From Cyanobacteriota bacterium (GTDB taxonomy: Bacteria > Cyanobacteriota > Vampirovibrionia > JBFMGH01): a stretch of DNA of 64,000 nucleotides. The notes below the pieces were generated by a model. That model was not told the origin of the DNA and made no database searches. It saw nothing but the letters and a program-made list of their open reading frames with translations. Below, piece by piece: positions 1 through 64,000 of the stretch. The stretch lies in the NCBI GenBank assembly GCA_040752795.1, contig JBFMGH010000264.1, positions 37,978 to 101,977 of the forward strand, read 5' to 3'. A program made the translations under genes and the position numbers. The first letter of the stretch is position 1; each line of letters begins with the position of its first letter.

Positions 1-1128
1 CCAAGTAAATTTGGTGAAAAAGTTGTAATGCGTATTCTAGATAAATCAAATATTTCTCTTGGTTTAGATCAGTTGATTACGCATGAACCTACTCTTAAAT
101 CAGTTAGAGAAGTTGTAAACCAGCCGTTCGGTATTATATTTGTAACAGGGCCTACAGGTAGTGGAAAAACAACTACATTATATAGCGCCTTGAGTGAAAG
201 AAATACTCCTGATGTTAATATATCTACTGCTGAAGATCCGATTGAGTATGATTTACCTGGTATTACTCAGTCAGAAGTTAATAAAATAATTGGTTTAGAT
301 TTTGCAAGAATATTAAGAGCATTCTTGCGTCAAGACCCGGATATCATGCTTGTTGGAGAAACAAGGGATAAAGAAACGGCTAAAATTGCTGTTGAAGCTG
401 CTCTTACTGGTCACCTTGTTTTCACTACACTTCACACTAATGATGCACCAGGTGCTATTATGCGTCTGAGTGAAATGGATGTTGAATCTTTCTTAATATC
501 AAGTTCAACCCTTGCAATTCTTGCACAGCGTCTTTTAAGAAGAATATGTTCTAACTGTAAAGAACAATATGAACCAGATGACCATGTATTAAAATACTTA
601 AGTATTGACAAGCTTGGCCATAAGGTTTTTTATAGAGGTAAGGGATGTGATACATGTAGTGACACTGGGTATAAGGGCAGGGTTGGTGTTTATGAATTTA
701 TGCGTATCAATGACCATTTAAGAGACTTGATAGCTAAAGGTTCTAACACTGCAATTATACGGCATGCTGCTCAGGAATCAGGTATGATGACACTGCTAGA
801 GTATAGCTTATGGTTGGCCAAAGAAGGCCATACCACCCTGGATGAAGTTATCAGAGTTACATTTACTGGTGAAGGTCAGGCTTCAATGTGTCCAAATTGT
901 GCTAAGCCTGTTGGAGAAGAATACTATAAATGCCCATTCTGTCAGCATGAGCTTAAACAAACCTGTCCAAGATGTAGTGCACTTATTCAAGAAGGCTGGA
1001 CAAACTGTGCTAAATGTGGCTTGAAAGTTATAAACTTTAATTATGACCAGGATTGTAATCATTGTGGTGGTGAAATATCATTAGAAATGACTGAATGCCC
1101 CTGGTGTTTTTCAAAAATTGAGTCATAA
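1..1128 (+). CDS. pilB: Type IV pilus assembly ATPase PilB/GspE family, C-terminal portion (5' end lies outside the window). It carries an extra ~85-aa C-terminal tail with multiple CxxC zinc-ribbon motifs
   Basis: Frame 1 is open from position 1. Walker A GPTGSGKTTT, the Asp box and His box (TLHTND) of secretion ATPases are present, plus the canonical tetracysteine CSNC...CDTC. After the usual C-terminus (LDEVIRVT) there are about 6 further CxxC pairs. pilT and pilC follow. Confidence 0.85.
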   Translation, partial: PSKFGEKVVMRILDKSNISLGLDQLITHEPTLKSVREVVNQPFGIIFVTGPTGSGKTTTLYSALSERNTPDVNISTAEDPIEYDLPGITQSEVNKIIGLDFARILRAFLRQDPDIMLVGETRDKETAKIAVEAALTGHLVFTTLHTNDAPGAIMRLSEMDVESFLISSSTLAILAQRLLRRICSNCKEQYEPDDHVLKYLSIDKLGHKVFYRGKGCDTCSDTGYKGRVGVYEFMRINDHLRDLIAKGSNTAIIRHAAQESGMMTLLEYSLWLAKEGHTTLDEVIRVTFTGEGQASMCPNCAKPVGEEYYKCPFCQHELKQTCPRCSALIQEGWTNCAKCGLKVINFNYDQDCNHCGGEISLEMTECPWCFSKIES

Positions 1129-1173
1129 TATAATATATGAGTAAATTTTGTAATAAAGAGTAGGAGTAAATGG

Positions 1174-2256
1174 ATGTTTCTAGAAGAATTGCTACAGTTG
1201 GTATTTGATAGGAATGCGTCAGACTTACATATTTCTATGGGTTTGCCTCCTGTTATTAGAGTTGATGGTAAACTTGTAAGGACAGATTATCCTCCATTAA
1301 CGAAAGAGGATACACAAAGACTTATATTTAGTATGTTAACAAATGAACAGAGAAGAGTATTGGAACAAAACTGGGAATTAGACTGTTCTTACGGAGTATC
1401 GGGACTTGGACGTTTTAGGGTAAACGTATATAAAGATCGTGGTAATTATGCAGCTGCTTTACGTTCTATTTCGACCAATGTTCCTACATTTGATCAATTG
1501 GGATTGCCTGTTATAGTTAAGGAAATTGCTGAAAGGCCTAGAGGCCTAGTGTTGGTAACAGGGCCTACAGGTTCTGGTAAGTCTACAACACTTGCAGCTA
1601 TGGTTGATCACATTAATTCTACAAGAGCAGAGCACATACTAACAATTGAAGACCCTATAGAGTTTGTTCATACATCTAAAAGAAGTGTAGTTCACCAGAG
1701 AGAATTAGGCCAGGATACCAGAAGTTTTAACAATGCTTTAAGAGCAGCTCTCAGGGAAGATCCAGATGTTATACTGGTAGGTGAGATGAGGGACCTTGAA
1801 ACCATTTCTCTTGCACTAACAGCTTCTGAAACAGGTCACTTAGTGTTTGGCACCCTTCACACTTCATCGGCTTCTTCAACTGTTGATCGTATTGTAGACG
1901 TATTTGAGTCTTCTCAGCAGCAACAGATACGTATTCAGTTATCAAACTCTTTAGTAGCTGTATTCAGTCAAACTCTTTTACCCAAGTTATCACCAGATGG
2001 AACTAAAGATGGTCGTATTATGGCTCAAGAAATAATGATTGTTACACCTGCTATATCTAACCTCGTTAGAGAAGGTAAAACAGCACAAATATACTCAGCC
2101 ATACAAACTGGTGGTAATTACAAAATGCAAACTCTTGAAATGGCACTTAGAGAGTTGTATGTTCAAAACTTAATAACTTACGAAGATGCAATGAGCAAAA
2201 CAAGTAGGCCTGACGATCTAAAACGGATGATAGGTTCTGCTATGGCAGGTGTATAG
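1174..2256 (+). CDS. pilT: Twitching motility ATPase PilT (pilus retraction)
   Basis: 360 aa. N-terminus ASDLHIS, Walker A GPTGSGKSTT and a PilT-family His box are present. An AGGAG-like RBS (taggagt) sits upstream. The gene lies between pilB and pilC. Confidence 0.9.
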   Translation: MFLEELLQLVFDRNASDLHISMGLPPVIRVDGKLVRTDYPPLTKEDTQRLIFSMLTNEQRRVLEQNWELDCSYGVSGLGRFRVNVYKDRGNYAAALRSISTNVPTFDQLGLPVIVKEIAERPRGLVLVTGPTGSGKSTTLAAMVDHINSTRAEHILTIEDPIEFVHTSKRSVVHQRELGQDTRSFNNALRAALREDPDVILVGEMRDLETISLALTASETGHLVFGTLHTSSASSTVDRIVDVFESSQQQQIRIQLSNSLVAVFSQTLLPKLSPDGTKDGRIMAQEIMIVTPAISNLVREGKTAQIYSAIQTGGNYKMQTLEMALRELYVQNLITYEDAMSKTSRPDDLKRMIGSAMAGV

Positions 2257-2282
2257 TTTTTATGAGAGGAACGAATTTATAA

Positions 2283-3521
2283 ATGCCTCAATTTAAATAT
2301 AAAGCCAGGGATGAAAATGGTAAACTAGTTGAAAATGTTGCGATATCAGATAGTATAACTGATTTAAGACAACAACTAAAAGATAAAGGGTTATATCTTG
2401 TTGAAGCTGAAGACTCTGAAAAAGGTGGATCATCAAGTTTACTTAACCTTGATCTTAATGAAATGCTTGGCAAATATGCAAAAGTTAAACTAAAAGATAT
2501 GGTTATCTTTAATAGACAGTTTTCTGCACTTATTAATGCTGGTGTTGCTATGATGAGAGCTTTAACTCTGATGGCTGATCAGTCTGAAAACCCTAAAATG
2601 CGGATGATACTTAACAAGGTTAAAAGTGATGTTGAGCAGGGTGTATCATTATCTGACGCTTTTGCAAGACACCCGGAAACTTTTGATCAGTTATATGTCA
2701 GTATGATAAGGGCTGGTGAAACTGGCGGTGTTCTTGATGAAGTACTTAATAGAATAGCACAATTTATGGAAAATAGAGCACGGTTGATTGGACAGGTTAA
2801 ATCAGCTATGGCTTACCCTGCTATTGTTACTATTCTGGCTCTCATTATATTTTTTGTTATGTTGACTTTTGTTTTGCCTAAATTTTCTCAATTATTTGGT
2901 CGTTTAGGTGGTGAATTACCTGCGTATACACAGTTTCTTATTAATATAAGTGAATTTTTAAGGTCTGCGTGGTTAATTGTTATAATTCTAGCTGTAATAG
3001 GTCTGGTATTCTTGTTTAAGCAAATCTATGCAACTGATACAGGCAGGTATTATATTGATAAGATATCTTTGAAAGTGCCTGTTTTTGGAGATTTATTTAA
3101 GAAAGTAGCTGTTGCTAGATTTACCAGAACCTTTGGTACGTTGGTACGTAGTGGCGTTCCTATTCTTAGTTCGCTTGAAATTGTAGAAGAATCTGCTGGC
3201 AATGCTGTTTTAGCTAGAGTAGTTGCTGAAGTTAGAGATGAAGTAAGCCAGGGTGGTAGAATTAGTGATCCTCTTGATAGATCACCTCTTTTCCCTCCGA
3301 TGGTTGTTTCTATGATTGCTATAGGTGAAGAAACCGGTGAACTTGATGCGATGCTTTCTAAAATCGCAGATTTTTACGACATGGAGGTTGAAGGAGCCGT
3401 CAATGCTTTGACTTCTTTGCTTGAACCTCTTATGATTGTTGTTTTGGGAGGTATGGTTGGTGCTGTTATTGTGGGTATGTACCTGCCATTGTTCAAAATA
3501 TTTGATAAGATCGGTGCTTAG
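2283..3521 (+). CDS. pilC: Type IV pilus inner-membrane platform protein PilC (GspF family)
   Basis: 412 aa with duplicated GspF-like cytoplasmic domains and 3 TM segments, typical PilC architecture. It follows pilT directly. Confidence 0.9.
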   Translation: MPQFKYKARDENGKLVENVAISDSITDLRQQLKDKGLYLVEAEDSEKGGSSSLLNLDLNEMLGKYAKVKLKDMVIFNRQFSALINAGVAMMRALTLMADQSENPKMRMILNKVKSDVEQGVSLSDAFARHPETFDQLYVSMIRAGETGGVLDEVLNRIAQFMENRARLIGQVKSAMAYPAIVTILALIIFFVMLTFVLPKFSQLFGRLGGELPAYTQFLINISEFLRSAWLIVIILAVIGLVFLFKQIYATDTGRYYIDKISLKVPVFGDLFKKVAVARFTRTFGTLVRSGVPILSSLEIVEESAGNAVLARVVAEVRDEVSQGGRISDPLDRSPLFPPMVVSMIAIGEETGELDAMLSKIADFYDMEVEGAVNALTSLLEPLMIVVLGGMVGAVIVGMYLPLFKIFDKIGA

Positions 3522-3532
3522 AGGAGAAATTG

Positions 3533-3811
3533 ATGACTTTACAAACTTGTGGTCTCAGTAGACGTCAGCTGGAGACTATGTATAAAACTACTTATGAAAA
3601 AATGAAATTTGAAATAATTAGAGAGTATGGTAATGCACTCATATTACAGGGTAGGGCAAGAGATGTTGGCTCTCTTAGTGATGTTGAAAGAGATATGGAA
3701 GCTATGTGTGATGCTTATGCCAAATCTTTAATGAATATAACATCAAGAGTTATTGAAGCCAATAATAAAAAACTCTTAGAGGATTTTGAATCTATGAAAA
3801 AATCTCCTTAA
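3533..3811 (+). CDS. Small hypothetical protein (92 aa) co-transcribed at the end of the pil operon
   Basis: The ORF has a GAGGAG RBS 6 nt upstream of its ATG and lies 9 bp after the pilC stop. It is followed by a terminator hairpin. I see no recognisable motif. Confidence 0.4.
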   Translation: MTLQTCGLSRRQLETMYKTTYEKMKFEIIREYGNALILQGRARDVGSLSDVERDMEAMCDAYAKSLMNITSRVIEANNKKLLEDFESMKKSP

Positions 3812-3833
3812 AAGTGAAAGGGAGATTTTTTTG
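3801..3833. terminator. Rho-independent terminator hairpin (aatctcctt/aaggagatt) followed by a T-run. It is shared between the convergent pil operon and purH
   Basis: An inverted repeat AATCTCCTT-loop-AAGGGAGATT is followed by TTTTTTTG on the plus strand and by an A/T-rich run on the minus strand. It sits between the stop of ORF 3533..3811 and the purH stop. Confidence 0.5.
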
Positions 3834-3844
3834 TATTTTTTTAT

Positions 3845-5392
3845 TTAATGTTTAAAATGTCTTATTCCTGTAAATACCATAGATAGATTGTATTTATCAG
3901 CTGTAGCAATAACTTCTTTATCTTTAATACTGCCACCTGGTTGTATTATTGAACTTATTTTTGCTTGTACAGCGGCCTGAATATTGTCAATTGCAGGAAT
4001 AAAACCATCACTTGCTACTACAGCATCCTTTGCTTCATCACATGCTTGTCTTAGTGCTATTTCCATAGAACCTATACGGCTTGTCTGGCCACAGCCAATG
4101 CCCAGTGTTTGACCATTTTTTGCTACAACTATTGCATTAGAGTTGATGTGTTTTACTACTTTCCAGGCAAAAAGTAAATCGTCAAGCTCTGCTTCAGAAG
4201 GCTTTTTCTTTGTTACTATGTTAAAGTCTTTTTGGGTGATCATTTTATTGTCAGCATTTTGAATTAAAACCCCTCCGGCAATTTGTTTTATTATATGGTT
4301 ACTTATGAGATTTACTTCTTCAGGTACTTCGATTAGCCTTAGATTTTTCTTTTTATTAAATATCAGACGTGCTTCATCTGAAAACTTGTTAGCTACTATT
4401 ACTTCTAAAAAGACACTAGTCATAATATCAGCTAAATCAGCGTCTATTAAACCATTAATACCTACTATGCCACCAAAAGAACTTATAGGATCAGCACTAA
4501 GGGCTTTTTTGAATGCTTCAAGATGTGTTTTACCTATGGCTACTCCGCATGGATTACAGTGTTTTATTATACATGCTGCAGGTATGTTGTTAAATTCATC
4601 AATTACTTTAAGCGCTGATGTTACATCGATTAAATTATTGTAAGATAATTCTTTCCCTTGAAGAACTTCGAATGCCAATTCATCTTTAGGTGCATCAGAA
4701 TAATTGTATAATCCTGCTGATTGATGAGGGTTCTCTCCATATCTTAGATCATCCACTTTTGTTAGTTCAATCTTAAATGATTCAGGAGTATATGCTAGAT
4801 CAAATCTATTTAATAATGTTTGATAGACGATATTATCATAAGTATGTGTGTGCTCAAATGCTTTAGCAGCAAGTTTTTTACGAAATTTCATGCTTGTTTT
4901 TCCGTCGTTTTTGTCCATATCTTCTAATAATTCTTCATAGTCTTCATTAGAACATACTACTGTAACGTGATGATAATTTTTAGCAGCGCTTCTTATTAGG
5001 GCTGCTCCGCCTATATCAATATTTTCAATTAGTCTGTCAAGAGTTGAATTTTTAATGCTGGCTACTTCTCTAAATGGATATAGATTAACAATTACAAGAT
5101 CAATTGGTTGGATATTATGTTCTTTTAGTGTTTTCATATGTTCTTTATTGCTTCTATCTGCAAGAATAGCACCGTGTATTTTAGGGTGAAGTGTTTTTAC
5201 CCTGCCATCAAGCATTTCAGGGTAATCTGTAAGGGTGCTTATCTTTTCACAATTTATCCCAGCAGATTTTAATGTTTCTCTGCTTCCTCCTGTAGATATT
5301 ATTTCGAAATTAAAATTATTTATTAGACTTTTTGCTAATTCAACAATTCCATCTTTGTTGAAAACACTTATTAATGCTCTTTTTTTGTTCAT
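3845..5392 (-). CDS. purH: Bifunctional AICAR transformylase / IMP cyclohydrolase
   Basis: 515 aa. The N-terminal MGS-like domain (ALISVFNKDGIVELAKSL, ISTGGS) and the C-terminal AICARFT domain are the standard length and motifs for PurH. Confidence 0.93.
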   Translation of the reverse strand: MNKKRALISVFNKDGIVELAKSLINNFNFEIISTGGSRETLKSAGINCEKISTLTDYPEMLDGRVKTLHPKIHGAILADRSNKEHMKTLKEHNIQPIDLVIVNLYPFREVASIKNSTLDRLIENIDIGGAALIRSAAKNYHHVTVVCSNEDYEELLEDMDKNDGKTSMKFRKKLAAKAFEHTHTYDNIVYQTLLNRFDLAYTPESFKIELTKVDDLRYGENPHQSAGLYNYSDAPKDELAFEVLQGKELSYNNLIDVTSALKVIDEFNNIPAACIIKHCNPCGVAIGKTHLEAFKKALSADPISSFGGIVGINGLIDADLADIMTSVFLEVIVANKFSDEARLIFNKKKNLRLIEVPEEVNLISNHIIKQIAGGVLIQNADNKMITQKDFNIVTKKKPSEAELDDLLFAWKVVKHINSNAIVVAKNGQTLGIGCGQTSRIGSMEIALRQACDEAKDAVVASDGFIPAIDNIQAAVQAKISSIIQPGGSIKDKEVIATADKYNLSMVFTGIRHFKH

Positions 5393-5620
5393 AATAGATT
5401 CCTTAATAAATTAATTTGAATTAGTATATATCAAAGTTATTTCATAATGTATTAAAAACTATTTAGAAAAGTTACGAGGTGTCTAATCCTTGAAGATTTG
5501 TGTAAATTAAATGATCTTTATTTACCTGATAGTATGAAAATGTCTATGCATTTAATTAAATTAGTTTTTCTATTATAATATATATAGATGAATTATGAAT
5601 GGGTAAGGGCTTGTTAACCG

Positions 5621-6601
5621 GTGATTCCTGTACTAGTAAAAGAATTAGAAGGACTTGAGCAGCTTCCGTTTGATTTATACAATAAAAATGGCCGCTTGAT
5701 TTTTCGTTCAGGTGAAGTTCTGTCAGCTGGTAAAGTGTTGCAGCTTAGGTATATTGATGTTTTTAGAAAAACTGATGATGAAATACCGGTAGAGAAAAAA
5801 CCTGTTGAAGCTGTTCCTCCAAGTATAGATTGGGAAACTAAAGAAGAAACAAGACCTACCAAGGCGATTCTTTTTGATTCTCCACGAATTCATGAAATTA
5901 ATCCTGATTCTATTATTGACCCTCAATTACAGGTATCAATTAAAACTTCTGTGCATACACTTATTGATACTATGACAAGTAAAGAAATTCCAGACCCTGT
6001 TGTGTATAATGCAGCTAGAGATGAAATAGTTAACGAAGTGTTGGGTAGTGTTGATAAAGTTCATCACTTAAATCAGCTGAGGGTTTTTGATGATTATGAT
6101 TATTCTCACGCAGTTAACGTTTCTGTTTTAGCTGTTATGTTAGGATATAAATTGGGAATGACTGGTACTGGTTTGCGAACTCTCGCACTGGGATCCTTAT
6201 TGCATGATATTGGTAAAACGAGAATACCGAAGCAGATTTTGCATAAACCCGGTGCTCTGACTCCTAAAGAATATGAAATAGTTAAACTTCATGCCCCCTT
6301 AGGTTACAAAATAATAAAAGATGAATTAGGCTTGACTGAAGATATAGCAAGAATAGCATTGGAACATCAAGAAAAATTTGATGGAACTGGCTATCCTAAA
6401 GGGCTTTCTGGAGATTCTATTGATTCTATGGCCCATGTTGTTAGTGTTTGTGACGTTTATGATGCTTTGGTCTCAACAAAGGTATATTCAAACCCAAAAC
6501 CATCTCAAGATGCTTTGAAAATTATGTTAAACTATGGTAGTAGCTGGTTTAATCCATCAGTTTTATATAAATTTACTCATATGACTTCATTTAAGGAATA
6601 G
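5621..6601 (+). CDS. HD-GYP domain c-di-GMP phosphodiesterase, paralog 1 (GTG start)
   Basis: HD motif LLHDIGKTRIP and GYP motif DGTGYPKGL are present. The N-terminal ~50 aa domain is shared with the downstream paralog. Confidence 0.85.
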   Translation: MIPVLVKELEGLEQLPFDLYNKNGRLIFRSGEVLSAGKVLQLRYIDVFRKTDDEIPVEKKPVEAVPPSIDWETKEETRPTKAILFDSPRIHEINPDSIIDPQLQVSIKTSVHTLIDTMTSKEIPDPVVYNAARDEIVNEVLGSVDKVHHLNQLRVFDDYDYSHAVNVSVLAVMLGYKLGMTGTGLRTLALGSLLHDIGKTRIPKQILHKPGALTPKEYEIVKLHAPLGYKIIKDELGLTEDIARIALEHQEKFDGTGYPKGLSGDSIDSMAHVVSVCDVYDALVSTKVYSNPKPSQDALKIMLNYGSSWFNPSVLYKFTHMTSFKE

Positions 6602-6623
6602 TTTTATATAAAGGTGTAGTGCC

Positions 6624-7586
6624 TTGATCAGGGTTAATGTAAAAGAGCTGGAAGGAAAAAAGGTTTTAGAATATGACCTTTATACGGATAAAGGAAAACT
6701 TATCTGTCCTAGAGGTACACAATTAACTCCTGGTAAAATTCTTCAACTTAGCTATACAAAATTATTTAGACAGATTGAAGAGAATGTTCCTCAGCCTGAA
6801 CCAGAAAAAATTGAGCCTAAACCTGTTCATGTTGCTGTTGTAAAAGAACCAAGAAGCACTGAAATACTTGAAGAACCAGCTGACTGGGATTCTGTAATTG
6901 ATAAAAATGTTAAGGTGACTGTTCTGAAGTCTACCAGAGAATTTCTCTCTGATATAGAAGAAGGGAAATCTCCTGATGTAGCTATGTGTGAGGTCGTTAG
7001 AGATAAGCTGGTAGCAGAAGTAGCTGAAAAAGTTGAACAGGTCGATTATCTGGGTCAATTGAGGATGTTTGATGAGTATACTTATTCTCATAATGTTAAT
7101 GTTTCAGCATTAAGTGTTGCATTGGCGATGAAAATAGGAATGAAACAGAATGATATAAAAGATCTAGCATTAGCAACACTACTTCACGATATTGGTAAGA
7201 TGCGTATTCCTAAAGAAGTTCTTAATAAACCAGGTCGGCTTACTGATAAAGAATTTCAGGTAATGAAGTTACATGCTCAGCTTGGATTCCAGGTTATTAA
7301 AGAAGAGCTAAAATTGCCTTATAAGATCTCAAGAGTGGCATTAGAGCATCAGGAAAGATTTTCTGGTTCAGGGTATCCCAGGAATCTTAAAGGTGATGAA
7401 ATAGGTTTATTTTCTCAAATATGCGCTATAGCAGATGTATATGATGCTATATCGTCAAAACGTGTTTATAAGCCTGCCAGAACTTCTAAAGAAACTATTA
7501 AGATTATGTTAAACGAAGGTTCTGCTTCTTTTAATCCTTCTCTGTTATACAAGTTCGTTCATATGTGTAATTATTCTGACGAATAA
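6624..7586 (+). CDS. HD-GYP domain c-di-GMP phosphodiesterase, paralog 2 (TTG start)
   Basis: HD motif LLHDIGKMRIP and GYP motif SGSGYPRNL are present. It is about 50% identical to the upstream paralog, a tandem duplication. Confidence 0.85.
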   Translation: MIRVNVKELEGKKVLEYDLYTDKGKLICPRGTQLTPGKILQLSYTKLFRQIEENVPQPEPEKIEPKPVHVAVVKEPRSTEILEEPADWDSVIDKNVKVTVLKSTREFLSDIEEGKSPDVAMCEVVRDKLVAEVAEKVEQVDYLGQLRMFDEYTYSHNVNVSALSVALAMKIGMKQNDIKDLALATLLHDIGKMRIPKEVLNKPGRLTDKEFQVMKLHAQLGFQVIKEELKLPYKISRVALEHQERFSGSGYPRNLKGDEIGLFSQICAIADVYDAISSKRVYKPARTSKETIKIMLNEGSASFNPSLLYKFVHMCNYSDE

Positions 7587-7707
7587 ATTATGTATATAAA
7601 AACCAGATAATACTAAATAATGTAAAGATTTAACTTTACTACTCTTCACTTTCATAATCATAAGACGATAACGAAAATAGGTAAGTGTGTCCGTTAAGGG
7701 GTCATAA

Positions 7708-10700
7708 TTGAGTTCCGTAAATTATTTCGGAATCAGTAATTCCATCAATGCATGGGGGATTTATAGTCTATTTAAAACAAATAGTCTATCTATTAACAAT
7801 GATTTACAAAAATTAGAAACTTCTATGGCCCTTACTCTTGAAAATGAAGACAGGTATGTTTCTTCACAATCTCCGGTTTTAATGGGGCTTTATAGGGCAA
7901 TTCCTTCAGAGAGGGCAGAGCAACTTCTAAGCGAGGGTTATAGTGATGTTTCAGCTATTGTTAAAGCTGTTTCTGAGTATATGACCTCGATCGAAGATAC
8001 TGCTGTGTACTCTGAACCAACGGCTCAAAATGATAGAACTTTTAATATAAATGATCCTGCACCGAATACCTCTACCTATGATCTTGTTAATTTATACAAT
8101 AATACAGTTAATATTAATACTAATGCTGGTACTGATACAGTAAATCTTGGAGGAACGTATAATACTATTCAGGTCGATGTGGGTTTAGGTGATGATACAG
8201 TAAATGTTGATACTTCCAGTGCAAATGAGTTTACTATTGTCGGTGGCCCCGGTACCAATACAGTCAATATGTCTGGAAATGTAACGGACTATGCATTCCA
8301 GGATAACGGCGACAACACACTTACCATGACGGACACATACTCTGGGGCCACTGTTGTTATTGATACAAACATTGAACTGGTTAATTTTGCTGATGGATCA
8401 ACAATGACTTTTGATGGAACTGATATTACCATCAATTCTGCTGCAACTGGTGAGCAAATGTTAATTGATACAACCAATTCTTCTTATGTCCTAGATATGA
8501 ACAGTGGTGATGATACACTTGTTGTATCTGGTGTTGGTAATACAGTAGATGTTAATGTGAGTGCTGGTAATGATTTTGTTGTTGTTGATGGAACTAACAA
8601 TAATGTAAATATTCAGTTTGAAGATAAACAAGATACTCTCTATGTGGCAACAGGAAATAATAATATTGTTAATGTTGATGGAGGTGACTACACAGATTCT
8701 CTTATCCTTCAGGGTGACGTACTTGATTGGACTTTAGTAGGTAATACATATACACACAATACTACGGGAACAGCTGTAACTGTTAATGACATAGAAAATG
8801 TATATTTTGGACAACTTGTAGATGACCCGGCTGGAAGCTCTTCTAATCTGGATTATACAGCTCTAAATAACAGTGGTAATGTTGTTTATTTAAATGATGG
8901 TAATGACACTGTTGCTCTGGGTGGCACAAATAACTACATTCAACTTGATATGGGTAGTGGAACAAATACTGTTACCATCGATGACACAAATTATAACAAC
9001 TTTGTTCTCGCTGGAGGTAGCGGCACAGATACTATTAGCTTCATTGGTAACGTTGGAGATTATACTTTTCAGACAAATGACGATGGCACACTTACCATAA
9101 AAAATGCCAGTTCATTTGCTACAACCACCATCGACTCTAATATAGAAAACATTCTATTTGCAGATAATTCTTCTTTAGCTTTTAACGGAACAGACTTCTC
9201 TATTAAAACAACTATTAATGCTGATACGGTAAATATTACTGGTTCTAACAATACTGTTTTTATTGATACATACAATGGTGCTGATTCTGTTAGTATTACT
9301 GGAACAAATAACACTGTTAAACTTAATTTAGCTAACGATGACGATAGTGTTTATGTTGGAATTGGTGAAAACAATGATATTACAATAGATGGTGCTCATG
9401 GGGTTGATACACTTACTTTGCAGGGAATGGCTGCTGATTGGACACTTACAGGAACCCTGCCTGGTCAAACATACTATGAGAACATTTATTCTGGAACTAA
9501 AGTTACAATATTAACCAGCATAGATAATGTGCAGTTTGATAATGGTCTTGTAGTTTACGATACTCCCGGTATGGATAGCTTTATTAATGCTCTTGGTTAT
9601 AATGATACCAGTATTAATATAAACACTAATGATGGAGATGATACAGTATCTTTAGATGGAACAAATAATAATGTTACTGTAAACTTTCTGTCTGGAAACG
9701 ATTATGTCCATATTGACGATAGTACGAATAGTACATATTTTATTAATGGAGGCTCTGGAGAGGATACTGTCGTATTAAATGGTGTTATGGCTGATTATAA
9801 TATTGTTAATAATCCTGATGATACCATGACTATTACAAATACTATATCAGGTGCTGCTGTAACACTGGATCCATATCTTGTTGAAAATATAGTTCTTATG
9901 GATGGACCTATTCAGGGTAGAGTTGTTTTACGTGGAACTCCTCTAGATGACACATTCGATTTAACAGCATTCAATAATGAAACTATACAGGTTGATTTGA
10001 TGTCTGGAAATGATTTGTTAACTGTTGGTGGTACAAATAATGATATTGATTTAAATCTTGGTGCAGGTGATGATATTGTTAATATTGATGACTCTAACAG
10101 TAATATTTTCAATGTTAGTGGAGGCCTTGGTAATGATATAATAAATATGGCAGGAGTTTTAGGTGACTATACATTTACCGATAATGGAGATAGTACATTT
10201 ACACTTACTAATGTTATATCTGGTGCAGCTACTACTGTAGATTCGACCGTTGAAACAATAAATCTTGGAGATGGATCTGTATTATCTTATGATGGAAGCA
10301 CAATTACTATAACAGATGCTCCTGGTAGATCGAATACTTTTGATATGACAACTTACAGTAATTCGAGTTTTATTATCAACGCAAATGACCAGGATGATAT
10401 GGTTATTATTGGTGGTCTTAATAATGATATTACTGCTAACTTGAATTCTGGTAATAACACAGTTAATATAGATGACTCAAATATAGGAACGTATACTGTT
10501 AATGGAGGAACCGGAACTGATGTAATTAATATGGCTGGAAATCTATCTGATTACCAGTTTAATGATAATGGAGATAGTACATTTACACTTACTAATGTTA
10601 TATCAGGTGCTACAACTACAATTAATTCGACTGTAGAAACAATTAATTTGAATGATGGAACTGTTATTGGTTATGATGGTTCAACAATAACTATTACGGA

Positions 10701-13281
10701 TGGTCTGGGTAATTCCAGCAATATTGATCTATCTACTAGTAATAATACATCCTTTATTATAAATGCTGGAGATAGCGATGATGTGGTTAATCTTGCAGGA
10801 ACTAATAATAATGCAATAGTAAATCTTTCTTCTGGTACAAACACTTTAAATATTGATGATTCAAACAATAATACATTTGTGGTAAATGGGGGAGTGGGGA
10901 TTGATACAGCTAGTCTCTCCGGGGTTTTAGCTGATTATACGTTTACTGATAATGGTGATAATACGTTAACGGTTACTAATACAGGGTCAGGTGCTACAAC
11001 TACAATTGATATTGCTGTAGAAAATATTAATTTGTCTGATGGCTCTATTGTTAACTTTGATGGTTCATCTATAACAATTACTGATGCTCCGGGTAATGCT
11101 AGTAATTTTGATCTAACTGGTGGTGTTAATACTGTATTTACCATTAATGCTAATGATAATAATGATACAGTTGATCTTGGTGGTTTAAATAATGATGTTA
11201 CTGTTAATTTAAATTCTGGTAATAATACTGTTAATGTTGATGATACAAATAATAATACTTTTGTTATAAGTGGTGGTAGTGGTACTGATGTTGTTAATAT
11301 GTCTGGTAATGTTTCTGATTATACTTTTATAGATAATGGAGATAACACACTTACTTTAACAAATAATATTTCTGGAGCTACTACAACTATTGATACATCT
11401 ATTGAAACAGTAACATTAGGGGATAATGTTAATGTTAATTTTGATGGTTCTACTATTACTCTAACTGATGCTCTTGGATCTTCTACTACATTTGATCTAA
11501 CAGCGCAAAACAATTCTAATATGATTATTAATACAGGTAATATGGATGATATAGTTAATCTTGGTGGCTCTAATAATGATATGACAGTCAACTTAATCTC
11601 TGGCAATAATAATGTAAATATTTCTGACCAGAATTTTAATACGTTTATTGTCAATGGTGGTACGGCTACAGATACGGTTAACTTTACTGCGGGTCTTGAT
11701 TATACATTAACAGATAATGGTGATACTACTTATACAGTTACTAATAATTTGTCAGGTGCTAATACAACATTTGGTACTTCAATTGAAACTATTTCCTTTA
11801 CGGATATACCTGGATCCTCTTCTACTTTTTCAGTTAATGATAGTTTTGCGGCCAGTATTATTGTAAATGCAGGTAATAATAACGATACTCTGAATCTGGG
11901 AGGTGCTGGAAATGATATTACGGCTAACTTAAATAGTGGTACAAACGTTGTAAATGTTGATGATACAGTTTCTGCTACATATAATATAAATGGTGGTAGC
12001 GGTACTGATTCTATTAATTTGACTGGTATTTTATCTGATTATTCATTCCAGGATAATGGAGATAGTACACTTACAATAACAAATACACTTTCTGGTGCAA
12101 CAGTAACAGTTGATGCTAATATTGAAACAATTAACCTGGCTGATGGTAAAACTTTAAGCTATGACGGTACTGATCTAACTATTAATGATACACCTGGAAG
12201 TTCTTCTGCATTTGATATAACAACTTTTACAAATACTTCATTTATTATTAATACAGATAATCAGAATGATATTGTTGACCTTGGTGGAAATAATAACACG
12301 GCGGTAGTAAATCTGGCTTCTGGTGTAAAGACTGTAAACATTGATGATTCTAACAATAATACATTTGTAGTTAATGGTGGTGTAGGAACAGATACAATTA
12401 ATTTATTTGGAAACATTTCTGACTATTCATTCCAGGATAACGGAGATAGTACACTTACAATAACAAACACACTTTCTGGTGCAACAGTAACAGTTGATGC
12501 TAATATTGAAACAATTAACCTGGCAGATGGTAAAACCTTAAATTATGATGGTACAGATTTAACAATAAATGATTTACCTGGAAGTGCTACAAACTTTGAT
12601 ATAACATCTAATGCAAATACCTCTTTTATTATTAATGCTGGTGATCAAAATGATATAGTTGATCTTGGTGGAAATAATAACACGGCGGTAGTAAATCTGA
12701 CTTCTGGTGTAAACACTGTAAACATTGATGATTCTAACAGCAATACATTTGTAGTTAATGGTGGCGTGGGAACAGATACAATTAATATGAGTGCTAATTT
12801 CTCTGATTATATATTGATGGATAATCTTGATGGAACTCTAACCATTACTAACAATATTTCAGGAGCTACTACCACAATTGATTCTTCTATAGAAACGGTT
12901 AATTTTAATGACTCTTATTCAATATCTTATGATGGATCTGATATTACTTTAAGTGGTTTTACAGCTGGTAATGATAACCTTTCTATTGATGGAATTGATA
13001 CAACATATAATTTTGTAACTACAGATGCAGGTATGGATAATATAACTATAGATGGTATTAATAATAATGTTAATATAGATTTAGGAACCGAAGACGATTC
13101 GGTATACGTAGCAGTAGGCAATAACAATGTTATAAATATTGATGGTAGCGGCCAGACAGATACACTTACATTAGAAGGTGCAGCACTAGATTGGAACCTG
13201 GTAGGTAGTACATATACTCATACTGTTTCTGGTACATCAGTTACTATTTCAAATCTTGAAAATGTCCTCTTTACAGCCTGA
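7708..13281 (+). CDS. Giant (1857 aa) Asn/Thr/Asp/Gly-rich, cysteine-free repeat protein with RTX-like calcium-binding nonapeptides. Probable secreted or surface adhesin-like beta-roll/beta-helix protein
   Basis: A single ORF with about 11 tandem 128-aa modules, each carrying GGxGxDx[IV]x (for example NGGVGTDTINL, NGGSGTDSINL, SGGLGNDIINM). There are three related cap modules (GDVLDWTLVG..IENVYF; GMAADWTLTG; GAALDWNLVG..LENVLF), the last at the extreme C-terminus. There is no N-terminal signal peptide. The start codon is uncertain (TTG 7708 immediately after a stop; the first ATG lies about 40 codons downstream). Confidence 0.75.
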   Translation: MSSVNYFGISNSINAWGIYSLFKTNSLSINNDLQKLETSMALTLENEDRYVSSQSPVLMGLYRAIPSERAEQLLSEGYSDVSAIVKAVSEYMTSIEDTAVYSEPTAQNDRTFNINDPAPNTSTYDLVNLYNNTVNINTNAGTDTVNLGGTYNTIQVDVGLGDDTVNVDTSSANEFTIVGGPGTNTVNMSGNVTDYAFQDNGDNTLTMTDTYSGATVVIDTNIELVNFADGSTMTFDGTDITINSAATGEQMLIDTTNSSYVLDMNSGDDTLVVSGVGNTVDVNVSAGNDFVVVDGTNNNVNIQFEDKQDTLYVATGNNNIVNVDGGDYTDSLILQGDVLDWTLVGNTYTHNTTGTAVTVNDIENVYFGQLVDDPAGSSSNLDYTALNNSGNVVYLNDGNDTVALGGTNNYIQLDMGSGTNTVTIDDTNYNNFVLAGGSGTDTISFIGNVGDYTFQTNDDGTLTIKNASSFATTTIDSNIENILFADNSSLAFNGTDFSIKTTINADTVNITGSNNTVFIDTYNGADSVSITGTNNTVKLNLANDDDSVYVGIGENNDITIDGAHGVDTLTLQGMAADWTLTGTLPGQTYYENIYSGTKVTILTSIDNVQFDNGLVVYDTPGMDSFINALGYNDTSININTNDGDDTVSLDGTNNNVTVNFLSGNDYVHIDDSTNSTYFINGGSGEDTVVLNGVMADYNIVNNPDDTMTITNTISGAAVTLDPYLVENIVLMDGPIQGRVVLRGTPLDDTFDLTAFNNETIQVDLMSGNDLLTVGGTNNDIDLNLGAGDDIVNIDDSNSNIFNVSGGLGNDIINMAGVLGDYTFTDNGDSTFTLTNVISGAATTVDSTVETINLGDGSVLSYDGSTITITDAPGRSNTFDMTTYSNSSFIINANDQDDMVIIGGLNNDITANLNSGNNTVNIDDSNIGTYTVNGGTGTDVINMAGNLSDYQFNDNGDSTFTLTNVISGATTTINSTVETINLNDGTVIGYDGSTITITDGLGNSSNIDLSTSNNTSFIINAGDSDDVVNLAGTNNNAIVNLSSGTNTLNIDDSNNNTFVVNGGVGIDTASLSGVLADYTFTDNGDNTLTVTNTGSGATTTIDIAVENINLSDGSIVNFDGSSITITDAPGNASNFDLTGGVNTVFTINANDNNDTVDLGGLNNDVTVNLNSGNNTVNVDDTNNNTFVISGGSGTDVVNMSGNVSDYTFIDNGDNTLTLTNNISGATTTIDTSIETVTLGDNVNVNFDGSTITLTDALGSSTTFDLTAQNNSNMIINTGNMDDIVNLGGSNNDMTVNLISGNNNVNISDQNFNTFIVNGGTATDTVNFTAGLDYTLTDNGDTTYTVTNNLSGANTTFGTSIETISFTDIPGSSSTFSVNDSFAASIIVNAGNNNDTLNLGGAGNDITANLNSGTNVVNVDDTVSATYNINGGSGTDSINLTGILSDYSFQDNGDSTLTITNTLSGATVTVDANIETINLADGKTLSYDGTDLTINDTPGSSSAFDITTFTNTSFIINTDNQNDIVDLGGNNNTAVVNLASGVKTVNIDDSNNNTFVVNGGVGTDTINLFGNISDYSFQDNGDSTLTITNTLSGATVTVDANIETINLADGKTLNYDGTDLTINDLPGSATNFDITSNANTSFIINAGDQNDIVDLGGNNNTAVVNLTSGVNTVNIDDSNSNTFVVNGGVGTDTINMSANFSDYILMDNLDGTLTITNNISGATTTIDSSIETVNFNDSYSISYDGSDITLSGFTAGNDNLSIDGIDTTYNFVTTDAGMDNITIDGINNNVNIDLGTEDDSVYVAVGNNNVINIDGSGQTDTLTLEGAALDWNLVGSTYTHTVSGTSVTISNLENVLFTA
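8080..13260 (+). repeat. Intragenic tandem repeat array with a 384-bp period (about 11-13 copies). Some copies are nearly identical at the DNA level
   Basis: For example, 12041-12190 and 12425-12574 are almost identical, and 10181-10250 matches 10565-10634, both offset by exactly 384 bp. The period equals the 128-aa protein module. Confidence 0.8.
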
Positions 13282-13370
13282 TAATATTTAAAAATACACT
13301 TATTCAGTTATTAACATGAAAAAGTTTTGAAACAAATGCTATATAAAAATATATATAATGCCAAGAAATC

Positions 13371-13399
13371 TTGACACTCTTCACTTATATTGTATAAAC
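13371..13399 (+). promoter_or_regulatory. Sigma70-like promoter for the tRNA cluster (TTGACA-16-TATAAA, with TG immediately upstream of the -10)
   Basis: TTGACA at 13371-13376 and tgTATAAA at 13391-13398. The first tRNA starts at 13413, about 8 nt after the predicted +1. Confidence 0.45.
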
Positions 13400-13412
13400 T
13401 AATAATACCCTT

Positions 13413-13486
13413 CGGGATGTAGCGCAGCTTGGTAGCGCACCTCGCTTGGGACGAGGGGGCCGCTGGTTCGAATCCAGTCATCCCGA
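13413..13486 (+). tRNA. tRNA-Pro (anticodon TGG)
   Basis: Cloverleaf: acceptor CGGGATG/CATCCCG, D-arm AGCGCAGCTTGGTAGCGCA, anticodon stem-loop CCTCG-CTTGGGA-CGAGG, T-loop GGTTCGAATCC. Confidence 0.85.
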
Positions 13487-13514
13487 TTCTCTTAAAATAA
13501 AATAATATAAACAG

Positions 13515-13587
13515 GCGGGTGTAGCTCAGTTGGTAGAGCGCTAGCCTTCCAAGCTAGTTGTCGCGAGTTCGAACCTCGTCGCCCGCT
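13515..13587 (+). tRNA. tRNA-Gly (anticodon TCC)
   Basis: Acceptor GCGGGTG/CGCCCGC, D-arm AGCTCAGTTGGTAGAGC, anticodon stem-loop CTAGC-CTTCCAA-GCTAG, T-loop AGTTCGAAC. Confidence 0.85.
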
Positions 13588-13595
13588 TTTATTGA

Positions 13596-13672
13596 GGCGA
13601 GTGTAGCCAAGAGGTTAAGGCCCCGGATTGTGGTTCCGGTATTCGTGGGTTCGAGTCCCATCACTCGCCCCA
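13596..13672 (+). tRNA. tRNA-His (anticodon GTG) with G-1 and an encoded CCA
   Basis: An extra 5' G pairs with discriminator C, the tRNA-His hallmark. Anticodon stem-loop CCGGA-TTGTGGT-TCCGG, T-loop GGTTCGAGTCC, and 3' CCA is encoded, followed by a T6 run. Confidence 0.85.
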
Positions 13673-13695
13673 CTTTTTTGTATAAGGACTATATA

Positions 13696-14451
13696 ATGTC
13701 TAATTATAAAACTGATGCTATTGTCCTTAGAACATATGATTTTAAAGATTATGACAGAATAATTGTACTCTATTCTAAAGATAGAGGTTTAATAAGAGCA
13801 GTTGCCAAAGGTGTTAAAAACCCAAAATCTAAGCTGAGAGGCAGGTTAGAGCCTCTTATGGCTTCTGGCTTGATTCTTTATGAGGGTAGAAATCTTGATA
13901 GTATTTCTCAATGTGATACTATAGAATCTTTTAAACATCTGAGAAAAGATCTTAAAAAGATTACTTATGCCATGTACTTTGCTGAACTTGCTTCAGCTTT
14001 TGGTGTTGAGAATGATCCTCAATCTGAATATTTTTATAATTTTATTTTTAATAGCCTAAAAGAGCTTGAAACGTCCGATGAAAATGTTATATTAGAAACA
14101 TTAATTGTTAATTATAGTTATAAACTAATTTCCTGGGCTGGTTATAAACCAGTTTTTGATTATTGTGGGCAATGCAGATCTAAAATTTTAACTTCAACTG
14201 ATATATGCTTCAATACTGATTCAGGTATGGCAGTATGTCCTGATTGTAGTAGTAAAAATGCCAATTTAACCTGTCTGCCCCAGAATCTTTATCAATACTT
14301 ACTTAACCTCGCTGGTATTTCAAGTTTTCCGTTTAATTTAGATGTAAATACTGTTACAAAAGCGCATAGTCTGTTATTTGAGTACATTGACAAAAAATCG
14401 AACTATAAATTAAAAACACCGAAGTTGATAGAAACTCTATGTTTAAGTTAA
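13696..14451 (+). CDS. recO: DNA repair protein RecO
   Basis: The N-terminal OB-fold region (AIVLRTYDFKDYDRIIVLYSKDRGLIRAVAKGVKNPKS) and the C-terminal Cys4 zinc motif (CGQC...CPDC) fit RecO. The real start is ATG 13696; the longer ORF 13558.. would overlap the tRNAs. Confidence 0.85.
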   Translation: MSNYKTDAIVLRTYDFKDYDRIIVLYSKDRGLIRAVAKGVKNPKSKLRGRLEPLMASGLILYEGRNLDSISQCDTIESFKHLRKDLKKITYAMYFAELASAFGVENDPQSEYFYNFIFNSLKELETSDENVILETLIVNYSYKLISWAGYKPVFDYCGQCRSKILTSTDICFNTDSGMAVCPDCSSKNANLTCLPQNLYQYLLNLAGISSFPFNLDVNTVTKAHSLLFEYIDKKSNYKLKTPKLIETLCLS

Positions 14452-14498
14452 AAATAAGTAAGTAATTTTTTATTATTTCTGGCAAGGATGAAAAAAAA

Positions 14499-15812
14499 TT
14501 GAGCAAGCAAGATGGTTACAGAGCTGTATTAAAAAATAAACCGTTTCTTTCACTGTGGATCGCTCAAATATTTTCACAACTAGGTGATAGAGTATGTTTT
14601 GTGGTATTTGTGGCTATTATTGCTTATAATATTTCAACTGAGGCAGTCTATCAGAGCTGGTTATATATAGCATTTACTATACCTGCAATGATGTTCACGG
14701 CTCTTGCAGGTGTTTTTATTGATAGATGGAACAAAAAGTATACCCTTATAACTACAAATGTATTAAGGGGGTTGATTATACTATTCCTTCCATATTTTGA
14801 GTCTAGCCTGTGGGGTATATATGTTATAGCCTTCTCTATATCTACAGTAACACAGTTTTTTGTACCAGCAGAGGCTTCATGTATACCTATGCTGGTTGAG
14901 AAAAAACATCTTATTTCAGCTAATTCATTGTTTACTACAACGATGATGGGTTCTGTTATATTTGGATTTGTTTTAGGTGACCCTTTAATTAACTTATTTG
15001 GTATTCAATATGTCCATTATGCTATAACAGGCCTGTTTGTTATATCAGCTTTTTGCCTTATAGGAGTGGTTGAAAAGAAAGTAGCTCATGATCATGATAA
15101 AGTAATAAAAGAATTTTTTGAAGAATTTAAAGAAGGATTACTCTATATAAAAAGTTCTCCGATTGTTTTAAATGCTATGTTAAAGCTTGCAACACTATTT
15201 TCTACTATTGTTGCACTATGCATTTTAAGTATTAGTATTTCTACCCAGTGGTTGTATCCGGAGCTACCTAAATTAGGTGCTCAAAAGTTTGCCTATATTG
15301 TTGCATATAGTGGGCTGGGTATGGTTATAGGTGCTTTTCTTGTTGGAAAGTTCTGGCGTAAGAAGTCAAAGTTTTTGTTAATATTTATGGGCTTTGCTAT
15401 AATGGGTCTTAGTCTTATGATTCTTAGCTTTACTGGCCTGATACCGGAAAAAAGAATTATTCAGGTGCCTATTATAGAATTTCTCGGGTTTCATCTGAAA
15501 GCCTTTGATTTAACAATTAGAATGATTTATACTTATTTCATAGCAACTATTATTGGTTTTGGCGCTGCTCTGGTAGCTATACCTGTGCAAACTATACTTC
15601 AAAGCTCTATTCCTGAAAATATGCGTGGCAAAGTCTTTGGAGTACAGTTTACTATTCTCAGTACATCTTCCACTTTGCCTGTTGTGATAGTTGCTATTGG
15701 TGCAGATATGATAGGTCTGCTCTATATGTTATTAATTATAGGAGTGCCTTTGCTGATATTTGGCTCAATTGGGTTGTATAGAGTACGAAAAAAACTAAAG
15801 AATCTTTTTTAA
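14499..15812 (+). CDS. MFS (major facilitator superfamily) transporter
   Basis: 437 aa with about 12 predicted TM helices. The N-terminus is MFS-like (FLSLWIAQIFSQLGDRV). Confidence 0.8.
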   Translation: MSKQDGYRAVLKNKPFLSLWIAQIFSQLGDRVCFVVFVAIIAYNISTEAVYQSWLYIAFTIPAMMFTALAGVFIDRWNKKYTLITTNVLRGLIILFLPYFESSLWGIYVIAFSISTVTQFFVPAEASCIPMLVEKKHLISANSLFTTTMMGSVIFGFVLGDPLINLFGIQYVHYAITGLFVISAFCLIGVVEKKVAHDHDKVIKEFFEEFKEGLLYIKSSPIVLNAMLKLATLFSTIVALCILSISISTQWLYPELPKLGAQKFAYIVAYSGLGMVIGAFLVGKFWRKKSKFLLIFMGFAIMGLSLMILSFTGLIPEKRIIQVPIIEFLGFHLKAFDLTIRMIYTYFIATIIGFGAALVAIPVQTILQSSIPENMRGKVFGVQFTILSTSSTLPVVIVAIGADMIGLLYMLLIIGVPLLIFGSIGLYRVRKKLKNLF

Positions 15813-15815
15813 TAT

Positions 15816-17003
15816 ATGTCAACTTTATTACCATTAAAGACTAAAAAGAAATATAAGCCGGCTAAATTGAGAATATACTTTTCTTTTAGTAGTGAAGGCT
15901 ATGGTCATTCTAGTAGAGCATTGGCTGTTGCCAAGCGGTTTTCTGATGATGAATTAGTTTTAGGTACTTATAGCTATGCATATGAAAAGATCAAAAGTTA
16001 TAGTTTCCCTTCTATAAGACTCCAGCAAGAAATAAAACTTATGGGTTCAGATGGTTCTTTTGATGTAGGAAAGACTATTATTCGAAGCCATTCTCAGGCA
16101 CTGACATACAATCAAATAATACAGCAAGAAATAGATGTCATAGAAGCTTATGAACCTACATGTGTTGTGGCAGATGGCAGAATGGCCCCTGTGTTAGCTG
16201 CTGATATTATAGGATTGCCTTGTATCGTTGTGACAAATCAGAGTGCTTTTTATCCATTTTTTGAAAAAGACTCTGCTTTAATAAAAATATTTGGTAAATC
16301 ATTTGATTGGGTTATGAAAACCTGGTTAAGTTCTGCTGAAGAACTTTTAATACCTGATTTCCCTCCCCCTCATACGGTTTGTTTGCCTAATTTGAGTTCT
16401 AATATTAAAGTAATGAAGCGTCAAAAATTTATTGGACCTCTGGTAGCCTGGAAAAGGTCAGAGATTGAAATCTGTGAAAGAGAATCGACCAGACCTTATG
16501 TTATTGTTACTTTAGGAGGTCATGCCTATAGAAGACCGCTTTTTGATGCTATGCTAAGTGTGGCGAATAAGTTAAAAGATATTGATTTTGATATATTTAC
16601 ATCTTTTGAAGCTAAATCTATTCCATCGAATGTAACTTTAAGAGGCTTAGTACCATCTATTGCTTCTTACTATAAAGCTGCTTCTTTGATAATAACTCAG
16701 GCAGGCCATAGTACAGCCATGGAAATCTTAACTCTCGGCAAACCAGCTCTGGTTGTTCCCGATAAAAAGCAAATTGAACAAGAAAATAACGCTAGACGAT
16801 TATGTGAATTAGGAGTCGCTACTCAAATGAAGTATGACGAACTTTCTGTTAACAATCTAGCCCAAAGAATAAAAATGATGTTAGAATCATCTTGTTACTC
16901 TGAAGCTGCTGAAAATATGGCTCAGATAGCAGAAAAAATCGATGGTACTAAACAAGCTGAGATGGTATTAAGAGATTATTCCACACGCTTGATGGCATAT
17001 TAA
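15816..17003 (+). CDS. GT1-family (MGT/UDP-glycosyltransferase-like) glycosyltransferase
   Basis: The N-terminus has SEGYGHSSRALAVAKRF, and the C-terminal domain has the nucleotide-sugar binding motif ITQAGHSTAMEILTLGKPALVVP characteristic of GT-B GT1/GT28 enzymes. Confidence 0.7.
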   Translation: MSTLLPLKTKKKYKPAKLRIYFSFSSEGYGHSSRALAVAKRFSDDELVLGTYSYAYEKIKSYSFPSIRLQQEIKLMGSDGSFDVGKTIIRSHSQALTYNQIIQQEIDVIEAYEPTCVVADGRMAPVLAADIIGLPCIVVTNQSAFYPFFEKDSALIKIFGKSFDWVMKTWLSSAEELLIPDFPPPHTVCLPNLSSNIKVMKRQKFIGPLVAWKRSEIEICERESTRPYVIVTLGGHAYRRPLFDAMLSVANKLKDIDFDIFTSFEAKSIPSNVTLRGLVPSIASYYKAASLIITQAGHSTAMEILTLGKPALVVPDKKQIEQENNARRLCELGVATQMKYDELSVNNLAQRIKMMLESSCYSEAAENMAQIAEKIDGTKQAEMVLRDYSTRLMAY

Positions 17004-17007
17004 ACGA

Positions 17008-18306
17008 GTGAAAGACAGAGTTTTATTAGCATTATTAATAATAATTTTGTGGATATTCCTTATATTAATAAAGGTTTATCTGCCAGAAATTCCTTCAACA
17101 CTTTTTGTGCTTGCATTTATGATATTATATTGTCTTATACTGGCAATGGCACAGATGTGGATAAAAATAAGATCTCGAAAAACACCTTTAAACGTAGATA
17201 AACCAGAATATTCTCCTCTGGTTAATATCTTTATACCTGCTCATAATGAAGAACTTGTTTTAAGTGCAACTATTGAAAATCTTATAAAAATTGATTATCC
17301 GAAATATAATATTTTAATTATTAATGATAGAAGCAAAGATAATACGGCACAAATTGCTAAAGAGCTTTCTGAAAAATATCCAGAAAAAGTTAAATATCAT
17401 ACAAGGCCTGATGATGCGTTTCCTGGTAAGTCAGCAGTTCTTAATGATGCTTTTAATATGACAGATGGTGAGGTTATTTGCGTATTTGATGCTGATGCTA
17501 AGGTTGAACCAGATTTTTTATCAAAGATGATACCTTATCTTGCTGATGAAGAAGTTAAAGCTGTTCAGGCAAGAAAAGTTATGCTTAATAAAAACACAAA
17601 TATCTTAACTCAGTGTCAGCATTATGAGTATTGTATGGATGTTAATGTTCAACTTGGTAGAGATAGCTTAAGAGCTGCTGTAGAGTTGAGAGGTAATGGT
17701 CAGTTAATAAAAAGATCAGCTGTTGAAGCAGTAGATAAATGGAATTTGAATACTGTTACTGATGATCTGGATATGTCTACAAGGTTGCACGTTAAGAATT
17801 ATATAATTAGATTGTGTACGGATACATGTGTTAAAGAAGAAGCTGTAGAATCTTTTAAAGCAATAATCAGGCAGCGTAAGCGCTGGGCTGAAGGTAGTAT
17901 AAGAAGATACCTGGATTATTCAGATCAGATTATATTTTCTAAAGAGGTTTCTCGCAAATTATCTCTTGATATGCTGGCATATTTCTCAGAATTTGTTTTG
18001 CCTGTTTGGTTGATATCTGACTTTATACTCCAGGTAGTATATATATTGGCGGGTGGCACTCCTCAGATACTTTCAAATCTTTTAGTGCTGGCTGCTATAG
18101 GAGCTTTTTTTATCACGTTATTGTTTTCAAGTATATTAAAATTTGAAAGGTGTGGAATCCTTTTTGCTTTTATAGCGTCCATTAAAACAGCAATATTTGT
18201 AATTATTTTATGGACTATTGTTGTAATTAGTGTAGTATTTAAAATTATATTTACCAAAAGATCTATGAAATGGTACAAACCAGATCGAGTGGCAGGTAAT
18301 AGTTAA
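17008..18306 (+). CDS. Processive GT2-family membrane glycosyltransferase (PgaC/IcaA/NodC/cellulose-synthase-like)
   Basis: Two N-terminal TM helices precede a GT-A domain with motifs D (INDRSKD), DxD (FDADAK), QAR and QxxRW (QRKRWAEG), followed by 3-4 C-terminal TM helices. It is 432 aa, close to PgaC. Confidence 0.75.
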   Translation: MKDRVLLALLIIILWIFLILIKVYLPEIPSTLFVLAFMILYCLILAMAQMWIKIRSRKTPLNVDKPEYSPLVNIFIPAHNEELVLSATIENLIKIDYPKYNILIINDRSKDNTAQIAKELSEKYPEKVKYHTRPDDAFPGKSAVLNDAFNMTDGEVICVFDADAKVEPDFLSKMIPYLADEEVKAVQARKVMLNKNTNILTQCQHYEYCMDVNVQLGRDSLRAAVELRGNGQLIKRSAVEAVDKWNLNTVTDDLDMSTRLHVKNYIIRLCTDTCVKEEAVESFKAIIRQRKRWAEGSIRRYLDYSDQIIFSKEVSRKLSLDMLAYFSEFVLPVWLISDFILQVVYILAGGTPQILSNLLVLAAIGAFFITLLFSSILKFERCGILFAFIASIKTAIFVIILWTIVVISVVFKIIFTKRSMKWYKPDRVAGNS

Positions 18307-18319
18307 TAAGAGGCTAGGG

Positions 18320-19897
18320 TTGAATATTATGAAAAGAATAAATAAAGGTAGCAGTACAAAACAAATGTTGATTATTGGTGGAATAATAGCATTGGTTGTT
18401 ATATCTGTATGGATGATCCCTAATACAGTATTATCACTTGATGGTATGCTTTCTAAGGGTGAAATGTATCAGAAAACAGGAAGGACAGCTCTTGCATTAA
18501 AGATTTATAAAAAGGCTATAGATATGTATCCTGCAAGTTATGAAGCGCATTTGCATATGGGGAATGCTCTTTTAGAGGCTGATGAACCAGAACTTGCAAA
18601 AGTAGAGTTTGATAAAGCTGTTGAATTAAGTGGTAATTCCAAGAGTAAATTTGATGCACAGATTGCAATGTCTATAATGTTGATTTCTGAAAATAAATTT
18701 GATAAGGCAGAGAACTTGTTATTATCTGTTGAAGATCCAAAACCAGATAAAATTAAAGTTAAACTTGCTGAATTATACACACAGTGGGGAGATAAATTCT
18801 TGTCTGAGAGTAAAAGAAATGAGGCTATTGAAAAATATAAACTGGCCTTTAAGAATTATGATTCTTTAGATGTTGAATCGCAGCAAAAAGTTGAAGATAA
18901 AGTCATTAAAACATATATAGATATAGCAAATTATCACTTAAATCAAAAGAAACAGGATCAGGCTATTGTGGCATTAAATCAGTCTATTGATTTTATAGAT
19001 AATCCAACTGCTCATATTAAGCTTGCTGAAATGTATAGAAAGCAAAATAAAAGAGATGAAGCTATAGCAGAGTATGAAAAAGCATATGACTTAGATACAA
19101 CTGGCACAGCAGCACTTTATTTAGGTGAGCTTCTGGTTGATAAAGGTGTTGAGTTAGCCAAGAAAAATAAGATGGATGAGGCAAAGATTTGTTTTGAAAA
19201 GGCTCAAGAAGCTAATCCAAGTATAATAATACCTGCTGAGATACTTTATTCTATTTCAATAAATAAAATAGAATCATCTTTGACCCCTAATACAGTTACT
19301 GATAAATTATTTCCTAAAGTGTCTTTTGTTGTTGAAAATCAAGGTAAAGATAAAATTGATTTTCTTAAGGTTCAGGTTGTATTTTTTGATTCAGGTAACA
19401 TAATTAGCAGAATTGAAAAGATAGTAGTCTCTAAAAAGGAACCTTTAGAGTCTAATGAATCTACCAAGCAAATTACATTATCTTCGTCTAAAGGAATTGA
19501 GGGTATTAAAAAATCTCATTTAATTCAGGCTAAAGTTTATCTTATCTATGGTGATTATACTGATTGGAAATTTGCAAGAACTGTTACTATGACAAAACAA
19601 AAAGACGTGTTTGCTGTTAAAGGTGGTTCTACTAAAAAACCAGATACAACAACCAGTGTAGCAGTAACTTCTAAGCCAAGCTTATCGACGGATACCGCAT
19701 CGACCTCGATCACTAAAAAACCTGATACTGGTCAGGTGGCAGTTGATAAACCTCAGATCCCTCAGGTTAATACATCAATGCCTGTTCCTCAACCGATACC
19801 AATACCAGTTCATGTTCAACCTGTTTCTAATCCGGGTGGAAATTCAGGAGTAGATCTTCCACCTATTAATAAAAATAGTGAATTTAAAATTGAGTAA
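18320..19897 (+). CDS. Membrane-anchored TPR-repeat protein with a Pro-rich C-terminal tail
   Basis: An N-terminal TM helix is followed by multiple TPR-like repeats (YEAHLHMGNALL, AEMYRKQNKRDEAIAEYEKAY) and a C-terminal PxP-rich low-complexity segment. Confidence 0.6.
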   Translation: MNIMKRINKGSSTKQMLIIGGIIALVVISVWMIPNTVLSLDGMLSKGEMYQKTGRTALALKIYKKAIDMYPASYEAHLHMGNALLEADEPELAKVEFDKAVELSGNSKSKFDAQIAMSIMLISENKFDKAENLLLSVEDPKPDKIKVKLAELYTQWGDKFLSESKRNEAIEKYKLAFKNYDSLDVESQQKVEDKVIKTYIDIANYHLNQKKQDQAIVALNQSIDFIDNPTAHIKLAEMYRKQNKRDEAIAEYEKAYDLDTTGTAALYLGELLVDKGVELAKKNKMDEAKICFEKAQEANPSIIIPAEILYSISINKIESSLTPNTVTDKLFPKVSFVVENQGKDKIDFLKVQVVFFDSGNIISRIEKIVVSKKEPLESNESTKQITLSSSKGIEGIKKSHLIQAKVYLIYGDYTDWKFARTVTMTKQKDVFAVKGGSTKKPDTTTSVAVTSKPSLSTDTASTSITKKPDTGQVAVDKPQIPQVNTSMPVPQPIPIPVHVQPVSNPGGNSGVDLPPINKNSEFKIE

Positions 19898-19904
19898 ATA
19901 AATT

Positions 19905-20558
19905 CTAGAAAGGGTTGCCAAAAGTATTTAAAGAAACAATTTTAAAGAGTTCTTTTCTGCTTTTAGGAGGTTTTTCTTCATCCGGGTAACCTACTACTAG
20001 CATTGCTACAATAATTACGTCTTCAGGCAGGTTTAATTTTTTAGTGGTTTCTTTATATATATCTAAGTTGGATTTAGTTAAAGTGTTGCCCATTCCACCT
20101 ATAATGCATCCACTTAATCCCTGATTTTCTATTTCGAGTGTCATGTAAGCTATAGCATAAGTAACTTCTTCTACAGTTCTCATTATAACAGTATCATCAC
20201 CTAACAATTTAGGGTTAAAAGCAGGGCTATTGAGTAGGCGGTCTATTTTATCTTGTGTAATATTAGGTCTTGAAGATATAATATCTTTATAATTATCAGG
20301 ATTCCAGGAATCTAAAGTTCCACAGCATACAATTAATGTATTTGCATTGCTAACATGTGGTTGCCCAAATGAAAGTTCCCCTAATAGTTTAATGGTTTCT
20401 TTATCTTGAACAATAATAAAATGCCATGGCTGAACATTTACCCATGATGGTGCTAATTGACCGGCCTTTAATATTTCTAATAACTGTTCTCTGGAAGGCT
20501 TTTTATCGCTAAATTGTCTATTGCAGCAACGTTCTTTAATTACTTTAGTTAATTCCAT
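19905..20558 (-). CDS. Nitroreductase-family (NAD(P)H:FMN) oxidoreductase
   Basis: An N-terminal nitroreductase signature is present: CCNRQFSDKKPSREQLLEILKAGQLAPSWVNVQPWHFIIV. Confidence 0.8.
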   Translation of the reverse strand: MELTKVIKERCCNRQFSDKKPSREQLLEILKAGQLAPSWVNVQPWHFIIVQDKETIKLLGELSFGQPHVSNANTLIVCCGTLDSWNPDNYKDIISSRPNITQDKIDRLLNSPAFNPKLLGDDTVIMRTVEEVTYAIAYMTLEIENQGLSGCIIGGMGNTLTKSNLDIYKETTKKLNLPEDVIIVAMLVVGYPDEEKPPKSRKELFKIVSLNTFGNPF

Positions 20559-20693
20559 AGTTTACCTCCAATATTATTTTCAATGGAAGAGTATAGCATA
20601 AAAAACAAGTGCCTTTTAATTAATGAATATATATATCTGTGTAGACCTTTTAAAAATAAACTATAGACTTATTGATAGATTAGTATATTTGCG

Positions 20694-20963
20694 TTATATA
20701 TATTGTTTATTATATGTAATTCCTAATGGTTGTGTTAGTTCAAATATATCATTCCAAAATGAGTCTGTTTCATCTGTAGTTGATGAGCTTTGACAAATAA
20801 TTTGGAGATTACACAATTCTTCTCTTAATGTAAACATATTAATATCAACAATATTAACTCGATATCTGCTAAATAAGGATGTTAATTGCGCTACTTCCTT
20901 AGTACTAAGGTTTCCGCTAAAACTAATGCGTATTTTTCCGCTACACATTTTTATTGTTGGCAT
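20694..20963 (-). CDS. Small hypothetical protein (89 aa), possibly with an ACT-like fold. Last gene of the LCP operon
   Basis: The ORF is tightly coupled (1-bp gap) to the upstream gene on the same strand. It has no clear motif. Confidence 0.35.
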   Translation of the reverse strand: MPTIKMCSGKIRISFSGNLSTKEVAQLTSLFSRYRVNIVDINMFTLREELCNLQIICQSSSTTDETDSFWNDIFELTQPLGITYNKQYI

Positions 20964-20964
20964 G

Positions 20965-21738
20965 TTAGTTTGCTAATCTTATTTTTTCGGTAAAACCTAT
21001 TTGCTGAAGAATTTCATAAGACTTCATACCTAATTCAGTTTTTGGTTGTGATTTAACAACTTCTACAAAATATTTAACAGCTTCTTTTTCTTTATTTTGT
21101 CCTAAATATATTAAAGCTAGTTGATAATAAGCTTTGTCTCTGAGTAAAGCAGCATCTAATGCAAGTTTTTTCTCTACTTGAGCTTGATTTTTTGCTGTAT
21201 CTATATTATTTAACTTTTGAAATAACTGGATATGATATTCTGTTAAAATTGTTAGCCATTCCGTAAGTGGTTCAACTATTGTTTTAGCGCCAGTATAGTC
21301 TTTATTTTTAATAAGTTCTTTTGTTTTTTCAAGCTCCATAAATGGGTAGGCAAGACCTAATTTATTTTTTGGATCAGCTATAAGGCTTTGTAGTGGTTGG
21401 TCTGGTTGTGTTTGCAGGTTTTCAATTTGTGGTTGAGTCTCAACTGGTTTTATATCTGTTTGTGGTGAGGTCTCGGGATCTTCTTTTATTGTGAAAGGAG
21501 ACATTTCTTCAGAGTTATCAGCTGGAGGTAAGGTTTCTTCACCTGTATCTGTAGGAGTATCTGTTGAAAAAGGTGACTGGATATCAGCCGGCTGCATTAT
21601 TTTTTGAGGTTCTCCTATTGTTGTAAGAGGTGCTTCTTGCGAATAAGCTGAATTGTTTATATTTAATAATAGTACCAGGCCTAATAATATGCTAAGTTTA
21701 TTAATATTATTGCTTGATTTAAGTTCAATTCTAGTCAT
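20965..21738 (-). CDS. Secreted hypothetical protein with a Pro/Thr/Glu-rich linker and a TPR-like C-terminal domain
   Basis: It has an N-terminal signal peptide (LSILLGLVLLLNINNSAYSQEA), a low-complexity PETSPQTD region, and TPR-like helices (YQLALIYLGQNKEKEAVKYF). Confidence 0.45.
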   Translation of the reverse strand: MTRIELKSSNNINKLSILLGLVLLLNINNSAYSQEAPLTTIGEPQKIMQPADIQSPFSTDTPTDTGEETLPPADNSEEMSPFTIKEDPETSPQTDIKPVETQPQIENLQTQPDQPLQSLIADPKNKLGLAYPFMELEKTKELIKNKDYTGAKTIVEPLTEWLTILTEYHIQLFQKLNNIDTAKNQAQVEKKLALDAALLRDKAYYQLALIYLGQNKEKEAVKYFVEVVKSQPKTELGMKSYEILQQIGFTEKIRLAN

Positions 21739-21747
21739 TTTTCCTCC

Positions 21748-23031
21748 TTAAGTGTCGTTGCCAAGTACTATTGTATAATCGCTAGGTGCACAATAGACCT
21801 CTTTGGGTGATAAAAATGCAGGGGCATTTTCTAACTCTGACAAATCATATCTTAGTTGATTTGTAGTTTCAAGTGTTGCTCGACTTGAGTGAGATATTAT
21901 CTTTGTATGAACTTCTTTTGTTGTGTTTTTACAGACAACTTTATAATTTGCCCCTTCTAATGTTTCTTTGAGGGTTTCAATTAGTTCTTTTTTCTCTGGA
22001 GAATAAAGAATACTTACGGTGATTGCTTCTTCTTTACTATTGTTTGATATATTAGATTCTTCAAAACCATATACTAGTCTGTCTACAAGAATTTGTGCTC
22101 TGTCAACATCTATTAACCAGTAGCTAACCCTGCTATACATAGAAGGAGTTCCAGGAATGGTTGCAATTTGTATCTTATTAAGATCAATATCTTTAGTAAA
22201 CCCTCCCAGCTTTAACATAGTAGTTAAGCTCATATCAGTTTTAACGTATTTTTGAGACAATTCAATAAGTTGAGGAAGTTTAAATACAGTAGCAGGTTCT
22301 TTTAGCTTTTCAAGAATAGCTTTCATAAACCATTGTTGTCTTTTTATTCTTCCAATGTCTCCTTCAGCATCATGCCTGAAACGAAGATAACCTTCAGCAT
22401 GTTCAGCATCTAAATGCTGTTTGCCTGGTTGTAAATCTATGTATAATTTGCCAGAATGATCTGTATATTTCATTCTCTTTTCTACAAAAACATCTACTCC
22501 GCCAAGAGCTTTAACCACTTCTTTAAATCCAGCGTAATCAATGATTACATAATGATCAATCTTTATTCCTAGCGTTTGTTCAACAGTTTTAACAGCTAAT
22601 TCAGGCCCACCGTATGCGTGAGCTGCATTTATTTTATCAACCCCTCTGTTATCAGCAAGATAAACTTTACTATCTCTTGGAATAGAAAGCCCATTGATAG
22701 TTTTTTGGACGGGATCAAAAATAGCTACAATCATTGTATCGGTGCGTGTTCCTTTGAAAGGATCTGTGCCTCTGCCGTTTGAGTCAACACCCATAGCAAG
22801 AATAGTCATTTTTTTCTTAATTGATGGCAGTGCTGGAGAACCTGTTCCAGCTTTAAATATGTTTATACTGTCTGATAGATTACCTGTTATTTCTTTTATA
22901 GAAGGGTGCCAGATTATATGTATAATCCATATAATTGCTGCACTTATAATAAAACTGGTAAAAATTGTTAACAACCACCAACCAAAGGTTAGTTCAACAT
23001 TTTTTTTCTTTGATATTCTTGTTTCTTGCAT
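21748..23031 (-). CDS. LytR-CpsA-Psr (LCP) family cell-envelope polymer phosphotransferase
   Basis: An N-terminal TM helix precedes an LCP catalytic domain (ILAMGVDS...RTDTMIVAIFDP...GLSIPRDSKV...INAAHAYGGPELAVKTVEQTLGIKIDHYVIIDYAGFKEVVKALGGVDV) and a C-terminal LytR_C-like region. Confidence 0.85.
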   Translation of the reverse strand: MQETRISKKKNVELTFGWWLLTIFTSFIISAAIIWIIHIIWHPSIKEITGNLSDSINIFKAGTGSPALPSIKKKMTILAMGVDSNGRGTDPFKGTRTDTMIVAIFDPVQKTINGLSIPRDSKVYLADNRGVDKINAAHAYGGPELAVKTVEQTLGIKIDHYVIIDYAGFKEVVKALGGVDVFVEKRMKYTDHSGKLYIDLQPGKQHLDAEHAEGYLRFRHDAEGDIGRIKRQQWFMKAILEKLKEPATVFKLPQLIELSQKYVKTDMSLTTMLKLGGFTKDIDLNKIQIATIPGTPSMYSRVSYWLIDVDRAQILVDRLVYGFEESNISNNSKEEAITVSILYSPEKKELIETLKETLEGANYKVVCKNTTKEVHTKIISHSSRATLETTNQLRYDLSELENAPAFLSPKEVYCAPSDYTIVLGNDT

Positions 23032-23447
23032 GTTTTAAAGCTTCAAAATAGTAATATTTATTCTCTCAGATAAGTTTGGTTTTGAAGTTAGTAGGGTTCT
23101 ATTTTATATTCTCTTATAGAGTATTTTAAAATTTGATTCTAAAACTCTAGTCCTGATAATTAATTTTCTACTAACCTAGCTAAAGCTGCATGAATACCTT
23201 AACTTATTATTGTAAATTACCACTATAATTAAGATGTGTCAATTATAAGAAGTCTTTCTATCTTTATAATAAAGAATTTTTACTTATATTAATACTTCTT
23301 TTCTATTCTTTTGAGATTAATTTAGCATCTTTCATTCACTCTTTCTAAACTAAATTTTTATATAAATTTCTTTCAAAAATGTAACAATTCATATTTCTAA
23401 ATGTCATAATACTAATATACTTATAAATAATATTAAGAGGGGAATAA

Positions 23448-23777
23448 ATGAATTTAAGCCGTATAAATAAGTTTTTTACGACATTTTTACATAATGTTGA
23501 ATTAGCATGGCGGTTATTTTTTGATATGCGGATTCCGTTGTTAACAAAAATTATTTTTATAGTTGTTTTATCAATATATGTATTGAGTCCAATTGATTTT
23601 ATACCAGATTTATTGCCTGTAGTAGGTCAGGTAGATGATCTGGTTGTATTGGTATTTTGTTTGGTTCAATTTATTGAAGCTTGTCCTCTGAGTGTAGTTG
23701 ATGAACATAAGCAGGCAATTACTAATGGTGAATGGAAAATACCTTTCCTGAAGTTTTTAACTGGCGGAGGAAGATAA
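23448..23777 (+). CDS. DUF1232 (YkvA-like) small membrane protein
   Basis: The conserved DUF1232 motif is present (PIDFIPDLLPVVGQVDDLVVLVF). Confidence 0.65.
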   Translation: MNLSRINKFFTTFLHNVELAWRLFFDMRIPLLTKIIFIVVLSIYVLSPIDFIPDLLPVVGQVDDLVVLVFCLVQFIEACPLSVVDEHKQAITNGEWKIPFLKFLTGGGR

Positions 23778-23873
23778 CTTTAGTGCTTTTATTGCTCAGT
23801 CTGTACTTATAATATTTATTTTTTATAATAGTCATAATAGTTAAACAAAATGAAAATTTTGGGAGATTTCTAA

Positions 23874-24896
23874 ATGTTTAGAAGATTAGTAATTATAAAT
23901 TCATTTTTAGTGCTGGCTCTTTTAATATTTTTAACATCCTGTAATCAGCCTGCACAACAACAAGATACGTCTCAGCAACCACAACAGGAGAATTTTGGCC
24001 CTGCTCCTGACTATAAAGAAATTGAAAACGTTTTGCAAGATCCCAGCCCTATTGTTAAACTTCAGGGTCTGAAAAGGCTTAAAACAATGAGACACCCTGA
24101 TTCTATTAATATTTTTATTAAGGTTTTAAAAGACAATGTTGATGAAAAAGAAGTGCGCAATTATGCTATTAAAGGTATTGTTGATTATAAAGATTTAGCT
24201 GTTGCTCCAATAAAAGAACAACTGTGGGATCAAAACAATATTAAGTATCAAGCCGTTGCATTTAAAGTATTATCTGAGGTTATACCGAAGGAAGAGTTTT
24301 TCTCGGAAGTTACAGATAGATATTATAATACCCCTTATTCGGATGCAGCAGCTGGTTTTAGGAGGCTTCTTGTAAGGTACATCACTGAAAATGCTGATCC
24401 GGAAGATCCAAATGCTCTGGCAGATGTGGTAGGAATGCTTAGAGATTCAGATAGAAGTGTTATAAGTACTGCTTCAAGTACGCTTGGTGCATGGAAAACA
24501 GATAAAGTCGTTGAATTAGTCACAGAATCTTATAAACAGCACCCGGAAGATGAGAGGTTGACAATGGCTATTTTGCAAGCTTTTAGTAATTATGAGAAGC
24601 CAAGCCAGGATAACCCTGCACCAATTAAAGATATTACGGTATTTTTACAATCGTTTGGTAGTTATAATGAAGAAATTCAAAAAGAAGCCTTTTCTGGTTT
24701 ATGGCATTATGGCTATGAAGATCCGGAAGGAAAAATTCTTAACCATATAAATAGTTTTGCAAATTGTAATGATGAACTTGTAAGGTCACACGTTGTAAAC
24801 CTGCAGGGCAAACTACCTCAAAATGTATATCCGGAAAATCAAGCACCGATTTTTGAACTGCCTAACGCTACCCAGCGAGAAGGTTTTTGTAAATAA
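23874..24896 (+). CDS. HEAT/ARM-repeat lipoprotein
   Basis: A signal peptide with a lipobox-like LTSC is followed by repeated HEAT-like helical pairs (VKLQGLKRLKTMRHPDSINIFIKVLKD...). Confidence 0.6.
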   Translation: MFRRLVIINSFLVLALLIFLTSCNQPAQQQDTSQQPQQENFGPAPDYKEIENVLQDPSPIVKLQGLKRLKTMRHPDSINIFIKVLKDNVDEKEVRNYAIKGIVDYKDLAVAPIKEQLWDQNNIKYQAVAFKVLSEVIPKEEFFSEVTDRYYNTPYSDAAAGFRRLLVRYITENADPEDPNALADVVGMLRDSDRSVISTASSTLGAWKTDKVVELVTESYKQHPEDERLTMAILQAFSNYEKPSQDNPAPIKDITVFLQSFGSYNEEIQKEAFSGLWHYGYEDPEGKILNHINSFANCNDELVRSHVVNLQGKLPQNVYPENQAPIFELPNATQREGFCK

Positions 24897-24897
24897 T

Positions 24898-25812
24898 TTA
24901 AGTTTTAAAACTAAGCAATTTATATAATAACTTTGCTGCTGTAAAGTCTGAAGGTGTGCTTGTTTCATTAGGAGCCAGCTCAACTATATCCGCTGCCATA
25001 ACATTGAACTGTTTAAATAATGTTTCAAGTAAATTGATAACTTCATACCAGTTGAGACCTCCTGGTTCAGGGGTTCCAACAGCTGGTATAACTGAGGGGT
25101 CAAAACCATCCAGGTCGATAGTTAAATACACATTTGTATTGGTTATTGATTTTATTACTTCTTTAATATCTAGACCGGTTTTGCTGGCAAAGAATGTTTT
25201 AATTTTATTGGGATTATTCTTTATTAACAGGTGCTCTTCTTTATCTATTGCCCTGATTCCTACCTGAATAATTGGAATATTCTCATTAAAGGCATGTCGA
25301 AGGGCACATGCATGGTTATATGGATCATTATTGAACTCTGATCTTATGTCACTGTGAGCATCTATCTGTAAAATACATATATCTGGAGAATGTGCCTGGC
25401 AAGCTAAAATTCCTCCGTGCGAAATGCTGTGTTCTCCTCCTAATATTACAGGGAATTTCCCATCTTTAAGACATTTATCTACTTCTTCTCCGATATTTTT
25501 CCATATTTGTTTTATATCTGTGTTGACATTTATTTCTTTTAAACTGATCCCTTTGAAGCATGGTTCACTTTCGCTATCAATATCATACATTTCTACATGT
25601 GCTGATGCTTTTATTATTGCTTCTGGTGCTTTATCAGATCCTCTTAGGTATGAAACAGTTTCTGAGTAGGGAACACATATGATATGATATTTGCTAGTAT
25701 TATAATTTGTGAGTTCTTCTTCTATTTCAAATGGTGTAATTATATTTCCTTCAGTGTCTTTCATGCTCATAAAGTTTATAAACTCCATAAAAATCATGCT
25801 TAAACAATACAA
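24898..25812 (-). CDS. Arginase/agmatinase/formiminoglutamase-family ureohydrolase (agmatinase-like)
   Basis: The Mn-binding signatures are present (GGEHSISHGG, DAHSD, DLDGFDP). The true start is probably an internal Met (MEFINFMSMKD or MSMKD), about 8-16 codons downstream of the longest ORF. Confidence 0.8.
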   Translation of the reverse strand: MYCLSMIFMEFINFMSMKDTEGNIITPFEIEEELTNYNTSKYHIICVPYSETVSYLRGSDKAPEAIIKASAHVEMYDIDSESEPCFKGISLKEINVNTDIKQIWKNIGEEVDKCLKDGKFPVILGGEHSISHGGILACQAHSPDICILQIDAHSDIRSEFNNDPYNHACALRHAFNENIPIIQVGIRAIDKEEHLLIKNNPNKIKTFFASKTGLDIKEVIKSITNTNVYLTIDLDGFDPSVIPAVGTPEPGGLNWYEVINLLETLFKQFNVMAADIVELAPNETSTPSDFTAAKLLYKLLSFKT

Positions 25813-25917
25813 TTATATTAAGTAATTGTTAAGAATGTATCGCAAATGTATCAACTTTTTACTTTTAGTTGTTTTATAAAATTAACGAAATTAGTCTTCA
25901 GTGCTTGGTAAAAGTGT

Positions 25918-27456
25918 ATGCTCTCTCAAATAAATTTAAATTCATATAATACTATACCTACATATAAAAAAGGCTTAACAAGAAAGCCGGAGGCTATTGT
26001 TACAAAGAATTCTCAACTAAATAGTGATGTTAAATTTACAGGATTAGGTAGCTTTATAACTAGCCCTGTTATGTCAATGAGTGTATTACCTAAATTACAA
26101 GACCAGGCATTAAAACAAGCATACATTGAAGTCAATAAATTTGCTGATGCACAGGGCAAAGCAGATTTAAAATTTTTGTTAGATAATGGAAAGCTCTTAT
26201 CAAATGATGCCGATGATGGCAGTAGTACATTATTAAATCTTGCCAGAATAGTTAGAGAGCCCAGAGCTAATGGCTTAGACTCAAAAATAATTCTGAATAG
26301 TACTTTAAGAGCACTGGCTAACCCTTATTCTATAACTCAGAACTTTGGTAAACTTTCACCTGAAGTTTCTAATATGATTATGAATGATCCAAATTATTCT
26401 AAAGTAGCTGGTGCAGTAGGCCTTGATACTAATCAGAATGCTAATGTCGCTTTTACCGCACAGAAGAAATCACAACAGGTTCAGCAAAATCAATCTAATT
26501 TACCGGCTGCGTATAATGTAGAAGCCAGTGGCACCTGTGTTGCAGCCAGTATGGAATTTAATTTAGCTGATAAACGCCCAGCTGAATTTGCTAGATATGC
26601 TGCTGACCTTACAAGCCCAAAAATGGCTGTAGAAGAAGTTTTCAACTTTAGCGATATTGATCCAGATCCTCTTTCTGCAATGTATTGGTTGGATCAATTT
26701 AATGTAGAGTATGATGCAGATAATTTCACCACAGGCAAAGTTATTTTAAGACCAGATCAAGCAGCTATTTATAGAGCTATTTCTCAGAGTAAATCAAGAT
26801 CTGAAGGCTCTCGTTCTCCTTTAGATGTATTAATGCAGTCTACATTTATGCAACTTGGTAGTGCTAAATCTTATAATTCTTTAACAGACATAAGAACTGG
26901 AGGATTCAATCAGTCTGATCGTGGTTTAACTGAGTTTGAAAAAAGTATGGCTGAAGCAATTGTCGATGATAAAGGTGGTAAGTCTTCAGTTACTTATCAA
27001 GTCGTTGACGATAACGCATTCTTAGTTGGTTACAACAAAAATTACCAGGATACTTTAATGGATATTATTAATTCATTAAAATCCGGGTTTAATGTAATTG
27101 TTGGTATTACTGAGACAGATGCTAATGCACAAATTACAGGTGGACACGAAATAACAATAGTAGGAAGTAAATTAGGCCAGGATGGGAAATTATACTTCAT
27201 TTGTAATGATACTGATGATGATATTGCCAGACCTATTGAACTATCAGCTAATGAATTAATTCCGAAAATTCATCACGCAGGTATTCCAAACGTAGTTATA
27301 AATAAGAATCCTCAACCAGTCCAAGAGAAACCTATAATAATTCAAAATCCTCCACAGCTTAATGCGGCTCTTGCTACAGTTCCAGTTCAGCAATCAAATT
27401 TTCAACCAGCTTTAAATAATAGTCTTAATCAGTCAAGACTTAATCTTGTTGCATAA
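25918..27456 (+). CDS. Large hypothetical protein (512 aa), Asn/Gln-rich, with a possible Cys/His hydrolase core
   Basis: It has no signal peptide. The motif SGTCVAASMEFNL resembles the nucleophile-Cys helix of C39/papain-like peptidases, and GGHEITIVG is a candidate His. This is weak, unverified similarity. Confidence 0.5.
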   Translation: MLSQINLNSYNTIPTYKKGLTRKPEAIVTKNSQLNSDVKFTGLGSFITSPVMSMSVLPKLQDQALKQAYIEVNKFADAQGKADLKFLLDNGKLLSNDADDGSSTLLNLARIVREPRANGLDSKIILNSTLRALANPYSITQNFGKLSPEVSNMIMNDPNYSKVAGAVGLDTNQNANVAFTAQKKSQQVQQNQSNLPAAYNVEASGTCVAASMEFNLADKRPAEFARYAADLTSPKMAVEEVFNFSDIDPDPLSAMYWLDQFNVEYDADNFTTGKVILRPDQAAIYRAISQSKSRSEGSRSPLDVLMQSTFMQLGSAKSYNSLTDIRTGGFNQSDRGLTEFEKSMAEAIVDDKGGKSSVTYQVVDDNAFLVGYNKNYQDTLMDIINSLKSGFNVIVGITETDANAQITGGHEITIVGSKLGQDGKLYFICNDTDDDIARPIELSANELIPKIHHAGIPNVVINKNPQPVQEKPIIIQNPPQLNAALATVPVQQSNFQPALNNSLNQSRLNLVA

Positions 27457-27557
27457 AAACAGGTTTTTAAATTTAAAGAGTGTAAAAAACTGATATGACT
27501 TACATTGAATCTATAAGATTCGTTTTACTAAGATGTAATGCTATACTTTGGGTCATA

Positions 27558-27586
27558 TTGTCAAAATCTTCAATTTATATGATAAT
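27558..27586 (+). promoter_or_regulatory. Sigma70-like promoter (TTGTCA-17-GATAAT) for tRNA-Ala
   Basis: TTGTCA at 27558-27563 and GATAAT at 27581-27586. The tRNA starts at 27607. Confidence 0.4.
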
Positions 27587-27606
27587 TAATGCTACAAAGA
27601 AAAATT

Positions 27607-27679
27607 TGGGGCGTTGGCGCAGTTGGTAGCGCGCTTGAATGGCATTCAAGAGGCCACGAGTTCGAATCTCGTACGCTCC
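27607..27679 (+). tRNA. tRNA-Ala (anticodon GGC) with the G3:U70 identity pair
   Basis: Acceptor GGGGCGT/ACGCTCC with a G3-U70 wobble, anticodon stem-loop CTTGA-ATGGCAT-TCAAG, T-loop AGTTCGAATCT, and a T-rich tract follows. Confidence 0.85.
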
Positions 27680-27715
27680 AAAATTTTTTATAGCAGCTTT
27701 TTTAATTTTAAAAAT

Positions 27716-28213
27716 TTATGTTTCAGCTGGCTCTTCAATGAAACTACGTTCTAGTTTCCTGAGAATCTTTACAAGCTCGGATTCATTGTCTTTCATTAGG
27801 GGGTCAACAAGAATGGTAACAGAACCAAGCTTTTTTCCTACCCAGATATCTGTGAGTGGTCTATCTCCTACTACGGCTATTTCGTTTGGTTTTAGTTCCA
27901 TTTCCTCAAGAGTCTGCATTATTATTTTTACTTGAGGTTTCTTTGCTTTTCCGTATACAGGGCAACCTATTACTTTAGCTGCATTTTCAATATAATTATC
28001 TTTATGATTATTGCTTACTACTGCAATTTTAAAATCTTCTTTTACTTTTTTTAACCAATCTTCAATGTCTTCTGTTAATCTTCCGGTTTTTGGGGCCATA
28101 ATAGTGTTATCAAGATCAAATACGAAACCTTTAATGCCTTTAGACTTAAGATCTTTCAGATCTATGTCTGTAACATGCTGTAGTATATAGTCTGCTTTGA
28201 GCTTGAAAAACAT
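27716..28213 (-). CDS. HAD-superfamily phosphatase, YqeG/subfamily IIIA type
   Basis: HAD motif I (GFVFDLDNTI), a conserved Lys and a C-terminal DD-type motif (VGDRPLTD) are present, at about 165 aa. Confidence 0.75.
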   Translation of the reverse strand: MFFKLKADYILQHVTDIDLKDLKSKGIKGFVFDLDNTIMAPKTGRLTEDIEDWLKKVKEDFKIAVVSNNHKDNYIENAAKVIGCPVYGKAKKPQVKIIMQTLEEMELKPNEIAVVGDRPLTDIWVGKKLGSVTILVDPLMKDNESELVKILRKLERSFIEEPAET

Positions 28214-28215
28214 GT

Positions 28216-29442
28216 TTAACCTTTGCTTCTAAGAATAGCCCACCTATAATCATCAAGTTTTTCGGGAATATTTAAAAAAACTTCGTCATTAGTATTAGCA
28301 ACTTCTACTTTCTCGCCATGTTTGTTGATTATATGTTCTATTGTACCTGTATAAGAGTTATTTGGGGTTATCCATTCGACGAGGTCATTCAATTTTATTT
28401 GATTTCTTGCACGAGTTAATAAATTCCCGTCTATAATTCTATCAGAAAGACTAGTGCCTAGGAATTTGAGACCGGCTTTTCCTTTACTAGTTTCGTAGTC
28501 ATAATCTTTGCTTTCTGGTTTACCAAGTATGAAATTTGTCGTAAAACCTCGGTTACCCGCAGTCTTTAGTTCTCTAATTTGACTTAAATAGTCAACTTTC
28601 TCATTTTTTAATATTTTGTCAATTATTTTTTTATAGGTTCTTGCAACAACTGCGACATAGTAGAGACTTTTAGTCCTGCCCTCAACTTTGAAGGAATCTA
28701 TACCAATATCTATAAATTCTTTAATATGTTCAGCCAGGCATAGGTCTTTAGAATTCATTATATAAGAGCCGTTGTTGTCTTCGTTAACCTGAAAATATTC
28801 ACCAGGTCTGTTTTCTTCCATTAAATAATATTTCCACCTGCAGGGTTGTGCACAACCACCCTGGTTTGATTTTCTTGTATTATCTGTCATGTAGTCACTC
28901 ATTAAGCATCGTCCAGAGTATGATATGCATAATGAACCATGTATGAATACTTCAAGTTCTAGAGATGGCACTTTGATTTTTATTTCTTCTATTTCAGGCA
29001 GTGATAACTCTCTTGCAAGTATAATTCTTGCTACTCCAAAATCGTGCCAGGCTTGAGCTGATGCGTAATTGCAAGTGTTAGCCTGTGTGCTAAGGTGCAA
29101 AGGAATCTCTGGTGCATATTTTTTAATTAAACTTCCTACCCCAATATCACTAAATATAATGGCATCAGGTTTTAGATCAGATAAATATTCCACGTATTCT
29201 GGTAATGCATTAATGTCTTTGTTGTGAGCATAGATGTTAATAGTTACGTATACATTTGTATTCATATCATGAGCTATTTTTATACATTCATTCAAATTAT
29301 CTTGTGTTATTGTCTCTCCTTTGGTGACGTTTCTAAGGCTGTAATCAGTTGTGCCCAGATATACAGCATCTGCTCCATAATGAAGAGCATATTTCAGTTT
29401 TTCCAGGTTGCCTGCAGGCATTAATAGTTCTGGTTTATTCAT
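28216..29442 (-). CDS. Peptidase U32 family protein (collagenase-like; members of this family function in RNA modification)
   Basis: The N-terminal PELLMPAGNLEKLKYALHYGADAVYLG signature and a Cys-containing core (GSLCISYSGRC) fit U32. The likely start is MNKPELL (29442) rather than the longest ORF (29481). Confidence 0.85.
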   Translation of the reverse strand: MNKPELLMPAGNLEKLKYALHYGADAVYLGTTDYSLRNVTKGETITQDNLNECIKIAHDMNTNVYVTINIYAHNKDINALPEYVEYLSDLKPDAIIFSDIGVGSLIKKYAPEIPLHLSTQANTCNYASAQAWHDFGVARIILARELSLPEIEEIKIKVPSLELEVFIHGSLCISYSGRCLMSDYMTDNTRKSNQGGCAQPCRWKYYLMEENRPGEYFQVNEDNNGSYIMNSKDLCLAEHIKEFIDIGIDSFKVEGRTKSLYYVAVVARTYKKIIDKILKNEKVDYLSQIRELKTAGNRGFTTNFILGKPESKDYDYETSKGKAGLKFLGTSLSDRIIDGNLLTRARNQIKLNDLVEWITPNNSYTGTIEHIINKHGEKVEVANTNDEVFLNIPEKLDDYRWAILRSKG

Positions 29443-30583
29443 TGTTATCCGGTGTATTCTCTTTATTTTTATCTGAAACATCTATGTTATCTAGCTGGGA
29501 GCATGAATTTAAACTTTTACCAGGGGTTCCTAACATCATTCTTGGTAGAAGAAATCGTTTACTTAATGTTGAGCTAAGGCCTTTTCCAACACAGTTTAGT
29601 CTTTGAATGCTTTCGTTAGATGTTTTAATAATCTCTTTTAAATCTGATTTTATTTCTTTATCACCTGTTATATCCTGGACATCTGTCAGTATTTCAGACA
29701 TTTTTTGCATGTTCTCTCTTAAACTTCCATGCAAATCAGGGTTATTAATTGTATTATCTAGATTTGTTACAGTATTATTAAGGTTGTCAACTGTATTTGA
29801 TGATTTATCGACAAGTGTACCTGTTTTGTCTACAATTATTTCTGATTTATCTACAACTTTATTAAGGTTTTGCATTGCCTGGTTGGTATTAGCTATACTT
29901 TGTTTTATGTTTGTAGAAACTTTTTTATCGCCAATTATGTTGTTCAGGTGCTTACTGGTGACCTCCAGGCTTCTTGAAAGTTTTGTAGTGTCTTCCAGAA
30001 ACTTATTAAGTTTTTGGCCGCTTTCCTGGTTTAGCACGGTTTCAGTATTATCTGCCAGGGTATCAAGTTTTCCAGTAAGGTCATTAGTGTTTTTAAGCAG
30101 TAAATGCATTTCTCTGATTATTTCTTCCAGTGTAAACTCGTCAGATAATTTAGTGAGTGTTCTTTGGAATTCATCAAGGGTAAATGATCTTCTTCCTTCT
30201 ATTATTGCCCCTTTTGTAAGGACTTTTTTATCTGTAATATTGTCAGGTGGGGTTATTGCAAGTGCTTTTGTGCCTGTAAAACCTTTGTCTACAACTGAAG
30301 CTACTGAACCTTCATAGATTTTAATCTCTTTATTTGTAATGTTTATCTTTACAAGAGCGTATTCCTGGTCTTTTGATATAACAATATCGTAAATAGTACC
30401 AGCTTTAACACCTCTGTATAAAACGCTTGATCCAATACTAAGTGTTCCTACGTCTTTAAATCTGGCAGAAATTTGTAAATAGGATGACATATCAAATTTG
30501 TGAAGCCAGAGTATAACGTAAACAAGTAATGCTATACTGGCTATTATAAATAATCCGACTTTTATTTCATGTTGTAGCTTCAT
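29435..30583 (-). CDS. MlaD/MCE-domain protein with a long C-terminal coiled-coil extension (ABC transporter periplasmic component)
   Basis: An N-terminal TM helix precedes an MCE domain (FKDVGTLSIGSSVLYRGVKAGTIYDIVI...) and about 250 aa of heptad-rich sequence. It is downstream of the MlaE and MlaF homologs. Confidence 0.75.
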   Translation of the reverse strand: MKLQHEIKVGLFIIASIALLVYVILWLHKFDMSSYLQISARFKDVGTLSIGSSVLYRGVKAGTIYDIVISKDQEYALVKINITNKEIKIYEGSVASVVDKGFTGTKALAITPPDNITDKKVLTKGAIIEGRRSFTLDEFQRTLTKLSDEFTLEEIIREMHLLLKNTNDLTGKLDTLADNTETVLNQESGQKLNKFLEDTTKLSRSLEVTSKHLNNIIGDKKVSTNIKQSIANTNQAMQNLNKVVDKSEIIVDKTGTLVDKSSNTVDNLNNTVTNLDNTINNPDLHGSLRENMQKMSEILTDVQDITGDKEIKSDLKEIIKTSNESIQRLNCVGKGLSSTLSKRFLLPRMMLGTPGKSLNSCSQLDNIDVSDKNKENTPDNNE

Positions 30584-30595
30584 ATTTTATACCTT

Positions 30596-31342
30596 TTAAG
30601 TTTCCTGGTGCGGACAAATTGTTATAGGACCATTACAAAGTCCGTTTGAGAATTGTATTGCATAGGGGTTATCTGAATTCATCAGCTCATATGGGGTTCC
30701 CTTAAATACCAGATTACCGTTATATAGCAATATTACTTTATCAGCGGCTTTCGATATAGTTGGCACGTCATGAGTAACTATTATACCTGCTGCAGATAGT
30801 TTTTTCTTTAAGAGGCAAACGTCATTTATAATCATTGTTGATGTCATTGGATCCAGACCTGATGTAGGTTCATCGTAGAGTATTATATCAGGGTCAGTTA
30901 CAACAGCTCTTGCAAAGCTAACTCTTTTCTGCATTCCTCCGGATAATTCTGGGGGGAAAAGACTCTCAGTACCTTTTAACCCAACATTTTCAAGGGCTTT
31001 TAATACTCTATGATTTATTTCGTCTTCTGACATCTTTGTTTTTTTTCTTAGAGGTAAGGCAATGTTTTCTTTTACCGTTAAAAAGTTTAATAGTGCACCA
31101 AATTGAAAAGCCATACCCTTCTTTGTACTAGATAAAGTTATCTCTCCTGTATCAGCGTCAAGTAATCCGCTAACTATTTTTAAAATAGTGCTTTTTCCAG
31201 CTCCTGAAGGGCCTATTACAGCAAGTAATTCACCTTTGTCAATAGAGAAGGATACTCCATTTAGCACAACTTTAGAGCCAAATGCCTTATAAACATTATC
31301 GAAATATATTACATGTTTAGCTGCTGGGTCTACTTTTATCAA
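30596..31342 (-). CDS. MlaF-like ABC transporter ATP-binding protein
   Basis: Walker A GPSGAGKST, signature LSGGMQKRVSFARA and Walker B ILYDEPTSGLD are present. The start is probably TTG at 31342, overlapping the TGA stop of the upstream permease (TTGA, translational coupling). The longest ORF extends to 31408. Confidence 0.85.
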   Translation of the reverse strand: MIKVDPAAKHVIYFDNVYKAFGSKVVLNGVSFSIDKGELLAVIGPSGAGKSTILKIVSGLLDADTGEITLSSTKKGMAFQFGALLNFLTVKENIALPLRKKTKMSEDEINHRVLKALENVGLKGTESLFPPELSGGMQKRVSFARAVVTDPDIILYDEPTSGLDPMTSTMIINDVCLLKKKLSAAGIIVTHDVPTISKAADKVILLYNGNLVFKGTPYELMNSDNPYAIQFSNGLCNGPITICPHQET

Positions 31343-32148
31343 TGTAAGGCTCCGTAGAATATGCTTGTAATGATATAGTTTGCTATAAATATAACTATTA
31401 AGCTCCATACTACTGTTTTTGTAGTGTAATAGCCTACTGCATCTGCACCTCCTGTTACATTGAGCCCAAATGTACTTGCTATAGTTACAATAAGAATTCC
31501 AAATACTGAAGCTTTAAGCATGGCAACAATCACGTCTTTTGTTTGAAGCATTTCCTGAACTGATTCTAAATAAATTGAAAACTCCAGTCCTTTATAAAAA
31601 TAACTAAGATACATAGCTGATAAAATAGCAGCTACGCAGGCTACAATAGTCAGCAAAGGTGCTATAGATGCACCAGCCATTAATCTTGGTACAACTAAAT
31701 AATCTATTGGGTCTATGTCCATTACTCTCAGTGCGTCTATTTGTTCTGTAACTTTCATAGAGCCTATTTCAGCTGTTATAGATGCGCCAACTCTACCTGC
31801 TATAACAATGGCAGTTACTACCGGTGCAAGCTCCCTTGTTATTGCAAGAGCTATAAGCCCACCTACAGCTGTTTCCGCACCATATGTTTCTATAAGTTCG
31901 TTTGTCATGTGGAGTGCAAGTGCCATACCTATAAATGTGCAGGTTATAAGTATGAGTATAATGGAGTCTACCCCGCGAGTTGAAGCCTGATAAATAAAAT
32001 CTTTAAAACTAATCTGGCCTTTTAATGTGGTACTAAAAGCCCTGTATAATGTTAAATAGGATTGACCAACAAGAAATAGGAAATTTCTTAGTGGTCCGCT
32101 TGAAATTCTTTTTATTGTACCCTTTATATTTATTTCCTGTACTGACAT
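31339..32148 (-). CDS. MlaE-like ABC transporter permease
   Basis: 269 aa with 5-6 TM helices. It is the typical MlaE/Ttg2B family and is adjacent to the ATPase and MCE components. Confidence 0.85.
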   Translation of the reverse strand: MSVQEINIKGTIKRISSGPLRNFLFLVGQSYLTLYRAFSTTLKGQISFKDFIYQASTRGVDSIILILITCTFIGMALALHMTNELIETYGAETAVGGLIALAITRELAPVVTAIVIAGRVGASITAEIGSMKVTEQIDALRVMDIDPIDYLVVPRLMAGASIAPLLTIVACVAAILSAMYLSYFYKGLEFSIYLESVQEMLQTKDVIVAMLKASVFGILIVTIASTFGLNVTGGADAVGYYTTKTVVWSLIVIFIANYIITSIFYGALH

Positions 32149-32277
32149 CTTAAATCTATAAACTTAGTAATCTATCCTTTTTTATCACAAAAGAAGTTGT
32201 TGTACTAAGTTAGAAACTACTTTGTTCAAAACATATCTATAGCAGGTTATATGTTGTTTCGAGGGAAATAAACTATT

Positions 32278-34695
32278 TTATTTCCTTCTTTGATATTTTG
32301 TTGCTTCTTTATGCCTTGCGTATGCCAGTATAGAAGAAATTTGATTTAAATAATCTGTAAGTAATCTGACTCTTCCTGGCCTAAGATTATTTTCAAAACT
32401 AAGCCAATCTTTAACCAGGTTAGATAGTTCAATTGATTTTTCGTAAGCTACATCCATTTTACGTTCTGATGGATTAATTGTAGCCTCTTGAATTAATGTA
32501 TATAGATCTTGAGCAGTATTTTTTACCTTGTCTTCATCGTCTTTAGACATACAGAAAATCTTACCATTGTTTATAAAACGATGTACTCTTACTAGAAAAT
32601 CTTCTAAAAGCAGGCTACTAGCTTTCATAGGGTCTCTATTAGGAATAACAAGGCTTTTATTTCTGTATGGACCAGTTTCAAGAATATCTAATTTATCATT
32701 ATTTAGATGAGCCATAGCAAATATAGTATTACCGACCATTCCCAGACTTCTAACTGTATCAAGTTGCTCAAGGAATCCAGCGGTATCTAATTGCCTTATC
32801 GCTAGGCCAGGATATATAAGTGCTTTGTTGTTACTTGTTTCATTGACATAACCAGCTAATTCTGTAAGTGATTCTGTGTTAGTAGCATAGCTCATTGGAC
32901 TTAGTGTATCTATCCATCCATTATCAATCCATTTTTCCCAATCCTGTTGAATTGTTGCCATTCGTCTTCTTTCATTGCCGGCATATACAGCAGCTGAGAT
33001 CTGCAAGCCTGGTTTTGCTTTTCTTAATTCTTCGGATGCCTCTTTTACAAAAAGAGATACTTTATCTGTTTTCCAATCTCTCCAGGCTTTTAATGTTTCG
33101 CTATTTAAGCTATCTAAACTGTAGCCAGTTTCTTTTTCGAAGAGTTCTCTGCCTACAAAGTCAAATCCCATGTTTGTTGTATCTGATTGAAAAGGGTATC
33201 TAATATAATCAAGTTGGATTCCATCTACATCGTATTTAGTAACAACTTCTTTAAGAACGTTTAACAAAAATTTCTGAACGTCAGGGTTGGCCGGATTAAC
33301 CCAGTATTCTGTCTGATTGGGAGGTAACATATTTCCATTTGGCCCTAAAAGCGCACCTTCGTAAAAATTATTAGATATTACTGGCCCTGGATAGTTTTGA
33401 GGCTTGTTAATTAAAACATTGTGTCTTGTATTTCCTACTGCAAAAACCCAGATCCAGGCGTGCAGTTCCATTTCTCTTTTGTGAGCCTCTTCAATTGCAG
33501 ATTTAAGGGGGTCATATCCTTTGGTTAAAGGGTTCTGCTCAATATAGTCGCTGGGATATATTGGAAAACCAGCATTAATAGTTTCTAAATATACTACATT
33601 AATTCCTGCTTCTTCTATTTTATCAAATAGCTTCTTCATATCTTCTGGTTTTTTAACTGATACTATAGTACCTCTGTCAAGCCATAGTGCTCTGCCCTCA
33701 ACAAGCCTGGATGGTATTGCTCTTGCATAAGCCTCAATGATTGATTTTTTTGCATTGTCAAATTCTTTTTGAGCATTAGCATAGCGTCTATCTGTATAAT
33801 GCATTTGAAATAAAGCTTTATGTACATCAGACATATACATTTGCTCTTGTATTTTTGTCAAAGGAACAGAAAGATCAGCCTGAATTACAGTTGATAATGC
33901 TCCTCCAGCAGAATTATGGAGTTCTGTTATCTCTTCAATATATTCGTTGTACTTTGTTGGTGTTATTTTTACCGTCTCTAAGCTTGTTAAACCAGGTATT
34001 AAGCTGTTTATAACACTTTTGATAGCGAATGAATTAAATGTTATATTGCCTTCAGTGCCCCATAACCAGCTTATATAACAACCTCTGTCGGATTTTGTTA
34101 CGGCAGGAACGTCTTCTAATTCGTCGTTAGACCATTCTGCAATTACTTCTGTATTACTTTCTGGACCAATTAAAATTATTCTGGAGCTTGGTGGAAACGA
34201 ATTTTCTTTAGGTTTTATTTTTCCTGCTTTCCAGTTAACTTTTGCTTCAGAACCTAAATGTAATGATCTTTTAAAATTAACACCAGTTATTTCAGCAAGA
34301 TTTATAGCTGAACTGGTAAGTTTTCCGCCGGGATCACTAACTATAATTTTACCACCTCTATCTGTGTAATTTTCAATCCCTTTTAAAACAGATGCTGGTA
34401 ACTTTAACCCCATTGGAAGTATTATAATTTTAAATTTATCCGGGCTCACTCCATTTGCTATTTCACTTTCTGTAATGATTTCATACTTCATATTAGTATG
34501 ATTTAATGTGTTAGTGATGTCTTTAAAAATCTCATTAAAAGGTCCCAGGTGTTGTATAGCATATTCACCGGCACTTGATGTGCTTTTAAGTACTGCTATA
34601 GAGGATTTTTCATCTCCAGCAAAACAACTATTTGAATTAAATAGAAGTACTAAAACCGATACCAGTACCAAGATAACAATTTTATAAAGTCTCAT
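32278..34695 (-). CDS. Secreted GHL10/DUF187-family (YngK-like) putative glycoside hydrolase, with a large N-terminal extra domain
   Basis: There is a signal peptide (MRLYKIVILVLVSVLVLLFNSNSCFA) with a good RBS (aaaggaaa) before ATG 34695. The central TIM-barrel-like region (GRALWLDRGTI...GINVVYLETINAGFPIYPS...ELHAWIWVFAVGN) resembles GHL10 hypothetical glycosyl hydrolases. Confidence 0.6.
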   Translation of the reverse strand: MRLYKIVILVLVSVLVLLFNSNSCFAGDEKSSIAVLKSTSSAGEYAIQHLGPFNEIFKDITNTLNHTNMKYEIITESEIANGVSPDKFKIIILPMGLKLPASVLKGIENYTDRGGKIIVSDPGGKLTSSAINLAEITGVNFKRSLHLGSEAKVNWKAGKIKPKENSFPPSSRIILIGPESNTEVIAEWSNDELEDVPAVTKSDRGCYISWLWGTEGNITFNSFAIKSVINSLIPGLTSLETVKITPTKYNEYIEEITELHNSAGGALSTVIQADLSVPLTKIQEQMYMSDVHKALFQMHYTDRRYANAQKEFDNAKKSIIEAYARAIPSRLVEGRALWLDRGTIVSVKKPEDMKKLFDKIEEAGINVVYLETINAGFPIYPSDYIEQNPLTKGYDPLKSAIEEAHKREMELHAWIWVFAVGNTRHNVLINKPQNYPGPVISNNFYEGALLGPNGNMLPPNQTEYWVNPANPDVQKFLLNVLKEVVTKYDVDGIQLDYIRYPFQSDTTNMGFDFVGRELFEKETGYSLDSLNSETLKAWRDWKTDKVSLFVKEASEELRKAKPGLQISAAVYAGNERRRMATIQQDWEKWIDNGWIDTLSPMSYATNTESLTELAGYVNETSNNKALIYPGLAIRQLDTAGFLEQLDTVRSLGMVGNTIFAMAHLNNDKLDILETGPYRNKSLVIPNRDPMKASSLLLEDFLVRVHRFINNGKIFCMSKDDEDKVKNTAQDLYTLIQEATINPSERKMDVAYEKSIELSNLVKDWLSFENNLRPGRVRLLTDYLNQISSILAYARHKEATKYQRRK

Positions 34696-34849
34696 GAATG
34701 AATTTCCTTTTAAGCCTGACACCATGGAATATTTTAATTCGATTAGAAAAAATATCAAACTATATTTAATTTCTTTACTTATTGAAATAAACTAAACATA
34801 TTCATAATGTTTAAGTGCCTGGTAATTCATCTGTAATATTCTTATTAAC

Positions 34850-36421
34850 TTATGTTAAACGTTTGTTTTCGGCTTCTAGCTCAGCTTTGAGTACACTATT
34901 TCTACTTCCATAACCCCAATATATTAGTAGGCCTATAATAGTCCATACAACATAGAATATAAATGTGTAAATTAGTGGAGATTCAGGATTTACAAATGTG
35001 TATATCATTAATATTAAGTTTAATAAAACACCAAGTATGGGTATGGTTGGGAAAAAGGGTATTCTAAAAGGTCTTTCTCTGTCAGGGTCAATATATCTGA
35101 GTACCATTACACCTGTGCAAACCATTGCAAAAGCAGCTAAAACGCCTATGTTAGCTAATTCTGCTGATTTATTAATGTCGAAAAACAATGTGCCTACTAC
35201 AGTTATTATACCTGTAATTACAGTTGCTACGTGTGGTGTTTTAAATTTAGGGTGTATTTTACTGAAAGCTTTAGGTAATAAACCATCCCTTGATATAGCA
35301 AACAGAATACGGCTTAATCCGAGTAATTGTACCAGTATAACAGAGAATAAACCTACTACAGCACCAATAGAAATCAGACCTGCTACCCAATTCTGATTTA
35401 TGTAGTTCATTGCTGCTGCTATTGGTGCATGTGTATCTATGTTTTGCCAGGGAACTATGCCTGTTAGTACAGCTGCAACAAGAATATATATTACCGTACA
35501 TATAGACAGTGATCCAAGAATGCCAATAGGTAGATCTCTTGATGGGTTTTTGGTCTCTTCTGCGGTGGTAGAAATTATTTCAAAACCAACATATGCAAAG
35601 AAGACTAAAAATGCTCCCATAAATACCCCCGGAAATCCATTTGGTAAAAAAGGAGTCCAGTTTTCAGGTTGAACATAAAAGGCTCCAAAAATTATAAAAA
35701 ATATAATTACTGCAACTTTTAGTAATACCATAGCTGTTGCGACATGGGCACTTTCTTCAATTCCTATATATAATAGTGCTGTAGTTACTATAATAAGAAT
35801 AATTGCTGGCAAATTAATGCTAAAAGGAATAGTACCAAAGATCATAGGAAAATCTGGTTGAACACCCATGCTTTCATACATGTGAGATGCTGAATAGTAG
35901 TCATAGGCCAACCATAATGGAGGATGACAGAGCCAATCTGGTAGGTGCAAAAAACCTTGATAGCCCTGGAATAGCTGGAAAAGATAGCCAGACCACCCGC
36001 ATACAATGGTTATATTACCTATGCCTAGCCCCAGTATAAGTGTCCATGCTAGTAGCCATGCTACAAACTCACCTAATGTACTGTATGTATAGGTGTAAGA
36101 GCTGCCAGCTATTGGTATCATTGATGCAAATTCAGCATAGCATAAACCTGTTAGTGCACAGAGAGTACCTGATAGGACAAAAGAAAGTATAAGACCAGGG
36201 CCTGCCCCGACATGGCCTTCAGAACCTGCTGCTGCTGTGCCTGCAAGGGTAAAAATACCTGCCCCAATAATAGTTCCTATACCTAAGACTACAAGATCAA
36301 AGGCCCCTAAAACTCTTTTTAGTTTTTCTCCCTTGCCTTCAACATCTGCTAGCATTTTATCAAGGTTTTTTCGTCTGAATATTCCAGTATAAACTTTTTT
36401 TTGAGTATTTTCTGAAGTCAT
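34850..36421 (-). CDS. APC-superfamily amino acid permease (cationic amino acid transporter-like), paralog A
   Basis: About 12 TM helices, with the conserved N-terminus LKRVLGAFDLVVLGIGTIIGAGIF and the FAYVGFEIISTTAEETKNPSRDLP motif. Confidence 0.85.
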   Translation of the reverse strand: MTSENTQKKVYTGIFRRKNLDKMLADVEGKGEKLKRVLGAFDLVVLGIGTIIGAGIFTLAGTAAAGSEGHVGAGPGLILSFVLSGTLCALTGLCYAEFASMIPIAGSSYTYTYSTLGEFVAWLLAWTLILGLGIGNITIVCGWSGYLFQLFQGYQGFLHLPDWLCHPPLWLAYDYYSASHMYESMGVQPDFPMIFGTIPFSINLPAIILIIVTTALLYIGIEESAHVATAMVLLKVAVIIFFIIFGAFYVQPENWTPFLPNGFPGVFMGAFLVFFAYVGFEIISTTAEETKNPSRDLPIGILGSLSICTVIYILVAAVLTGIVPWQNIDTHAPIAAAMNYINQNWVAGLISIGAVVGLFSVILVQLLGLSRILFAISRDGLLPKAFSKIHPKFKTPHVATVITGIITVVGTLFFDINKSAELANIGVLAAFAMVCTGVMVLRYIDPDRERPFRIPFFPTIPILGVLLNLILMIYTFVNPESPLIYTFIFYVVWTIIGLLIYWGYGSRNSVLKAELEAENKRLT

Positions 36422-36520
36422 TTAATCTCTCCAAAGAGTTTTCTATGCATAATATATGCATTGTATTGTTAATTTTTCTACTTTTGTATATTAATCAGTT
36501 TTAACTCCATGAAAAAGCTT

Positions 36521-38125
36521 TTAGCTTGCTTCCGCAGACATAGCCTGGTTTTCTTCTTCCTCTAGTTCAGCCTTGAGTGTACTATGAGATCTGCCATGTA
36601 TGAAATATACTGAAATACCTACACCCAGCCAGGCTGCATAGTAAAGTAACAGTGGTGATTCTGTATTAAATAAAGTAAAAATGATTAAACTTGAGCTCAT
36701 TAAGGCCCCTATGGTTGGTAAAGCAGGTGCAAGTGGCATCCGGAAGGGTCTTTCTTTATGAGGCTCTGTATATCTCAAAATAACTATGCCGGCACAAACT
36801 ACTGTAAATGCTGTTAATGTACCTATGTTGCAGAGCTCTGCAGCTTTGTTAATATCTATAAAGAAGGTACAAATGGCAACAAAAGACCCTACGCAAATTG
36901 TTAATATGTGTGGTGTATGATATTTATTGTGTATCTTACTGAAAACTTTTGGAAGTAAACCATCTCTAGCCATTGCAAATAAAACACGAGTAACAGCCAT
37001 AAGTTGCACCAGAATTACAGAAGATAGACCTGCTACAGCTCCAATCGAAATAACACCAGCAGCCCAGTTAATACCTACCTGTGCCATTGCTGTTGCAATA
37101 GGTGAATGTGTATCAATTTTATTCCATGGAACCATACCAGTTAATACTGCAGCAACGAGTATATAGATTATAGTACAGACTACCAGTGAGGTGATGATCC
37201 CTATAGGTAGATCTCTTGAAGGATTTTTAGTTTCTTCTGCTGTTGTAGCAACCATGTCAAACCCCATATAAGCAAAAAATACAAGGAAGGCCCCCATTAC
37301 AACACCTGTAAAACCATTGGGCATAAAAGGAGACCAGTTAGCTGGTTGTACGAAAAATGCACCACCAACAATGAAAGCAAAAATAACAACAAGTTTTATT
37401 AAAACCATTACAGCTGCCATTCTAGCACTTTCTTGTATACCTATGTAAAGTAAATAAGTACACACTATAATAATAAATAGTGCTGGAAGGTTGAAGCTTA
37501 CTGGTATTCCAAATAACATTGGGAAATCAGGTGTCATATTAGCAGTTTCATAGGCAACAAGTGCAGACTTGTATTCGTAAACCATCCAGAACGGAGGGTG
37601 CACTAACCAGTGAGGCAGGTGAAGTGATTGTTCAAAGCCTCTTAGTAGCTGAAATAAGTATCCTGACCATCCGCAGGCTACGGTAATGCTACCGATTCCA
37701 TATCCAAGTATAAGTACCCAGCCTACGATAAATGCTACTATTTCACCAAGAGTTGTATATGTATAAGTGTAGGCGCTACCTGCTACGGGTATCATTGATG
37801 CAAATTCTGCATAGCAGAGCGCAGTAATTCCACAAATTATTCCTGATAATACAAATGACAGAATCAGTGCAGGCCCGGCTCCTACGTGACCTTCTGATCC
37901 AGCAGCAGCAGTGCCTGAAAGTGTAAATATGCCTGCTCCAATAATAGCGCCAATGCCTAAAATGGTTAAATCAAAAGCCCCAAGAGTCTTTTTTAGCTGT
38001 TCTCCTCCTGCCTCCAGCTTTGCAAGCATTTTGCCAACGTCTTTTTTCTTGAAAACACTTGCACTAGGTTTTTTAACGCTTTGTGTAGAGTTAGACATTT
38101 TCTCCTCCCCGACAGATATAATCAA
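36521..38125 (-). CDS. APC-superfamily amino acid permease, paralog B (tandem duplicate)
   Basis: It is about 65% identical to paralog A and has the same motifs (FAYMGFDMVATTAEETKNPSRDLP). The likely start is the internal MSNSTQ. Confidence 0.85.
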   Translation of the reverse strand: MIISVGEEKMSNSTQSVKKPSASVFKKKDVGKMLAKLEAGGEQLKKTLGAFDLTILGIGAIIGAGIFTLSGTAAAGSEGHVGAGPALILSFVLSGIICGITALCYAEFASMIPVAGSAYTYTYTTLGEIVAFIVGWVLILGYGIGSITVACGWSGYLFQLLRGFEQSLHLPHWLVHPPFWMVYEYKSALVAYETANMTPDFPMLFGIPVSFNLPALFIIIVCTYLLYIGIQESARMAAVMVLIKLVVIFAFIVGGAFFVQPANWSPFMPNGFTGVVMGAFLVFFAYMGFDMVATTAEETKNPSRDLPIGIITSLVVCTIIYILVAAVLTGMVPWNKIDTHSPIATAMAQVGINWAAGVISIGAVAGLSSVILVQLMAVTRVLFAMARDGLLPKVFSKIHNKYHTPHILTICVGSFVAICTFFIDINKAAELCNIGTLTAFTVVCAGIVILRYTEPHKERPFRMPLAPALPTIGALMSSSLIIFTLFNTESPLLLYYAAWLGVGISVYFIHGRSHSTLKAELEEEENQAMSAEAS

Positions 38126-38555
38126 TCATTTGCGTATTATCTTAACAGATGCTTTGGTTATACTAGCACAAACTTTTATTCTTGTTTGTGAAGTTTAAAT
38201 GTTCTTAACTTTCAGTTAATTATTACAAAAGTTATTACAAAATTTTTAATTATTTTAATAACTGTAAAGTTTAAATTAGTGATTAACAAATAATTATGGT
38301 GTTAATTTTTAAATTTAGCATCTTTCTTATCAATTTTGAAATCATTAGCTAAAAATGATTTACAGTAATACGATTTAGCTGATATATTTTTTAACATGAA
38401 TAATTCAGCCTAAAAAACACTATTTGTCTAGTTATTAATTTATTTTTCCATTTTCAAAAATTACAAAAACGACTAAATATATTACAATAGAGTAAGATTT
38501 TTAATGTATAAACTATTAAACGTATTAAATTGCAGTTATAAAGGGCTAGAAGGAT

Positions 38556-39923
38556 ATGAAATTTCACTGGCAAGTATTAGTAGCATTAGGTTTAGGCGCT
38601 AAAAGAAACTGGCATATTTTCTTTGCTTTATTTGCAGGTATCATAGTAGGTGCATTGCTAGGCTGGAAAATACCTATTGAGCAAGGTGTTGAGCCACAAA
38701 ATGCTCATATTATTTATCAAATACTATATGTAGTTGGTGAAATCTTTATCAGACTAATTGAAATGATAGTAATACCTCTGGTAGTATCATCGCTTATTGT
38801 AGGTATAGCGAGCCTGGGAGATGGAAAGCAATTAGGCCGCTTAGGTGGAAAAGTTATATTCTTTTTTATTCTTACTACTGCAATTGCTGCAATTATAGGA
38901 GCTTCTTTGGCTCTTTTAACCAAGCCCGGTATATATGTTAGAGATGCAATAAAAGAGTTTAGCGGGCATCAATATGATCTTGTTCAGGAAAAAGCCTGGG
39001 AAATACACCAAGAAGACAGAAGCCTTAAAGAAATATTTCTTGATATGATACCTTCTAACCCTGTTAAATCTCTGGCAGAGTCGGAGTTGATTCCGATAAT
39101 AGTTTTTGCAATTATATTTGGTTCTGCACTGACATTTATAGGAGAAACCAATCGACCGGTTTTGGCCTTCTTTGAGGCTGTGTTTGCGGCGACGATGAAG
39201 ATAATGGATTGGGTGATGGTCTGGGCTGTGCCCGGTATCTTTGCCCTTACAGCCAACACAGTAGCACTGGTTGGGGCAAAGGTATTTACGGACATGTCTG
39301 TTTATGTCCTGGTAATTCTACTGGGATTATTAATGCAGTTGTTTATTACTTACCCTCTGCTTTTACACTTTCTTGCAAAAGTCAACTTCTTATCACTATA
39401 TAGGGCAGTAATAGAAGCCATGATGGTTGGTTTTGGTACTGCAAGTTCATCTGCTACCTTACCTGTTACAATAGCCTGTGCAGAAAGAAGAGCTGGTATA
39501 TCTAATCGTGTTTCAAGCTTCGTTTTACCATTAGGTGCAACAATGAACATGGATGGTACAGCATTATTTGAGACTGTAGCGGTTATTTTCCTGGCTCAGG
39601 CTTATGATATAAATATTACTGAACCTGTATCATTATTTATGTTAATTGTTATGGGTATTGTTGCTTCAATTGCAGCTGCTGGTGTTCCTTCTGCGGGCCT
39701 GGTAACTATGTCTCTGGTGCTAAGCTCAGTTGGAGGCTTCTCTCCTGGAGATATAGTTTCTGGAATTGCGTTTATATGGATCATAGACAGGTTCTTAGAT
39801 ATGTGCAGGACAGTAGTTAACATTACATCTGACACCGTTGTTGCAACAATTATTGCTTCTTCCGAAGGTGAACTTGACTATGACTTATTAAATAATCAGG
39901 AAGTTTGGAAAGATGTTGTTTAA
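38556..39923 (+). CDS. Dicarboxylate/amino acid:cation symporter (DAACS, GltP/GltT-like)
   Basis: 455 aa. The conserved SSATLP motif (GTASSSATLPVTIACAE) and the hairpin/TM pattern fit the glutamate/aspartate or C4-dicarboxylate symporter family. Confidence 0.85.
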   Translation: MKFHWQVLVALGLGAKRNWHIFFALFAGIIVGALLGWKIPIEQGVEPQNAHIIYQILYVVGEIFIRLIEMIVIPLVVSSLIVGIASLGDGKQLGRLGGKVIFFFILTTAIAAIIGASLALLTKPGIYVRDAIKEFSGHQYDLVQEKAWEIHQEDRSLKEIFLDMIPSNPVKSLAESELIPIIVFAIIFGSALTFIGETNRPVLAFFEAVFAATMKIMDWVMVWAVPGIFALTANTVALVGAKVFTDMSVYVLVILLGLLMQLFITYPLLLHFLAKVNFLSLYRAVIEAMMVGFGTASSSATLPVTIACAERRAGISNRVSSFVLPLGATMNMDGTALFETVAVIFLAQAYDINITEPVSLFMLIVMGIVASIAAAGVPSAGLVTMSLVLSSVGGFSPGDIVSGIAFIWIIDRFLDMCRTVVNITSDTVVATIIASSEGELDYDLLNNQEVWKDVV

Positions 39924-40152
39924 TATGGGGAGATGACAAATTAATAAGAGTTATTCTAAAAAAATTATTATTGGTTTATTACTTTTAAATTTAATTATTT
40001 CCTTCTCTATACATAAAGCTTCTGCTCAAACAGAACTGAATGCTGTTAAGAGTGTTTATAGCCTTTTCCCTTTTGGTGGCAAGAAAAAAGAAAAAACTAA
40101 GAACATTGAAATTCCTTCAACTGATTCTGATGAGACGTCAGAAGATAATAAA

Positions 40153-40824
40153 TTGGAAGATGATTCTGATGCTTCTCAACAACAAAACTCTGAAATGCTT
40201 GATTTAAATAAAAGGTCAGATGCTGTAGAACATTATAATGCCGGGGTTGATTTTTATAGAGATAAAAATTATAAAGATGCTGTTAAAGAATTCCAGGCTG
40301 CTTTAAGTTTAGAACCAGAGTTATTAGAAGCTAAAAGTAATATGGCTATGACTTACTCTAAAATGGGTAAACATAAAGAAGCAATATCTTCATTTAAAAG
40401 TGTTTTAACTGAGCGACCTAATCATGTTATATCTATTAATGGCCTTGCAGATGCTTACTTTAAAACAGGTCAAATTGATGCAGCCATAGAACAATGGAAC
40501 TTATTGCTTGATATTGATCCTGGATATGACCTTGCTCATTACAATATTGGAACATCTTTTCAGAGGAAAAAAGAATTTGAAAAAGCTGTAGAGGAATATA
40601 AAAAAGCTATAAATATTAACCCTTCTTTTGCTGAGGCTTACTACAATCTTGCAACCATTTTTGAAGCACAAAATGATTTTGAAAATGCTTACTTAATGTA
40701 TCAGAAAGCTGCAATGATTAATATGAGAGCTAGTTTTGCCGAAAAAGCTATGAAAAAAGCGACCAAGCTTGAAGAAATTCTTAGAAAACAAAATAAGAAA
40801 CAGAAGAAAAAAGAATCAAAATAA
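40153..40824 (+). CDS. TPR-repeat protein (TTG start as given). An in-frame upstream segment encodes a signal-peptide-like sequence
   Basis: There are four to five TPR units (AVEHYNAGVDFYRDKNYKDAVKEFQAAL...) and a Lys-rich C-terminal tail. Confidence 0.6.
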   Translation: MEDDSDASQQQNSEMLDLNKRSDAVEHYNAGVDFYRDKNYKDAVKEFQAALSLEPELLEAKSNMAMTYSKMGKHKEAISSFKSVLTERPNHVISINGLADAYFKTGQIDAAIEQWNLLLDIDPGYDLAHYNIGTSFQRKKEFEKAVEEYKKAININPSFAEAYYNLATIFEAQNDFENAYLMYQKAAMINMRASFAEKAMKKATKLEEILRKQNKKQKKKESK

Positions 40825-40839
40825 GGTGGTGTAAATCTT

Positions 40840-41967
40840 TTGCAAATATTATCGAATATCCAGAAAAACCTGGCTAGTGTAGTTGTTTTTAATAGGTTTT
40901 TTTCTCTTTCATTATTAATAGTTTTATTGATATACTTTGCCCAAATTACCTATGAAACCAATGTTGTAACAATTGGGTTACTTATATTTGCTACTGTAAT
41001 ACTTCTATTTAACCTATTATTAATTGAAATAGTAGGTCAAATAATACGTAAAAAGTCTATTTTAACTAATGAAATTTGCCTGTGGCTTGGTAAAGTTATA
41101 ACAATATCAACTACAGTTGTTGTTACAATAACAACTATTGCTACTGGAAACTTACATGTAGCGGGCTTTTTTACTATTCCTATAATTATATCAGCTTTTT
41201 TAGCCGATGGATTTCTCAATAAAATAGGTATTTTTTCTATTGTTTTCTCATTGATATACTACCATTCGACCCTGTTAACTAATCAAATATTTATTAATAA
41301 CCTTGTTTTTTATGATCCCTCTGCTATTGTATGTGCTGGAAATATTCTATGCATAATTTTGCTGGCTGGAATAATTGTTAATAAAACAAAACAAACAAGT
41401 CAAAAAGCTAATATACTTCAATCAATGGCTACTACTGATGTACTTACCGGATTAATTAACCGTAGATATTTTGATAGAAGAATTACGGAAGAAGTTTCTC
41501 GTTCTAAAAGGCATAGTACAAACTTAACTTTAGCACTATTTGATATTGATCACTTTAAGCGTATTAATGATACATATGGGCATACTATTGGAGACAAAAT
41601 TTTAAAAGAGCTAGGTGAGCTTGTCTTAAACAATACAAGGGAATCAGATATCTCAGCCCGATATGGAGGAGAAGAATTTGCACTTATTCTTCCGGAAACT
41701 ACACAGATGGAAGCTTCTGATTTACTTGAACGTCTCAGACAACTTATTGAAGGGCATACGTTTAATAAGGATGATGTACCAGTAATAGTAACTGTTAGCG
41801 TTGGAATTGCCCAATTTGATTATGAAGATTCAATAGAAGACTTTATTGAAAAAGCAGATGCCTCATTGTATCAGGCAAAAAGAACAGGTAGAAATAAAGT
41901 AGTATTTGGTACCTTTACTACTCCAAAATTAAATCTTCAAAAAGCCAATAATTATCAGAATGTATAA
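40840..41967 (+). CDS. Membrane-bound diguanylate cyclase (GGDEF domain)
   Basis: About 6 N-terminal TM helices precede a GGDEF domain with an intact RYGGEEF active site and an RxxD-region (RESD). Confidence 0.85.
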   Translation: MQILSNIQKNLASVVVFNRFFSLSLLIVLLIYFAQITYETNVVTIGLLIFATVILLFNLLLIEIVGQIIRKKSILTNEICLWLGKVITISTTVVVTITTIATGNLHVAGFFTIPIIISAFLADGFLNKIGIFSIVFSLIYYHSTLLTNQIFINNLVFYDPSAIVCAGNILCIILLAGIIVNKTKQTSQKANILQSMATTDVLTGLINRRYFDRRITEEVSRSKRHSTNLTLALFDIDHFKRINDTYGHTIGDKILKELGELVLNNTRESDISARYGGEEFALILPETTQMEASDLLERLRQLIEGHTFNKDDVPVIVTVSVGIAQFDYEDSIEDFIEKADASLYQAKRTGRNKVVFGTFTTPKLNLQKANNYQNV

Positions 41968-41983
41968 AGCCGAGGTAAAAAAA

Positions 41984-42331
41984 ATGCTTAATAAGAGAGA
42001 ATTAGTTTTATTAATATCACTGGTATTTTGTGCAGGGTTTATATTTTCAGATTTTACTAAACCAAGACCTATTGAAGCAGAGGTTACTAATATTGTTTAT
42101 GATACTTTAAACAAGAAAATTATTGACCTTAATACAAATTTGGATAGGTTGACCTCTCGTGTTAATAGTTTAGAATCAAGAATTGAACAAAAAGATACCA
42201 GGATAGAAACAATAGCAAAAACAGTTAAGGCATTAAATAGTGTATCCCTTGATTTAACTAAGGATATATCTTTTCTGCGTAATGAAGTTAGTACTATTAA
42301 GGCAATGCAATCTGCTAAGGATTCACAGTAA
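41984..42331 (+). CDS. Small membrane-anchored coiled-coil protein (FtsB/DivIC-like architecture)
   Basis: The RBS gaggt lies 7 nt before ATG 41984. It has an N-terminal TM helix (LVLLISLVFCAGFIF) and a heptad coiled coil (LDRLTSRVNSLESRIEQKDTRIETIAKTV). Confidence 0.4.
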   Translation: MLNKRELVLLISLVFCAGFIFSDFTKPRPIEAEVTNIVYDTLNKKIIDLNTNLDRLTSRVNSLESRIEQKDTRIETIAKTVKALNSVSLDLTKDISFLRNEVSTIKAMQSAKDSQ

Positions 42332-42510
42332 GGCTGTAAAACAAAAAAATATTATAGATTAACTTGAAACATCTCGATATAATTTGAATCGATGTATATT
42401 TTAGTTTTATATAGATGTGTTTAGAGTTACTGTTAAGTATTCTTAAAAAACTCGACCTATTGAAACATAAATTCTATGATTGTATTGAAGTAGTGAGGTC
42501 GGGTTTGCAC

Positions 42511-42873
42511 ATGTATAAAACGGATTCAAATAAATTAAATAACGAGAAACAACTTTTGTCTCATAAAAATTCTCTTATGGACATGCAAAAAGACTTATCT
42601 TTTAAACATAAACAAGTTAAAGATCTTGTTTCTGATTTGTATTATGAGGTAAATAAAAAAAGCTTTTTATTAGAAGATGAAACAATAGAAGATTCTCAAA
42701 GATCTATGTTAAAATACGATTTCACCCTCACTAAAAGAGAACTGGAGAAAGCAATATTTGAAAAAGAACTATTATGTAAAGACTTGAATATACTCCAGAC
42801 CAGATTAAAGACTATAGAAAATGAAATCATTAAATCAAAACCTTGGTGGTACAGATATTTTAGGCCTATATAA
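42511..42873 (+). CDS. Small cytoplasmic coiled-coil protein, hypothetical
   Basis: The RBS gaggt is upstream of ATG 42511, and the sequence is predicted helical/coiled coil. The longer ORF from 42415 lacks an RBS. Confidence 0.35.
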   Translation: MYKTDSNKLNNEKQLLSHKNSLMDMQKDLSFKHKQVKDLVSDLYYEVNKKSFLLEDETIEDSQRSMLKYDFTLTKRELEKAIFEKELLCKDLNILQTRLKTIENEIIKSKPWWYRYFRPI

Positions 42874-43624
42874 TAAGTTAGGATTAAAACCTGACCAGAA
42901 AATTGTTGCTGTTTGGGGATATCCAGACCCCTGTAAATTAAGTGAAATATTGAAACAGTTTCCTGGGCACCTTCTTGTTGACTTGGATATATGTTATGAT
43001 GCACCTGAATCAAAAGTGTTGCCTGAAAACTATTGTCAAATAATAACTAACATTATAGACAATGCTCTAGTTTTAAGAGATAAAATAGATATTATAGTTG
43101 CCTCTGTCGGCGAAGAAAAGTGTGATCAGGGTAGATTCGCTGCATATTTATTAGAACATATGGGTTTGAATGTTGTAAAAACTAAAATTACTAAATTGAT
43201 AGTGCCACCGGTTAAACCTTTAATTGCTACCAGTCAATTGCCTTTAAAGGAAAAGGTGTTGTTGATTATGGATTCAATGTTGAATCCTGATTTGCTCCAA
43301 CACAAAAGTATTACAACTTGCAGTCCTACTCATGGTTTCTGGGGAGTGCCCCCAAATGATTTAAGTCTTTTAGATCTTTTTCCAGATACAACACATGTTT
43401 ATGGCTGGACAAGGTGTGTGGAAATGAAGTGCCCTACAGATATTGAGTTAGAAATGTTTGTTGATAAATCTATACCAACTGTTTTTTTTGCGCAAACTTT
43501 TTGTGCCAAAATGCAATTGGCGAAATATTTAGCTCAAAAACACGAAGGCCTTTATGTAGATATTGATGACTATATGAGTGTTTCTGTAAGGGCTAAGATA
43601 GAAGCTTTTTTGAGGTTATCGTAG
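42821..43624 (+). CDS. Hypothetical protein (267 aa), Cys-containing, function unknown
   Basis: The ORF overlaps the upstream gene by 53 nt in another frame. I see no recognisable motif, and the start is uncertain. Confidence 0.4.
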   Translation: MKSLNQNLGGTDILGLYNKLGLKPDQKIVAVWGYPDPCKLSEILKQFPGHLLVDLDICYDAPESKVLPENYCQIITNIIDNALVLRDKIDIIVASVGEEKCDQGRFAAYLLEHMGLNVVKTKITKLIVPPVKPLIATSQLPLKEKVLLIMDSMLNPDLLQHKSITTCSPTHGFWGVPPNDLSLLDLFPDTTHVYGWTRCVEMKCPTDIELEMFVDKSIPTVFFAQTFCAKMQLAKYLAQKHEGLYVDIDDYMSVSVRAKIEAFLRLS

Positions 43625-43634
43625 AAAAAACCTC

Positions 43635-44237
43635 TTATAATCTGTTTAGGCAATTGATGATTTCTTTTTTCCAGTCGTCATTTTTCTCTACAAAAGAGGT
43701 TGCCCCATGATTCAGGCAATATTCAACGCTTGATGCTTCTGCTATTCCAGACATTACTATAATCTTTGTTTCTAGATTTTCCATGTCAATTTTTTCTTTT
43801 ATAGAATGCAGCAAATAATAGCCATCCTCTTTTTCAGGAAGGTGTAAATCCATTAAGACATACTTGAAGGGTGTTGATTTAAATAGAGAAATGGCCTCCG
43901 GAGCACTTCTTGCTAGAGAAACTTTATATCCCATCTTTGAAAGTAATATACTTAACTGGTAGGTAACCATTACAAGGTCATCAACTACTAATATAGATAT
44001 TTTTTCTTTTGTTTCTATTTGAGATTTTTTTAAAGGCTCTAGGGATAAAAGGTCTCTAATGGATTCAAATTCTTCTTTCTCTTGATTTTTAAGAGCTGAT
44101 AGTTTTTCTTGTATTGTGAGTATTAGTTGTTGAAATTCTTCTTCTGTAGGAGGGGCAGAGTGTCTGACTCCGACTATTTTAAAAAGTTCGTTTATTAATT
44201 TATAAGAAACTTCCACATTTTTAGGGATATTTCCCAT
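43635..44237 (-). CDS. Orphan response regulator: N-terminal coiled-coil region plus a C-terminal receiver (REC) domain, with no output domain
   Basis: The REC signature is present: ILVVDD...(phospho-acceptor D in VLMDLHLPEKEDG)...KIIVMSG...K. No DNA-binding domain is present. Confidence 0.75.
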   Translation of the reverse strand: MGNIPKNVEVSYKLINELFKIVGVRHSAPPTEEEFQQLILTIQEKLSALKNQEKEEFESIRDLLSLEPLKKSQIETKEKISILVVDDLVMVTYQLSILLSKMGYKVSLARSAPEAISLFKSTPFKYVLMDLHLPEKEDGYYLLHSIKEKIDMENLETKIIVMSGIAEASSVEYCLNHGATSFVEKNDDWKKEIINCLNRL

Positions 44238-44325
44238 TTTAGACCTCTAATAAGCTAATAGTATTATTAATTTAATCATAACTTTTTGTGGCTATTATCG
44301 CAACAACTTTTACTCTTGATAGCTT

Positions 44326-44356
44326 AAAGCCCCCTTGTGAAGTTTTTAGGGGGCTT
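44326..44356. terminator. GC-rich stem-loop (aaagccccc / gggggcttt) downstream of rpmA. Probable terminator of the rplU-rpmA operon
   Basis: A 9-bp perfect GC-rich stem is striking in an AT-rich context. The flanking U-tract is weak on both strands. Confidence 0.45.
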
Positions 44357-44430
44357 TAATAATTATTAAAATCAGTAGAATCATTTTTGTTAAGTGTCTT
44401 AAAGCTAAATTATTTAGATAAAAACATTAA

Positions 44431-44685
44431 CTATTCAGCGTATACGCTAACTTGTTTGCGTTCTTTATCATAGATTTCGTATTTAACTTTACCGTCTATA
44501 AGAGCGAATAGTGTATGATCTCTGCCTACTCCGACATTGTTGCCCGGGTGAATTTTAGTACCTCTTTGGCGGACTAAAATGTTGCCGGAGACAACTACTT
44601 CGCCATCATATTTTTTGACGCCAAGTCTTTTGGATACACTATCCCGACCGTTTTTTGTTGAGCCTACGCCCTTCTTATGAGCCAT
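44431..44685 (-). CDS. rpmA: 50S ribosomal protein L27
   Basis: [16 protein letters not shown]...[10 protein letters not shown]. It is near-universal L27 sequence and length. Confidence 0.95.
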
Positions 44686-44717
44686 TTATCTTCACCTCTT
44701 TATTTTGAGTTAGTTTC

Positions 44718-45335
44718 TTATTCTTTATTTTCTTCTTGTGTTTCAGAAATTACTTCCTGTGTTGTTTCTTTTTCTTCTTCAATAACTTCTTGTGTTATTT
44801 CAACTTCTTTTACTTCTTCAGTTATTTCAGTTTTTGTTTCTTCTTTTATTTCTGGTTTTTTATGTTCTACTTTAGCTTCTTTTTTAGGTTTAGCAGTTTT
44901 TTTAGCTTCTTTTTTTGCTATTCTTTTTTCTTTAGCTTTTTGCAGTTTAGCTTCTTGTTCTTCTTTTACTTTTGCTTCTTTTTCGTCTATTTCTTTAGCA
45001 TAGTTTAAAGTTTCTTCTTTGTTAGGAAATTCGATGTTTTCAATTAAAACTCTTGTAAAATCTTGTCTATGTCCTTGTTTAACACGATATCCTTTTTTCT
45101 GTCTCATTTTAAAGGTGATAACTTTTTTATTTTTACCATGCCTGAGAATTTTACCTTTAATGGAAGCACCTTCTACGTAAGGTTGACCTATTTGAGAATA
45201 TTCTCCTGCTACTATAGCTACTACTTTTTCTAAATTTACTTCGCTATCAGGATTAGCGTCTATGAGGTCAACATCAATGTATTTGCCTTCCTCTACTTGA
45301 TATTGTTTTCCACTTGTTTCAACTACAGCATACAT
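44718..45335 (-). CDS. rplU: 50S ribosomal protein L21 with a ~100-aa Lys/Glu-rich C-terminal extension
   Basis: The N-terminal 103 aa are canonical L21 (MYAVVETSGKQYQVEEG...KGYRVKQGHRQDFTRVLI). They are followed by a KEEQEAKLQKAKEKR... charged low-complexity tail that makes the protein 205 aa. Confidence 0.9.
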   Translation of the reverse strand: MYAVVETSGKQYQVEEGKYIDVDLIDANPDSEVNLEKVVAIVAGEYSQIGQPYVEGASIKGKILRHGKNKKVITFKMRQKKGYRVKQGHRQDFTRVLIENIEFPNKEETLNYAKEIDEKEAKVKEEQEAKLQKAKEKRIAKKEAKKTAKPKKEAKVEHKKPEIKEETKTEITEEVKEVEITQEVIEEEKETTQEVISETQEENKE

Positions 45336-45703
45336 GTTTCATTTCCTTTATAATTTTTAATTTAAATTTATGTACTGATTTACGACGTTCAAAGCTGAAT
45401 GCAACCTAATATAACAACATAAAAATTCTGTGTCAACTAATAATATTATAGCTCTTTACGTTTTGAGGCCTGTTGTTAAGTAGCCGTTTCCAAAAATCAC
45501 GTGTTTATAAAAATTAATTTCAAATGAAGGCAGAATAAATCCTTTTTTATTTTATTGTTTTAGATTATGAAATAATCTGATTAAATATCTATAATTTATT
45601 AAAATATCTCTCTTCATAATTTATATTTTTTATATGATTTTCTATATGAATAAAATTGAAATAATGTTAGATAACACAATGATTTAAATTAGATTTTATT
45701 ATT

Positions 45704-46438
45704 ATGCAAAACAACAATTCTGTTTATTTATCAATGATAATTCCGGCTTTTAATGAAGAGTTTAGGCTACCTTCTACACTGGATTCTATTTTTGAATATT
45801 TAGATAAGCAGGATTATACATATGAAATTATAGTTGTTGATGATGGAAGCATTGATAAGACAGCCTCTTTGGTGGAGCAGAATCCTAATTATCCTGAAAA
45901 AATTAAGTTAATTAAGCATTCAACTAATCATGGCAAAGGTTATGCAGTAAGAAAAGGTGTTGAATCTGCTATCGGAAATTTTATAATATTTAATGATGCT
46001 GATGGAGCTACACCAGTTGAAGAAATAGAAAAACTTCAACAAGCTATTAATAACGGTGCTGATATTGCAATAGCCTCCAGAGCTTTGAGAGAATCAACTG
46101 TTGAAGATCTCTGGTATAGAAAAATTATGGGTATTATGTTTAATAAACTAATAAAAGTTATTATTCTTAGAGGTATACAGGATACCCAATGTGGATTTAA
46201 GCTTTTCAAAGCTGATTGTGCTAAAAAAATTTTTAGCAAATTAATATTAGTTGGATTTAGTTTTGATGTAGAGGTTTTATTTTTAGCTAAAAAAATGGGT
46301 TATAAAGTCACTGAAGTTCCAGTATGCTGGAAAGCTATACCTGGAACGAAAATAAATCCTTTTCTTGATTCTCCTGTAATGTTTTTAGGTGTTGTTAAAA
46401 TTAAACTGATGGATTTACTGGGTAAATATAAAATTTAA
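45704..46438 (+). CDS. GT2-family glycosyltransferase (polyprenyl-phosphate sugar synthase, DPM1/ArnC-like)
   Basis: LSMIIPAFNEE...VVDDGSIDKT...DADG motifs at about 244 aa. Membership of the soluble GT-A DPM1/GtrB-like family is inferred from the motifs and length. Confidence 0.8.
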   Translation: MQNNNSVYLSMIIPAFNEEFRLPSTLDSIFEYLDKQDYTYEIIVVDDGSIDKTASLVEQNPNYPEKIKLIKHSTNHGKGYAVRKGVESAIGNFIIFNDADGATPVEEIEKLQQAINNGADIAIASRALRESTVEDLWYRKIMGIMFNKLIKVIILRGIQDTQCGFKLFKADCAKKIFSKLILVGFSFDVEVLFLAKKMGYKVTEVPVCWKAIPGTKINPFLDSPVMFLGVVKIKLMDLLGKYKI

Positions 46439-46536
46439 TATTTAGATTATTTAATCGGTTAATTTTATTTCTGTTCGTTTTAAAATTCCTATTAGAAACA
46501 AAAGAAAACAAAACTAAGGTATATGAGGTATAAACT

Positions 46537-47835
46537 ATGAAAATAGCTGTTCTGGGTGGAGGGATGTCAGGCATAACTGTAGCTAGACAGCTTCAAGAAA
46601 AAAATCATGAGGTACACCTTTTTGAGGCAAGGTCTGAGTTGGGTGGCTTGTGTCGTTCTAGAATTGTTGATGGTTTCGTTTATGATCTTGGTGGGGGGCA
46701 TATAGTAAATTCTAAGAATAACAAAATTTTAAATTTGATACTTGATGAGTTAGGCCAGGATCTCTGGTATAAGCATGAGCGAAATGCAAAAATATTCTTT
46801 AAAGGATCATATGTAAAATATCCTTTTGAAAATGGTTTAGATGATTTGCCAAAAGAAGATAATTTTGAATGTTTGCTGGGCTACATTAACGCTCATTTTG
46901 ATCGTAAGTTTTTGCGCAAATCTGCCCCTCATAATTTTTATGACTGGATACTTTACAGGTTTGGAATTGGTATTGCGGAAGCTTATATGATTCCCTATAA
47001 CCAGAAAGTCTGGAATTATAACCTTAAACATATGGGTACAAACTGGATAGATGAAAGAGTCCCTCTTGCACAGGTTGAAGATGTTATTAAAGCTTCTATA
47101 GGTATAGCTACAGAAGGTCATAAACATCAATCACAATTTTATTATCCAAAAAAAGGCGGATTTCAAACTGTTGTAGATGCGTTCGCTAAACCATTAGAAA
47201 CTATTCATCTTTCTAGCCCTGTTGTATCACTTGAGAATTCAAAAGGGAAGTGGATTATTAATGGTTTTGAGGAGTTTGATGATGTTATATCTACTTTACC
47301 AATGCAGGATCTTCCTAAAATTGTAAGTAATATTCCTCCTTTTGTATCAGCTACACTTGATTCGATCTGGTATAATGGTGTTGTTACGGTATTGATTGGC
47401 CTTAAAAAGCCATTTAATCATAATTATTCCTGGCTGTTTTTACCTAATAAAGAAAATGGGCCGTCTCACAGGTTGACTTTTATGTCTAATTATAGTGAGT
47501 TTAATGCACCTAAAGGGTGTTCGTCTATTATTGCAGAAATAACTTATAAGGCTAAAACAATACCAGAAAGAGAAGATATTGTTGTTTCTGATTTAATTAA
47601 ATTTTTGCATAATTCTGAAATTATTGATAAAGAAGATATCATTGTTACAGATAGCACTTTCTTTAAATATGCATATCCTGTTTACGGATTAAAATTTCAT
47701 GAATTTACAAGGATTATTAATAACTATCTGAATGAAATTAAGCTGAAATCGTTTGGTAGATTTGCCAGTCACTCTTACTGGAATATTGACCGCATTGTTG
47801 AAGAGTCTATTATGTTTGTTGATCAATGGTATTAA
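46537..47835 (+). CDS. FAD-dependent oxidoreductase (amine-oxidase / UDP-galactopyranose-mutase-like Rossmann flavoprotein)
   Basis: The N-terminal dinucleotide-binding motif KIAVLGGGMSGITVARQL...HLFEARSELGG fits this class. The substrate is unknown. Confidence 0.65.
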   Translation: MKIAVLGGGMSGITVARQLQEKNHEVHLFEARSELGGLCRSRIVDGFVYDLGGGHIVNSKNNKILNLILDELGQDLWYKHERNAKIFFKGSYVKYPFENGLDDLPKEDNFECLLGYINAHFDRKFLRKSAPHNFYDWILYRFGIGIAEAYMIPYNQKVWNYNLKHMGTNWIDERVPLAQVEDVIKASIGIATEGHKHQSQFYYPKKGGFQTVVDAFAKPLETIHLSSPVVSLENSKGKWIINGFEEFDDVISTLPMQDLPKIVSNIPPFVSATLDSIWYNGVVTVLIGLKKPFNHNYSWLFLPNKENGPSHRLTFMSNYSEFNAPKGCSSIIAEITYKAKTIPEREDIVVSDLIKFLHNSEIIDKEDIIVTDSTFFKYAYPVYGLKFHEFTRIINNYLNEIKLKSFGRFASHSYWNIDRIVEESIMFVDQWY

Positions 47836-47836
47836 T

Positions 47837-49690
47837 ATGAACCTTTTAACAGAAAAGCAATTAAAACGTTTATATCTCATACTTATATTATTTATAATAA
47901 CTATAGGTATCGCTTTCAGGCTCCATAGTATTGATTTAAGAGTTCTCTTTACTGATGAAGCTGTGCACTATAATTTTATTAAGTCTTTAAATAAAACTCA
48001 GCAGTATAAATACAAAGAAATAATCTCTTTTTCTTATATAAACACATTAAATGATACCTTAAACATATATCATTATTTTGAAAATAACATGAATAAGGGT
48101 GATTCAGTATGGAAAGCATCCTCTTATCGTTATAAAGAGTTATTAAAAGCCCCTATTATTACAGCTAATGTAAATCTATTTGTGCAGCCTTACTATTATT
48201 TTAGGCACTTATTTAATAATAAATCTTATATTTATGACCCTGTTTATCATGGTCCATTTATCTATTACCTTGGTGATCTCGTTTTTAACATAGCTGGTCA
48301 GTATAGTATATGGTTATTAAGGTTACCAATGGTTCTTTGTAGTATACTGGGCCTGTGTTTTGTCTTTTTATTTTTCAGGCATCTTGGGAAATTTGGATTA
48401 TTTTTAACGTTGATGCTTATGGCTGTTTCTCCTGCTCTGGTTTATTATTCTAACCTGGCTAATTATGAGAATTATATTGCTTATCTAAATATTCTTGGGG
48501 TAGGCTTGCTCCTTTTAGGAATACATAAAAGGAGCCCTATGATTTTATTTGCTTCTGGTTTTACGCTTTTAGCCTTAATGACAATAAAAGAAACAGCACT
48601 GGTAGCCTGGTTTTGTATAGTTGTTGCTACTTCTTTAACTTATATAATTCTATACATAAAAAATAGGCCTTCAGATATTATACGTAAACTGGAAGATTAT
48701 GTTATTAATACCTTTAACGGTACTTATAATAAAAGTCTGGTCAGGTATGTATTGCCAGCTTTGCTTTGTTTTATAATTTCAGGCATTTTCTTTGCTGCCT
48801 TATATTCTTCTTTTGGTGGTAACCCGGTTGGTGTTCATGATGGTCTAACAAGCTGGATGTACTGGAAAAATACCGGTGCTTCTGGCGGACATGTTAAACC
48901 ATTTGGTTATTATAATGAGATAATTATTCAATATGATTTTATGATAGTGTTTCTGTTTTTTACAGGAGCTATAGTTACTATATTTACTACTAGAGATCGA
49001 TATAAAATATTTTTAGCCTTTTGGGCAATTCTATTATGGTTTGTTTATTCTTGCATTCCATATAAAACACCCTGGCTGGTACTTAACTTTTTAGCTCCAT
49101 TTGCTATAGTTGCCGGAATTGGCTGGAATATTATTTATAATATGATGGATAAAAAGGCTTACAAATATATTACTGTATTGATAATACTTGTTTTAACATT
49201 AAATGCTGTTACTAAATCTATTGAAGTTAAGTGGATAACCTATGACTATCCTGAAAATAAATTTACGTATGTTCATACATACAGAGAATTTGAAGAAGAA
49301 GTTAAGGCGGTTTATTCCTTGGCTCAGGCTTCCAGAGATGGTTATAAAATTAATATATCTGTAGCAGCTCCAGAATATTGGCCTCTACCAGCTTATATAG
49401 ATAAATTCCCTCATGTGGGTTACTTTACTGGAATAAGAGGTAGAAATCTAAACCTTAATGCACCTATTGTTATTAATGATAAAAGAGACAACCCGGAATT
49501 GGTAGAATATATGTTGGAATCTGATGTTAATGACTTTGTAAAATTAAGAGATTTTAAACAACGTCCTGGTGTTGATCATACAATATTTGTAAAAGAAGAT
49601 TTACTCAAGACTTATCTTGATGGTAAGCATTATGATACATGGCTATCTAAAAAAGCTAGATACCTTTTAAACGAGCCCACCAGGTATTGA
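47837..49690 (+). CDS. GT-C fold polytopic membrane glycosyltransferase (ArnT/PMT/GT39-GT83-like)
   Basis: It starts 1 nt after the preceding stop. There are 11 or more TM helices with a DE-containing first loop (RVLFTDEAVHYNF) and a large C-terminal soluble domain. It is adjacent to the polyprenyl-P sugar synthase. Confidence 0.65.
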   Translation: MNLLTEKQLKRLYLILILFIITIGIAFRLHSIDLRVLFTDEAVHYNFIKSLNKTQQYKYKEIISFSYINTLNDTLNIYHYFENNMNKGDSVWKASSYRYKELLKAPIITANVNLFVQPYYYFRHLFNNKSYIYDPVYHGPFIYYLGDLVFNIAGQYSIWLLRLPMVLCSILGLCFVFLFFRHLGKFGLFLTLMLMAVSPALVYYSNLANYENYIAYLNILGVGLLLLGIHKRSPMILFASGFTLLALMTIKETALVAWFCIVVATSLTYIILYIKNRPSDIIRKLEDYVINTFNGTYNKSLVRYVLPALLCFIISGIFFAALYSSFGGNPVGVHDGLTSWMYWKNTGASGGHVKPFGYYNEIIIQYDFMIVFLFFTGAIVTIFTTRDRYKIFLAFWAILLWFVYSCIPYKTPWLVLNFLAPFAIVAGIGWNIIYNMMDKKAYKYITVLIILVLTLNAVTKSIEVKWITYDYPENKFTYVHTYREFEEEVKAVYSLAQASRDGYKINISVAAPEYWPLPAYIDKFPHVGYFTGIRGRNLNLNAPIVINDKRDNPELVEYMLESDVNDFVKLRDFKQRPGVDHTIFVKEDLLKTYLDGKHYDTWLSKKARYLLNEPTRY

Positions 49691-50380
49691 ATCTTTTAAA
49701 TTGAATGGATCAAAAGGGTTATAAGGCGTCTTGTTTAAGTTAACATTAACAGGCTGCCCATTTCCATTAAATGTTTGTGGTGCAGGATCATTGAATGGGC
49801 TAAAATTAGAATTCTCTCTCTTTCCTACATTATATCCATTCATTTTAAGAGAGTCAAAACCGGTTCCTATATCCTTACTTTTTGCTATTTTTGGAATAAT
49901 ATTTTGTTTAACATAACTGGAAACTACTGGACCAATTACAGAAGCTCCTACTGCAAATGCTACAAGACTGTTAACCGGGCCACCAAGTTTAGCCATTTTT
50001 GCTAACTGTTGTGTTAATGCACCGCTAAGCCACCAGGCACCATGGTTTACTGCCGTGTCAGTTTTTTCTTCAGGTGTATCTTGTTGTGCTATTTTATATA
50101 ATGCTATAGCCCCTGCGACAATTGGCAGGGTAAAATACGGTAAAACTTTATTATTTGCATTGTATAGTAAATACCCTCCCAGCCAGCTTATAATTGAGTT
50201 GGTTAAAATATCTCCACGTTGTTGAGGATCCTTTTCTGTACCAAGTTTATAGGCCATGTTGCCTATTAATAAACCCGGTAAAACAACACTTTTTGTAGGA
50301 ATGTTGTTAAACTTTGCTACAGAAGTTATTGCTTTTTGACCTATGTTTGGAACTGTAGTCATGAGGAGATATTTTTCCAT
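49667..50380 (-). CDS. Hypothetical protein, partly hydrophobic with an Asn/Pro-rich C-terminus
   Basis: ORF only. It is convergent with the GT-C gene and overlaps it by 24 bp. Confidence 0.4.
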   Translation of the reverse strand: MEKYLLMTTVPNIGQKAITSVAKFNNIPTKSVVLPGLLIGNMAYKLGTEKDPQQRGDILTNSIISWLGGYLLYNANNKVLPYFTLPIVAGAIALYKIAQQDTPEEKTDTAVNHGAWWLSGALTQQLAKMAKLGGPVNSLVAFAVGASVIGPVVSSYVKQNIIPKIAKSKDIGTGFDSLKMNGYNVGKRENSNFSPFNDPAPQTFNGNGQPVNVNLNKTPYNPFDPFNLKDSIPGGLV

Positions 50381-50475
50381 TTTGGGTGGTACACTAATAT
50401 AATGTTTGTGAATAATAAAAATTGCTTACATGTATTACATTATTATCATGATTTTAACGTTTATTTACAAAACTT

Positions 50476-51123
50476 ATGCATGAAGATAAGTTTATTAAAC
50501 TAAGGCAACATCTAATTAATAGCCTTAAACGTAAGGGTATACTCGATAATCGAGTTCTTGATGCCATGATGAAGGTAGCAAGACACGAATTTATTGAAAG
50601 AAGATTTTTGATTGATCCGTATGAAGATGCTCCTCAGAGTATTGGAGATGGACAAACTATTTCGCAACCTTATATTGTTGCACTTATGACTGAATATTTA
50701 GAATTAACTGGAGATGAAACGGTTTTAGAGTTAGGCACTGGGTGTGGATACCAGACGGCAATCCTTTGTGAGCTTGCAAAACAAGTATATTCTATAGAAA
50801 GGATTGAGAATTTATATAAAAAAAGTAAAAAAAATCTTGAGAAGTTAGGCTATAAAAACTATAAGCTCAAATTGGATGATGGAACCCTCGGCTGGGAAGA
50901 ATATGCCCCATTTGATGCTATTATTGTTACGGCTACAGCTCCAGATATTCCTGAACCTCTTAAAAAACAGCTGTCAATAGGAGGAAGAATGGTTATACCT
51001 GTAGGTAAAGGTTCTCCGCAAGAGCTTGTTTGTGTTGTGCGCAACACTAATGATTATCAAACAAGCTTTATTTGTGGGGTTTATTTTGTACCACTAATAG
51101 GTAAACATGCATGGCAAAAGTGA
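50476..51123 (+). CDS. pcm: Protein-L-isoaspartate O-methyltransferase
   Basis: The SAM-binding motif VLELGTGCGYQTAIL and the conserved ISQPYIVALM are present. Confidence 0.9.
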   Translation: MHEDKFIKLRQHLINSLKRKGILDNRVLDAMMKVARHEFIERRFLIDPYEDAPQSIGDGQTISQPYIVALMTEYLELTGDETVLELGTGCGYQTAILCELAKQVYSIERIENLYKKSKKNLEKLGYKNYKLKLDDGTLGWEEYAPFDAIIVTATAPDIPEPLKKQLSIGGRMVIPVGKGSPQELVCVVRNTNDYQTSFICGVYFVPLIGKHAWQK

Positions 51124-51310
51124 AAAGGACTTTTATAGTAGATGATAATTATATTGTTTATGTTAAGAGAGATTTTTTGACTTCTGTAAACACTATTACT
51201 AACTTTGATACTCTTTTGCTTGTTACATTTTTAAAGTAATATTTATATTATTTTTATATTTCCCTTTAAAAATCTTTTAAAAAATTAAACATTCTTATCA
51301 ATCTACTAAA

Positions 51311-51352
51311 TTTGTAAAAATTGTAAAAATTTTCTACAAAACTGTAATATAA
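51311..51352 (+). promoter_or_regulatory. TACA/TGTA dyad elements (BlaI/MecI-type operator-like) upstream of the BlaI-family repressor gene
   Basis: tttGTAAAAATTGTAAAAATTTTCTACAAAACTGTAATat. It contains TTGTA-N9-TACAA and TACA-AAAC-TGTA dyads about 110 bp upstream of the repressor start. Confidence 0.4.
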
Positions 51353-51459
51353 ATGTGGTTTTCCGCCCGTTTAGTTTTATACTAGATAATAGCATGTGTT
51401 TGAAATTAAAATTTTCGATTTATACAGAATTTTGATTTTTATAGGAGGTTTCGAATAAT

Positions 51460-51831
51460 ATGGAGCTTAAACAAGGCGACCTTGAAAATATTATATTGAA
51501 TGCACTGTGGTTAATGGAAGAAGAAGATAAAGACAAAATAGACGTTAGAGATGTCCAGGAAAAAATAAAAACTGATACACAAAGCTGGGCTTATACTACA
51601 GTTAAAACTGTTCTGGATAGACTCGTTGATAAAGAATTAGTTCTCAGAATTAAAGAAGGTAAAAAGTATCTTTATCGTACAGTTGTAGATCGTCAACAGG
51701 CTGGTGAAGATGCTATTAAAAAGCTAGCTAAACAATATTTCAGGAACAATTATAAGGATATGATATCTTGTGCGGAGCGTTTAAACTCTACTGTAACTGA
51801 AGTTCTTGAATTAGTACCTGCTGTTCACTAA
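51460..51831 (+). CDS. BlaI/MecI/CopY-family winged-helix transcriptional repressor
   Basis: The N-terminal wHTH is typical of the penicillinase-repressor family (LENIILNALW...WAYTTVKTVLDRLVDKELVLRIKEGKKYLYR) at 123 aa. No cognate BlaR1/M56 sensor gene follows. Confidence 0.8.
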   Translation: MELKQGDLENIILNALWLMEEEDKDKIDVRDVQEKIKTDTQSWAYTTVKTVLDRLVDKELVLRIKEGKKYLYRTVVDRQQAGEDAIKKLAKQYFRNNYKDMISCAERLNSTVTEVLELVPAVH

Positions 51832-51898
51832 ATCTGACAATAATTGGCTTTATTGTTCGATTCAATCTGCAGAAAGGTCAAGCTTTTCAGAGGTTGAT

Positions 51899-52099
51899 AT
51901 GAAGAAATATGTGAACTCTGTCAGTCAATTGTTAGATATTCAATATGCTAATTCAGAATGCTCTTGCTATAAAGAGTTCGGTCTTGATGAAGATTTTCTT
52001 TGTGATTTATGCCGGTCTCGTTTAAAGCAGAGTCGAACAAAAGTTAAACGTAAACAGAGACAAGAATCTAAAGCAAAACATAAAAAAATTAAGTATTAA
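51899..52099 (+). CDS. Small protein (66 aa) with CxC...CxxC followed by a highly basic tail
   Basis: CSCYKEF...CDLCRSRLKQSRTKVKRKQRQESKAKHKKIKY. It shares a stop/start overlap with the next ORF. Confidence 0.35.
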   Translation: MKKYVNSVSQLLDIQYANSECSCYKEFGLDEDFLCDLCRSRLKQSRTKVKRKQRQESKAKHKKIKY

Positions 52100-52479
52100 T
52101 GCTAAATGTCCTGATTATACCCCCTGATAATACTGATTATGTTGATTCTATTATTGAATTGGCCAGGGATGCTAAACAAGCTTTCCCGGAAATTTCTATT
52201 TCCATTTTAGTAACAACTGATACTTATGATCACTATTACTATAGTGGCTATTTTGAAGGTTTAATAATTAATCCTAAATCTGTATTGAGAAAACTAAGCC
52301 TGTTTGAAGTTAAACAGTTTGATGTTGCTTTAATAGCAGAACACAAATGTGTTTGGGGTATGGCATGCTTAAAAGCTGGCATAAAAAACAAGCTCAACTT
52401 TTGGCCAGATTTCTCTACTCAAGATAGAAAACAAAGAATATTTTCTAAACTTTCTGAAATTAGTGCTAAGAACAATTAG
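52099..52479 (+). CDS. Hypothetical protein (126 aa)
   Basis: ORF only, coupled to the upstream small ORF (ATGA overlap). Confidence 0.35.
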   Translation: MLNVLIIPPDNTDYVDSIIELARDAKQAFPEISISILVTTDTYDHYYYSGYFEGLIINPKSVLRKLSLFEVKQFDVALIAEHKCVWGMACLKAGIKNKLNFWPDFSTQDRKQRIFSKLSEISAKNN

Positions 52480-52501
52480 AACAATATTTTTGAAGATATT
52501 A

Positions 52502-53092
52502 TTATAAAGAGTGTTTTAAAAAATCTACTACTCTCTTGCCAAGTAGTTCTGCTGTAATAGCTGATATTTCATATTCATTAGATCCGGGTTGTGCGCTGGT
52601 TATAGTGTCTACTCCACCCAGATATACCATATTACAAAATTTTGCACCCTCTTCTACCATTTTAAATACAGGGTGTGACATGGTTGAGCTGGGGTTGGCA
52701 TGGGCTGTTACTACAGCTATACCTTTACCATCCAGACGAAGTTTGCCTTTGTCATCAGAAAAATCATACCATCTATCCAGGAAGTTTTTCATTATACCAC
52801 TAACAGTGAACCAGTATATTGGAGTGGCAAGTATGATTACTCTGCTAGTGAGAATCATTGGCACTAATTCTTTCATTCCATCATTGGGTATTTTCTGTTC
52901 TGTGCTTTCTATAAAACTTCTTGCAATTGGTTTAATATCATATTTATAAAGGTCAACTTTATTAAAATGCATAGTTTCATCTTTAAACTTATCAAAACCA
53001 TCGTTAACCTTTTTTAGTAACCAGTTCGTTGATCCGGTTGATCTTGCAGAACCTAAAAATGCTGTTACTAGTTTTTTATTTTCCTGAGTCAT
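52502..53092 (-). CDS. Flavodoxin-like fold NAD(P)H-dependent oxidoreductase (FMN reductase / quinone reductase family)
   Basis: The N-terminus LVTAFLGSARSTGSTNWLLKKV, the 196-aa length and a flavodoxin-like pattern fit this family. Confidence 0.7.
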   Translation of the reverse strand: MTQENKKLVTAFLGSARSTGSTNWLLKKVNDGFDKFKDETMHFNKVDLYKYDIKPIARSFIESTEQKIPNDGMKELVPMILTSRVIILATPIYWFTVSGIMKNFLDRWYDFSDDKGKLRLDGKGIAVVTAHANPSSTMSHPVFKMVEEGAKFCNMVYLGGVDTITSAQPGSNEYEISAITAELLGKRVVDFLKHSL

Positions 53093-53212
53093 TACTCAAT
53101 CCTCACAGCTAAAAAAATACTTTTAATATCTTATCATTACTTCAGTTAATACTAAAAAGGATTAATAATCTTAAACAATTTGTTTGCTTTCAGGTGTTAA
53201 TTTTAGTTATTA

Positions 53213-53752
53213 TCACAAGAAAAGTAATCTGCATATAAATAATGAAGCCAGAATCCCAGCGATATCTGCTAAAAGACCGGCTGGTACTGCATGCCTTGTT
53301 TTGTAAATGCCTACTGCTCCAAAATATACTGCAAGAACGTAAAAGGTTGTTTCAGTGCTACCTGTCATTGTAGCAGCTAGCCATCCTGTAAAAGAGTCTA
53401 CAGGGCTATTTTCAATAATACTTGTCATGATAGCAAAAGATCCACTGCCTGATAATGGTCTAACTATTGCCAGTGGGAGTGTTTCTACAGGCATGCCTAT
53501 TATATTTAGTGCTGGTGCTAATAATTTACTAATTAATTCAATAGCTCCTGAAGCTTGAAACATTCCTATAGCAACTAAAATCGCTACTAGATATGGTATA
53601 ATTCTTACCCCTACATCAAAGCCATCTTTAGCACCTTCTATAAAGCTTTCATAGACTTTTACTTTTTTAAAGCTAGCATGTATCAATATCACAACTAATA
53701 TTGAAGGTATTGCCAGTAAAGAAACAGTATTTAGTATTTCTTTAATTTCCAT
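53213..53752 (-). CDS. spmB: Spore-maturation-protein-B-like nucleoside-recognition (Gate) domain membrane protein
   Basis: The 4-5 TM Gate domain pairs with the upstream SpmA-like gene, which it overlaps by 11 bp. Confidence 0.75.
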   Translation of the reverse strand: MEIKEILNTVSLLAIPSILVVILIHASFKKVKVYESFIEGAKDGFDVGVRIIPYLVAILVAIGMFQASGAIELISKLLAPALNIIGMPVETLPLAIVRPLSGSGSFAIMTSIIENSPVDSFTGWLAATMTGSTETTFYVLAVYFGAVGIYKTRHAVPAGLLADIAGILASLFICRLLFL

Positions 53753-54365
53753 CAGCTTTTTCTTTCTGTGTTATTTTTTCTATGCTGAATATTGGTAGTT
53801 TTTCAAGAAGTTTAACACTTACTATTGCTACTAGGGTTGATATTGTAGTAGCAAATAGAGTTGCACCAATTATTTGCGTTGGGTTTGTATAGTTGAATTG
53901 TCTTAGAATACCTATTGCCATTATAGGTATCAGTTGGACGCTGGAAGTGTTAATAGCCAGGAAAGTACACATAGCATTAGTAGCAACACCTTCGTTTTCG
54001 TTTAGCTGGTTTAAATCTTCCATTGCTTTAATGCCTAAAGGTGTTGCAGCGTTACCCAGCCCAAGCATGTTGGCTGATATGTTCATTACCATAGAGCCAA
54101 TAGCAGGGTGCTCAGGTGGTATATCAGGAAACAATTTAAGGGCTACTGGTGTAACTAGTTTGCTAATTAGTTTGATTAGTTGTGATTCTTCTGCTATTTT
54201 CATTATACCCAGCCAGAAAGCCATTAAGCCAATTAGTCCTATAGATAATGTAACAGCTTTGCTAGCTGAAATAAAAGCTGATTCTGTTACTTCTTCAATC
54301 TTTCCATTTATGGCACCAATTATTAGGGCACTTAGAATGAAGAATAGCCAGATATAATTCAACAT
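53742..54365 (-). CDS. spmA: Spore-maturation-protein-A-like nucleoside-recognition (Gate) domain membrane protein
   Basis: The N-terminus MLNYIWLFFILSALIIGAINGKIEE is typical of SpmA/YjiH-type proteins. Confidence 0.75.
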   Translation of the reverse strand: MLNYIWLFFILSALIIGAINGKIEEVTESAFISASKAVTLSIGLIGLMAFWLGIMKIAEESQLIKLISKLVTPVALKLFPDIPPEHPAIGSMVMNISANMLGLGNAATPLGIKAMEDLNQLNENEGVATNAMCTFLAINTSSVQLIPIMAIGILRQFNYTNPTQIIGATLFATTISTLVAIVSVKLLEKLPIFSIEKITQKEKADGN

Positions 54366-54521
54366 TTAGAATCTTACCACTACTATCTTTTGAACTCCAT
54401 TATAATATACTAAAAATAATATGAGTTTACAGCTAAAAATCTTTTAATTAATAATTTTCTATAACTAGGTTTTATCGTCAATTGTTTAATAATCTTTAAG
54501 CTTTTATATTGGAGAAATTTT

Positions 54522-55154
54522 TTGTATATAGACCTGAAAAGAATTATTTTCCTGGCAACTTTTATGATCTCTGTATTAATCTTTTGTTCTTCTCAGGGAT
54601 ATTTAGAATATAAACCAACTACCCCTTTTCAAAAAAAACTTCCTGTTTTAGAAAGGCCTGATAATCCTAATAACAATAGGGAAAATATTCGTAGTAGTGA
54701 TTTACCAGATGAGACAATATATGTTAATCCTGATAGCCAGAGAGAGTCATATATATATAAGCCAGGAAATGCTTTTAGACTGGTCGTAACTAAAGATAAA
54801 TATCCTGATATTCTTCCGGATAAGAGTGTTTATGGTGTGATTACTTTAAAGGTCACTTCTGACTATAAAGCAACCAGCAGGGTTATTTATTCCAAAAAAA
54901 ACTATAGATTTGACAGACTTAGCTGGGCAATTAGAACTGGTTGGAACGAAACAATACCGTTTTTTAGCAGGTTAAAAGGTTTTAGTAAATATCTTAAGCC
55001 ATTTAATACCCCTGTATATGCTCATTTTTATATTAATGGCGTTAAGGAATATCCTGAATATCCTGGTCAATTTTATCATTGGCCTAGAGAAGCTCTGGAA
55101 GACTATTATTTATATATATTACAAAAGATTGATGCAGTTGCTTCTCAAAATTAG
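54522..55154 (+). CDS. Secreted hypothetical protein (signal peptide), Tyr/Pro-rich
   Basis: An N-terminal hydrophobic signal (IIFLATFMISVLIFCSSQG) is present. No known motif is visible. Confidence 0.45.
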   Translation: MYIDLKRIIFLATFMISVLIFCSSQGYLEYKPTTPFQKKLPVLERPDNPNNNRENIRSSDLPDETIYVNPDSQRESYIYKPGNAFRLVVTKDKYPDILPDKSVYGVITLKVTSDYKATSRVIYSKKNYRFDRLSWAIRTGWNETIPFFSRLKGFSKYLKPFNTPVYAHFYINGVKEYPEYPGQFYHWPREALEDYYLYILQKIDAVASQN

Positions 55155-55230
55155 TTTAAATTCCTGAGAATTATCATGATATAATTTTCCTTACAGGGGA
55201 ACATACTGTAGAAAGGTTAGAATTACTGCT

Positions 55231-56073
55231 ATGAGAGGAATCAAACAATTTGCTAAGCCAACTAGCCTTGAGTATGCTCTAAAAATGCTTCATATGCATC
55301 AAGGAGATGCTCTGATCCTCGCTGGTGGAACCCATTTAGCATTGCAAAAGCAAACAAAATACTCTTTTCTTATTGATATTAAAGAATTAGGCTTTAATTA
55401 TATCAAAGAAGAAGGAGATAATATTAAAATTGGAGCAACTACCAGGCCAGTAGATATTATTAATAGTGATCTTTTAAAAGAGTTTGCTGGAGGTATTCTT
55501 GTTGAAGCTGCTTCTAAAATTGGCTCAGTGCTAACAAGAAATTTGGTAACAGTTGGTGGAAACGTATATTCTATGTTTCCATGGTCAAATTTACCATCTG
55601 CTTTATTAGTTTTAGATGCAAGTGTTGAGTTAAGGTCTATTGACGAATCTAGAATTGTTAAATTACAAGAACTCTTACAGGGTAATCCAAGGAAATTTGT
55701 AGAAAAGAACGAACTTATAACATCAATAATAATTCCTAAATCTTCTAAAAACTTAAAAACAAGCTATAAAGTATTTAGCTTAACTGAAAATGACTATGAT
55801 ATAGCTATACTGGCAGTAGGGTTATCTATGGAATCCAGTATCTGCAAAGGTGCAAGAATAGCTTTAGGAGCTGCAATATCTCCATGTGATTTATTGCCTG
55901 AAGTTGAAAAGATTTTAGAAAATCAGGAACTCTCTTCTGGTCTTATTGAAAAGGTTGCTAATAAGGCTATTGAAAATATTAGTTTGATTAAAGACTTCAG
56001 AACCACTGATCAACATCGTATAGATGTTGTTAAAATATTGATAAAAAGAGCGTTAGAAGAAATCAGGGTGTAA
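55231..56073 (+). CDS. Xanthine dehydrogenase-family molybdoenzyme, FAD-binding subunit (CoxM/XdhB-like)
   Basis: The motif ALILAGGTHLAL is present, at 280 aa. It is followed by the FeS and Moco subunits. Confidence 0.85.
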   Translation: MRGIKQFAKPTSLEYALKMLHMHQGDALILAGGTHLALQKQTKYSFLIDIKELGFNYIKEEGDNIKIGATTRPVDIINSDLLKEFAGGILVEAASKIGSVLTRNLVTVGGNVYSMFPWSNLPSALLVLDASVELRSIDESRIVKLQELLQGNPRKFVEKNELITSIIIPKSSKNLKTSYKVFSLTENDYDIAILAVGLSMESSICKGARIALGAAISPCDLLPEVEKILENQELSSGLIEKVANKAIENISLIKDFRTTDQHRIDVVKILIKRALEEIRV

Positions 56074-56083
56074 AGGTTTTGAT

Positions 56084-56551
56084 ATGGAAGTTGTTTTAAA
56101 TATTAATGGCAAAGATCTAGCATTGCAAATTGAACCGGGTGATATATTGATTAATACTTTGAGAAATAATGGTTATTTTGGACCTAAACGAGCTTGTGAT
56201 ACTGGTGATTGTGGGGCATGCACTATTTTGTTGGATGGTATGCCTGTAAATTCCTGCCTAATTTTTACAGCCAGTGCTGTAGGCAAAAAGATAGAAACTG
56301 TTGAGTCTTTAGGTACTGTTACTAATCCACATCCTCTCCAGAAGAAATTTGTTGAAGAGGGTGCAGTGCAATGTGGCTACTGTATACCAGGTATGCTTAT
56401 GTCAGCTAAGGCACTATTAGATAAGAATAATAATCCAACAGAAGATGAGGTTAAAGCAGCTTTGAGCGGTCATCTTTGTCGATGCACTGGTTATGTGAAA
56501 CAGATTAAAGCTGTCATTAGTGCTGCTGAAGAATTAAGAGGGGATAAATAA
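56084..56551 (+). CDS. Xanthine dehydrogenase-family [2Fe-2S] subunit (CoxS/XdhC-like)
   Basis: Two Cys clusters are present: CDTGDCGACT and CGYCIPGM...CRCTGY. Confidence 0.9.
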   Translation: MEVVLNINGKDLALQIEPGDILINTLRNNGYFGPKRACDTGDCGACTILLDGMPVNSCLIFTASAVGKKIETVESLGTVTNPHPLQKKFVEEGAVQCGYCIPGMLMSAKALLDKNNNPTEDEVKAALSGHLCRCTGYVKQIKAVISAAEELRGDK

Positions 56552-56553
56552 TA

Positions 56554-58872
56554 ATGACTAGTCAATATAAAGTAGTTAATCAAAGTGTAAAAAAAGTAGA
56601 TGGCCTTGCGTTAGCTTGTGGTAAACCTGTATTTACTTCTGATGTTAATATACCAGGTATGCTTTGTGTTAAAATACTTACTTCATCAAAGGCTCATGCA
56701 AGAATTAAGAATATTGATGTTTCTAAAGCGGAAGCTTTAGAAGGTGTCAAATGTGTATTATGCTATAAAAATGTTCCAAGAGTTCCTAGAACTACAGCAG
56801 GTCAGGGATATCCGGAACCTTCTCCATATGATTCATTCATGTTTGATAATAAAGTAAGGTTTGTTGGCGATAGAGTAGCTGCTGTTGCTGCTCTTAATGA
56901 AGAAATTGTAGACAAAGCTTTAGACCTTATTGAGGTGGAATATGAAGAATTAGAAGCAGTTCTTGATCCTAAAAAGGCAATGGATAAGAATGCGCCTATA
57001 ATTCATGATGAAGAAGACTGCCATGTAATTATTCCTATACCTTATGATCCTAAAAAGAATATGTGTGCAACTGTTAGTGCAATAGTTGGTGATACAAATA
57101 AAGCTATAGCTGAATCTGATTATCAGTTTGAGGTTACTACTCATGCACCTAAAGCCCAGCATTGTGCTACAGAACCTCATGTTTCAATTGCATATCTTGA
57201 TGATATGGAACGAATAGTTATTAAAACATCAACCCAGGTGCCTTACCACGTTAGAAGAATTGTTGCAAATACTTTACAGGTGCCAATTAAGAAGGTAAGA
57301 GTTATAAAACCTCGAGTAGGAGGAGCTTTTGGTAGTAAACAGGAAATGTGTTTTGAAGATATTGTTGCCATGGTTGCAATGAGAACTGGATTGCCATGTA
57401 AGCTTGAATACACACGTGAAGAGGTTTTTGTCTCCTCAAGAATCAGGCACGAGCAATATGTAACTATTAAAGCTGGTTTAAATAAAGATGGAACTATAAC
57501 AGCATTTGATATGTATGTTTTAAGTAACACTGGAGCTTATGGTTCTCATGGTCTAACGGTAATGTGTAACTGTGGTAGTAAAGTGTTACCTCTATATCCT
57601 TGTAATAATTTGAAGTTTGAAGGGCATGCAGTTTATACTAATGCCCCAGTAGCTGGTGCATATAGAGGATACGGTGCAACTCAGTCTGCTTTTACAATGG
57701 AAATCGTTATTGACCAGATGGCTGAAAAATTAGGAGTAGACCCACTAGAGTTTAGAAAGACTCACCATATTAGAGAAGGTCAGGGTTCAGAAATATTTAA
57801 AGCTCTCGGCGAAGGTAAAGAAGGTGTAGAGCAAACAATAAAATCTTGTGGATTGCCTGAATGTCTTAGAATTGGCTCTGAAGAAATAGGCTGGAAAGAT
57901 AAATGGAATAAAACAAAAGATAATGGGCCTATCAAACGAGGTGTTGGTATGGCAGCTTTAATGCAGGGGTCATCAGTGCCTGAAATAGATATGGCATCAG
58001 CTTCACTTAAGATGAATGAAGATGGTTCTTTTAATTTACTTGCTGGTGCTACTGATCTTGGAACAGGAAGTGATACTGTATTAGCGCAAATAGCAGCAGA
58101 ATCACTTGGTATTTCAGAAGAAGACATAATTGTATATTCTTCAGATACAGATTTAACACCTTTTGACGTAGGAGCATATGCTTCTTCGACAACATATCTC
58201 TCTGGTATGGCTGTTAAAAATGCGGCAGAAGAAGTAAAAAAACAAATAGTGCAAGTAGTCTCTGAAATGCTTAACGAGAAAGATGCAGAATATTCTTTTG
58301 AAGAAGGCTACGTAAAATCTTCTACCGGTAAAAAACTTACAATGTCAGATGTAGCGATGAGAGCTTTGTATCAAGAGAATCAGTTTCAAATTGGTGCTAT
58401 AGGGTCTGCTATAAGTCATTCTTCTCCGCCACCATTTTCTGCTCACTTTGTTGAAGTCGAAGTTGATACAGAGACAGGTAAAGTAACAGTGCTTAAATAT
58501 GTAGCAACTGTTGATTGTGGAACCGCAATAAACCCTAAACTAGCAGAAGGTCAAACCGAGGGTGCTGTTCTTAATGGAATTAGTTATGCCATGACAGAAA
58601 ACTATATTCTTAATGATGCTGGCAAAATGCTTAATCCTAATTTTAAATATTATAAGACTTTAAAAACTAATGATATTAAAGAAATAAAAGCTATATTAAT
58701 ACCAACATATGAGCCTACAGGGCCTTATGGGGCTAAGAGTGTTTCTGAAATATCTATAAATGGTGCTATGCCTGCAATATCAAATGCTATTTATAATGCG
58801 ACAGGAGTAAGATTGACTGATGCTCCATTTACACCAGACAGAGTGTTAGCTGCCTTAAAAGCACTAAAATAA
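56554..58872 (+). CDS. Xanthine dehydrogenase / aldehyde oxidoreductase-family molybdopterin-binding large subunit
   Basis: 772 aa. The N-terminal a/b hammerhead and C-terminal Moco-binding regions (GGAFGSK, AGAYRGYGATQ) are present. Confidence 0.9.
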   Translation: MTSQYKVVNQSVKKVDGLALACGKPVFTSDVNIPGMLCVKILTSSKAHARIKNIDVSKAEALEGVKCVLCYKNVPRVPRTTAGQGYPEPSPYDSFMFDNKVRFVGDRVAAVAALNEEIVDKALDLIEVEYEELEAVLDPKKAMDKNAPIIHDEEDCHVIIPIPYDPKKNMCATVSAIVGDTNKAIAESDYQFEVTTHAPKAQHCATEPHVSIAYLDDMERIVIKTSTQVPYHVRRIVANTLQVPIKKVRVIKPRVGGAFGSKQEMCFEDIVAMVAMRTGLPCKLEYTREEVFVSSRIRHEQYVTIKAGLNKDGTITAFDMYVLSNTGAYGSHGLTVMCNCGSKVLPLYPCNNLKFEGHAVYTNAPVAGAYRGYGATQSAFTMEIVIDQMAEKLGVDPLEFRKTHHIREGQGSEIFKALGEGKEGVEQTIKSCGLPECLRIGSEEIGWKDKWNKTKDNGPIKRGVGMAALMQGSSVPEIDMASASLKMNEDGSFNLLAGATDLGTGSDTVLAQIAAESLGISEEDIIVYSSDTDLTPFDVGAYASSTTYLSGMAVKNAAEEVKKQIVQVVSEMLNEKDAEYSFEEGYVKSSTGKKLTMSDVAMRALYQENQFQIGAIGSAISHSSPPPFSAHFVEVEVDTETGKVTVLKYVATVDCGTAINPKLAEGQTEGAVLNGISYAMTENYILNDAGKMLNPNFKYYKTLKTNDIKEIKAILIPTYEPTGPYGAKSVSEISINGAMPAISNAIYNATGVRLTDAPFTPDRVLAALKALK

Positions 58873-58904
58873 TAAGAAAAAATAAAAAATAAAATTGTTG
58901 TTAT

Positions 58905-59144
58905 TTAACCACCACCGGCTGGCAGGAAAAGTGATACAGCTACGCCTTCATCTAGGCTATCTTCAAGATTTTTCTTGTCGCCATTAACTGTAACAACAAT
59001 AAACTTTTGGTGTTCTTTTCTATAACCAAGGTCATTCAGGAGTGTTTCAACCGTTGCGTCATTGCTTATTTCAACCCATTCCTGCTTTTTGCCGGAATGT
59101 GAGCAAATAACACCTGTATATTCTACAAATACTTTTTTACTCAA
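58905..59144 (-). CDS. MoaD/ThiS-like ubiquitin-fold sulfur carrier protein (C-terminal Gly-Gly)
   Basis: 79 aa ending ...PAGGG. It is adjacent to the molybdoenzyme operon. There are unusual Cys/His residues in the N-terminal part. Confidence 0.6.
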   Translation of the reverse strand: MSKKVFVEYTGVICSHSGKKQEWVEISNDATVETLLNDLGYRKEHQKFIVVTVNGDKKNLEDSLDEGVAVSLFLPAGGG

Positions 59145-59471
59145 TATTACGCATCCTTGTAATCTTTATTTTAAATTTACAGAAAGTATACAAAAGTATT
59201 AAGGCATAAATAATTCTTTTCGAAGGGAAATAATAGTATAACATATTTAAAATTTTTGTAAAGAAATGTTAACTTTCTTTATTAATGTAGCAAAACTAAT
59301 TTTTGACAATATTTAATATATTATAACTTTATTAATAACTCATGTAGTGACTTAAAAGTAATTAAATTCTAATCTGTAGCGTTTTGTATTAAAAAAAATA
59401 ACTATTAGTTCGAACTTATTTAATTAACCATTTCTTTTAGAGAGAAAAAAAAGAGAATATCGGGGGTTTTA

Positions 59472-60842
59472 ATGAGTATTAGCCAGGTCAGATTTATGGG
59501 GCCACAGTTAGAAAAGCAGAAACAATTACCTGCTCCTCTTATAGCGTTTAGGGGAATAAGAAATCCTTTAGTTAATGATACTGTAAATTTTCAAGGTGGC
59601 TCTAAAGCTACTCCTGTAGAAGGGCGAAGAGAATTTAACTGGGATTTACGAGACCTTTTCCTGAAAATACCAAAAACCGAATTGCATTTGCATTTAAGCG
59701 GTTCAACCCCTATTCCTGTCATACGTGAAATATTGCGTGAACATGGAATGAAGGAAGATGATGTTATTAAAAATACAACATTTAGTACAGATTATGATGG
59801 TTTAGATGGCTTCTTAAAAGTATATTATAAAATAGCATGGGTTGTAAAAACTCCTGAGCATTTCAAAAAGTCTGCTTACCAGATATGTATGGATGCAGCA
59901 GCCGAAAATGTTAAATATTTAGAGATTAGAACCAGTTGCATAGATAAAGATGGAACGCCTGATGAGATATTGCAGGCTGTTACAGATGGTATTAATAAGG
60001 CAAAAGAAGAATTAAAGGCAAAAGGTTTTGACCAGAAAGCAAAAATTATTGTATTAGCTCAAAGGCATCATGACCCTAAAGAAGGCCTTGAACATGCAAA
60101 AATTGCTGAGAAGTGGTCTAAAAAGCCTGATTCATTAGTTGTTGGTTTTGATGTCGCTGGACCAGAAAGTGGTTTTCCTATTACTTTCCATGAAGAGTCT
60201 ATTAGGTATGCTAAAAATGCTGGTCTTAAAGTAACAGTTCACGCTGGTGAAACACCTTCTTCAAAATATGTTCCAAGTGAAAAGCTTAAGCCAATCTTTG
60301 GAGATAAAGAAATAGAAGTTAAACCTGTTGAAGCTATCAAAAAAGCTATAGACTATGGTGCTGATAGGCTTGGACACGGCGTTCACTTGTATGATGATCC
60401 AGCAGTTTTAAAAGAAGTAATAGATAAGCAGATTCCAATAGAATCACCACCAAAATGTAACGTTCAACTAGGTAGTGTTAAATCTTATAAAGATCACCCA
60501 ATTAAGAAAATGCTTGATGATGGAGTTAATGTTAGTCTTTCTACAGACAATAGAGCACTTTCTGGCACTAACTTGCACCATGAATATGAACAATTATATG
60601 TTCACGATGTTGTAACATCCTGGACTGATATCAAGAAATTGGTTATGAATGGTGTTAGATCTGTGTTTTTACCGCAAGAAGAGAAGCAACAGTTAGTGAA
60701 GCAATTTGAGGCAGAACTTAAAGCAATAGAAAATGATCCAAAGTACAAGGCCTTAATTGATAAATATTTAACACCTACAAAGAAAGCAATTTCTTTTATG
60801 GGTATGAAGATCAACAAGTTGCTTAACAATAAAGCAGCATAG
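59472..60842 (+). CDS. Adenosine/AMP deaminase-family amidohydrolase with a ~60-aa N-terminal extension
   Basis: The ELHLHLSGS signature and the metal ligands HAGE and SLSTDN are present. Confidence 0.8.
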   Translation: MSISQVRFMGPQLEKQKQLPAPLIAFRGIRNPLVNDTVNFQGGSKATPVEGRREFNWDLRDLFLKIPKTELHLHLSGSTPIPVIREILREHGMKEDDVIKNTTFSTDYDGLDGFLKVYYKIAWVVKTPEHFKKSAYQICMDAAAENVKYLEIRTSCIDKDGTPDEILQAVTDGINKAKEELKAKGFDQKAKIIVLAQRHHDPKEGLEHAKIAEKWSKKPDSLVVGFDVAGPESGFPITFHEESIRYAKNAGLKVTVHAGETPSSKYVPSEKLKPIFGDKEIEVKPVEAIKKAIDYGADRLGHGVHLYDDPAVLKEVIDKQIPIESPPKCNVQLGSVKSYKDHPIKKMLDDGVNVSLSTDNRALSGTNLHHEYEQLYVHDVVTSWTDIKKLVMNGVRSVFLPQEEKQQLVKQFEAELKAIENDPKYKALIDKYLTPTKKAISFMGMKINKLLNNKAA

Positions 60843-60870
60843 AATATAAATAGAATTATAAATGTTAGAG

Positions 60871-62268
60871 TTATTTTCCTATACAAAACTGGGAGAAAAT
60901 GTAGTCTAGAATTTCTTCTGTAACGGCTTCTCCTAATATTTCGTTGAGAGAAATCAAAGAAGATTTTATGTCAATTGATATCAGGTCTTGCATTTCATTT
61001 TTATTTGAAGCTTCTATTGCCAGACTCAGGTATTCTTTTGCCTTTTTCAGGCATTCTTTATGTCTTAAATTCAGGTAAACTTCATCTCTTTCTGCTCTAA
61101 AATTTTCTCCCAGCATAGTATTTTTGATTTTTTGTTTAAGTAGATCAATATTAATACCTGAGGTTGCAGAAACAGCAATTATGTCTGTTGATGGGATTTT
61201 GCCAGAGTCAACAAGGTCAATTTTATTAGCCACTTTGATAATTGGTTTGGAAGATTTTGTAGCCTCGTCTAAAATACATATGTCTTCGTTTGTTAAACCC
61301 TGCTTTATATCATATATAAATAGTATAAGATCGCCGTCTGCTATTGCTCCTTTGGATCTATTAACTCCTATAGCCTCGATATAATCATTTTGATTTAGAT
61401 TAACAGTATTTCTAATGCCTGCGGTGTCTGTTATTACTACAGGTATTCCGCTGATGTCTATGTGTTCCTGTAGTATGTCTCTTGTTGTGCCTGGTATATC
61501 AGTTACTATAGCTCTGTCACTGTTTAGCAAATGGTTAAAGAGAGATGATTTACCTACATTTGGTTTGCCTATAATAACTACTTTTATTCCATGTTTTAAT
61601 ATATTTCCATCTGTTGCTTTATTTATAACTTCTTCAATATTGGATTTAATGTTATTTAGATGGTTATTTAGGTCAAAATAATTAATCTCTTCTACGTCAT
61701 CAGGGAAATCTATGCTTGCTTCAATTTGAGCTAGAAGTTTAATTAGCTGTGATCTTAGATTATTTATTAATATTGAAAGTTGTCCGGATAAATTGTATGC
61801 TGCAGCAGCAGAAAACAGATCAGTTTTTGCTGAAATAATGTCTAAAACAGCTTCAACCTGTGTCAGGTCAATTCTACCACCGATGAAAGCTCTTTTAGTA
61901 AATTCCCCTTTTTCTGCTATTCTGGCTCCTTGATTCAGGCAAATATCAAGTATATTTTCTGTTACTTTAATACCCCCATGGCATTGAATCTCTATAAGGT
62001 CTTCAGTAGTGTAACTGTTGGGTGATTTGAAAGCTAATAATATAACTTCATCTATAAGTGAGTTGTTAGTCGGATTAATTATCCAGCCATGGTGGATTTT
62101 AGAGTTAGACAGATATTTGAGAGGCCGTTTATTTTTAGAAGTTCTAAAGATATTTAATGCTATTTCCCAGGCGTTATTGCCACTTAACCTTATAACACTA
62201 ATACCTGCTACCCCTAATGGTGTTGCAATAGCTGCTATAGTGTCCTGTTCTACTGATTTATATTGCAT
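60871..62268 (-). CDS. mnmE: tRNA modification GTPase MnmE (TrmE)
   Basis: The N-terminal THF-binding domain, G-domain GKPNVGKSSLFN ... DTAG, and the C-terminal FCIGK motif are present. Confidence 0.92.
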   Translation of the reverse strand: MQYKSVEQDTIAAIATPLGVAGISVIRLSGNNAWEIALNIFRTSKNKRPLKYLSNSKIHHGWIINPTNNSLIDEVILLAFKSPNSYTTEDLIEIQCHGGIKVTENILDICLNQGARIAEKGEFTKRAFIGGRIDLTQVEAVLDIISAKTDLFSAAAAYNLSGQLSILINNLRSQLIKLLAQIEASIDFPDDVEEINYFDLNNHLNNIKSNIEEVINKATDGNILKHGIKVVIIGKPNVGKSSLFNHLLNSDRAIVTDIPGTTRDILQEHIDISGIPVVITDTAGIRNTVNLNQNDYIEAIGVNRSKGAIADGDLILFIYDIKQGLTNEDICILDEATKSSKPIIKVANKIDLVDSGKIPSTDIIAVSATSGINIDLLKQKIKNTMLGENFRAERDEVYLNLRHKECLKKAKEYLSLAIEASNKNEMQDLISIDIKSSLISLNEILGEAVTEEILDYIFSQFCIGK

Positions 62269-62276
62269 TACATTTA

Positions 62277-63500
62277 TTATTTAAACTTCTTTTTGGATTT
62301 GCTTTTGCGTTTTTTTCTGGATAATTTATTTTTTGAACCCTGTGTTATTGAGGTACGTTCTTGTTTAGAGGTGCCTAAGAGAATTGGTTCATTTCCTTCA
62401 GAATCCTCTTTGGGTTCAGATTCGATATCAATAACCTGGGTTGTTGAGGTTTTAGGTTTTTGTTGAGTAGCTTCAAAAGCTAAATACTTATTTATAGCAA
62501 ATGTTTGTCCGACCTGGAATATGTTACTTGCTACCATATATAACAAGACCCCGGCTGGTATAGGAATAATAACAAACATGGCCATAATCATGAATGGCAT
62601 CATTTTTGTCATTGATTCTTGCATTGCTTTTTGTTGTGGATCCATGTTAGCAGTTGATGACATGCTGGTCATTAACTTTTGTGAGAACCACATAGTAACT
62701 CCAAATAGTATGAGCAATAAGAATACACCTATATTAAACTTGGATTTTGCTGGTGCTGTATCAGCACTTCCTTCTAGCATATTATTTTTAGGATTAAATA
62801 GAAACTTAATATGTTCAATTTCTTTAGAGTTATTGTCTACTACTGGTATTGTTGCGCTTACTATTTGATCAGTTTCAATGGCTTTTTCATGATATTTAAT
62901 TTTATCAGATAGGATCTCAAAATGAATTTTATTCCCGGGTTTAATGGGGTTTGGTTTTGTTATAAGTGCTTTATTGTAGTCATCTATGGTGCATTCAATT
63001 GTATTATTATCTTTGAGCTTTACTATAACATTATATTTTCCAGTTATAAAGGTATCTTTATCTTTTACATTGAATGTTCCATCATCCATTTTGCCTGCAT
63101 AGGTTTGTAGTGTGCCATCTAGCCTATTAATAAATAGAAAAGATTCTGGACCTGCCATTTGAAGAAATATGGGACTTATTAATGTTGTATAAAGCAAAAT
63201 AAAAATGGGCATTTGTAGCAATAAAGGCAGGCATCCACCAAGCGGATTAAATTTATTTTCTTTGTAAAACTCCATCATTTTCATCTGGAGCTTCTGAGGG
63301 TCATCTTTATATTTTTGTTGAAGTTGTTTTAATTTAGGTGATAGCTCCTGCATCTTTTTCATGGATCTTTGTTGCGAAACACTTAGAGGTATTAAAGCCA
63401 ATCTAACAACGATAGTCAGAAGTATAATGGCCATCCCCCAGCTTCCACCGATGTTTTTTAAAGCTTCTAATACTTGAATTGTTAATAAAGTCCAGTCCAC
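62277..63500 (-). CDS. yidC: Membrane protein insertase YidC/Oxa1 family with an inserted ~150-aa soluble domain and a Lys-rich C-terminal tail
   Basis: The conserved core FNPLGGCLPLLLQMPIFILLY and five TM helices are present. The polybasic tail RKKRKSKSKKKFK is of the ribosome-binding type. Confidence 0.9.
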   Translation of the reverse strand: MDWTLLTIQVLEALKNIGGSWGMAIILLTIVVRLALIPLSVSQQRSMKKMQELSPKLKQLQQKYKDDPQKLQMKMMEFYKENKFNPLGGCLPLLLQMPIFILLYTTLISPIFLQMAGPESFLFINRLDGTLQTYAGKMDDGTFNVKDKDTFITGKYNVIVKLKDNNTIECTIDDYNKALITKPNPIKPGNKIHFEILSDKIKYHEKAIETDQIVSATIPVVDNNSKEIEHIKFLFNPKNNMLEGSADTAPAKSKFNIGVFLLLILFGVTMWFSQKLMTSMSSTANMDPQQKAMQESMTKMMPFMIMAMFVIIPIPAGVLLYMVASNIFQVGQTFAINKYLAFEATQQKPKTSTTQVIDIESEPKEDSEGNEPILLGTSKQERTSITQGSKNKLSRKKRKSKSKKKFK

Positions 63501-63512
63501 GAAAAATACCTC

Positions 63513-63743
63513 TTATATTTCAACTTTACTTTTTAATGGAATAGGATCATAACCGCCCGGGTCAAATGGATGACACCTGCAGATTCTTTTTATACCAATC
63601 CATGTTCCATATAAAACACCCCATTCTTCTATTGCAAGTTTTGTATATTCTGAGCAAGTAGGCTCGAAACGACATGTTCTTGGTTTGAAGAACATAGCTT
63701 TTTGATATATTTTAATTAATGTAATAGCTATATTTTTTAACAT
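63513..63743 (-). CDS. yidD: Membrane protein insertion efficiency factor YidD
   Basis: The conserved motif RFEPTCSEY...[11 protein letters not shown] is present, at 76 aa. Confidence 0.9.
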
Positions 63744-64000
63744 GCCTTATTTTTAACTAGTTTATTGGCTTTATTTAAGCATTTTAGAATGCTGTCTTGT
63801 ATCTGAAAATAATCCTGATCTAATATAGATGGTCGTGCAATAAGAATAATTGATTCAAAGTTTAGTACTAGATTAGAATTTATTTTCCTAATATTTCTGT
63901 ATGCTTCTCGCATACGTCTTTTAATTTTGTTTCGCTTATTAGCTTTTTTGTGTACTTTTTTGCCCACAATAAAGCCAATTTTTGTATGTTCTGGATTTAG
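63737..64000 (-). CDS. rnpA: RNase P protein component RnpA (its N-terminus lies beyond the window end)
   Basis: The RNR motif [11 protein letters not shown] is present. The gene overlaps yidD by 7 bp, and the reading frame stays open to the window edge. Confidence 0.8.

What the first reader, a model, noticed from the sequence alone, without database searches (positions are those of the whole stretch)
1..1128. PilB assembly ATPase with an extra C-terminal triple zinc-ribbon tail
Canonical PilB/GspE ends soon after the tetracysteine motif and the C2 domain. This protein continues for about 85 aa with six additional CxxC pairs (CPNC, CPFC, CPRC, CAKC, CNHC, CPWC), which predicts three tandem zinc ribbons. 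Such a tail could be a protein-protein interaction or c-di-GMP/nucleic-acid sensing module. Two HD-GYP enzymes sit a few kb downstream, so a regulatory link to pilus extension is plausible.
Basis: partly seen in the sequence, partly recalled or inferred. Interest (0 to 1): 0.55.

Follow-up and report, generated by a model that had tools for sequence, protein, structure and literature searches.

The report
PilB pilus motor with triple zinc-ribbon tail
The pilus-extension motor protein PilB of this non-photosynthetic cyanobacterial relative really does carry three extra zinc-ribbon modules, but the tail is normal for its lineage, and its last ribbon matches the zinc finger that cyanobacterial PilB1 uses to bind the protein Hfq.

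Summary
Window 1-1128 (+) is the 3' part of a pilB gene cut by the window edge. PilB/GspE models and every solved PilB/PilF/GspE structure end near residue 287-299 of the 375 translated. The remaining ~88 residues hold 12 cysteines in six CxxC pairs.

The tail is not an artefact, and it is not peculiar to this gene. About 120 homologues from Melainabacteria (including Obscuribacterales) and Sericytochromatia carry the same three ribbons, and about 48 carry only the first two. Ribbons 1+2 are a Pfam DZR double zinc ribbon, a generic module also found on unrelated proteins.

Ribbon 3 is the counterpart of the single C-terminal zinc finger of photosynthetic-cyanobacterial PilB1 (120 of 120 sequences examined). 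Reciprocal HMM tests gave about 35 bits for ribbon 3 against 12-14 for ribbons 1 and 2. The literature reports that this finger docks Hfq in Synechocystis.

The most likely function is therefore a zinc-stabilised protein-docking tail on the motor. This is inferred, not shown.

The proposed c-di-GMP or nucleic-acid sensing role and the link to the HD-GYP genes have no support. That adjacency is absent from all five related loci examined, and a close relative lacks the tail entirely.

Verdict: a new variant of a known kind, of moderate interest.

The parts
1..1128 (+). 3' part (375 codons plus stop) of pilB, the type IV pilus extension ATPase. The 5' end lies outside the window.
   Evidence: ORF and translation. 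Pfam T2SSE 1-285, E 8e-95. TIGR02538 PilB E 6e-114 and TIGR02533 GspE E 3e-117, both ending at residue 287. PDB PilB 6olj/5tsg E ~1e-89.
148..435 (+). ATPase core motifs: Walker A GPTGSGKT (148-171), Asp box (226-246), Walker B (334-369), His box (406-435).
   Evidence: Regex on the translation.
547..657 (+). Canonical PilB/GspE tetracysteine zinc motif (CSNC ... CDTC; C183, C186, C216, C219).
   Evidence: These columns are invariant across 52 homologues.
862..1125 (+). Lineage-specific C-terminal extension (residues 288-375), beyond the end of all canonical PilB models and solved structures.
889..1017 (+). Double zinc ribbon (Pfam DZR). Ribbon 1 is CPNC-x10-CPFC (889-942). Ribbon 2 is CPRC-x7-W-x2-CAKC (964-1017).
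   Evidence: PF12773 29.7 bits against GA 27.3. Unique pattern match in the window. Spacing invariant in 21-41 aligned tails.
1054..1107 (+). Ribbon 3 (CNHC-x7-M-x2-CPWC), the positional and sequence counterpart of the single C-terminal zinc finger of photosynthetic-cyanobacterial PilB1. It is diverged in this clade (W to M, and no TPR motif after the last Cys).
   Evidence: The cyanobacterial-finger HMM aligns best to ribbon 3 in 119 of 134 three-ribbon tails. In the window it scores 12.0 bits against 7.9 and 7.8. The reciprocal test gives median 34.6 bits against 14.2 and 11.7.
1174..2256 (+). pilT (retraction ATPase), immediately downstream.
   Evidence: T2SSE E 1e-48, 360 aa. The same order is found in relatives.
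2283..3521 (+). pilC (platform protein, two T2SSF domains).
   Evidence: PF00482 E 2e-69, two stretches.

Best explanation
The gene is the PilB1-type pilus extension ATPase of a low-GC (33%) member of the non-photosynthetic cyanobacterial classes (Melainabacteria/Vampirovibrionia). It heads a pilB-pilT-pilC operon. After the normal ATPase and its canonical tetracysteine zinc site, the protein continues with three independently folding Cys4 zinc ribbons, arranged like beads on a string.

Ribbons 1 and 2 form a generic Pfam 'double zinc ribbon' (DZR). Ribbon 3 is homologous to the single C-terminal zinc finger that all sampled photosynthetic cyanobacterial PilB1 proteins carry. In Synechocystis that finger is reported to dock Hfq at the pilus base, as part of the PilB-Hfq-EbsA complex needed for pilus assembly.

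The most likely role of the tail is therefore a zinc-stabilised docking platform displayed by the PilB hexamer. It would recruit one or more small accessory proteins, either an Hfq-like partner or lineage-specific ones, that control pilus extension.

Shown here: the domain composition, its conservation, the homology of ribbon 3, and the distribution across lineages. Inferred: zinc binding, protein docking, and the identity of the partner.
For: - **Extra length and DZR hit:**
- **Cysteine conservation:** all 12 tail Cys are invariant in 41 diverse three-ribbon tails.
- **Lineage distribution:** 17 three-ribbon and 45 two-ribbon tails among relatives of the window protein, and 102 three-ribbon tails among Sericytochromatia/Obscuribacterales relatives. 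Source names are Melainabacteria, Gastranaerophilaceae, Obscuribacterales and Sericytochromatia.
- **Photosynthetic cyanobacteria:** 120 of 120 PilB1 proteins end in one ribbon...LTCRVCxAxLKxEWLDCPYCTTPRFxD.
- **Ribbon 3 correspondence:** an HMM of that finger picks ribbon 3 in 119 of 134 tails, at 20-36 bits against 6-16 in the examples listed. The reciprocal test gives 34.6 against 14.2 and 11.7 bits. Both share a post-ribbon 'x-T-[PA]-R' motif.
- **Literature:** PMC4390875 section 3.2 describes the cyanobacterial PilB1 C-terminal tetracysteine 'zinc finger', absent from other PilBs and from PilB2, which binds Hfq. PMC12288463 describes the PilB-Hfq-EbsA complex.
- **Structure models:** AF2 predicts three hairpin knuckles at pLDDT 60-78, and the tail-only model has pTM 0.38, meaning no fixed arrangement between ribbons.
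- **Weak fold hint:** single ribbons overlay the protein-binding NZF/RanBP2 zinc fingers at 0.7-0.8 A over 24 columns, but this is not statistically significant.
Against: - **Diverged ribbon 3:** the window's own ribbon 3 differs from the cyanobacterial consensus (M for W, no TPR motif). It scores only 12 bits, so partner specificity may differ.
- **No Hfq found:** no Hfq-like ORF occurs in the 64-kb window or in about 90 kb of related loci. This says little about whole genomes.
- **Tail-less relative:** a close relative (P0015, 81% identical ATPase domain) has a genuine stop right after the C2 domain and no downstream ribbon ORF. The tail is therefore dispensable in some lineages.
- **Generic DZR:** the DZR module is also attached to unrelated membrane proteins, so its presence alone predicts no particular partner.
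- **No direct evidence:** no experiment or structure exists for any PilB tail.
Confidence: 0.6

Rival explanations
1. One reading: the tail is a sensor for c-di-GMP or nucleic acid that couples pilus extension to the two HD-GYP phosphodiesterases encoded about 4.5 kb downstream.
For: Two tandem HD-GYP-type proteins are really present at 5621-6601 and 6624-7586 (HD_5 E 5e-30 and 3e-31, with motifs HQEKFDGTGYP and HQERFSGSGYP). Zinc ribbons can in general bind nucleic acids (established knowledge).
Against: The HD-GYP genes are separated from pilBTC by a gene on the opposite strand at 3845-5392, with PurH-like length and sequence (not profiled here). None of five related pilBTC loci has HD-GYP neighbours. 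The tail hits only zinc-ribbon families, and no PilZ, MshEN or other c-di-GMP receptor family. In PilB/MshE proteins the known c-di-GMP site is the N-terminal MshEN domain (PF05157). That domain is present in full-length homologues but lies outside the window.
Confidence: 0.06
2. The tail has no partner. It would be a structural or regulatory element of PilB itself: stabilising or gating the hexamer, or acting as a zinc- or thiol-redox-sensitive switch on motor activity.
For: There are 12 extra cysteines per subunit, 72 per hexamer, all strictly conserved. The canonical tetracysteine site of GspE/PilB is itself structural (established knowledge). An Acaryochloris plasmid copy of PilB1 lies beside Fur-family repressors and the zinc chaperone ZigA, which hints at a zinc connection.
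Against: AF2 gives no confident packing of the tail against the ATPase: a low-confidence linker at 290-293 and tail-only pTM 0.38. The homologous cyanobacterial finger is reported to work by binding Hfq. A tail-less close relative exists.
Confidence: 0.17
3. The DZR part (ribbons 1+2) is a localisation module that targets PilB to the membrane or cell pole, as suggested by its frequent attachment to membrane proteins elsewhere.
For: The same DZR spacing is found at the C-terminus of about 50 small proteins of Chloroflexota and Actinomycetota. Those inspected have hydrophobic membrane-like segments and a coiled coil. Other membrane proteins carry it too.
Against: In those proteins the membrane anchor is supplied by the hydrophobic segments, not by the DZR. 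No lipid-binding feature is evident. PilB localisation in known systems depends on PilM/PilC contacts (established knowledge).
Confidence: 0.1
4. Artefact: a frameshift or assembly error has fused a separate small zinc-ribbon ORF to pilB.
For: None found. One relative (L122) does have pilB split into two ORFs, but the split is in the N-terminal half, not at the tail.
Against: The frame is continuous. The same fused architecture recurs in well over 150 proteins from independent assemblies and sources. No stand-alone tail gene lies next to the tail-less pilB.
Confidence: 0.01

Closest known systems
Cyanobacterial PilB1 (e.g. Synechocystis sp. PCC 6803 Slr0063) with its C-terminal tetracysteine 'zinc finger' that binds Hfq (Schuergers et al. 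2014; Schuergers & Wilde 2015, PMC4390875)
   Same: Same phylum-level lineage and the same pilB-pilT-pilC operon. Both have an extension after the C2 domain that starts at the same ...E-V-x-R-V-T-F-(S/T)... junction. The terminal ribbon has the same CxxC-x7-(W)-x2-CPxC spacing. In Obscuribacterales and Sericytochromatia the x-T-[PA]-R motif after the last Cys is also shared.
   Different: Photosynthetic cyanobacteria have one ribbon preceded by a basic linker (LEAELKAKRKTSL). The window protein has a DZR (two extra ribbons, about 45 aa) in place of that linker. Its ribbon 3 is diverged (M for W, CPWC, no TPR). Hfq binding is untested, and no hfq gene was seen in the DNA available.
Pfam DZR, double zinc ribbon (PF12773)
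   Same: Residues 297-340 match the full model (positions 1-45 of 45) above the gathering score. The spacing CxxC-x10-CPxC-x7-CxxC-x7-W-x2-CxxC is identical to DZR copies in other phyla.
   Different: DZR is a family of unknown function found in many architectures. Here it sits at the C-terminus of a secretion ATPase and is followed by a third ribbon of different ancestry.
Canonical PilB/GspE/PilF assembly ATPases with solved structures (Geobacter PilB 5tsg/6olj, Thermus PilF 5it5/6f8l, Vibrio GspE 1p9r/4kss)
   Same: ATPase core, Walker and His boxes, and the internal tetracysteine zinc motif.
   Different: All of these end at or within about 12 residues of query position 287. None has a C-terminal ribbon tail.
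PilB-DZR proteins of other phyla (Acidobacteriota, Nitrospirota, UBP9), some with an added receiver domain
   Same: A two-ribbon DZR fused directly after the PilB C2 domain (L025, L034, L041, L044, L087, L093, and L118/L020/P0226 with REC).
   Different: About 40-45% identity over full-length comparisons with related cyanobacterial-lineage PilBs. Most lack ribbon 3. It was not resolved whether the fusion is shared by descent, transferred or convergent.

Membership tests
PilB/GspE type II/IV secretion ATPase (PF00437; TIGR02538) | Walker A, Asp box, Walker B and His box of the T2SSE ATPase core | tested here: met
   GPTGSGKT (res 50), TAEDPIE (76), DPDIMLVGETRD (112), TGHLVFTTLH (136). PF00437 E 8e-95.
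PilB/GspE type II/IV secretion ATPase (PF00437; TIGR02538) | Internal tetracysteine zinc motif in the C-terminal domain | tested here: met
   C183/C186 and C216/C219, invariant in 52 homologues.
PilB/GspE type II/IV secretion ATPase (PF00437; TIGR02538) | Full-length equivalog score and N-terminal GSPII_E_N/MshEN domain | tested here: inconclusive
   TIGR02538 scores 381.7 bits against a cut-off of 675.65, because the gene is cut by the window edge. Full-length homologues at 72-78% identity carry PF05157.
PilB/GspE type II/IV secretion ATPase (PF00437; TIGR02538) | Operon context pilB-pilT-pilC | tested here: met
   pilT at 1174-2256 and pilC at 2283-3521. The same order occurs in five related loci.
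Cyanobacterial PilB1 subfamily (C-terminal Hfq-binding zinc finger) | C-terminal extension beyond the C2 domain that ends in an invariant Cys4 ribbon | tested here: met
   Ribbon 3, C352/355/366/369, invariant in 41 tails.
Cyanobacterial PilB1 subfamily (C-terminal Hfq-binding zinc finger) | Sequence match of the terminal ribbon to the cyanobacterial consensus CRVC-x7-W-x2-CPYC-TTPRF | tested here: inconclusive
   Clear for the lineage: 119 of 134 tails, with a reciprocal median of 34.6 bits. Weak for the window itself: 12.0 bits against 7.9 and 7.8 for the other ribbons, with W to M and no TPR.
Cyanobacterial PilB1 subfamily (C-terminal Hfq-binding zinc finger) | Physical interaction with Hfq, and presence of cyanobacterial-type hfq and ebsA in the genome | not testable with these tools
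   No Hfq-like ORF in the window or in about 90 kb of related loci.
Pfam DZR double zinc ribbon (PF12773) | Score above the gathering threshold over the whole model, with two consecutive Cys4 ribbons | tested here: met
   29.7 bits against 27.3, model positions 1-45 of 45, residues 297-340.
Pfam DZR double zinc ribbon (PF12773) | Zinc binding | not testable with these tools
   Inferred only from the invariant Cys4 geometry and the AF2 hairpins.
   Pfam and NCBIfam scans of the whole fragment and of the tail alone return only zinc-ribbon families.

The most novel reading that the evidence does not exclude
The three-ribbon tail could be the ancestral state of PilB1 in the phylum Cyanobacteriota. 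On this reading the terminal ribbon was already a docking site for Hfq, or a precursor partner, before oxygenic cyanobacteria diverged. The DZR (ribbons 1+2) would recruit a second, still unknown regulator of pilus extension that photosynthetic cyanobacteria later replaced, for example with EbsA and a basic linker. That would make Melainabacteria and Sericytochromatia a window onto the origin of the cyanobacteria-specific PilB interaction hub.
Probability: 0.2. Interest if true: 0.55.

Novelty: new variant of a known kind. Interest (0 to 1): 0.35.

Why it matters
Cyanobacterial type IV pili depend on a poorly understood complex of PilB1, Hfq and EbsA. The only known handle for this complex on PilB1 is a small C-terminal zinc finger. 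This work shows that non-photosynthetic relatives carry a homologous finger preceded by a double zinc ribbon. Two-ribbon, three-ribbon and tail-less forms coexist among close relatives. That gives a natural deletion and insertion series for asking what the finger binds and how accessory proteins became attached to the pilus motor. It also warns annotators that PilB proteins of 630-700 aa in these lineages are not fusion artefacts. In itself the finding is a domain-architecture variant, not a new system.

Tried and rejected
- **Tail profile against 1.84 billion representative proteins.** It gave 6864 hits, dominated by generic multi-ribbon proteins. This showed the DZR is generic. It was useful only for pulling out about 10 divergent PilB-plus-tail representatives, most of which could not be assigned to a lineage.
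- **The search for related loci with a divergent tail alignment.** It failed because no conserved 7-10 column stretch existed. I replaced it with a hand-made degenerate DNA pattern.
- **Pattern scan of GTDB genomes.** Only 11 loci were PilB tails, and no photosynthetic cyanobacterium appeared. This is expected in hindsight, since they lack ribbons 1+2.
- **P0179 ('Stenomitos sp.') taken as a photosynthetic cyanobacterial PilB1.** Rejected. Its relatives are Sericytochromatia and Obscuribacterales, and several MAG names look unreliable.
- **PDB sequence search and Foldseek on the tail.** Nothing significant was found.
- **Hfq search in the window and related loci.** Negative, but uninformative about whole genomes.
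- **The 93-aa ORF after pilC (3530-3811) as an analogue of cyanobacterial Slr0845.** It is not conserved in relatives and has only a weak sub-threshold PilN hit.
- **A split tail gene next to the tail-less PilB of a close relative.** None was found.
- **MshEN c-di-GMP motif in N-termini of homologues.** Regex only, with one hit among the eight homologues checked. This is inconclusive, and the region lies outside the window.
- **Primary paper Schuergers et al. 2014.** It is not held in the library, so the Hfq-binding claim rests on two reviews by the same group.

Full report
**1. What is in the sequence**

Window 1-1128 (+) is a single open frame of 375 codons. It enters from the 5' edge of the window and stops at 1126-1128.

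Residues 1-285 match Pfam T2SSE (E 8e-95). The NCBIfam equivalogs for PilB (TIGR02538, E 6e-114) and GspE (TIGR02533, E 3e-117) both run to their own last positions at residue 287. The bit scores are below the full-length cut-offs only because the N-terminal half of the gene lies outside the window.

The ATPase motifs and the canonical internal tetracysteine site (C183, C186, C216, C219) are present. pilT (1174-2256) and pilC (2283-3521) follow directly.

Every solved PilB, PilF and GspE chain aligns only up to residue 286-299. The last 88 residues (nt 862-1125) are therefore extra. All 16 cysteines of the fragment are in CxxC pairs.

Pfam DZR (double zinc ribbon, PF12773) matches residues 297-340 over its whole length at 29.7 bits, above its gathering score of 27.3.

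**2. It is not an artefact, and it is normal for the lineage**

A search with the fragment returned PilB proteins named by their sources as Melainabacteria, Gastranaerophilaceae, Obscuribacterales and Sericytochromatia. The window is 33% G+C.

| Search (query) | 3 ribbons (six CxxC) | 2 ribbons (four CxxC) | 1 ribbon | No tail |
|---|---|---|---|---|
| (window fragment), best 120 | 17 (tails 86-110 aa) | 45 (56-81 aa) | 1 | 56 |
| (divergent three-ribbon PilB P0179) | 102 | 3 | 0 | 5 |
| (Acaryochloris PilB1) | 0 | 0 | 120 of 120 | 0 |

The 56 tail-less hits are mostly deltaproteobacterial-type PilBs that stop 3-4 residues after the junction. One further hit had three CxxC, and four hits lacked the anchor motif.

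In an alignment of 41 diverse three-ribbon tails all 12 cysteines are invariant, as are P38 and W59. The spacing CxxC-x10-CPxC-x7-CxxC-x7-W-x2-CxxC has no indels, even in proteins only about 30% identical. The same continuous ORF in so many independent assemblies excludes a frameshift fusion.

**3. The DZR part is a generic module**

A profile of the tail found 6864 proteins among 1.84 billion representatives. Most are multi-ribbon proteins unrelated to PilB.

A degenerate DNA pattern for the ribbon 1+2 spacing matches once in the window, with 0 matches in shuffles. Only 11 of these matches are PilB C-termini, from Acidobacteriota, Nitrospirota, UBP9 and the Melainabacteria/Sericytochromatia group.

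About 50 matches are small Chloroflexota and Actinomycetota proteins. Those inspected have hydrophobic membrane-like segments, a coiled coil and then the DZR. Others are further membrane proteins. None of the non-PilB loci has a secretion ATPase within its ≤8 kb stretch. The DZR by itself therefore predicts no particular function.

**4. Ribbon 3 is the cyanobacterial PilB1 zinc finger**

[quoted passage not shown] They state that it is absent from other PilBs and from PilB2. They also state that in Synechocystis it binds Hfq, and that PilB, Hfq and EbsA form a complex essential for pilus assembly (PMC4390875 section 3.2; PMC12288463). The primary paper is not held in the library.

I reached genuine photosynthetic sequences through a PilB copy on Acaryochloris marina plasmid pREB6. 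With it as query, 120 of 120 cyanobacterial PilB1 proteins end in ...VERVTFTDSGLEAELKAKRKTSLTCRVCxAxLKxEWLDCPYCTTPRFxD. Source names include Acaryochloris, Thermosynechococcaceae, Lyngbya, Leptolyngbyaceae and Oculatella. This is one ribbon with the spacing CxxC-x7-W-x2-CPYC.

- An HMM of that ribbon aligns best to ribbon 3 in 119 of 134 three-ribbon tails. In the examples listed it scores 20-36 bits, against 6-16 for ribbons 1 and 2.
- Reciprocally, an HMM of ribbon 3 scores a median 34.6 bits on the cyanobacterial tails. Ribbon 1 scores 14.2 and ribbon 2 scores 11.7.
- The motif after the last cysteine is shared: QTPR, QATR, MTPR or LTAR against TTPRF or MTPRF.

In architectural terms, photosynthetic cyanobacteria have junction, basic linker, finger. 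The non-photosynthetic classes have junction, DZR, short linker (12 residues in 125 proteins), finger. Alternatively they have junction and DZR only.

The window's own ribbon 3 belongs to a diverged subgroup. It has M instead of W (24 proteins share this), CPWC, and no TPR motif. It scores only 12.0 bits, against 7.9 and 7.8 for its other ribbons.

**5. Structure**

AF2 on the 375-residue fragment with 52 homologues gives a confident ATPase (mean pLDDT 83.3). There is a low-confidence hinge at residues 290-293, then a tail at pLDDT 60-78 made of short beta hairpins.

The tail alone with 41 sequences gives pLDDT 71.8 but pTM 0.38. The individual knuckles are defined, but there is no fixed arrangement between ribbons.

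Foldseek against the PDB finds nothing significant; the best E-value is 0.025. Single ribbons overlay NZF/RanBP2-type protein-binding zinc fingers at 0.7-0.8 A over 24 columns, but those E-values are about 1. A sequence profile search of the PDB is equally empty.

**6. Context and the HD-GYP idea**

The two downstream genes (5621-6601 and 6624-7586) are HD-GYP-type proteins, with HD_5 E-values of 5e-30 and 3e-31 and recognisable GYP motifs. They lie beyond an unconserved 93-aa ORF and a 515-aa gene on the opposite strand at 3845-5392. That gene has PurH-like length and sequence but was not profiled here.

In five related loci the pilB-pilT-pilC triad is conserved. The downstream genes differ (pilins, a response regulator, CbiM, or a flavoprotein, GGDEF and flagellin), and no HD-GYP gene is adjacent.

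If these PilBs sense c-di-GMP at all, the known site is the N-terminal MshEN domain (PF05157). Full-length homologues carry it, but it lies outside the window. A quick motif check hit one of the eight homologues examined and was inconclusive.

**7. Limits on the functional inference**

No Hfq-like ORF occurs in the window or in about 90 kb of related loci. The Hfq queries were verified against PDB 3HFO and 3HFN. Whole genomes could not be searched.

A close relative (P0015, 81% identical over the ATPase domain) has a real stop right after ...VTFSGM. It is followed by 160 nt of AT-rich spacer and then pilT, with no ribbon ORF. The tail can therefore be lost.

**8. Conclusion**

Their 'unusual for PilB' holds only against canonical PilBs. 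Within the phylum Cyanobacteriota a C-terminal zinc-ribbon tail is the rule. Its terminal ribbon is a known protein-docking finger.

What appears to be undescribed is the two- and three-ribbon form in the non-photosynthetic classes, and the correspondence of ribbon 3 to the Hfq-binding finger. Literature searches found nothing on this.

The most likely function is a zinc-stabilised docking platform for accessory protein(s) of the extension motor. I put the confidence for the whole statement at about 0.6. It is higher for the homology and lower for the partner. This is a new variant of a known kind, of moderate interest.

Noticed in passing
window 7708-13281 (+): A very large ORF (1857 aa, TTG start) directly after the two HD-GYP genes has no Pfam family at E <= 1e-5.
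   Followed up: partly
L121 (Acaryochloris marina MBIC11017 plasmid pREB6) 706-6375: A plasmid-borne PilB1 paralogue (675 aa, with the cyanobacterial zinc finger) lies next to three Fur-family or other transcriptional repressors and the zinc metallochaperone GTPase ZigA. Similar copies occur on other Acaryochloris plasmids. This may link a zinc-rich pilus motor to zinc homeostasis.
   Followed up: no
L001-L120 (e.g. L005, L006, L012, L015, L024): About 50 Chloroflexota and Actinomycetota species encode small (about 160-260 aa) proteins. Those inspected have hydrophobic membrane-like segments (motif W-x-Y/F-x-D-A-R-R-R), a conserved coiled-coil stretch (ERELE.. or YERSLEEEALLQ) and a C-terminal DZR with exactly the same spacing as the PilB tail. 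None is near a secretion ATPase gene.
   Followed up: partly
L118 (Acidobacteria), L020 (UBP9), protein P0226: These PilB proteins have the two-ribbon DZR followed by a response-regulator receiver-like region, so the motor ATPase may carry its own phospho-acceptor. The receiver is judged from sequence by eye; no domain scan was run.
   Followed up: no
L126 6001-7900: A closely related Melainabacteria PilB (81% identical ATPase domain) has lost the whole tail. It has a clean stop after VTFSGM and no downstream ribbon ORF. GGDEF and flagellin genes lie a few kb downstream of its pilBTC genes.
   Followed up: yes
L122 9111-11113: In one relative (GCA_036704275.1) pilB is called as two adjacent ORFs of 295 and 370 aa. 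This is a probable frameshift or assembly error in the N-terminal half, and the tail is intact.
   Followed up: no
L123 5495-7210; L124/L125 8556-9995; L126 4348-5985: A 479-571 aa protein with no Pfam hit is encoded immediately upstream of pilB in four related loci, ending 6-16 nt before pilB in three of them. Homology between the four was not checked. The window starts too late to show whether it has one too.
   Followed up: no
L081; proteins P0045, P0179, P0318, P0329: Several public MAG labels look wrong. A contig labelled 'uncultured Gammaproteobacteria' carries the closest relative of this Melainabacteria pilB found in the GTDB genome scan. PilBs labelled Stenomitos, Planktothrix or Trichormus group with Sericytochromatia and Obscuribacterales rather than with photosynthetic cyanobacterial PilB1.
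   Followed up: partly
window 3530-3811 (+): A 93-aa ORF (TTG start) right after pilC has only a weak sub-threshold PilN hit (E 0.0095). It has no counterpart in related loci, so it may not be a gene.
   Followed up: yes

Follow-up and report, generated by a model that had tools for sequence, protein, structure and literature searches.

The closest structural relative, by architecture, of the proteins described here is Bd1817 of Bdellovibrio bacteriovorus (PDB 3TM8), in which a small N-terminal beta-domain is joined through a helical linker to a C-terminal HD-GYP domain. Its anatomy, including the linker helices, has been described, and its authors saw a peptide in the cleft of the N-terminal domain (NTD), proposed protein-protein interaction, and reported neither detectable activity nor c-di-GMP binding (PMC3188283). 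N-terminal domains of the DUF3391 type consist, according to Galperin & Chou, of strands, a Pro-rich insert of 0-48 aa and then helices; they were reported almost solely with HD-GYP domains, and PA4108 and similar DUF3391-HD-GYP enzymes show activity by themselves. For the catalytic domain, the best sequence and fold matches are the characterised phosphodiesterases PmGH of Persephonella marina (4MCW) and PA4781 (4R8Z). The N-terminus of PmGH is of the GAF type, its metal site is trinuclear and includes E185, and its metal ligand H277 is essential, H277A essentially abolishing activity (PMC4159591). On the pilus side, MshE/PilB-type ATPases carry a c-di-GMP-binding N-terminal domain, MshEN, whose combination with HD-GYP was already listed by Wang et al. 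(2016).

We analysed a 64-kb stretch of DNA from a Melainabacterium of the Cyanobacteriota (the window) containing two neighbouring genes, ORF1 and ORF2, whose products each consist of a beta-module of about 50 aa, a Pro/Glu-rich tether predicted to be disordered, a stalk of two helices and a catalytic domain (Table 1). This bears out the preliminary description, which had reported two paralogous HD-GYP reading frames with a shared N-terminal module and a Pro/Glu-rich linker. The proteins had also been called about 50% identical, which is correct for the first 52 residues (50%) but not for the whole proteins, which share 44% identity (146/329; 64% positives, BLASTP E = 5e-101).

Table 1 Features of the HD-GYP gene pair and its surroundings (positions in the window).
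Feature	Position	Strand	Remarks
pilB, pilT, pilC (context)	28..3521	+	pilB N-terminus cut by window start; full protein MshEN, T2SSE and zinc ribbons
purH (AICARFT/IMPCHase; context)	3845..5392	-	Separates pil genes from HD-GYP pair
AT-rich intergenic region, common to divergent purH; presumed two-gene promoter region	5393..5620	.	Sequence
ORF1, HD-GYP paralogue 1	5621..6601	+	326 aa, GTG start; RxxK substrate motif replaced by KxxS
ORF1 N-terminal BBM2-like / Bd1817-NTD-like beta-module, residues 1-51	5621..5773	+	Module HMM E = 1e-20; family alignments
ORF1 Pro/Glu-rich variable tether, ~residues 52-99	5774..5917	+	28% P+E; unalignable across family
ORF1 helical stalk before catalytic domain, ~residues 100-148	5918..6064	+	Mapped from ORF2 via BLASTP alignment
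ORF1 HD-GYP domain (HD at LLHDIGK; EHQEKFDGTGYP)	6065..6598	+	Pfam HD_5 residues 163-314, E = 5.5e-30; residue table
ORF1-ORF2 spacer, 22 nt	6602..6623	+	AAGGTG Shine-Dalgarno-like sequence; without terminator
ORF2, HD-GYP paralogue 2	6624..7586	+	320 aa, TTG start; RxxK canonical
ORF2 N-terminal BBM2-like / Bd1817-NTD-like beta-module, residues 1-51	6624..6776	+	Module HMM E = 8e-25; pLDDT ~94; Bd1817 and RpoB beta-i4 profile links
ORF2 Pro/Glu-rich disordered tether, residues 52-92	6777..6899	+	38% P+E; pLDDT 50-65
ORF2 two-helix stalk (helices 94-112, 119-136)	6900..7046	+	AlphaFold2 model; counterpart of Bd1817 linker helices; continuous alignment to Bd1817
ORF2 HD-GYP domain (LLHDIGK; EHQERFSGSGYP; NKPG; KRVYK)	7047..7583	+	HD_5 E = 3e-31; 4mcw E = 1.9e-31; Foldseek 4mcw E = 1.7e-10
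1857-aa protein of 128-aa repeats, no family assignment (context)	7708..13281	+	Orthologous slot 224-2131 aa in relatives

The two genes are probably co-transcribed, judging from the short spacer, its Shine-Dalgarno-like sequence and the absence of detectable intrinsic terminators at the pair. A promoter scan of the intergenic region upstream of ORF1 gave matches at chance level only. An Rfam scan of positions 3400-8000 returned no riboswitch and no other family, indicating that the presumed promoter region holds no c-di-GMP riboswitch. In a neighbour-joining tree, which is rough in that it uses identity-type distances and midpoint rooting, ORF1 and ORF2 fell into different subfamilies; a recent tandem duplication was therefore rejected, and we regard the genes as old paralogues encoding soluble HD-GYP-family proteins. 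The AlphaFold2 model of ORF2 (mfc3d70dbb60e; pLDDT 91.3) shows the module as short strands with one helix at residues 36-42 and predicts the tether to be disordered. A single-sequence AlphaFold2 prediction of ORF2 (pLDDT 38) was discarded. The Pro and Glu content of the tethers, measured over residues 51-100 in ORF1 and 51-92 in ORF2, compares with 13-14% for the whole proteins.

Both ORFs matched Pfam HD_5 (PF13487) above the gathering score, as well as HD, and the solved HD-GYP enzyme 4mcw was recovered by sequence and by fold. Across 102 family members, the metal ligands H156, H188/D189, H217, H242 and D271 (PmGH H189, H221/D222, H250, H276 and D305) were invariant or at least 99% conserved, and all were found in both ORFs; K192, K202-P203, G250-Y251-P252, D150 and D274 were invariant or at least 90% conserved. 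The substrate contacts formed by GYP (G250-Y251-P252), KPG (K202-P203-G204) and the HDxGK lysine (K192) are present, and the PmGH residues HD, H250, H276, D305, K225, KPG and GYP have conserved equivalents. At the position of PmGH E185, by contrast, the carboxylate is absent, with Tyr in 79 and Phe in 20 of the 102 members; the resulting Y-T-Y triplet is one of the clusters named for the Y/F subfamily by Bellini et al. This places ORF1 and ORF2 in the Y/F (Y-T-Y) subfamily, for which a binuclear metal site is predicted.

The second His of HHE, equivalent to PmGH H277, is Gln in both ORFs (EHQEKFDGTGYP, EHQERFSGSGYP) and in 98 of the 102 members, His being kept in the other four. The full HHExh[D/N]GxGYP signature is consequently absent, and ORF2 additionally has Ser in place of D/N. 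The RxxK motif (PmGH R314/K317) is intact in ORF2 (R280/K283) and reads K/S in ORF1 and its small subgroup; an HD-GYP variant with the Lys of RxxK changed to Ser has been reported to be still active. Six of the seven core metal ligands and all c-di-GMP-contacting residues thus appear to be retained, with RxxK as KxxS in ORF1, and the two paralogues, differing in this motif, may act on different nucleotides or form a heterodimer. Bd1817 differs from the pair in this domain, as the Tyr of GYP and a number of consensus residues are missing from it, whereas ORF1 and ORF2 keep GYP, KPG and (ORF2) RxxK and carry HQE in place of HHE. The earlier label of phosphodiesterase is likewise insecure, given the replacement of one essential metal ligand.

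The same substitution speaks in favour of reading the two proteins as catalytically impaired c-di-GMP receptors or adaptors, which would bind through the intact GYP, KPG and RxxK motifs and signal through protein contacts. The further loss of D/N in ORF2, the inactivity of Bd1817, and the presence of a c-di-GMP-bound HD-GYP receptor, DvhD (9rbz), among the fold matches agree with it. Nevertheless, the other metal ligands and the equivalents of the D183/K225 catalytic pair are conserved, Gln can ligate metals, and a few members keep His; moreover, the near-invariance of the Gln points to a functional site under selection, not to decay, and we consider the receptor reading improbable. In either case, a near-invariant His-to-Gln change at an essential ligand defines a testable subgroup, either of unusual metallo-enzymes or of receptors.

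The N-terminal module is conserved across about 100 full-length homologues, far beyond chance. Searching the six-frame translation of the window with a 53-position module HMM yielded exactly two copies, those of ORF1 and ORF2, with the next best match at E > 1. Family alignments revealed conservation of two glycines and hydrophobic positions only, and no conserved Arg, Asp or Gln. As had been proposed, the region is not a REC, PAS or GAF domain, since none of these was matched by the curated Pfam (E ≤ 10) or NCBIfam (E ≤ 1) models. When the N-terminal 54-158 residues were scanned at E ≤ 10, only DUF3653 and VC1465 came up (both E = 0.03), and these were treated as noise. Six giant proteins matched in the library search (P0147, P0169, P0218, P0222, P0255 and P0259; Ig/RTX, RHS, SpaA, fn3 and Clip repeat proteins) were rejected as spurious, because a short beta-strand stretch of the profile was matched several times.

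We compared the module with the N-terminal domain of Bd1817. The family profile aligned continuously with 3tm8 from profile position 3 to 268, and Foldseek aligned about 350 columns of 3tm8 with the full-length model (TM-score 0.57, rmsd 19). For the N-terminal region, hhalign of profile A4 against the Bd1817 NTD gave a probability of 89-91% over 51 columns (P = 1-2e-6; reversed control 0.5%), while the narrow profile A3 gave only 33-44%; the module-only HMM scored 10 bits against Bd1817 (P ~3e-5, a single planned test). Of the 78 aa of the Bd1817 NTD, the module covers only approximately residues 1-57, and the RxxD of that domain is not conserved in the module alignments. None of the 102 family members matched the Pfam DUF3391 model (PF11871) at E ≤ 5, a result of little discriminating power because Bd1817 orthologues likewise lack this annotation. 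With their variable Pro-rich insert and long helices leading into HD-GYP, ORF1 and ORF2 fit the description of DUF3391-HD-GYP proteins. On this profile evidence, the module and the beta-part of the Bd1817 N-terminal domain are homologous, although very diverged, and the pair is a diverged subfamily of the already described Bd1817 family architecture.

A second relationship leads to RNA polymerase. Beta-beta' module 2 (BBM2) repeats in lineage-specific inserts of bacterial RNA polymerase were reportedly described by Iyer, Koonin and Aravind in 2004. The top eight PDB matches of profile A4 were all RNA polymerase beta/beta' inserts (E = 5.6e-5 to 0.01); the stronger values in these comparisons rely on a profile that had been widened by including tandem-module HD-GYP proteins, and some profile drift is therefore possible. 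A profile built from Melainabacteria modules only gave a weak match to 3lti (E = 0.12), with Bd1817 not among the matches listed, and we treat this as a lead only. In comparisons made with E. coli rpoB, the beta-i4 insert scored 18.5 bits with A3 and 23.9 bits with A4, both BBM2 repeats being aligned in register; the highest scores from shuffled sequences were 6.2 and 9.9 bits, respectively (2,000 shuffles generated), and hhalign with beta-i4 gave 87-88%. Like the module, BBM2 of beta-i4 (PDB 3LTI) is some 50 aa long and has a helix after a Gly-containing hairpin, and its tandem arrangement recurs in HD-GYP proteins of other bacteria, where tandem versions of the module precede many HD-GYP domains. 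BBM2 in RNA polymerase is, however, an internal insert of a core subunit, whereas the module here is N-terminal, tethered and part of signalling proteins. A direct hhalign comparison of the Bd1817 NTD with BBM2 found nothing. From the profile scores, we conclude that the module and the BBM2 modules in RNA polymerase inserts are homologous. The claim that the domain is novel is thus not supported, as the module has profile homologues of solved structure and the Pro-rich insert had already been described for the Bd1817 family; a 50-aa module missed by Pfam and NCBIfam can now be annotated together with the Bd1817 NTD and BBM2.

These domain relationships also bear on the reading put forward originally, namely that a new sensory domain heads a dedicated c-di-GMP output module controlling the pil operon and a giant adhesin. 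The absence of any curated model recognising the module and the conservation of the window's gene order (pil genes, both HD-GYP genes, repeat protein) in five close relatives, the pair itself being kept in L001-L004 and L012, are consistent with it. The pair does lie between the pil genes and the giant repeat protein, but the opposite-strand purH gene and 228 nt of intergenic sequence intervene on the pil side. Furthermore, the module has detectable homologues of known structure, and the adjacency to pil genes is kept only in close relatives and not outside one narrow clade: in three family members at 40-48% identity the gene stands alone and has no pil genes in its vicinity, so that the argument from gene position is not supported. 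The repeat-protein slot, highly variable in length (Table 1), showed no family, signal or secretion-system evidence of an adhesin, and the neighbourhood of the pair contains neither a membrane nor a periplasmic component of an adhesin-control system of the Lap type. The contexts of the distant members and the hhalign match to the Bd1817 NTD largely refute this reading, which we now regard as highly unlikely; a degenerate known domain and unconserved synteny with pil genes, the two findings that the preliminary description had itself named as counting against it, are essentially what the diverged known module and the narrow synteny represent.

The gene contexts leave more room for a simpler account, in which ORF1 and ORF2 are generic housekeeping c-di-GMP phosphodiesterases whose module serves dimerisation or autoregulation (compare DUF3391 in Galperin & Chou), with no pilus link and with the pil adjacency an accident of collinearity. 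The loss of synteny in distant members and the intervening purH both fit this account, as do the recO, MFS transporter and glycosyltransferase genes, housekeeping neighbours that are equally collinear in the close relatives, and the independent activity of enzymes such as PA4108. It leaves unexplained, however, the presence of the module at the head of PilB-like ATPases. The library-wide search gave 156 module matches, and the 150 that were listed included 70 HD-GYP proteins and 15 T2SSE ATPases, the latter count being among classifiable matches; DUF3391, in contrast, is reported to occur almost only with HD-GYP. These module-headed PilB-like ATPases mostly lack Walker A. Nor does it explain why a gene starting with the module directly follows a REC-Hpt-REC-[MshEN-HD-GYP] gene in all four loci examined (L009, L010 and L011, with module E-values of 2e-13, 4e-14 and 9e-15 when all loci were scanned together; L014, E = 1e-16 when scanned alone). 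We therefore judge the housekeeping account to be somewhat unlikely, if a serious contender. The adjacency of module-headed ATPases to MshEN-HD-GYP genes provides indirect support for a link between HD-GYP proteins and the pilus ATPase.

The PilB of the window has the same architecture as the c-di-GMP-binding ATPases, and its MshEN lacks the c-di-GMP-binding motif. MshEN domains of the lineage fail this motif and reach 27 bits against the 38-bit cut-off of NF053729, and MshEN-HD-GYP fusions are present in the same lineage. On both catalytic domains, HD-GYP and the ATPase, the module is found at the N-terminal position that MshEN can also take, and the two show no sequence relation. Given this position and the lost binding motif, which would leave room for a substitute receptor, the module might be a nucleotide-binding domain that replaces MshEN as the receptor for c-di-GMP, or a related dinucleotide, on HD-GYP proteins and PilB-like ATPases. 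Against such a role, neither module contains the 24-residue MshEN motif RLGxx(L/V/I)(L/V/I)xxG(L/V/I)(L/V/I)xxxxLxxxLxxQ in strict or relaxed form, neither matches PF05157 (T2SSE_N), and the conserved positions offer no Arg, Asp or Gln, nor the RxxD of the Bd1817 NTD. No nucleotide binding is known for the RNA polymerase relatives of the module, and a role as nucleotide receptor seems to us very improbable.

The restriction of conservation to two glycines and hydrophobic positions, together with the peptide in the Bd1817 NTD cleft, argues instead for a protein-docking domain rather than a small-ligand sensor. Our preferred reading, in which we place roughly even confidence, is that ORF1 and ORF2 are a Bd1817-like HD-GYP pair in which the beta-module docks, and so holds the HD-GYP domain, at a partner, plausibly a PilB-family ATPase complex. 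A flexible tether of this kind would allow the docked module to keep the HD-GYP domain on that partner; the most plausible candidates in this lineage would be such a complex or another protein to which these ATPases bind as well. Hydrolysis of c-di-GMP, or simply its sensing, would then take place at the partner machine itself. There is precedent in RpfG, a REC-HD-GYP protein of Xanthomonas that controls pilus motility via protein complexes with GGDEF and PilZ proteins. RpfG thus acts on type IV pilus function through protein-protein contacts, and catalysis-independent roles of it are mentioned in the literature; it differs from the pair in its REC N-terminus and its partners. Having a module common to HD-GYP proteins and PilB-like ATPases turns the function of this class of N-terminal domain, in question since the Bd1817 structure of 2011, into a concrete, testable hypothesis.

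An extension of the docking reading, which we put forward only tentatively and consider unlikely but worth stating, is that the BBM2-like module and MshEN are partner or interchangeable docking domains through which an HD-GYP protein is physically coupled to a PilB-family (pseudo)ATPase. Melainabacteria would then have two reciprocal forms, one combining module-HD-GYP with MshEN-PilB, as in the window, and the other combining MshEN-HD-GYP with a module-ATPase, as in the REC-Hpt-REC operon. If true, this would be a previously undescribed signalling unit between c-di-GMP and the pilus motor and would offer a first approach to the function of the DUF3391/BBM2-type N-terminal domains that are widespread in HD-GYP proteins.

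The scan for related loci with ORF2 returned a single genome, and a protein identical to ORF1 is known as P0044, from an NCBI 'Cyanobacteriota bacterium' MAG, and is also encoded on contig L001. A GGEEF cyclase is also encoded within the 64-kb window.

ORF1 and ORF2, the two adjacent HD-GYP genes, are separated by a 22-nt spacer that carries a Shine-Dalgarno-like AAGGTG, with no terminators found around the two genes; this arrangement suggests co-transcription. No riboswitch was found at the locus. Pairwise alignment revealed 44% identity over the full length (E = 5e-101) and 50% over residues 1-52; the preliminary description of a paralogous HD-GYP pair was thus correct, while its figure of about 50% identity applies to residues 1-52 and not to the whole proteins. 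Both products far exceeded the gathering scores of Pfam HD_5 and HD, and matched the solved HD-GYP enzymes PmGH from Persephonella marina (4mcw), V-cGAP3 (5z7c), PA4781 (4r8z) and DvhD (9rbz) by sequence and fold. An NCBI 'Cyanobacteriota bacterium' MAG encodes a protein identical to ORF1, and homologues bearing organism names came from MAGs of Melainabacteria, Gastranaerophilales and Vampirovibrionales. A rough neighbour-joining tree assigned ORF1 and ORF2 to separate subfamilies, which argues that the pair is old.

Coordinates of the features discussed (L-numbers denote loci used for comparison)
Feature	Sequence	Position	Strand	Remarks
ORF1	window	5621-6601	same as ORF2	326 aa, GTG start
ORF2	window	6624-7586	same as ORF1	320 aa, TTG start
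MshEN-HD-GYP + module-ATPase pair	L009	5443-8243		
MshEN-HD-GYP + module-ATPase pair	L010	8001-10649		
MshEN-HD-GYP + module-gene pair	L011	5127-6949		second gene a 177-aa short form
MshEN-HD-GYP + module-ATPase pair	L014	7001-9661		
PilB MshEN domain	L001	1250-1450		just upstream of window start
PilB C-terminus (window) and PilB gene (L001)	window; L001	889-1125; 1250-3244		zinc-ribbon extension
93-aa ORF	window	3530-3811		directly after pilC
Repeat protein	window	7708-13281		1857 aa
recO ORF as listed	window	13558-14451		
TPR gene	window	40153-40824		
GGDEF protein	window	40840-41967		

We mapped the catalytic residues of ORF1, ORF2 and the family onto PmGH numbering. The metal ligands (H189, H221/D222, H250, H276 and D305), the D183/K225 pair and the KPG and GYP motifs are kept in both ORFs and the family. 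At E185 the family has Tyr or Phe as part of a Y-T-Y triplet, a cluster named by Bellini et al. in the Y/F subfamily with a predicted binuclear site; 98 of 102 members carry Gln in place of H277, and H277A essentially abolishes PmGH activity (Bellini et al.); and RxxK has become KxxS in ORF1 and a few orthologues. Because these residues are kept but the E185, H277 and RxxK positions deviate, ORF1 and ORF2 are read as HD-GYP-family members whose activity is plausible, not assured. A catalytically dead receptor, which would accommodate the H277 change and sit less easily with conservation of the other metal ligands, is improbable.

Both proteins begin with an approximately 50-aa module whose motif is kept in about 100 full-length homologues, and a six-frame search of the window with a module HMM recovered two copies and no more, bearing out the conserved N-terminal module described earlier. 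The 40-50 residues that follow are 28% and 38% Pro plus Glu (13-14% in the whole proteins), unalignable across the family and predicted to be disordered, as expected of the Pro/Glu-rich linker also described. In some family members (P0124, P0138, P0166 and P0240; up to ~460 aa) the tether joining module to stalk is greatly lengthened and acidic or repetitive; tether length is therefore free to vary. Structure prediction of the N-terminal region, proposed in the preliminary description, yielded a confident small strand module with one helix: in the AlphaFold2 model built from a 102-sequence alignment (mean pLDDT 91.3), residues 1-50 (pLDDT ~94) form short strands and a single helix at 36-42, residues ~51-90 are disordered, and residues 94-112 and 119-136 form a long helix pair running into the catalytic domain.

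The domain had been called novel; profile comparisons point instead to two solved structures. Pfam and NCBIfam gave no match to the N-terminal region even at E <= 10, and none of the 102 family members matched PF11871 (DUF3391) at E <= 5; this last miss is uninformative, because orthologues of Bd1817, the Bdellovibrio bacteriovorus HD-GYP protein (PDB 3TM8), also lack PF11871 annotation. In Bd1817 the N-terminal domain (NTD) spans aa 1-78 and the linker helices 79-146, with HD-GYP behind them (Lovering et al., PMC3188283), the same layout as in the ORF2 model; Galperin & Chou describe its N-terminal region as DUF3391, with four strands, then long helices, and Pro-rich inserts of 0-48 aa. The full family profile aligned with 3tm8 without a break (profile positions 3 to 268), Foldseek aligned 3tm8 along its whole length, and the module-only HMM gave the Bd1817 N-terminus a score of 10 bits (P ~3e-5, one planned comparison). 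With A4, the module alignment broadened with tandem-module HD-GYP proteins, profile-profile comparison against 119 Bd1817 orthologues gave 89-91% probability (P = 1-2e-6, 51 columns), and 0.5% for the reversed control.

The second link is to BBM2, the beta-beta' module 2 of RNA polymerase inserts, two copies of which make up the E. coli beta-i4 insert. The narrow, Melainabacteria-only profile (A3) matched both beta-i4 repeats weakly (E ~0.1), and the best eight PDB matches of A4 were all RNA polymerase beta'/beta inserts (E = 5.6e-5 to 0.01). Against E. coli beta residues 225-343 the narrow profile scored 18.5 bits and the broad one 23.9 bits, both BBM2 repeats being matched in register, versus 6.2 and 9.9 bits for the highest-scoring shuffles (2,000 generated) and ~0 bits for reversed sequence; hhalign gave 87-88% for the module against each repeat. 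The Bd1817 NTD and BBM2 showed no match when compared directly, so the module profile serves as the intermediate. Taken together, these comparisons argue that the module is not novel but belongs, in diverged form, to a known class that has been solved structurally yet is uncharacterised in function. No BBM2-HD-GYP link was found in the searchable literature, a search outside which the original BBM2 paper fell. Significant relatives across the protein library include higher-GC bacterial HD-GYP proteins with two tandem copies (460-580 aa; e.g. P0185, P0210, P0214, P0215, P0235, P0250, P0251 and P0257) of the pattern v.v.eL.pGq.La.dlyd.dG.lLl..G..lT...l..L...gi, in which Pfam annotates only HD domains.

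Searching 1.84 billion representative proteins returned only 156 module matches at E <= 1e-3. Among the 150 listed, 70 were HD-GYP proteins, about 59 short contig-end fragments, and 15 PilB/GspE-like (T2SSE-type) ATPases with the module in the usual MshEN place; six repeat proteins were judged spurious. One ATPase, P0129, is ~40% identical to canonical PilB proteins; CxxC zinc motifs are kept in the module-ATPases, and canonical Walker A in only 3 of 14. Conversely, MshEN stands where the module would be in the nearest HD-GYP relatives beyond the family, an architecture already listed by Wang et al. MshEN-HD-GYP genes were examined at four loci (L010, L011, L014 and L009, the last from the ACD20 Melainabacterium), and in every case the gene that follows begins with the module, a gene pair conserved in Melainabacteria. 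The first gene of these pairs has a canonical HHE...GYP motif; the second encodes the BBM2-like module, then a PilB-like ATPase with Walker A usually lost; and the pairs lie downstream of REC-Hpt-REC genes, near sensor kinases. All four combinations of module or MshEN with HD-GYP or T2SSE thus exist in the lineage. The MshEN domains involved lack the c-di-GMP-binding motif in both strict and relaxed forms.

A tethered protein-docking domain is the most economical reading of the module: it and the docking/receptor domain MshEN replace each other on the same pair of catalytic partners, and the NTD cleft of its relative Bd1817 held a bound peptide (Lovering et al., PMC3188283). Furthermore, its conserved positions include no polar residues such as a ligand site would be expected to have; a nucleotide-binding module, the role that exchange with a receptor domain might recall, is accordingly very unlikely. 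Docking by the module would bring the HD-GYP domain to a PilB-family ATPase complex, or to some partner that those ATPases have in common. A generic phosphodiesterase whose N-terminus serves dimerisation, compatible with the loss of synteny in distant members and offering less account of the module on ATPases, is possible but rather unlikely. The link to pilus-type ATPases comes from domain architecture, independent of the pil synteny, and is worth testing.

Upstream of the pair lie pilB, pilT, pilC, a conserved 93-aa ORF and then purH on the opposite strand; downstream are the repeat protein, recO, an MFS transporter gene and glycosyltransferase genes. This order, including the tandem pair, is the same in L001-L004 and L012 (ORF2 orthologues 67-73% identical), whereas three family members with 40-48% identity occur singly among unrelated neighbours, with no pil genes nearby. 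The pil adjacency therefore reflects collinearity at clade level rather than a functional cluster that has been conserved. The pair, module and linker of the preliminary description stand; its novel domain and its case for a dedicated output module from position beside pil genes do not. L012 (CAZFBA010000002.1; pilB-pilT...HD-GYP-HD-GYP, ORF2 67% identical) belongs to a MAG labelled 'uncultured Gammaproteobacteria bacterium', probably wrongly.

Full-length PilB comprises MshEN, T2SSE and zinc ribbons, its best NCBIfam model being type IVa PilB. That c-di-GMP controls this PilB in the canonical way is doubtful, since its MshEN fails the strict and relaxed 24-residue motif and window-type PilB scores 27 bits against an MshE-related NCBI motif model with a 38-bit cut-off. 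Several zinc ribbons (Pfam DZR, Zn_ribbon_3) form an unusual extension at the C-terminus of this PilB, retained in L002-L004 (664-687 aa). The 93-aa ORF recurs in L001-L004 at the same place and with similar length (89-92 aa), belongs to no family, matches PilN weakly (E = 0.0095), and may be an unrecognised pilus component. The repeat protein matches nothing in Pfam or NCBIfam; its repeat unit measures 128 aa (384 nt) and is rich in D, N, T and G. In three relatives the corresponding proteins have 224, 1132 and 2131 aa, so repeat number changes quickly. The listed recO start is too early: RecO_N begins at residue 47 and orthologues have 250-252 aa, placing the true start probably at an internal Met near 13696. 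The window also encodes, noted together with a TPR gene, a membrane-bound GGEEF cyclase (multi-pass N-terminus, GGEEF active site intact, RESD I-site), the only other c-di-GMP gene among the ORFs scanned.

Follow-up and report, generated by a model that had tools for sequence, protein, structure and literature searches.

A complete open reading frame at 7708..13281 (+ strand) of the window, by which we mean the whole analysed stretch of 64,000 nucleotides, encodes an 1857-aa protein with 14 repeat units (11 modules and three divergent caps), and each module is predicted to be an RTX block in miniature, its beta-roll degenerate and widened. With moderate confidence, we consider the product to be a rod-like, extremely acidic RTX-block protein of the cell surface or extracellular space, which would be exported by a type I secretion system (T1SS) and folded by calcium. 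Its owner is a bacterium of the Melainabacteria/Vampirovibrionia type, which are non-photosynthetic relatives of the cyanobacteria. In GenBank the protein is entered as MEW5820168.1, 'hypothetical protein AB1782_08235 [Cyanobacteriota bacterium]'.

The reading frame begins with TTG, ends in ..LENVLFTA before the stop codon, and is open over 5.6 kb. The start is supported by an AAGGGG Shine-Dalgarno sequence (7696-7701) and a stop codon directly upstream, and further by the conserved TTGAGTT in the homologous loci L001 and L005 and by the identical N-terminus of the homolog P0006. The 'GKCV' and 'MC..' N-termini of homologs were rejected as a lipobox or true start, as they are the upstream DNA motif read in three frames, and in the present gene a stop codon precedes the start. 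The region is repetitive and comes from a metagenome-assembled genome, and its two most alike repeat stretches are 89% identical across 753 nt, which could point to a collapsed or chimeric repeat region, or to a non-coding frame. However, the DNA of the gene contains zero Ns, its longest exact repeat is 56 nt, the modules are 58-76% identical at the DNA level, 8 independent homologs have the same architecture, and the fold is predicted with very high confidence. An assembly or gene-calling artefact is therefore extremely improbable; the mis-assembled collapse that the initial annotation had named as one possible refutation was not seen, and doubt is confined to the exact module count.

Self-comparison of the protein, the check suggested earlier for periodicity, gave peaks at a lag of 128 aa (0.30) and then 256 aa (0.22), and TRF found a 384-nt period in the gene. 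An HMM built from 7 modules of the protein detected 11 strong modules (scores 101-195), together with three weak matches (12-40 bits) at about the positions of the three divergent caps, the last at the C-terminus, in agreement with the initial annotation (Table 1). The number and period of the modules, annotated as about 11 in tandem, were thus borne out, but only the last eight are strictly tandem, caps C1 and C2 being interspersed among the first three. The uninterrupted array comprises 7 modules of 128 aa and one of ~113 aa (aa 1255-1367), and each of them is composed of a beta-roll of about 6 strands followed by a cap subdomain starting at a single GGxGxDxUx. The strict motif GGxGxD[x][IVLMFA]x occurs in 9 copies, spaced by 128 aa within arrays and never in tandem; the nonapeptide assigned earlier to every module is present in 2-3 further modules only in degenerate versions such as GGPGTN and GGTATD. 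The conserved SDYxFxDNGD.. block was reproduced in the consensus of 44 family modules (DYxFxDNGDxTLTLTNxxSGATTTIDxxVENIxFxDG..DGxxxTITD). The variant type of module A3' is also present in homologs P0002, P0003, and P0005. The ending of cap C3 is common to P0003, P0005, P0006, and P0007; P0002, P0004, and P0008, which form one clade, have a different C-terminus (..YDQLLPLS). The terminal IENVLFT[AIL] is a motif present in every module too.

Table 1. Coordinates of the repeat-protein gene features and of the upstream signature
Feature	Window position	Strand	Residues (aa)	Remarks
Upstream signature	7621..7689	+		TGTAAA 7621-7626, 38-39 nt, CGATA 7666-7670, 8-10 nt, GTAAGTGTG 7681-7689
N-terminal region	7708..8013	+	1-102	Ser/Thr/Asn-rich head, then conserved helical core
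Module A1	8014..8439	+	103-244	HMM score 125; AF2 pLDDT 80-92
Cap C1	8440..8823	+	245-372	Divergent module, longer roll, end ..DSLILQGDVLDWTLVGNTYTHNTTGTAVTVNDIENVYF
Module A2	8824..9207	+	373-500	HMM score 117
Cap C2	9208..9561	+	501-618	
Variant module A3'	9562..9933	+	619-742	ADYNIVNNPDD.. core, altered end; HMM score 101
Uninterrupted 8-module tandem array	9934..12960	+	743-1751	
C-terminal cap C3	12961..13278	+	1752-1857	Final beta-strand ..SGTSVTISNLENVLFTA; pLDDT 93-98 to last residue
Strong modules 1-6 (HMM)			117-244, 374-501, 619-737, 743-870, 871-998, 999-1126	
Strong modules 7-11 (HMM)			1127-1254, 1255-1368 (short), 1367-1494, 1495-1622, 1623-1750	

The N-terminal region (aa 1-102) had no Pfam or NCBIfam match. 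Its head is probably disordered and contains an invariant W16, and its helical core follows the pattern ..P.L..LY+.IP.E+AEQLL..G....A...A..EY.. (alignment A4); AF2 gave a pLDDT <50 at aa 1-64 and of 55-74 for the helices at 67-97. The protein contains no Cys, is rich in N (278), T (269), D (205), and G (186), and carries 236 D+E against 18 K+R, a net charge of about -218. No hydrophobic N-terminal segment was found, the top Kyte-Doolittle 19-residue window in the first ~63 residues being 0.6, and LPxTG, PEP-CTERM, lipobox, signal peptide, and transmembrane segment were all absent from the 1857 residues, as the initial annotation had said of Sec signal peptides and sortase or anchor motifs. A double-glycine leader was ruled out by the lack of a conserved GG in the N-terminal alignment. 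Acidity, scarcity of Cys, and lack of an N-terminal signal peptide are traits of the RTX family, and together with the lack of a transmembrane segment or anchor they are typical properties of T1SS/RTX substrates.

The structure model was confident (pLDDT 95, pTM 0.87), and a fold search with it returned RTX blocks and RTX-carrying lipases and adhesins as the closest solved structures. Structure prediction, proposed earlier as the test for a beta-roll, thus supports this fold. The model has the parallel beta-roll with a C-terminal capping structure that is a trait of the RTX family, and each unit is predicted with high confidence to be a short parallel beta-roll with a beta-strand cap subdomain, arranged as one CyaA RTX block. 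Outside the canonical motif (one per 128 aa), the roll is built from units of about 9 and about 11 residues in alternation, a spacing that suggests a widened 'half-RTX' form with about 20-21 residues per turn. Judged from the sequence, roll units 1, 3, and 5 on one face probably keep RTX-like Gly/Asp(Asn) turns (AGDQND, SGxN, GGxGxD), and units 2 and 4 on the opposite face appear to have longer non-canonical turns. The conserved residues D28, G34, N37, G46, N51, G64, G65, and D69 lie in or beside turns between predicted roll strands, and their positions in the AF2 model, which contains no ions, are compatible with metal sites.

The RTX family is defined by tandem Gly/Asp-rich nonapeptides GGxGxDxUx (PMC3034196, PMC6891781). 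No such tandem was found here, no two strict motifs being 9 residues apart. Pfam and NCBIfam searches of the whole protein gave nothing useful, with no PF00353 even at E<=1 and no NCBIfam RTX model, and the module profile, run against PDB sequences, returned chance matches only. The fold model and remote homology therefore support the earlier term RTX-like or beta-roll protein, but the tandem nonapeptides that define the family and PF00353 are missing, and for the latter reasons calcium binding is not guaranteed.

Only 8 homologs, with 40-49% identity, were found among 5.8 billion proteins. The profile of alignment A1 gave no match against the same database, probably owing to a word-index limit, and a scan of GTDB representative genomes gave no family member and two weak unrelated matches only. 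The module profile matched 751 proteins at E<=1e-3, most of them over profile positions 62-117, which contain the GGxGxD motif and the cap. Several of these proteins have many Pfam RTX (HemolysinCabind) repeats directly upstream of the matched part and fit the NCBIfam RTX_toxin, serralysin, and SapA models; P0011 has the same alternating roll units as the module. These results indicate that the profile picks up genuine homology to the final RTX repeat and its flank in HemolysinCabind proteins. Between genomes, the repeat protein is 42-48% identical compared to 53-96% for the flanking genes, so its gene is the fastest-evolving in the neighbourhood, and complete family members range from 1132 to 2131 aa, their length changing with module number. 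Rapid divergence and variable module number are consistent with surface exposure under diversifying pressure. Large repetitive surface proteins of the calcium-type beta-roll kind are common in diderm bacteria, and the family is a lineage-restricted variant of this well-known kind, not a novel kind of system.

One of the closest known systems is CyaA of Bordetella pertussis (blocks IV-V; PDB 6sus, 5cvw, 9p6c, 7rah), with 11-16% sequence identity to its RTX blocks. Those blocks contain 8-10 tandem GGxGxDxUx with 18 residues per turn, whereas the module here contains one nonapeptide and about 20-21 residues per turn, and unlike CyaA the 1857-aa protein lacks toxin, acylation, and hydrophobic domains and a disordered C-terminal signal. 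Giant T1SS adhesins (the Aeromonas hydrophila large adhesion protein, PDB 9cse; MpIBP RIV, PDB 3p4g; the LapA class) also carry RTX-like domains, but in them Ig-like (BIg) extenders are combined with a single RTX region close to the C-terminus, and the retention module at the N-terminus bears a LapG site. The present protein has no retention module or di-alanine site, gave no Big or Cadherin Pfam matches, and is RTX-block-like in all 14 units. A significant alignment was obtained between module positions 59-117 and the unit of RTX repeats plus 'DY cap' found in a variety of calcium-binding proteins (among them P0017, P0021, P0029; NCBIfam SapA positions ~325-408; the SMc04171 family), with the shared pattern GGxGxD-TVxLsG-xxDY-f-dng-DGt-t-tn...G....i..vE.i.FaDG; this unit itself has no Pfam model, and in those proteins it follows Pfam-recognised tandem nonapeptides, whereas here the roll preceding it is degenerate. 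Giant flagellins (P0157, P0161, P0177, and others) are among the relatives of the outgroup P0010 and share the RTX-like unit and its exposed hypervariable position. They carry the helical domains Flagellin_N (PF00669) and Flagellin_C (PF00700); both are absent here, the N-terminal 110 aa used as query retrieved no flagellin-type relatives, and the C-terminus is beta, so kinship with flagellins was rejected.

The blocks of the upstream signature are invariant in six otherwise unalignable intergenic regions and unique in the window, and they are probably a dedicated promoter or operator. A riboswitch or leader RNA was rejected, with no Rfam match at E<=10 and 0 RNAalifold pairs, so a DNA-level element is preferred over RNA. 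We also considered whether GTAAGTGTG is the antisense of codons in the module (CACACTTAC, ..TLT..), but in all four genes checked exact copies number only 1-3 per gene, and the match was taken as a codon-usage coincidence. The invariant CGATA, followed by A or C, resembles a sigma-28-type -10 element, with a -35 TAAA at the right spacing in 2/6 loci only.

Upstream of the gene lie PilB/PilT/PilC, purH, and two HD-GYP genes, in line with the pilus and HD-GYP block of the initial annotation, and the same synteny was found at all 6 loci examined (the window and five homologous loci). Both HD-GYP genes have HD and GYP motifs and are located directly upstream on the same strand in 6/6 loci, the interval from this pair to the reading frame contains no predicted + strand terminator, and the window contains a GGDEF gene (40840-41967). 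This arrangement would suit an adhesin under c-di-GMP control, as suggested earlier, here understood on the LapA pattern: the HD-GYP phosphodiesterases would set the c-di-GMP level and so decide between surface retention and release. However, purH, recO, tRNAs, and glycosyltransferases adjoin the repeat gene in 6/6 loci likewise; adjacency, the one support for a c-di-GMP link, therefore weighs little, and the shared synteny reflects genome relatedness and does not imply functional coupling. The repeat gene also has its own conserved upstream signature, and no LapD/LapG-type genes were found among the scanned ORFs. Ala-Ala is absent from the first ~140 residues, as read from the sequence, so there is no LapG-type site. 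We regard the proposal as weak and this kind of control as quite improbable. Cyanobacterial RTX proteins build S-layers and motility fibrils (PMC3034196). Oscillin (46 repeats), SwmA, and Sll1951 (HLP, 1741 aa) are like our protein in their related phylum-level lineage, similar size, and Gly/Asp-rich calcium-type repeats, which are typically nonapeptides (PMC3034196); no sequence match to them was obtained, and the likeness is by description only. An S-layer or motility protein of this sort, rather than an adhesin, might form a calcium-bridged, possibly glycosylated coat or fibrils with the type IV pili. But three tRNAs, recO, and an MFS gene lie between the glycosyltransferases and the repeat gene, a synteny that includes housekeeping genes is uninformative, and the match to RsaA is far weaker than those to RTX blocks, so we consider this role unlikely, if still a serious candidate.

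T1SS-type ABC, HlyD, and TolC domains were absent from the 30 ORFs scanned (among them every window ORF >~310 aa), in accordance with the initial annotation, and the ~10-kb flanks of the five homologous loci likewise yielded no T1SS genes. The context of P0010 showed no specific secretion genes; a TPS/ShlB two-partner pair 4-10 kb off is probably unrelated. Order in the structure model extends through the final residue, so an unstructured C-terminal signal like that of HlyA or CyaA is lacking. The ending ENVLFTA loosely resembles the ends of remote matches (..SDLVFA, ..NDFLV) and the acidic-plus-hydrophobic ends of protease and lipase T1SS substrates. The lack of nearby T1SS genes, of a disordered C-terminal signal, and of canonical tandem repeats, the occurrence of the RTX-like unit in proteins that leave the cell by other routes (flagellins of ~1300 aa whose central domains are RTX-like, for example), and the sigma-28-type resemblance upstream would fit another export route, or an intracellular, calcium-independent beta-solenoid scaffold. 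Nevertheless, the N-terminus is not flagellin-like and both flagellin domains are missing, the -35 element is confined to two loci, and the net charge, the lack of Cys, and the lack of a signal peptide are ill-suited to Sec routes or a cytoplasmic role, and we consider it improbable that the protein is not a T1SS substrate.

Folding of RTX blocks depends on calcium and on a C-terminal cap, and it ratchets T1SS export (PMC9120197, PMC6891781). In our preferred reading of a T1SS-exported surface protein, 14 RTX-block-like units in a row come after a short, helical N-terminal part, and by analogy with known RTX blocks the protein would stay unfolded in the low-calcium cytoplasm. Its C-terminus would lead the way out through a type I secretion system whose genes lie elsewhere in the genome, and outside the cell folding would start at the C-terminal cap and work backwards with the binding of calcium to the Gly/Asp turns. 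The outcome may be a stiff fibre acting as an adhesin or surface-layer component; T1SS export, calcium binding, surface location, and adhesion are all proposed here from analogy.

A rather unlikely possibility is a new 'half-RTX' block architecture, with one RTX-type face, one nonapeptide per 128-aa block, a 14-block fibre, and perhaps a non-T1SS route. If this were true, folding or export might depart from that of classical RTX proteins, there being no free C-terminal signal. The protein could then act as an attachment fibre particular to the Vampirovibrionia-type lineage, used for instance in contact with prey or a host, and its expression would come from its own conserved promoter signature beside pilus and HD-GYP genes. 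The results assign a 'hypothetical protein' missed by domain databases to the RTX-block structural class with good confidence, and show that RTX-like proteins overlooked by motif-based annotation are within reach of profile and fold searches. With one canonical repeat and a cap in 128 aa, the module is a natural example of an RTX block in minimal form and could aid studies of calcium-driven folding, and the protein is a candidate major surface, adhesion, or S-layer protein for uncultured non-photosynthetic cyanobacterial relatives.

The repeat protein (GenBank MEW5820168.1, a "hypothetical protein" of a Cyanobacteriota MAG) contains no cysteine; N, T, D, G and S make up 59% of its residues, and 236 D+E stand against 18 K+R. 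Because a stop codon lies directly 5' of the TTG start, a Shine-Dalgarno sequence AAGGGG lies 6 nt 5' of it, and alignment shows the same N-terminus in homolog P0006, this start is sound. The first ~100 aa comprise a probably disordered, Ser/Thr/Asn-rich head with an invariant Trp, then a conserved helical segment modelled by AlphaFold2 with low to moderate confidence. Searches for LPxTG, PEP-CTERM and a hydrophobic N-terminal segment found none, as expected from the initial annotation, which had described a protein without Sec signal, sortase or anchor motif.

Self-similarity analysis showed a sharp peak (0.30) for a 128-aa lag and another at 256, Tandem Repeats Finder detected a 384-nt period in the DNA, and an HMM built from seven modules found 11 strong modules, in agreement with the ~11 modules of 128 aa first described; their consensus block was likewise recovered from a 44-module family alignment. 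The HMM also matched the three caps (aa ~245-372, 501-618 and 1752-1857) at low score, and they are therefore divergent module copies. The N-terminal region is followed by A1, C1, A2, C2, A3' (A, modules; C, caps), eight modules and C3, an order that is kept in homologs; the picture of an array with three caps thus holds for the nature of the caps, but strict tandem arrangement is limited to the last eight modules. Since the longest exact DNA repeat in the gene is 56 nt, module-to-module DNA identity is 58-76% and Ns are absent, the assembly collapse that had been considered is unlikely. Uncertainty is confined to the exact module copy number. Repeat length and lack of Ns, together with the homologs and a high-confidence fold prediction, exclude for practical purposes that the ORF is an artefact.

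Pfam and NCBIfam gave no match to the protein, the RTX repeat model included at E<=1, and searching PDB sequences with the module profile returned chance matches only. Through an exhaustive HMM search with this profile, we found 751 proteins at E<=1e-3; outside the family, most matches cover only profile positions ~62-117, which contain GGxGxD and "sG..DY.f.dngDGt.t.tn..sG....id..vE.i.FaDG". Several remote relatives (P0013, P0017, P0021, P0029 and P0038) carry many Pfam RTX nonapeptides directly upstream of the matched region and also match the NCBIfam RTX_toxin, serralysin and SapA models. Residue-level alignment placed the module's single canonical nonapeptide on the last RTX repeat of these relatives, and P0011, a relative of the roll part, has the same alternating unit pattern. 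The strict GGxGxDxUx motif occurs 9 times, always as a single copy within a module, with no tandem copies.

For aa 1496-1857 (two modules and C3), AlphaFold2 was given an alignment of 22 rows that combined orthologous with paralogous units. The model (mean pLDDT 95, pTM 0.87) contains beta structure only and keeps its order up to the C-terminal residue, with weaker matches to AlgE R-modules, the RsaA S-layer protein and a calcium-dependent antifreeze beta-helix; Foldseek left the picture unchanged. Remote homology and predicted fold, two independent lines, place the protein in the RTX structural class, each 128-aa module being a predicted miniature RTX block in which a six-strand cap follows ~six short roll strands. 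Strand spacing (9-11 residues), taken with the sequence, leads us to infer a roll widened to ~20-21 residues per turn, with RTX-like turns (AGDQND, SGxN, GGxGxD) on one face and longer non-canonical turns (LGGxxN.., DDSxxN..) on the opposite face. The RTX-like beta-roll proposed initially is therefore borne out by fold and remote homology, but not by tandem nonapeptides or an RTX model match: the protein would work like an RTX-block protein while falling outside the sequence definition of Pfam and reviews. Because the defining tandem nonapeptides are absent, calcium binding is only plausible.

Only eight relatives were found among 5.8 billion proteins (40-49% identity, 1041-2131 aa), one of them named [quoted passage not shown]; NCBI taxonomy places Vampirovibrionia within the Cyanobacteriota/Melainabacteria group. 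The family was not found in GTDB representative genomes. Gene order is identical in all five homologous loci fetched, as far as each contig reaches: PilB, PilT, PilC, a small ORF, purH (opposite strand), two HD-GYP genes and the repeat gene, then recO, MFS, GT28, GT2 and TPR. Since housekeeping genes belong to this block, the synteny reflects relatedness of the genomes and is not evidence of joint function with the pilus or HD-GYP genes. With 42-48% identity versus 53-96% for ten neighbours, the repeat protein is by far the fastest-evolving product of the block, and module number differs among genomes; such divergence and variability are typical of exposed surface proteins.

Features of the window around and downstream of the repeat gene
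Feature	Position	Strand	Remarks
First ORF, C-terminal part of PilB	28-1128		T2SSE positions 109-370 and zinc ribbon
Small ORF, 93 aa	3530-3811		directly 3' of pilC; 88-93 aa in all homologous loci
HD-GYP gene 1, 326 aa	5621-6601		HD..GYP motifs
HD-GYP gene 2, 320 aa	6624-7586		HD..GYP motifs
Signature TGTAAA-N38/39-CGATA-N8-10-GTAAGTGTG	7621-7689	+	kept in six loci
Repeat-protein ORF	7708-13281	+	TTG start, 1857 aa, C-terminus ..LENVLFTA
tRNA-Pro(TGG), tRNA-Gly(TCC), tRNA-His(GTG)	13412-13672		directly 3' of repeat gene
recO ORF as mechanically listed	13558-14451		overlaps two tRNAs
GGDEF diguanylate cyclase gene	40840-41967		~27 kb downstream of repeat gene

PilB is a 664-687-aa MshEN+T2SSE protein in the homologous loci and matches only partially here, so the window begins inside pilB. 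The small ORF after pilC, which is not a pilin, has no recorded Pfam match in any of the five homologous loci. The HD-GYP genes are tandem paralogs conserved together in 6/6 loci, each product having an unassigned N-terminal domain of ~150 aa and lacking a receiver domain; with the GGDEF gene, they show that c-di-GMP signalling is present in the source genome. Three tRNA genes separate the repeat gene from recO. As the RecO_N match of the listed recO ORF starts only at residue 47, the gene most likely begins at the ATG at 13696. ORFs 25918-27456 (512 aa) and 42821-43624 (267 aa) had no Pfam match at E<=0.01.

The three-part signature occurs once in the window and also lies 5' of the homologous genes in L001 (~9945-10012), L002, L003, L004 and L005, where the six intergenic regions are otherwise unalignable; its third block reads GTA(A/T)..GTGTG across loci. 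As RNA, the region gave no Rfam match and no conserved fold, and the signature probably acts as a dedicated promoter or operator. Its CGATA(A/C) resembles a sigma-28/group-3 sigma -10 element, but the corresponding -35 is not conserved among the six loci. A GTG within the signature opens an 8-codon mini-ORF, MCPLRGHN* (7685-7711), whose stop codon TGA shares bases with the TTG at which the repeat ORF starts (TTGA). In L002 and L003 this GTG lies in frame and was called as start (MC...), and in L001 and L005 a TTG/ATG further upstream gives an "LGKCV.." N-terminus; these extensions look like gene-calling artefacts, spurious in several homologs because gene callers read the signature in different frames. 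Reverse complementation turns the 9-mer GTAAGTGTG (7681-7689) into CACACTTAC, codons that specify the conserved ..TLT.. of the modules; copies of the 9-mer lie in the repeat ORF at 8316, 9087 and 11346 (- strand), and ~9 more have one mismatch. This is probably a codon-usage coincidence, because exact copies were few in 4/4 genes checked.

RTX proteins are unfolded at low cytoplasmic calcium, leave C-terminus first through the type I system and, once outside, fold from the C-terminal cap towards the N-terminus, driven by calcium, which ratchets export (PMC3034196, PMC6891781, PMC9120197). By analogy, the repeat protein, a predicted chain of 14 RTX-block-like units with extreme negative charge, would stay unfolded in the low-calcium cytoplasm, leave C-terminus first through a type I system, and fold outside from C3 backwards with calcium at the turns ratcheting export, giving a stiff acidic rod. 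The position of C3 at the terminus and its ending, kept in five family members, fit this cap-first scheme. On the other side, T1SS genes were found neither in the 64-kb window, as noted initially, where the scan covered 30 ORFs (all those above ~310 aa), nor in the flanks of the homologous loci, the AlphaFold2 model of the protein end contains no disordered C-terminal signal, and one clade has a different C-terminus.

Another route of export, or an intracellular role, may be considered, as flagellins of ~1300 aa likewise have RTX-like units in their central domains; the repeat protein, however, lacks the flagellin termini. P0155-P0186 are relatives of the outgroup P0010 and lie outside the window; many of them are ~1300-aa proteins in which RTX (HemolysinCabind) or DUF3060 domains stand between Flagellin_N and Flagellin_C, and these are giant flagellins with an RTX-like exposed domain. 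Control by c-di-GMP of the LapA type, suggested at first, has adjacency to the HD-GYP genes as its sole point in favour and was not sustained: LapD/LapG were not found among the ORFs scanned, the N-terminal di-alanine site is absent, and a conserved signature of its own precedes the repeat gene. An S-layer or motility surface protein like oscillin, SwmA or Sll1951 is a serious alternative, given the protein's place in the phylogeny and its high content of Asn, Thr and Ser, but the data are equally compatible with an adhesin. An adhesin or surface-layer role is most likely, by analogy.

Large surface proteins made of beta-roll repeats are widespread, so that the repeat protein holds little surprise for the specialist. 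These results provide a useful re-annotation: the proteins form a lineage-restricted family that is invisible to domain databases and built wholly of minimal RTX-like blocks, of which the module is a neat natural example.
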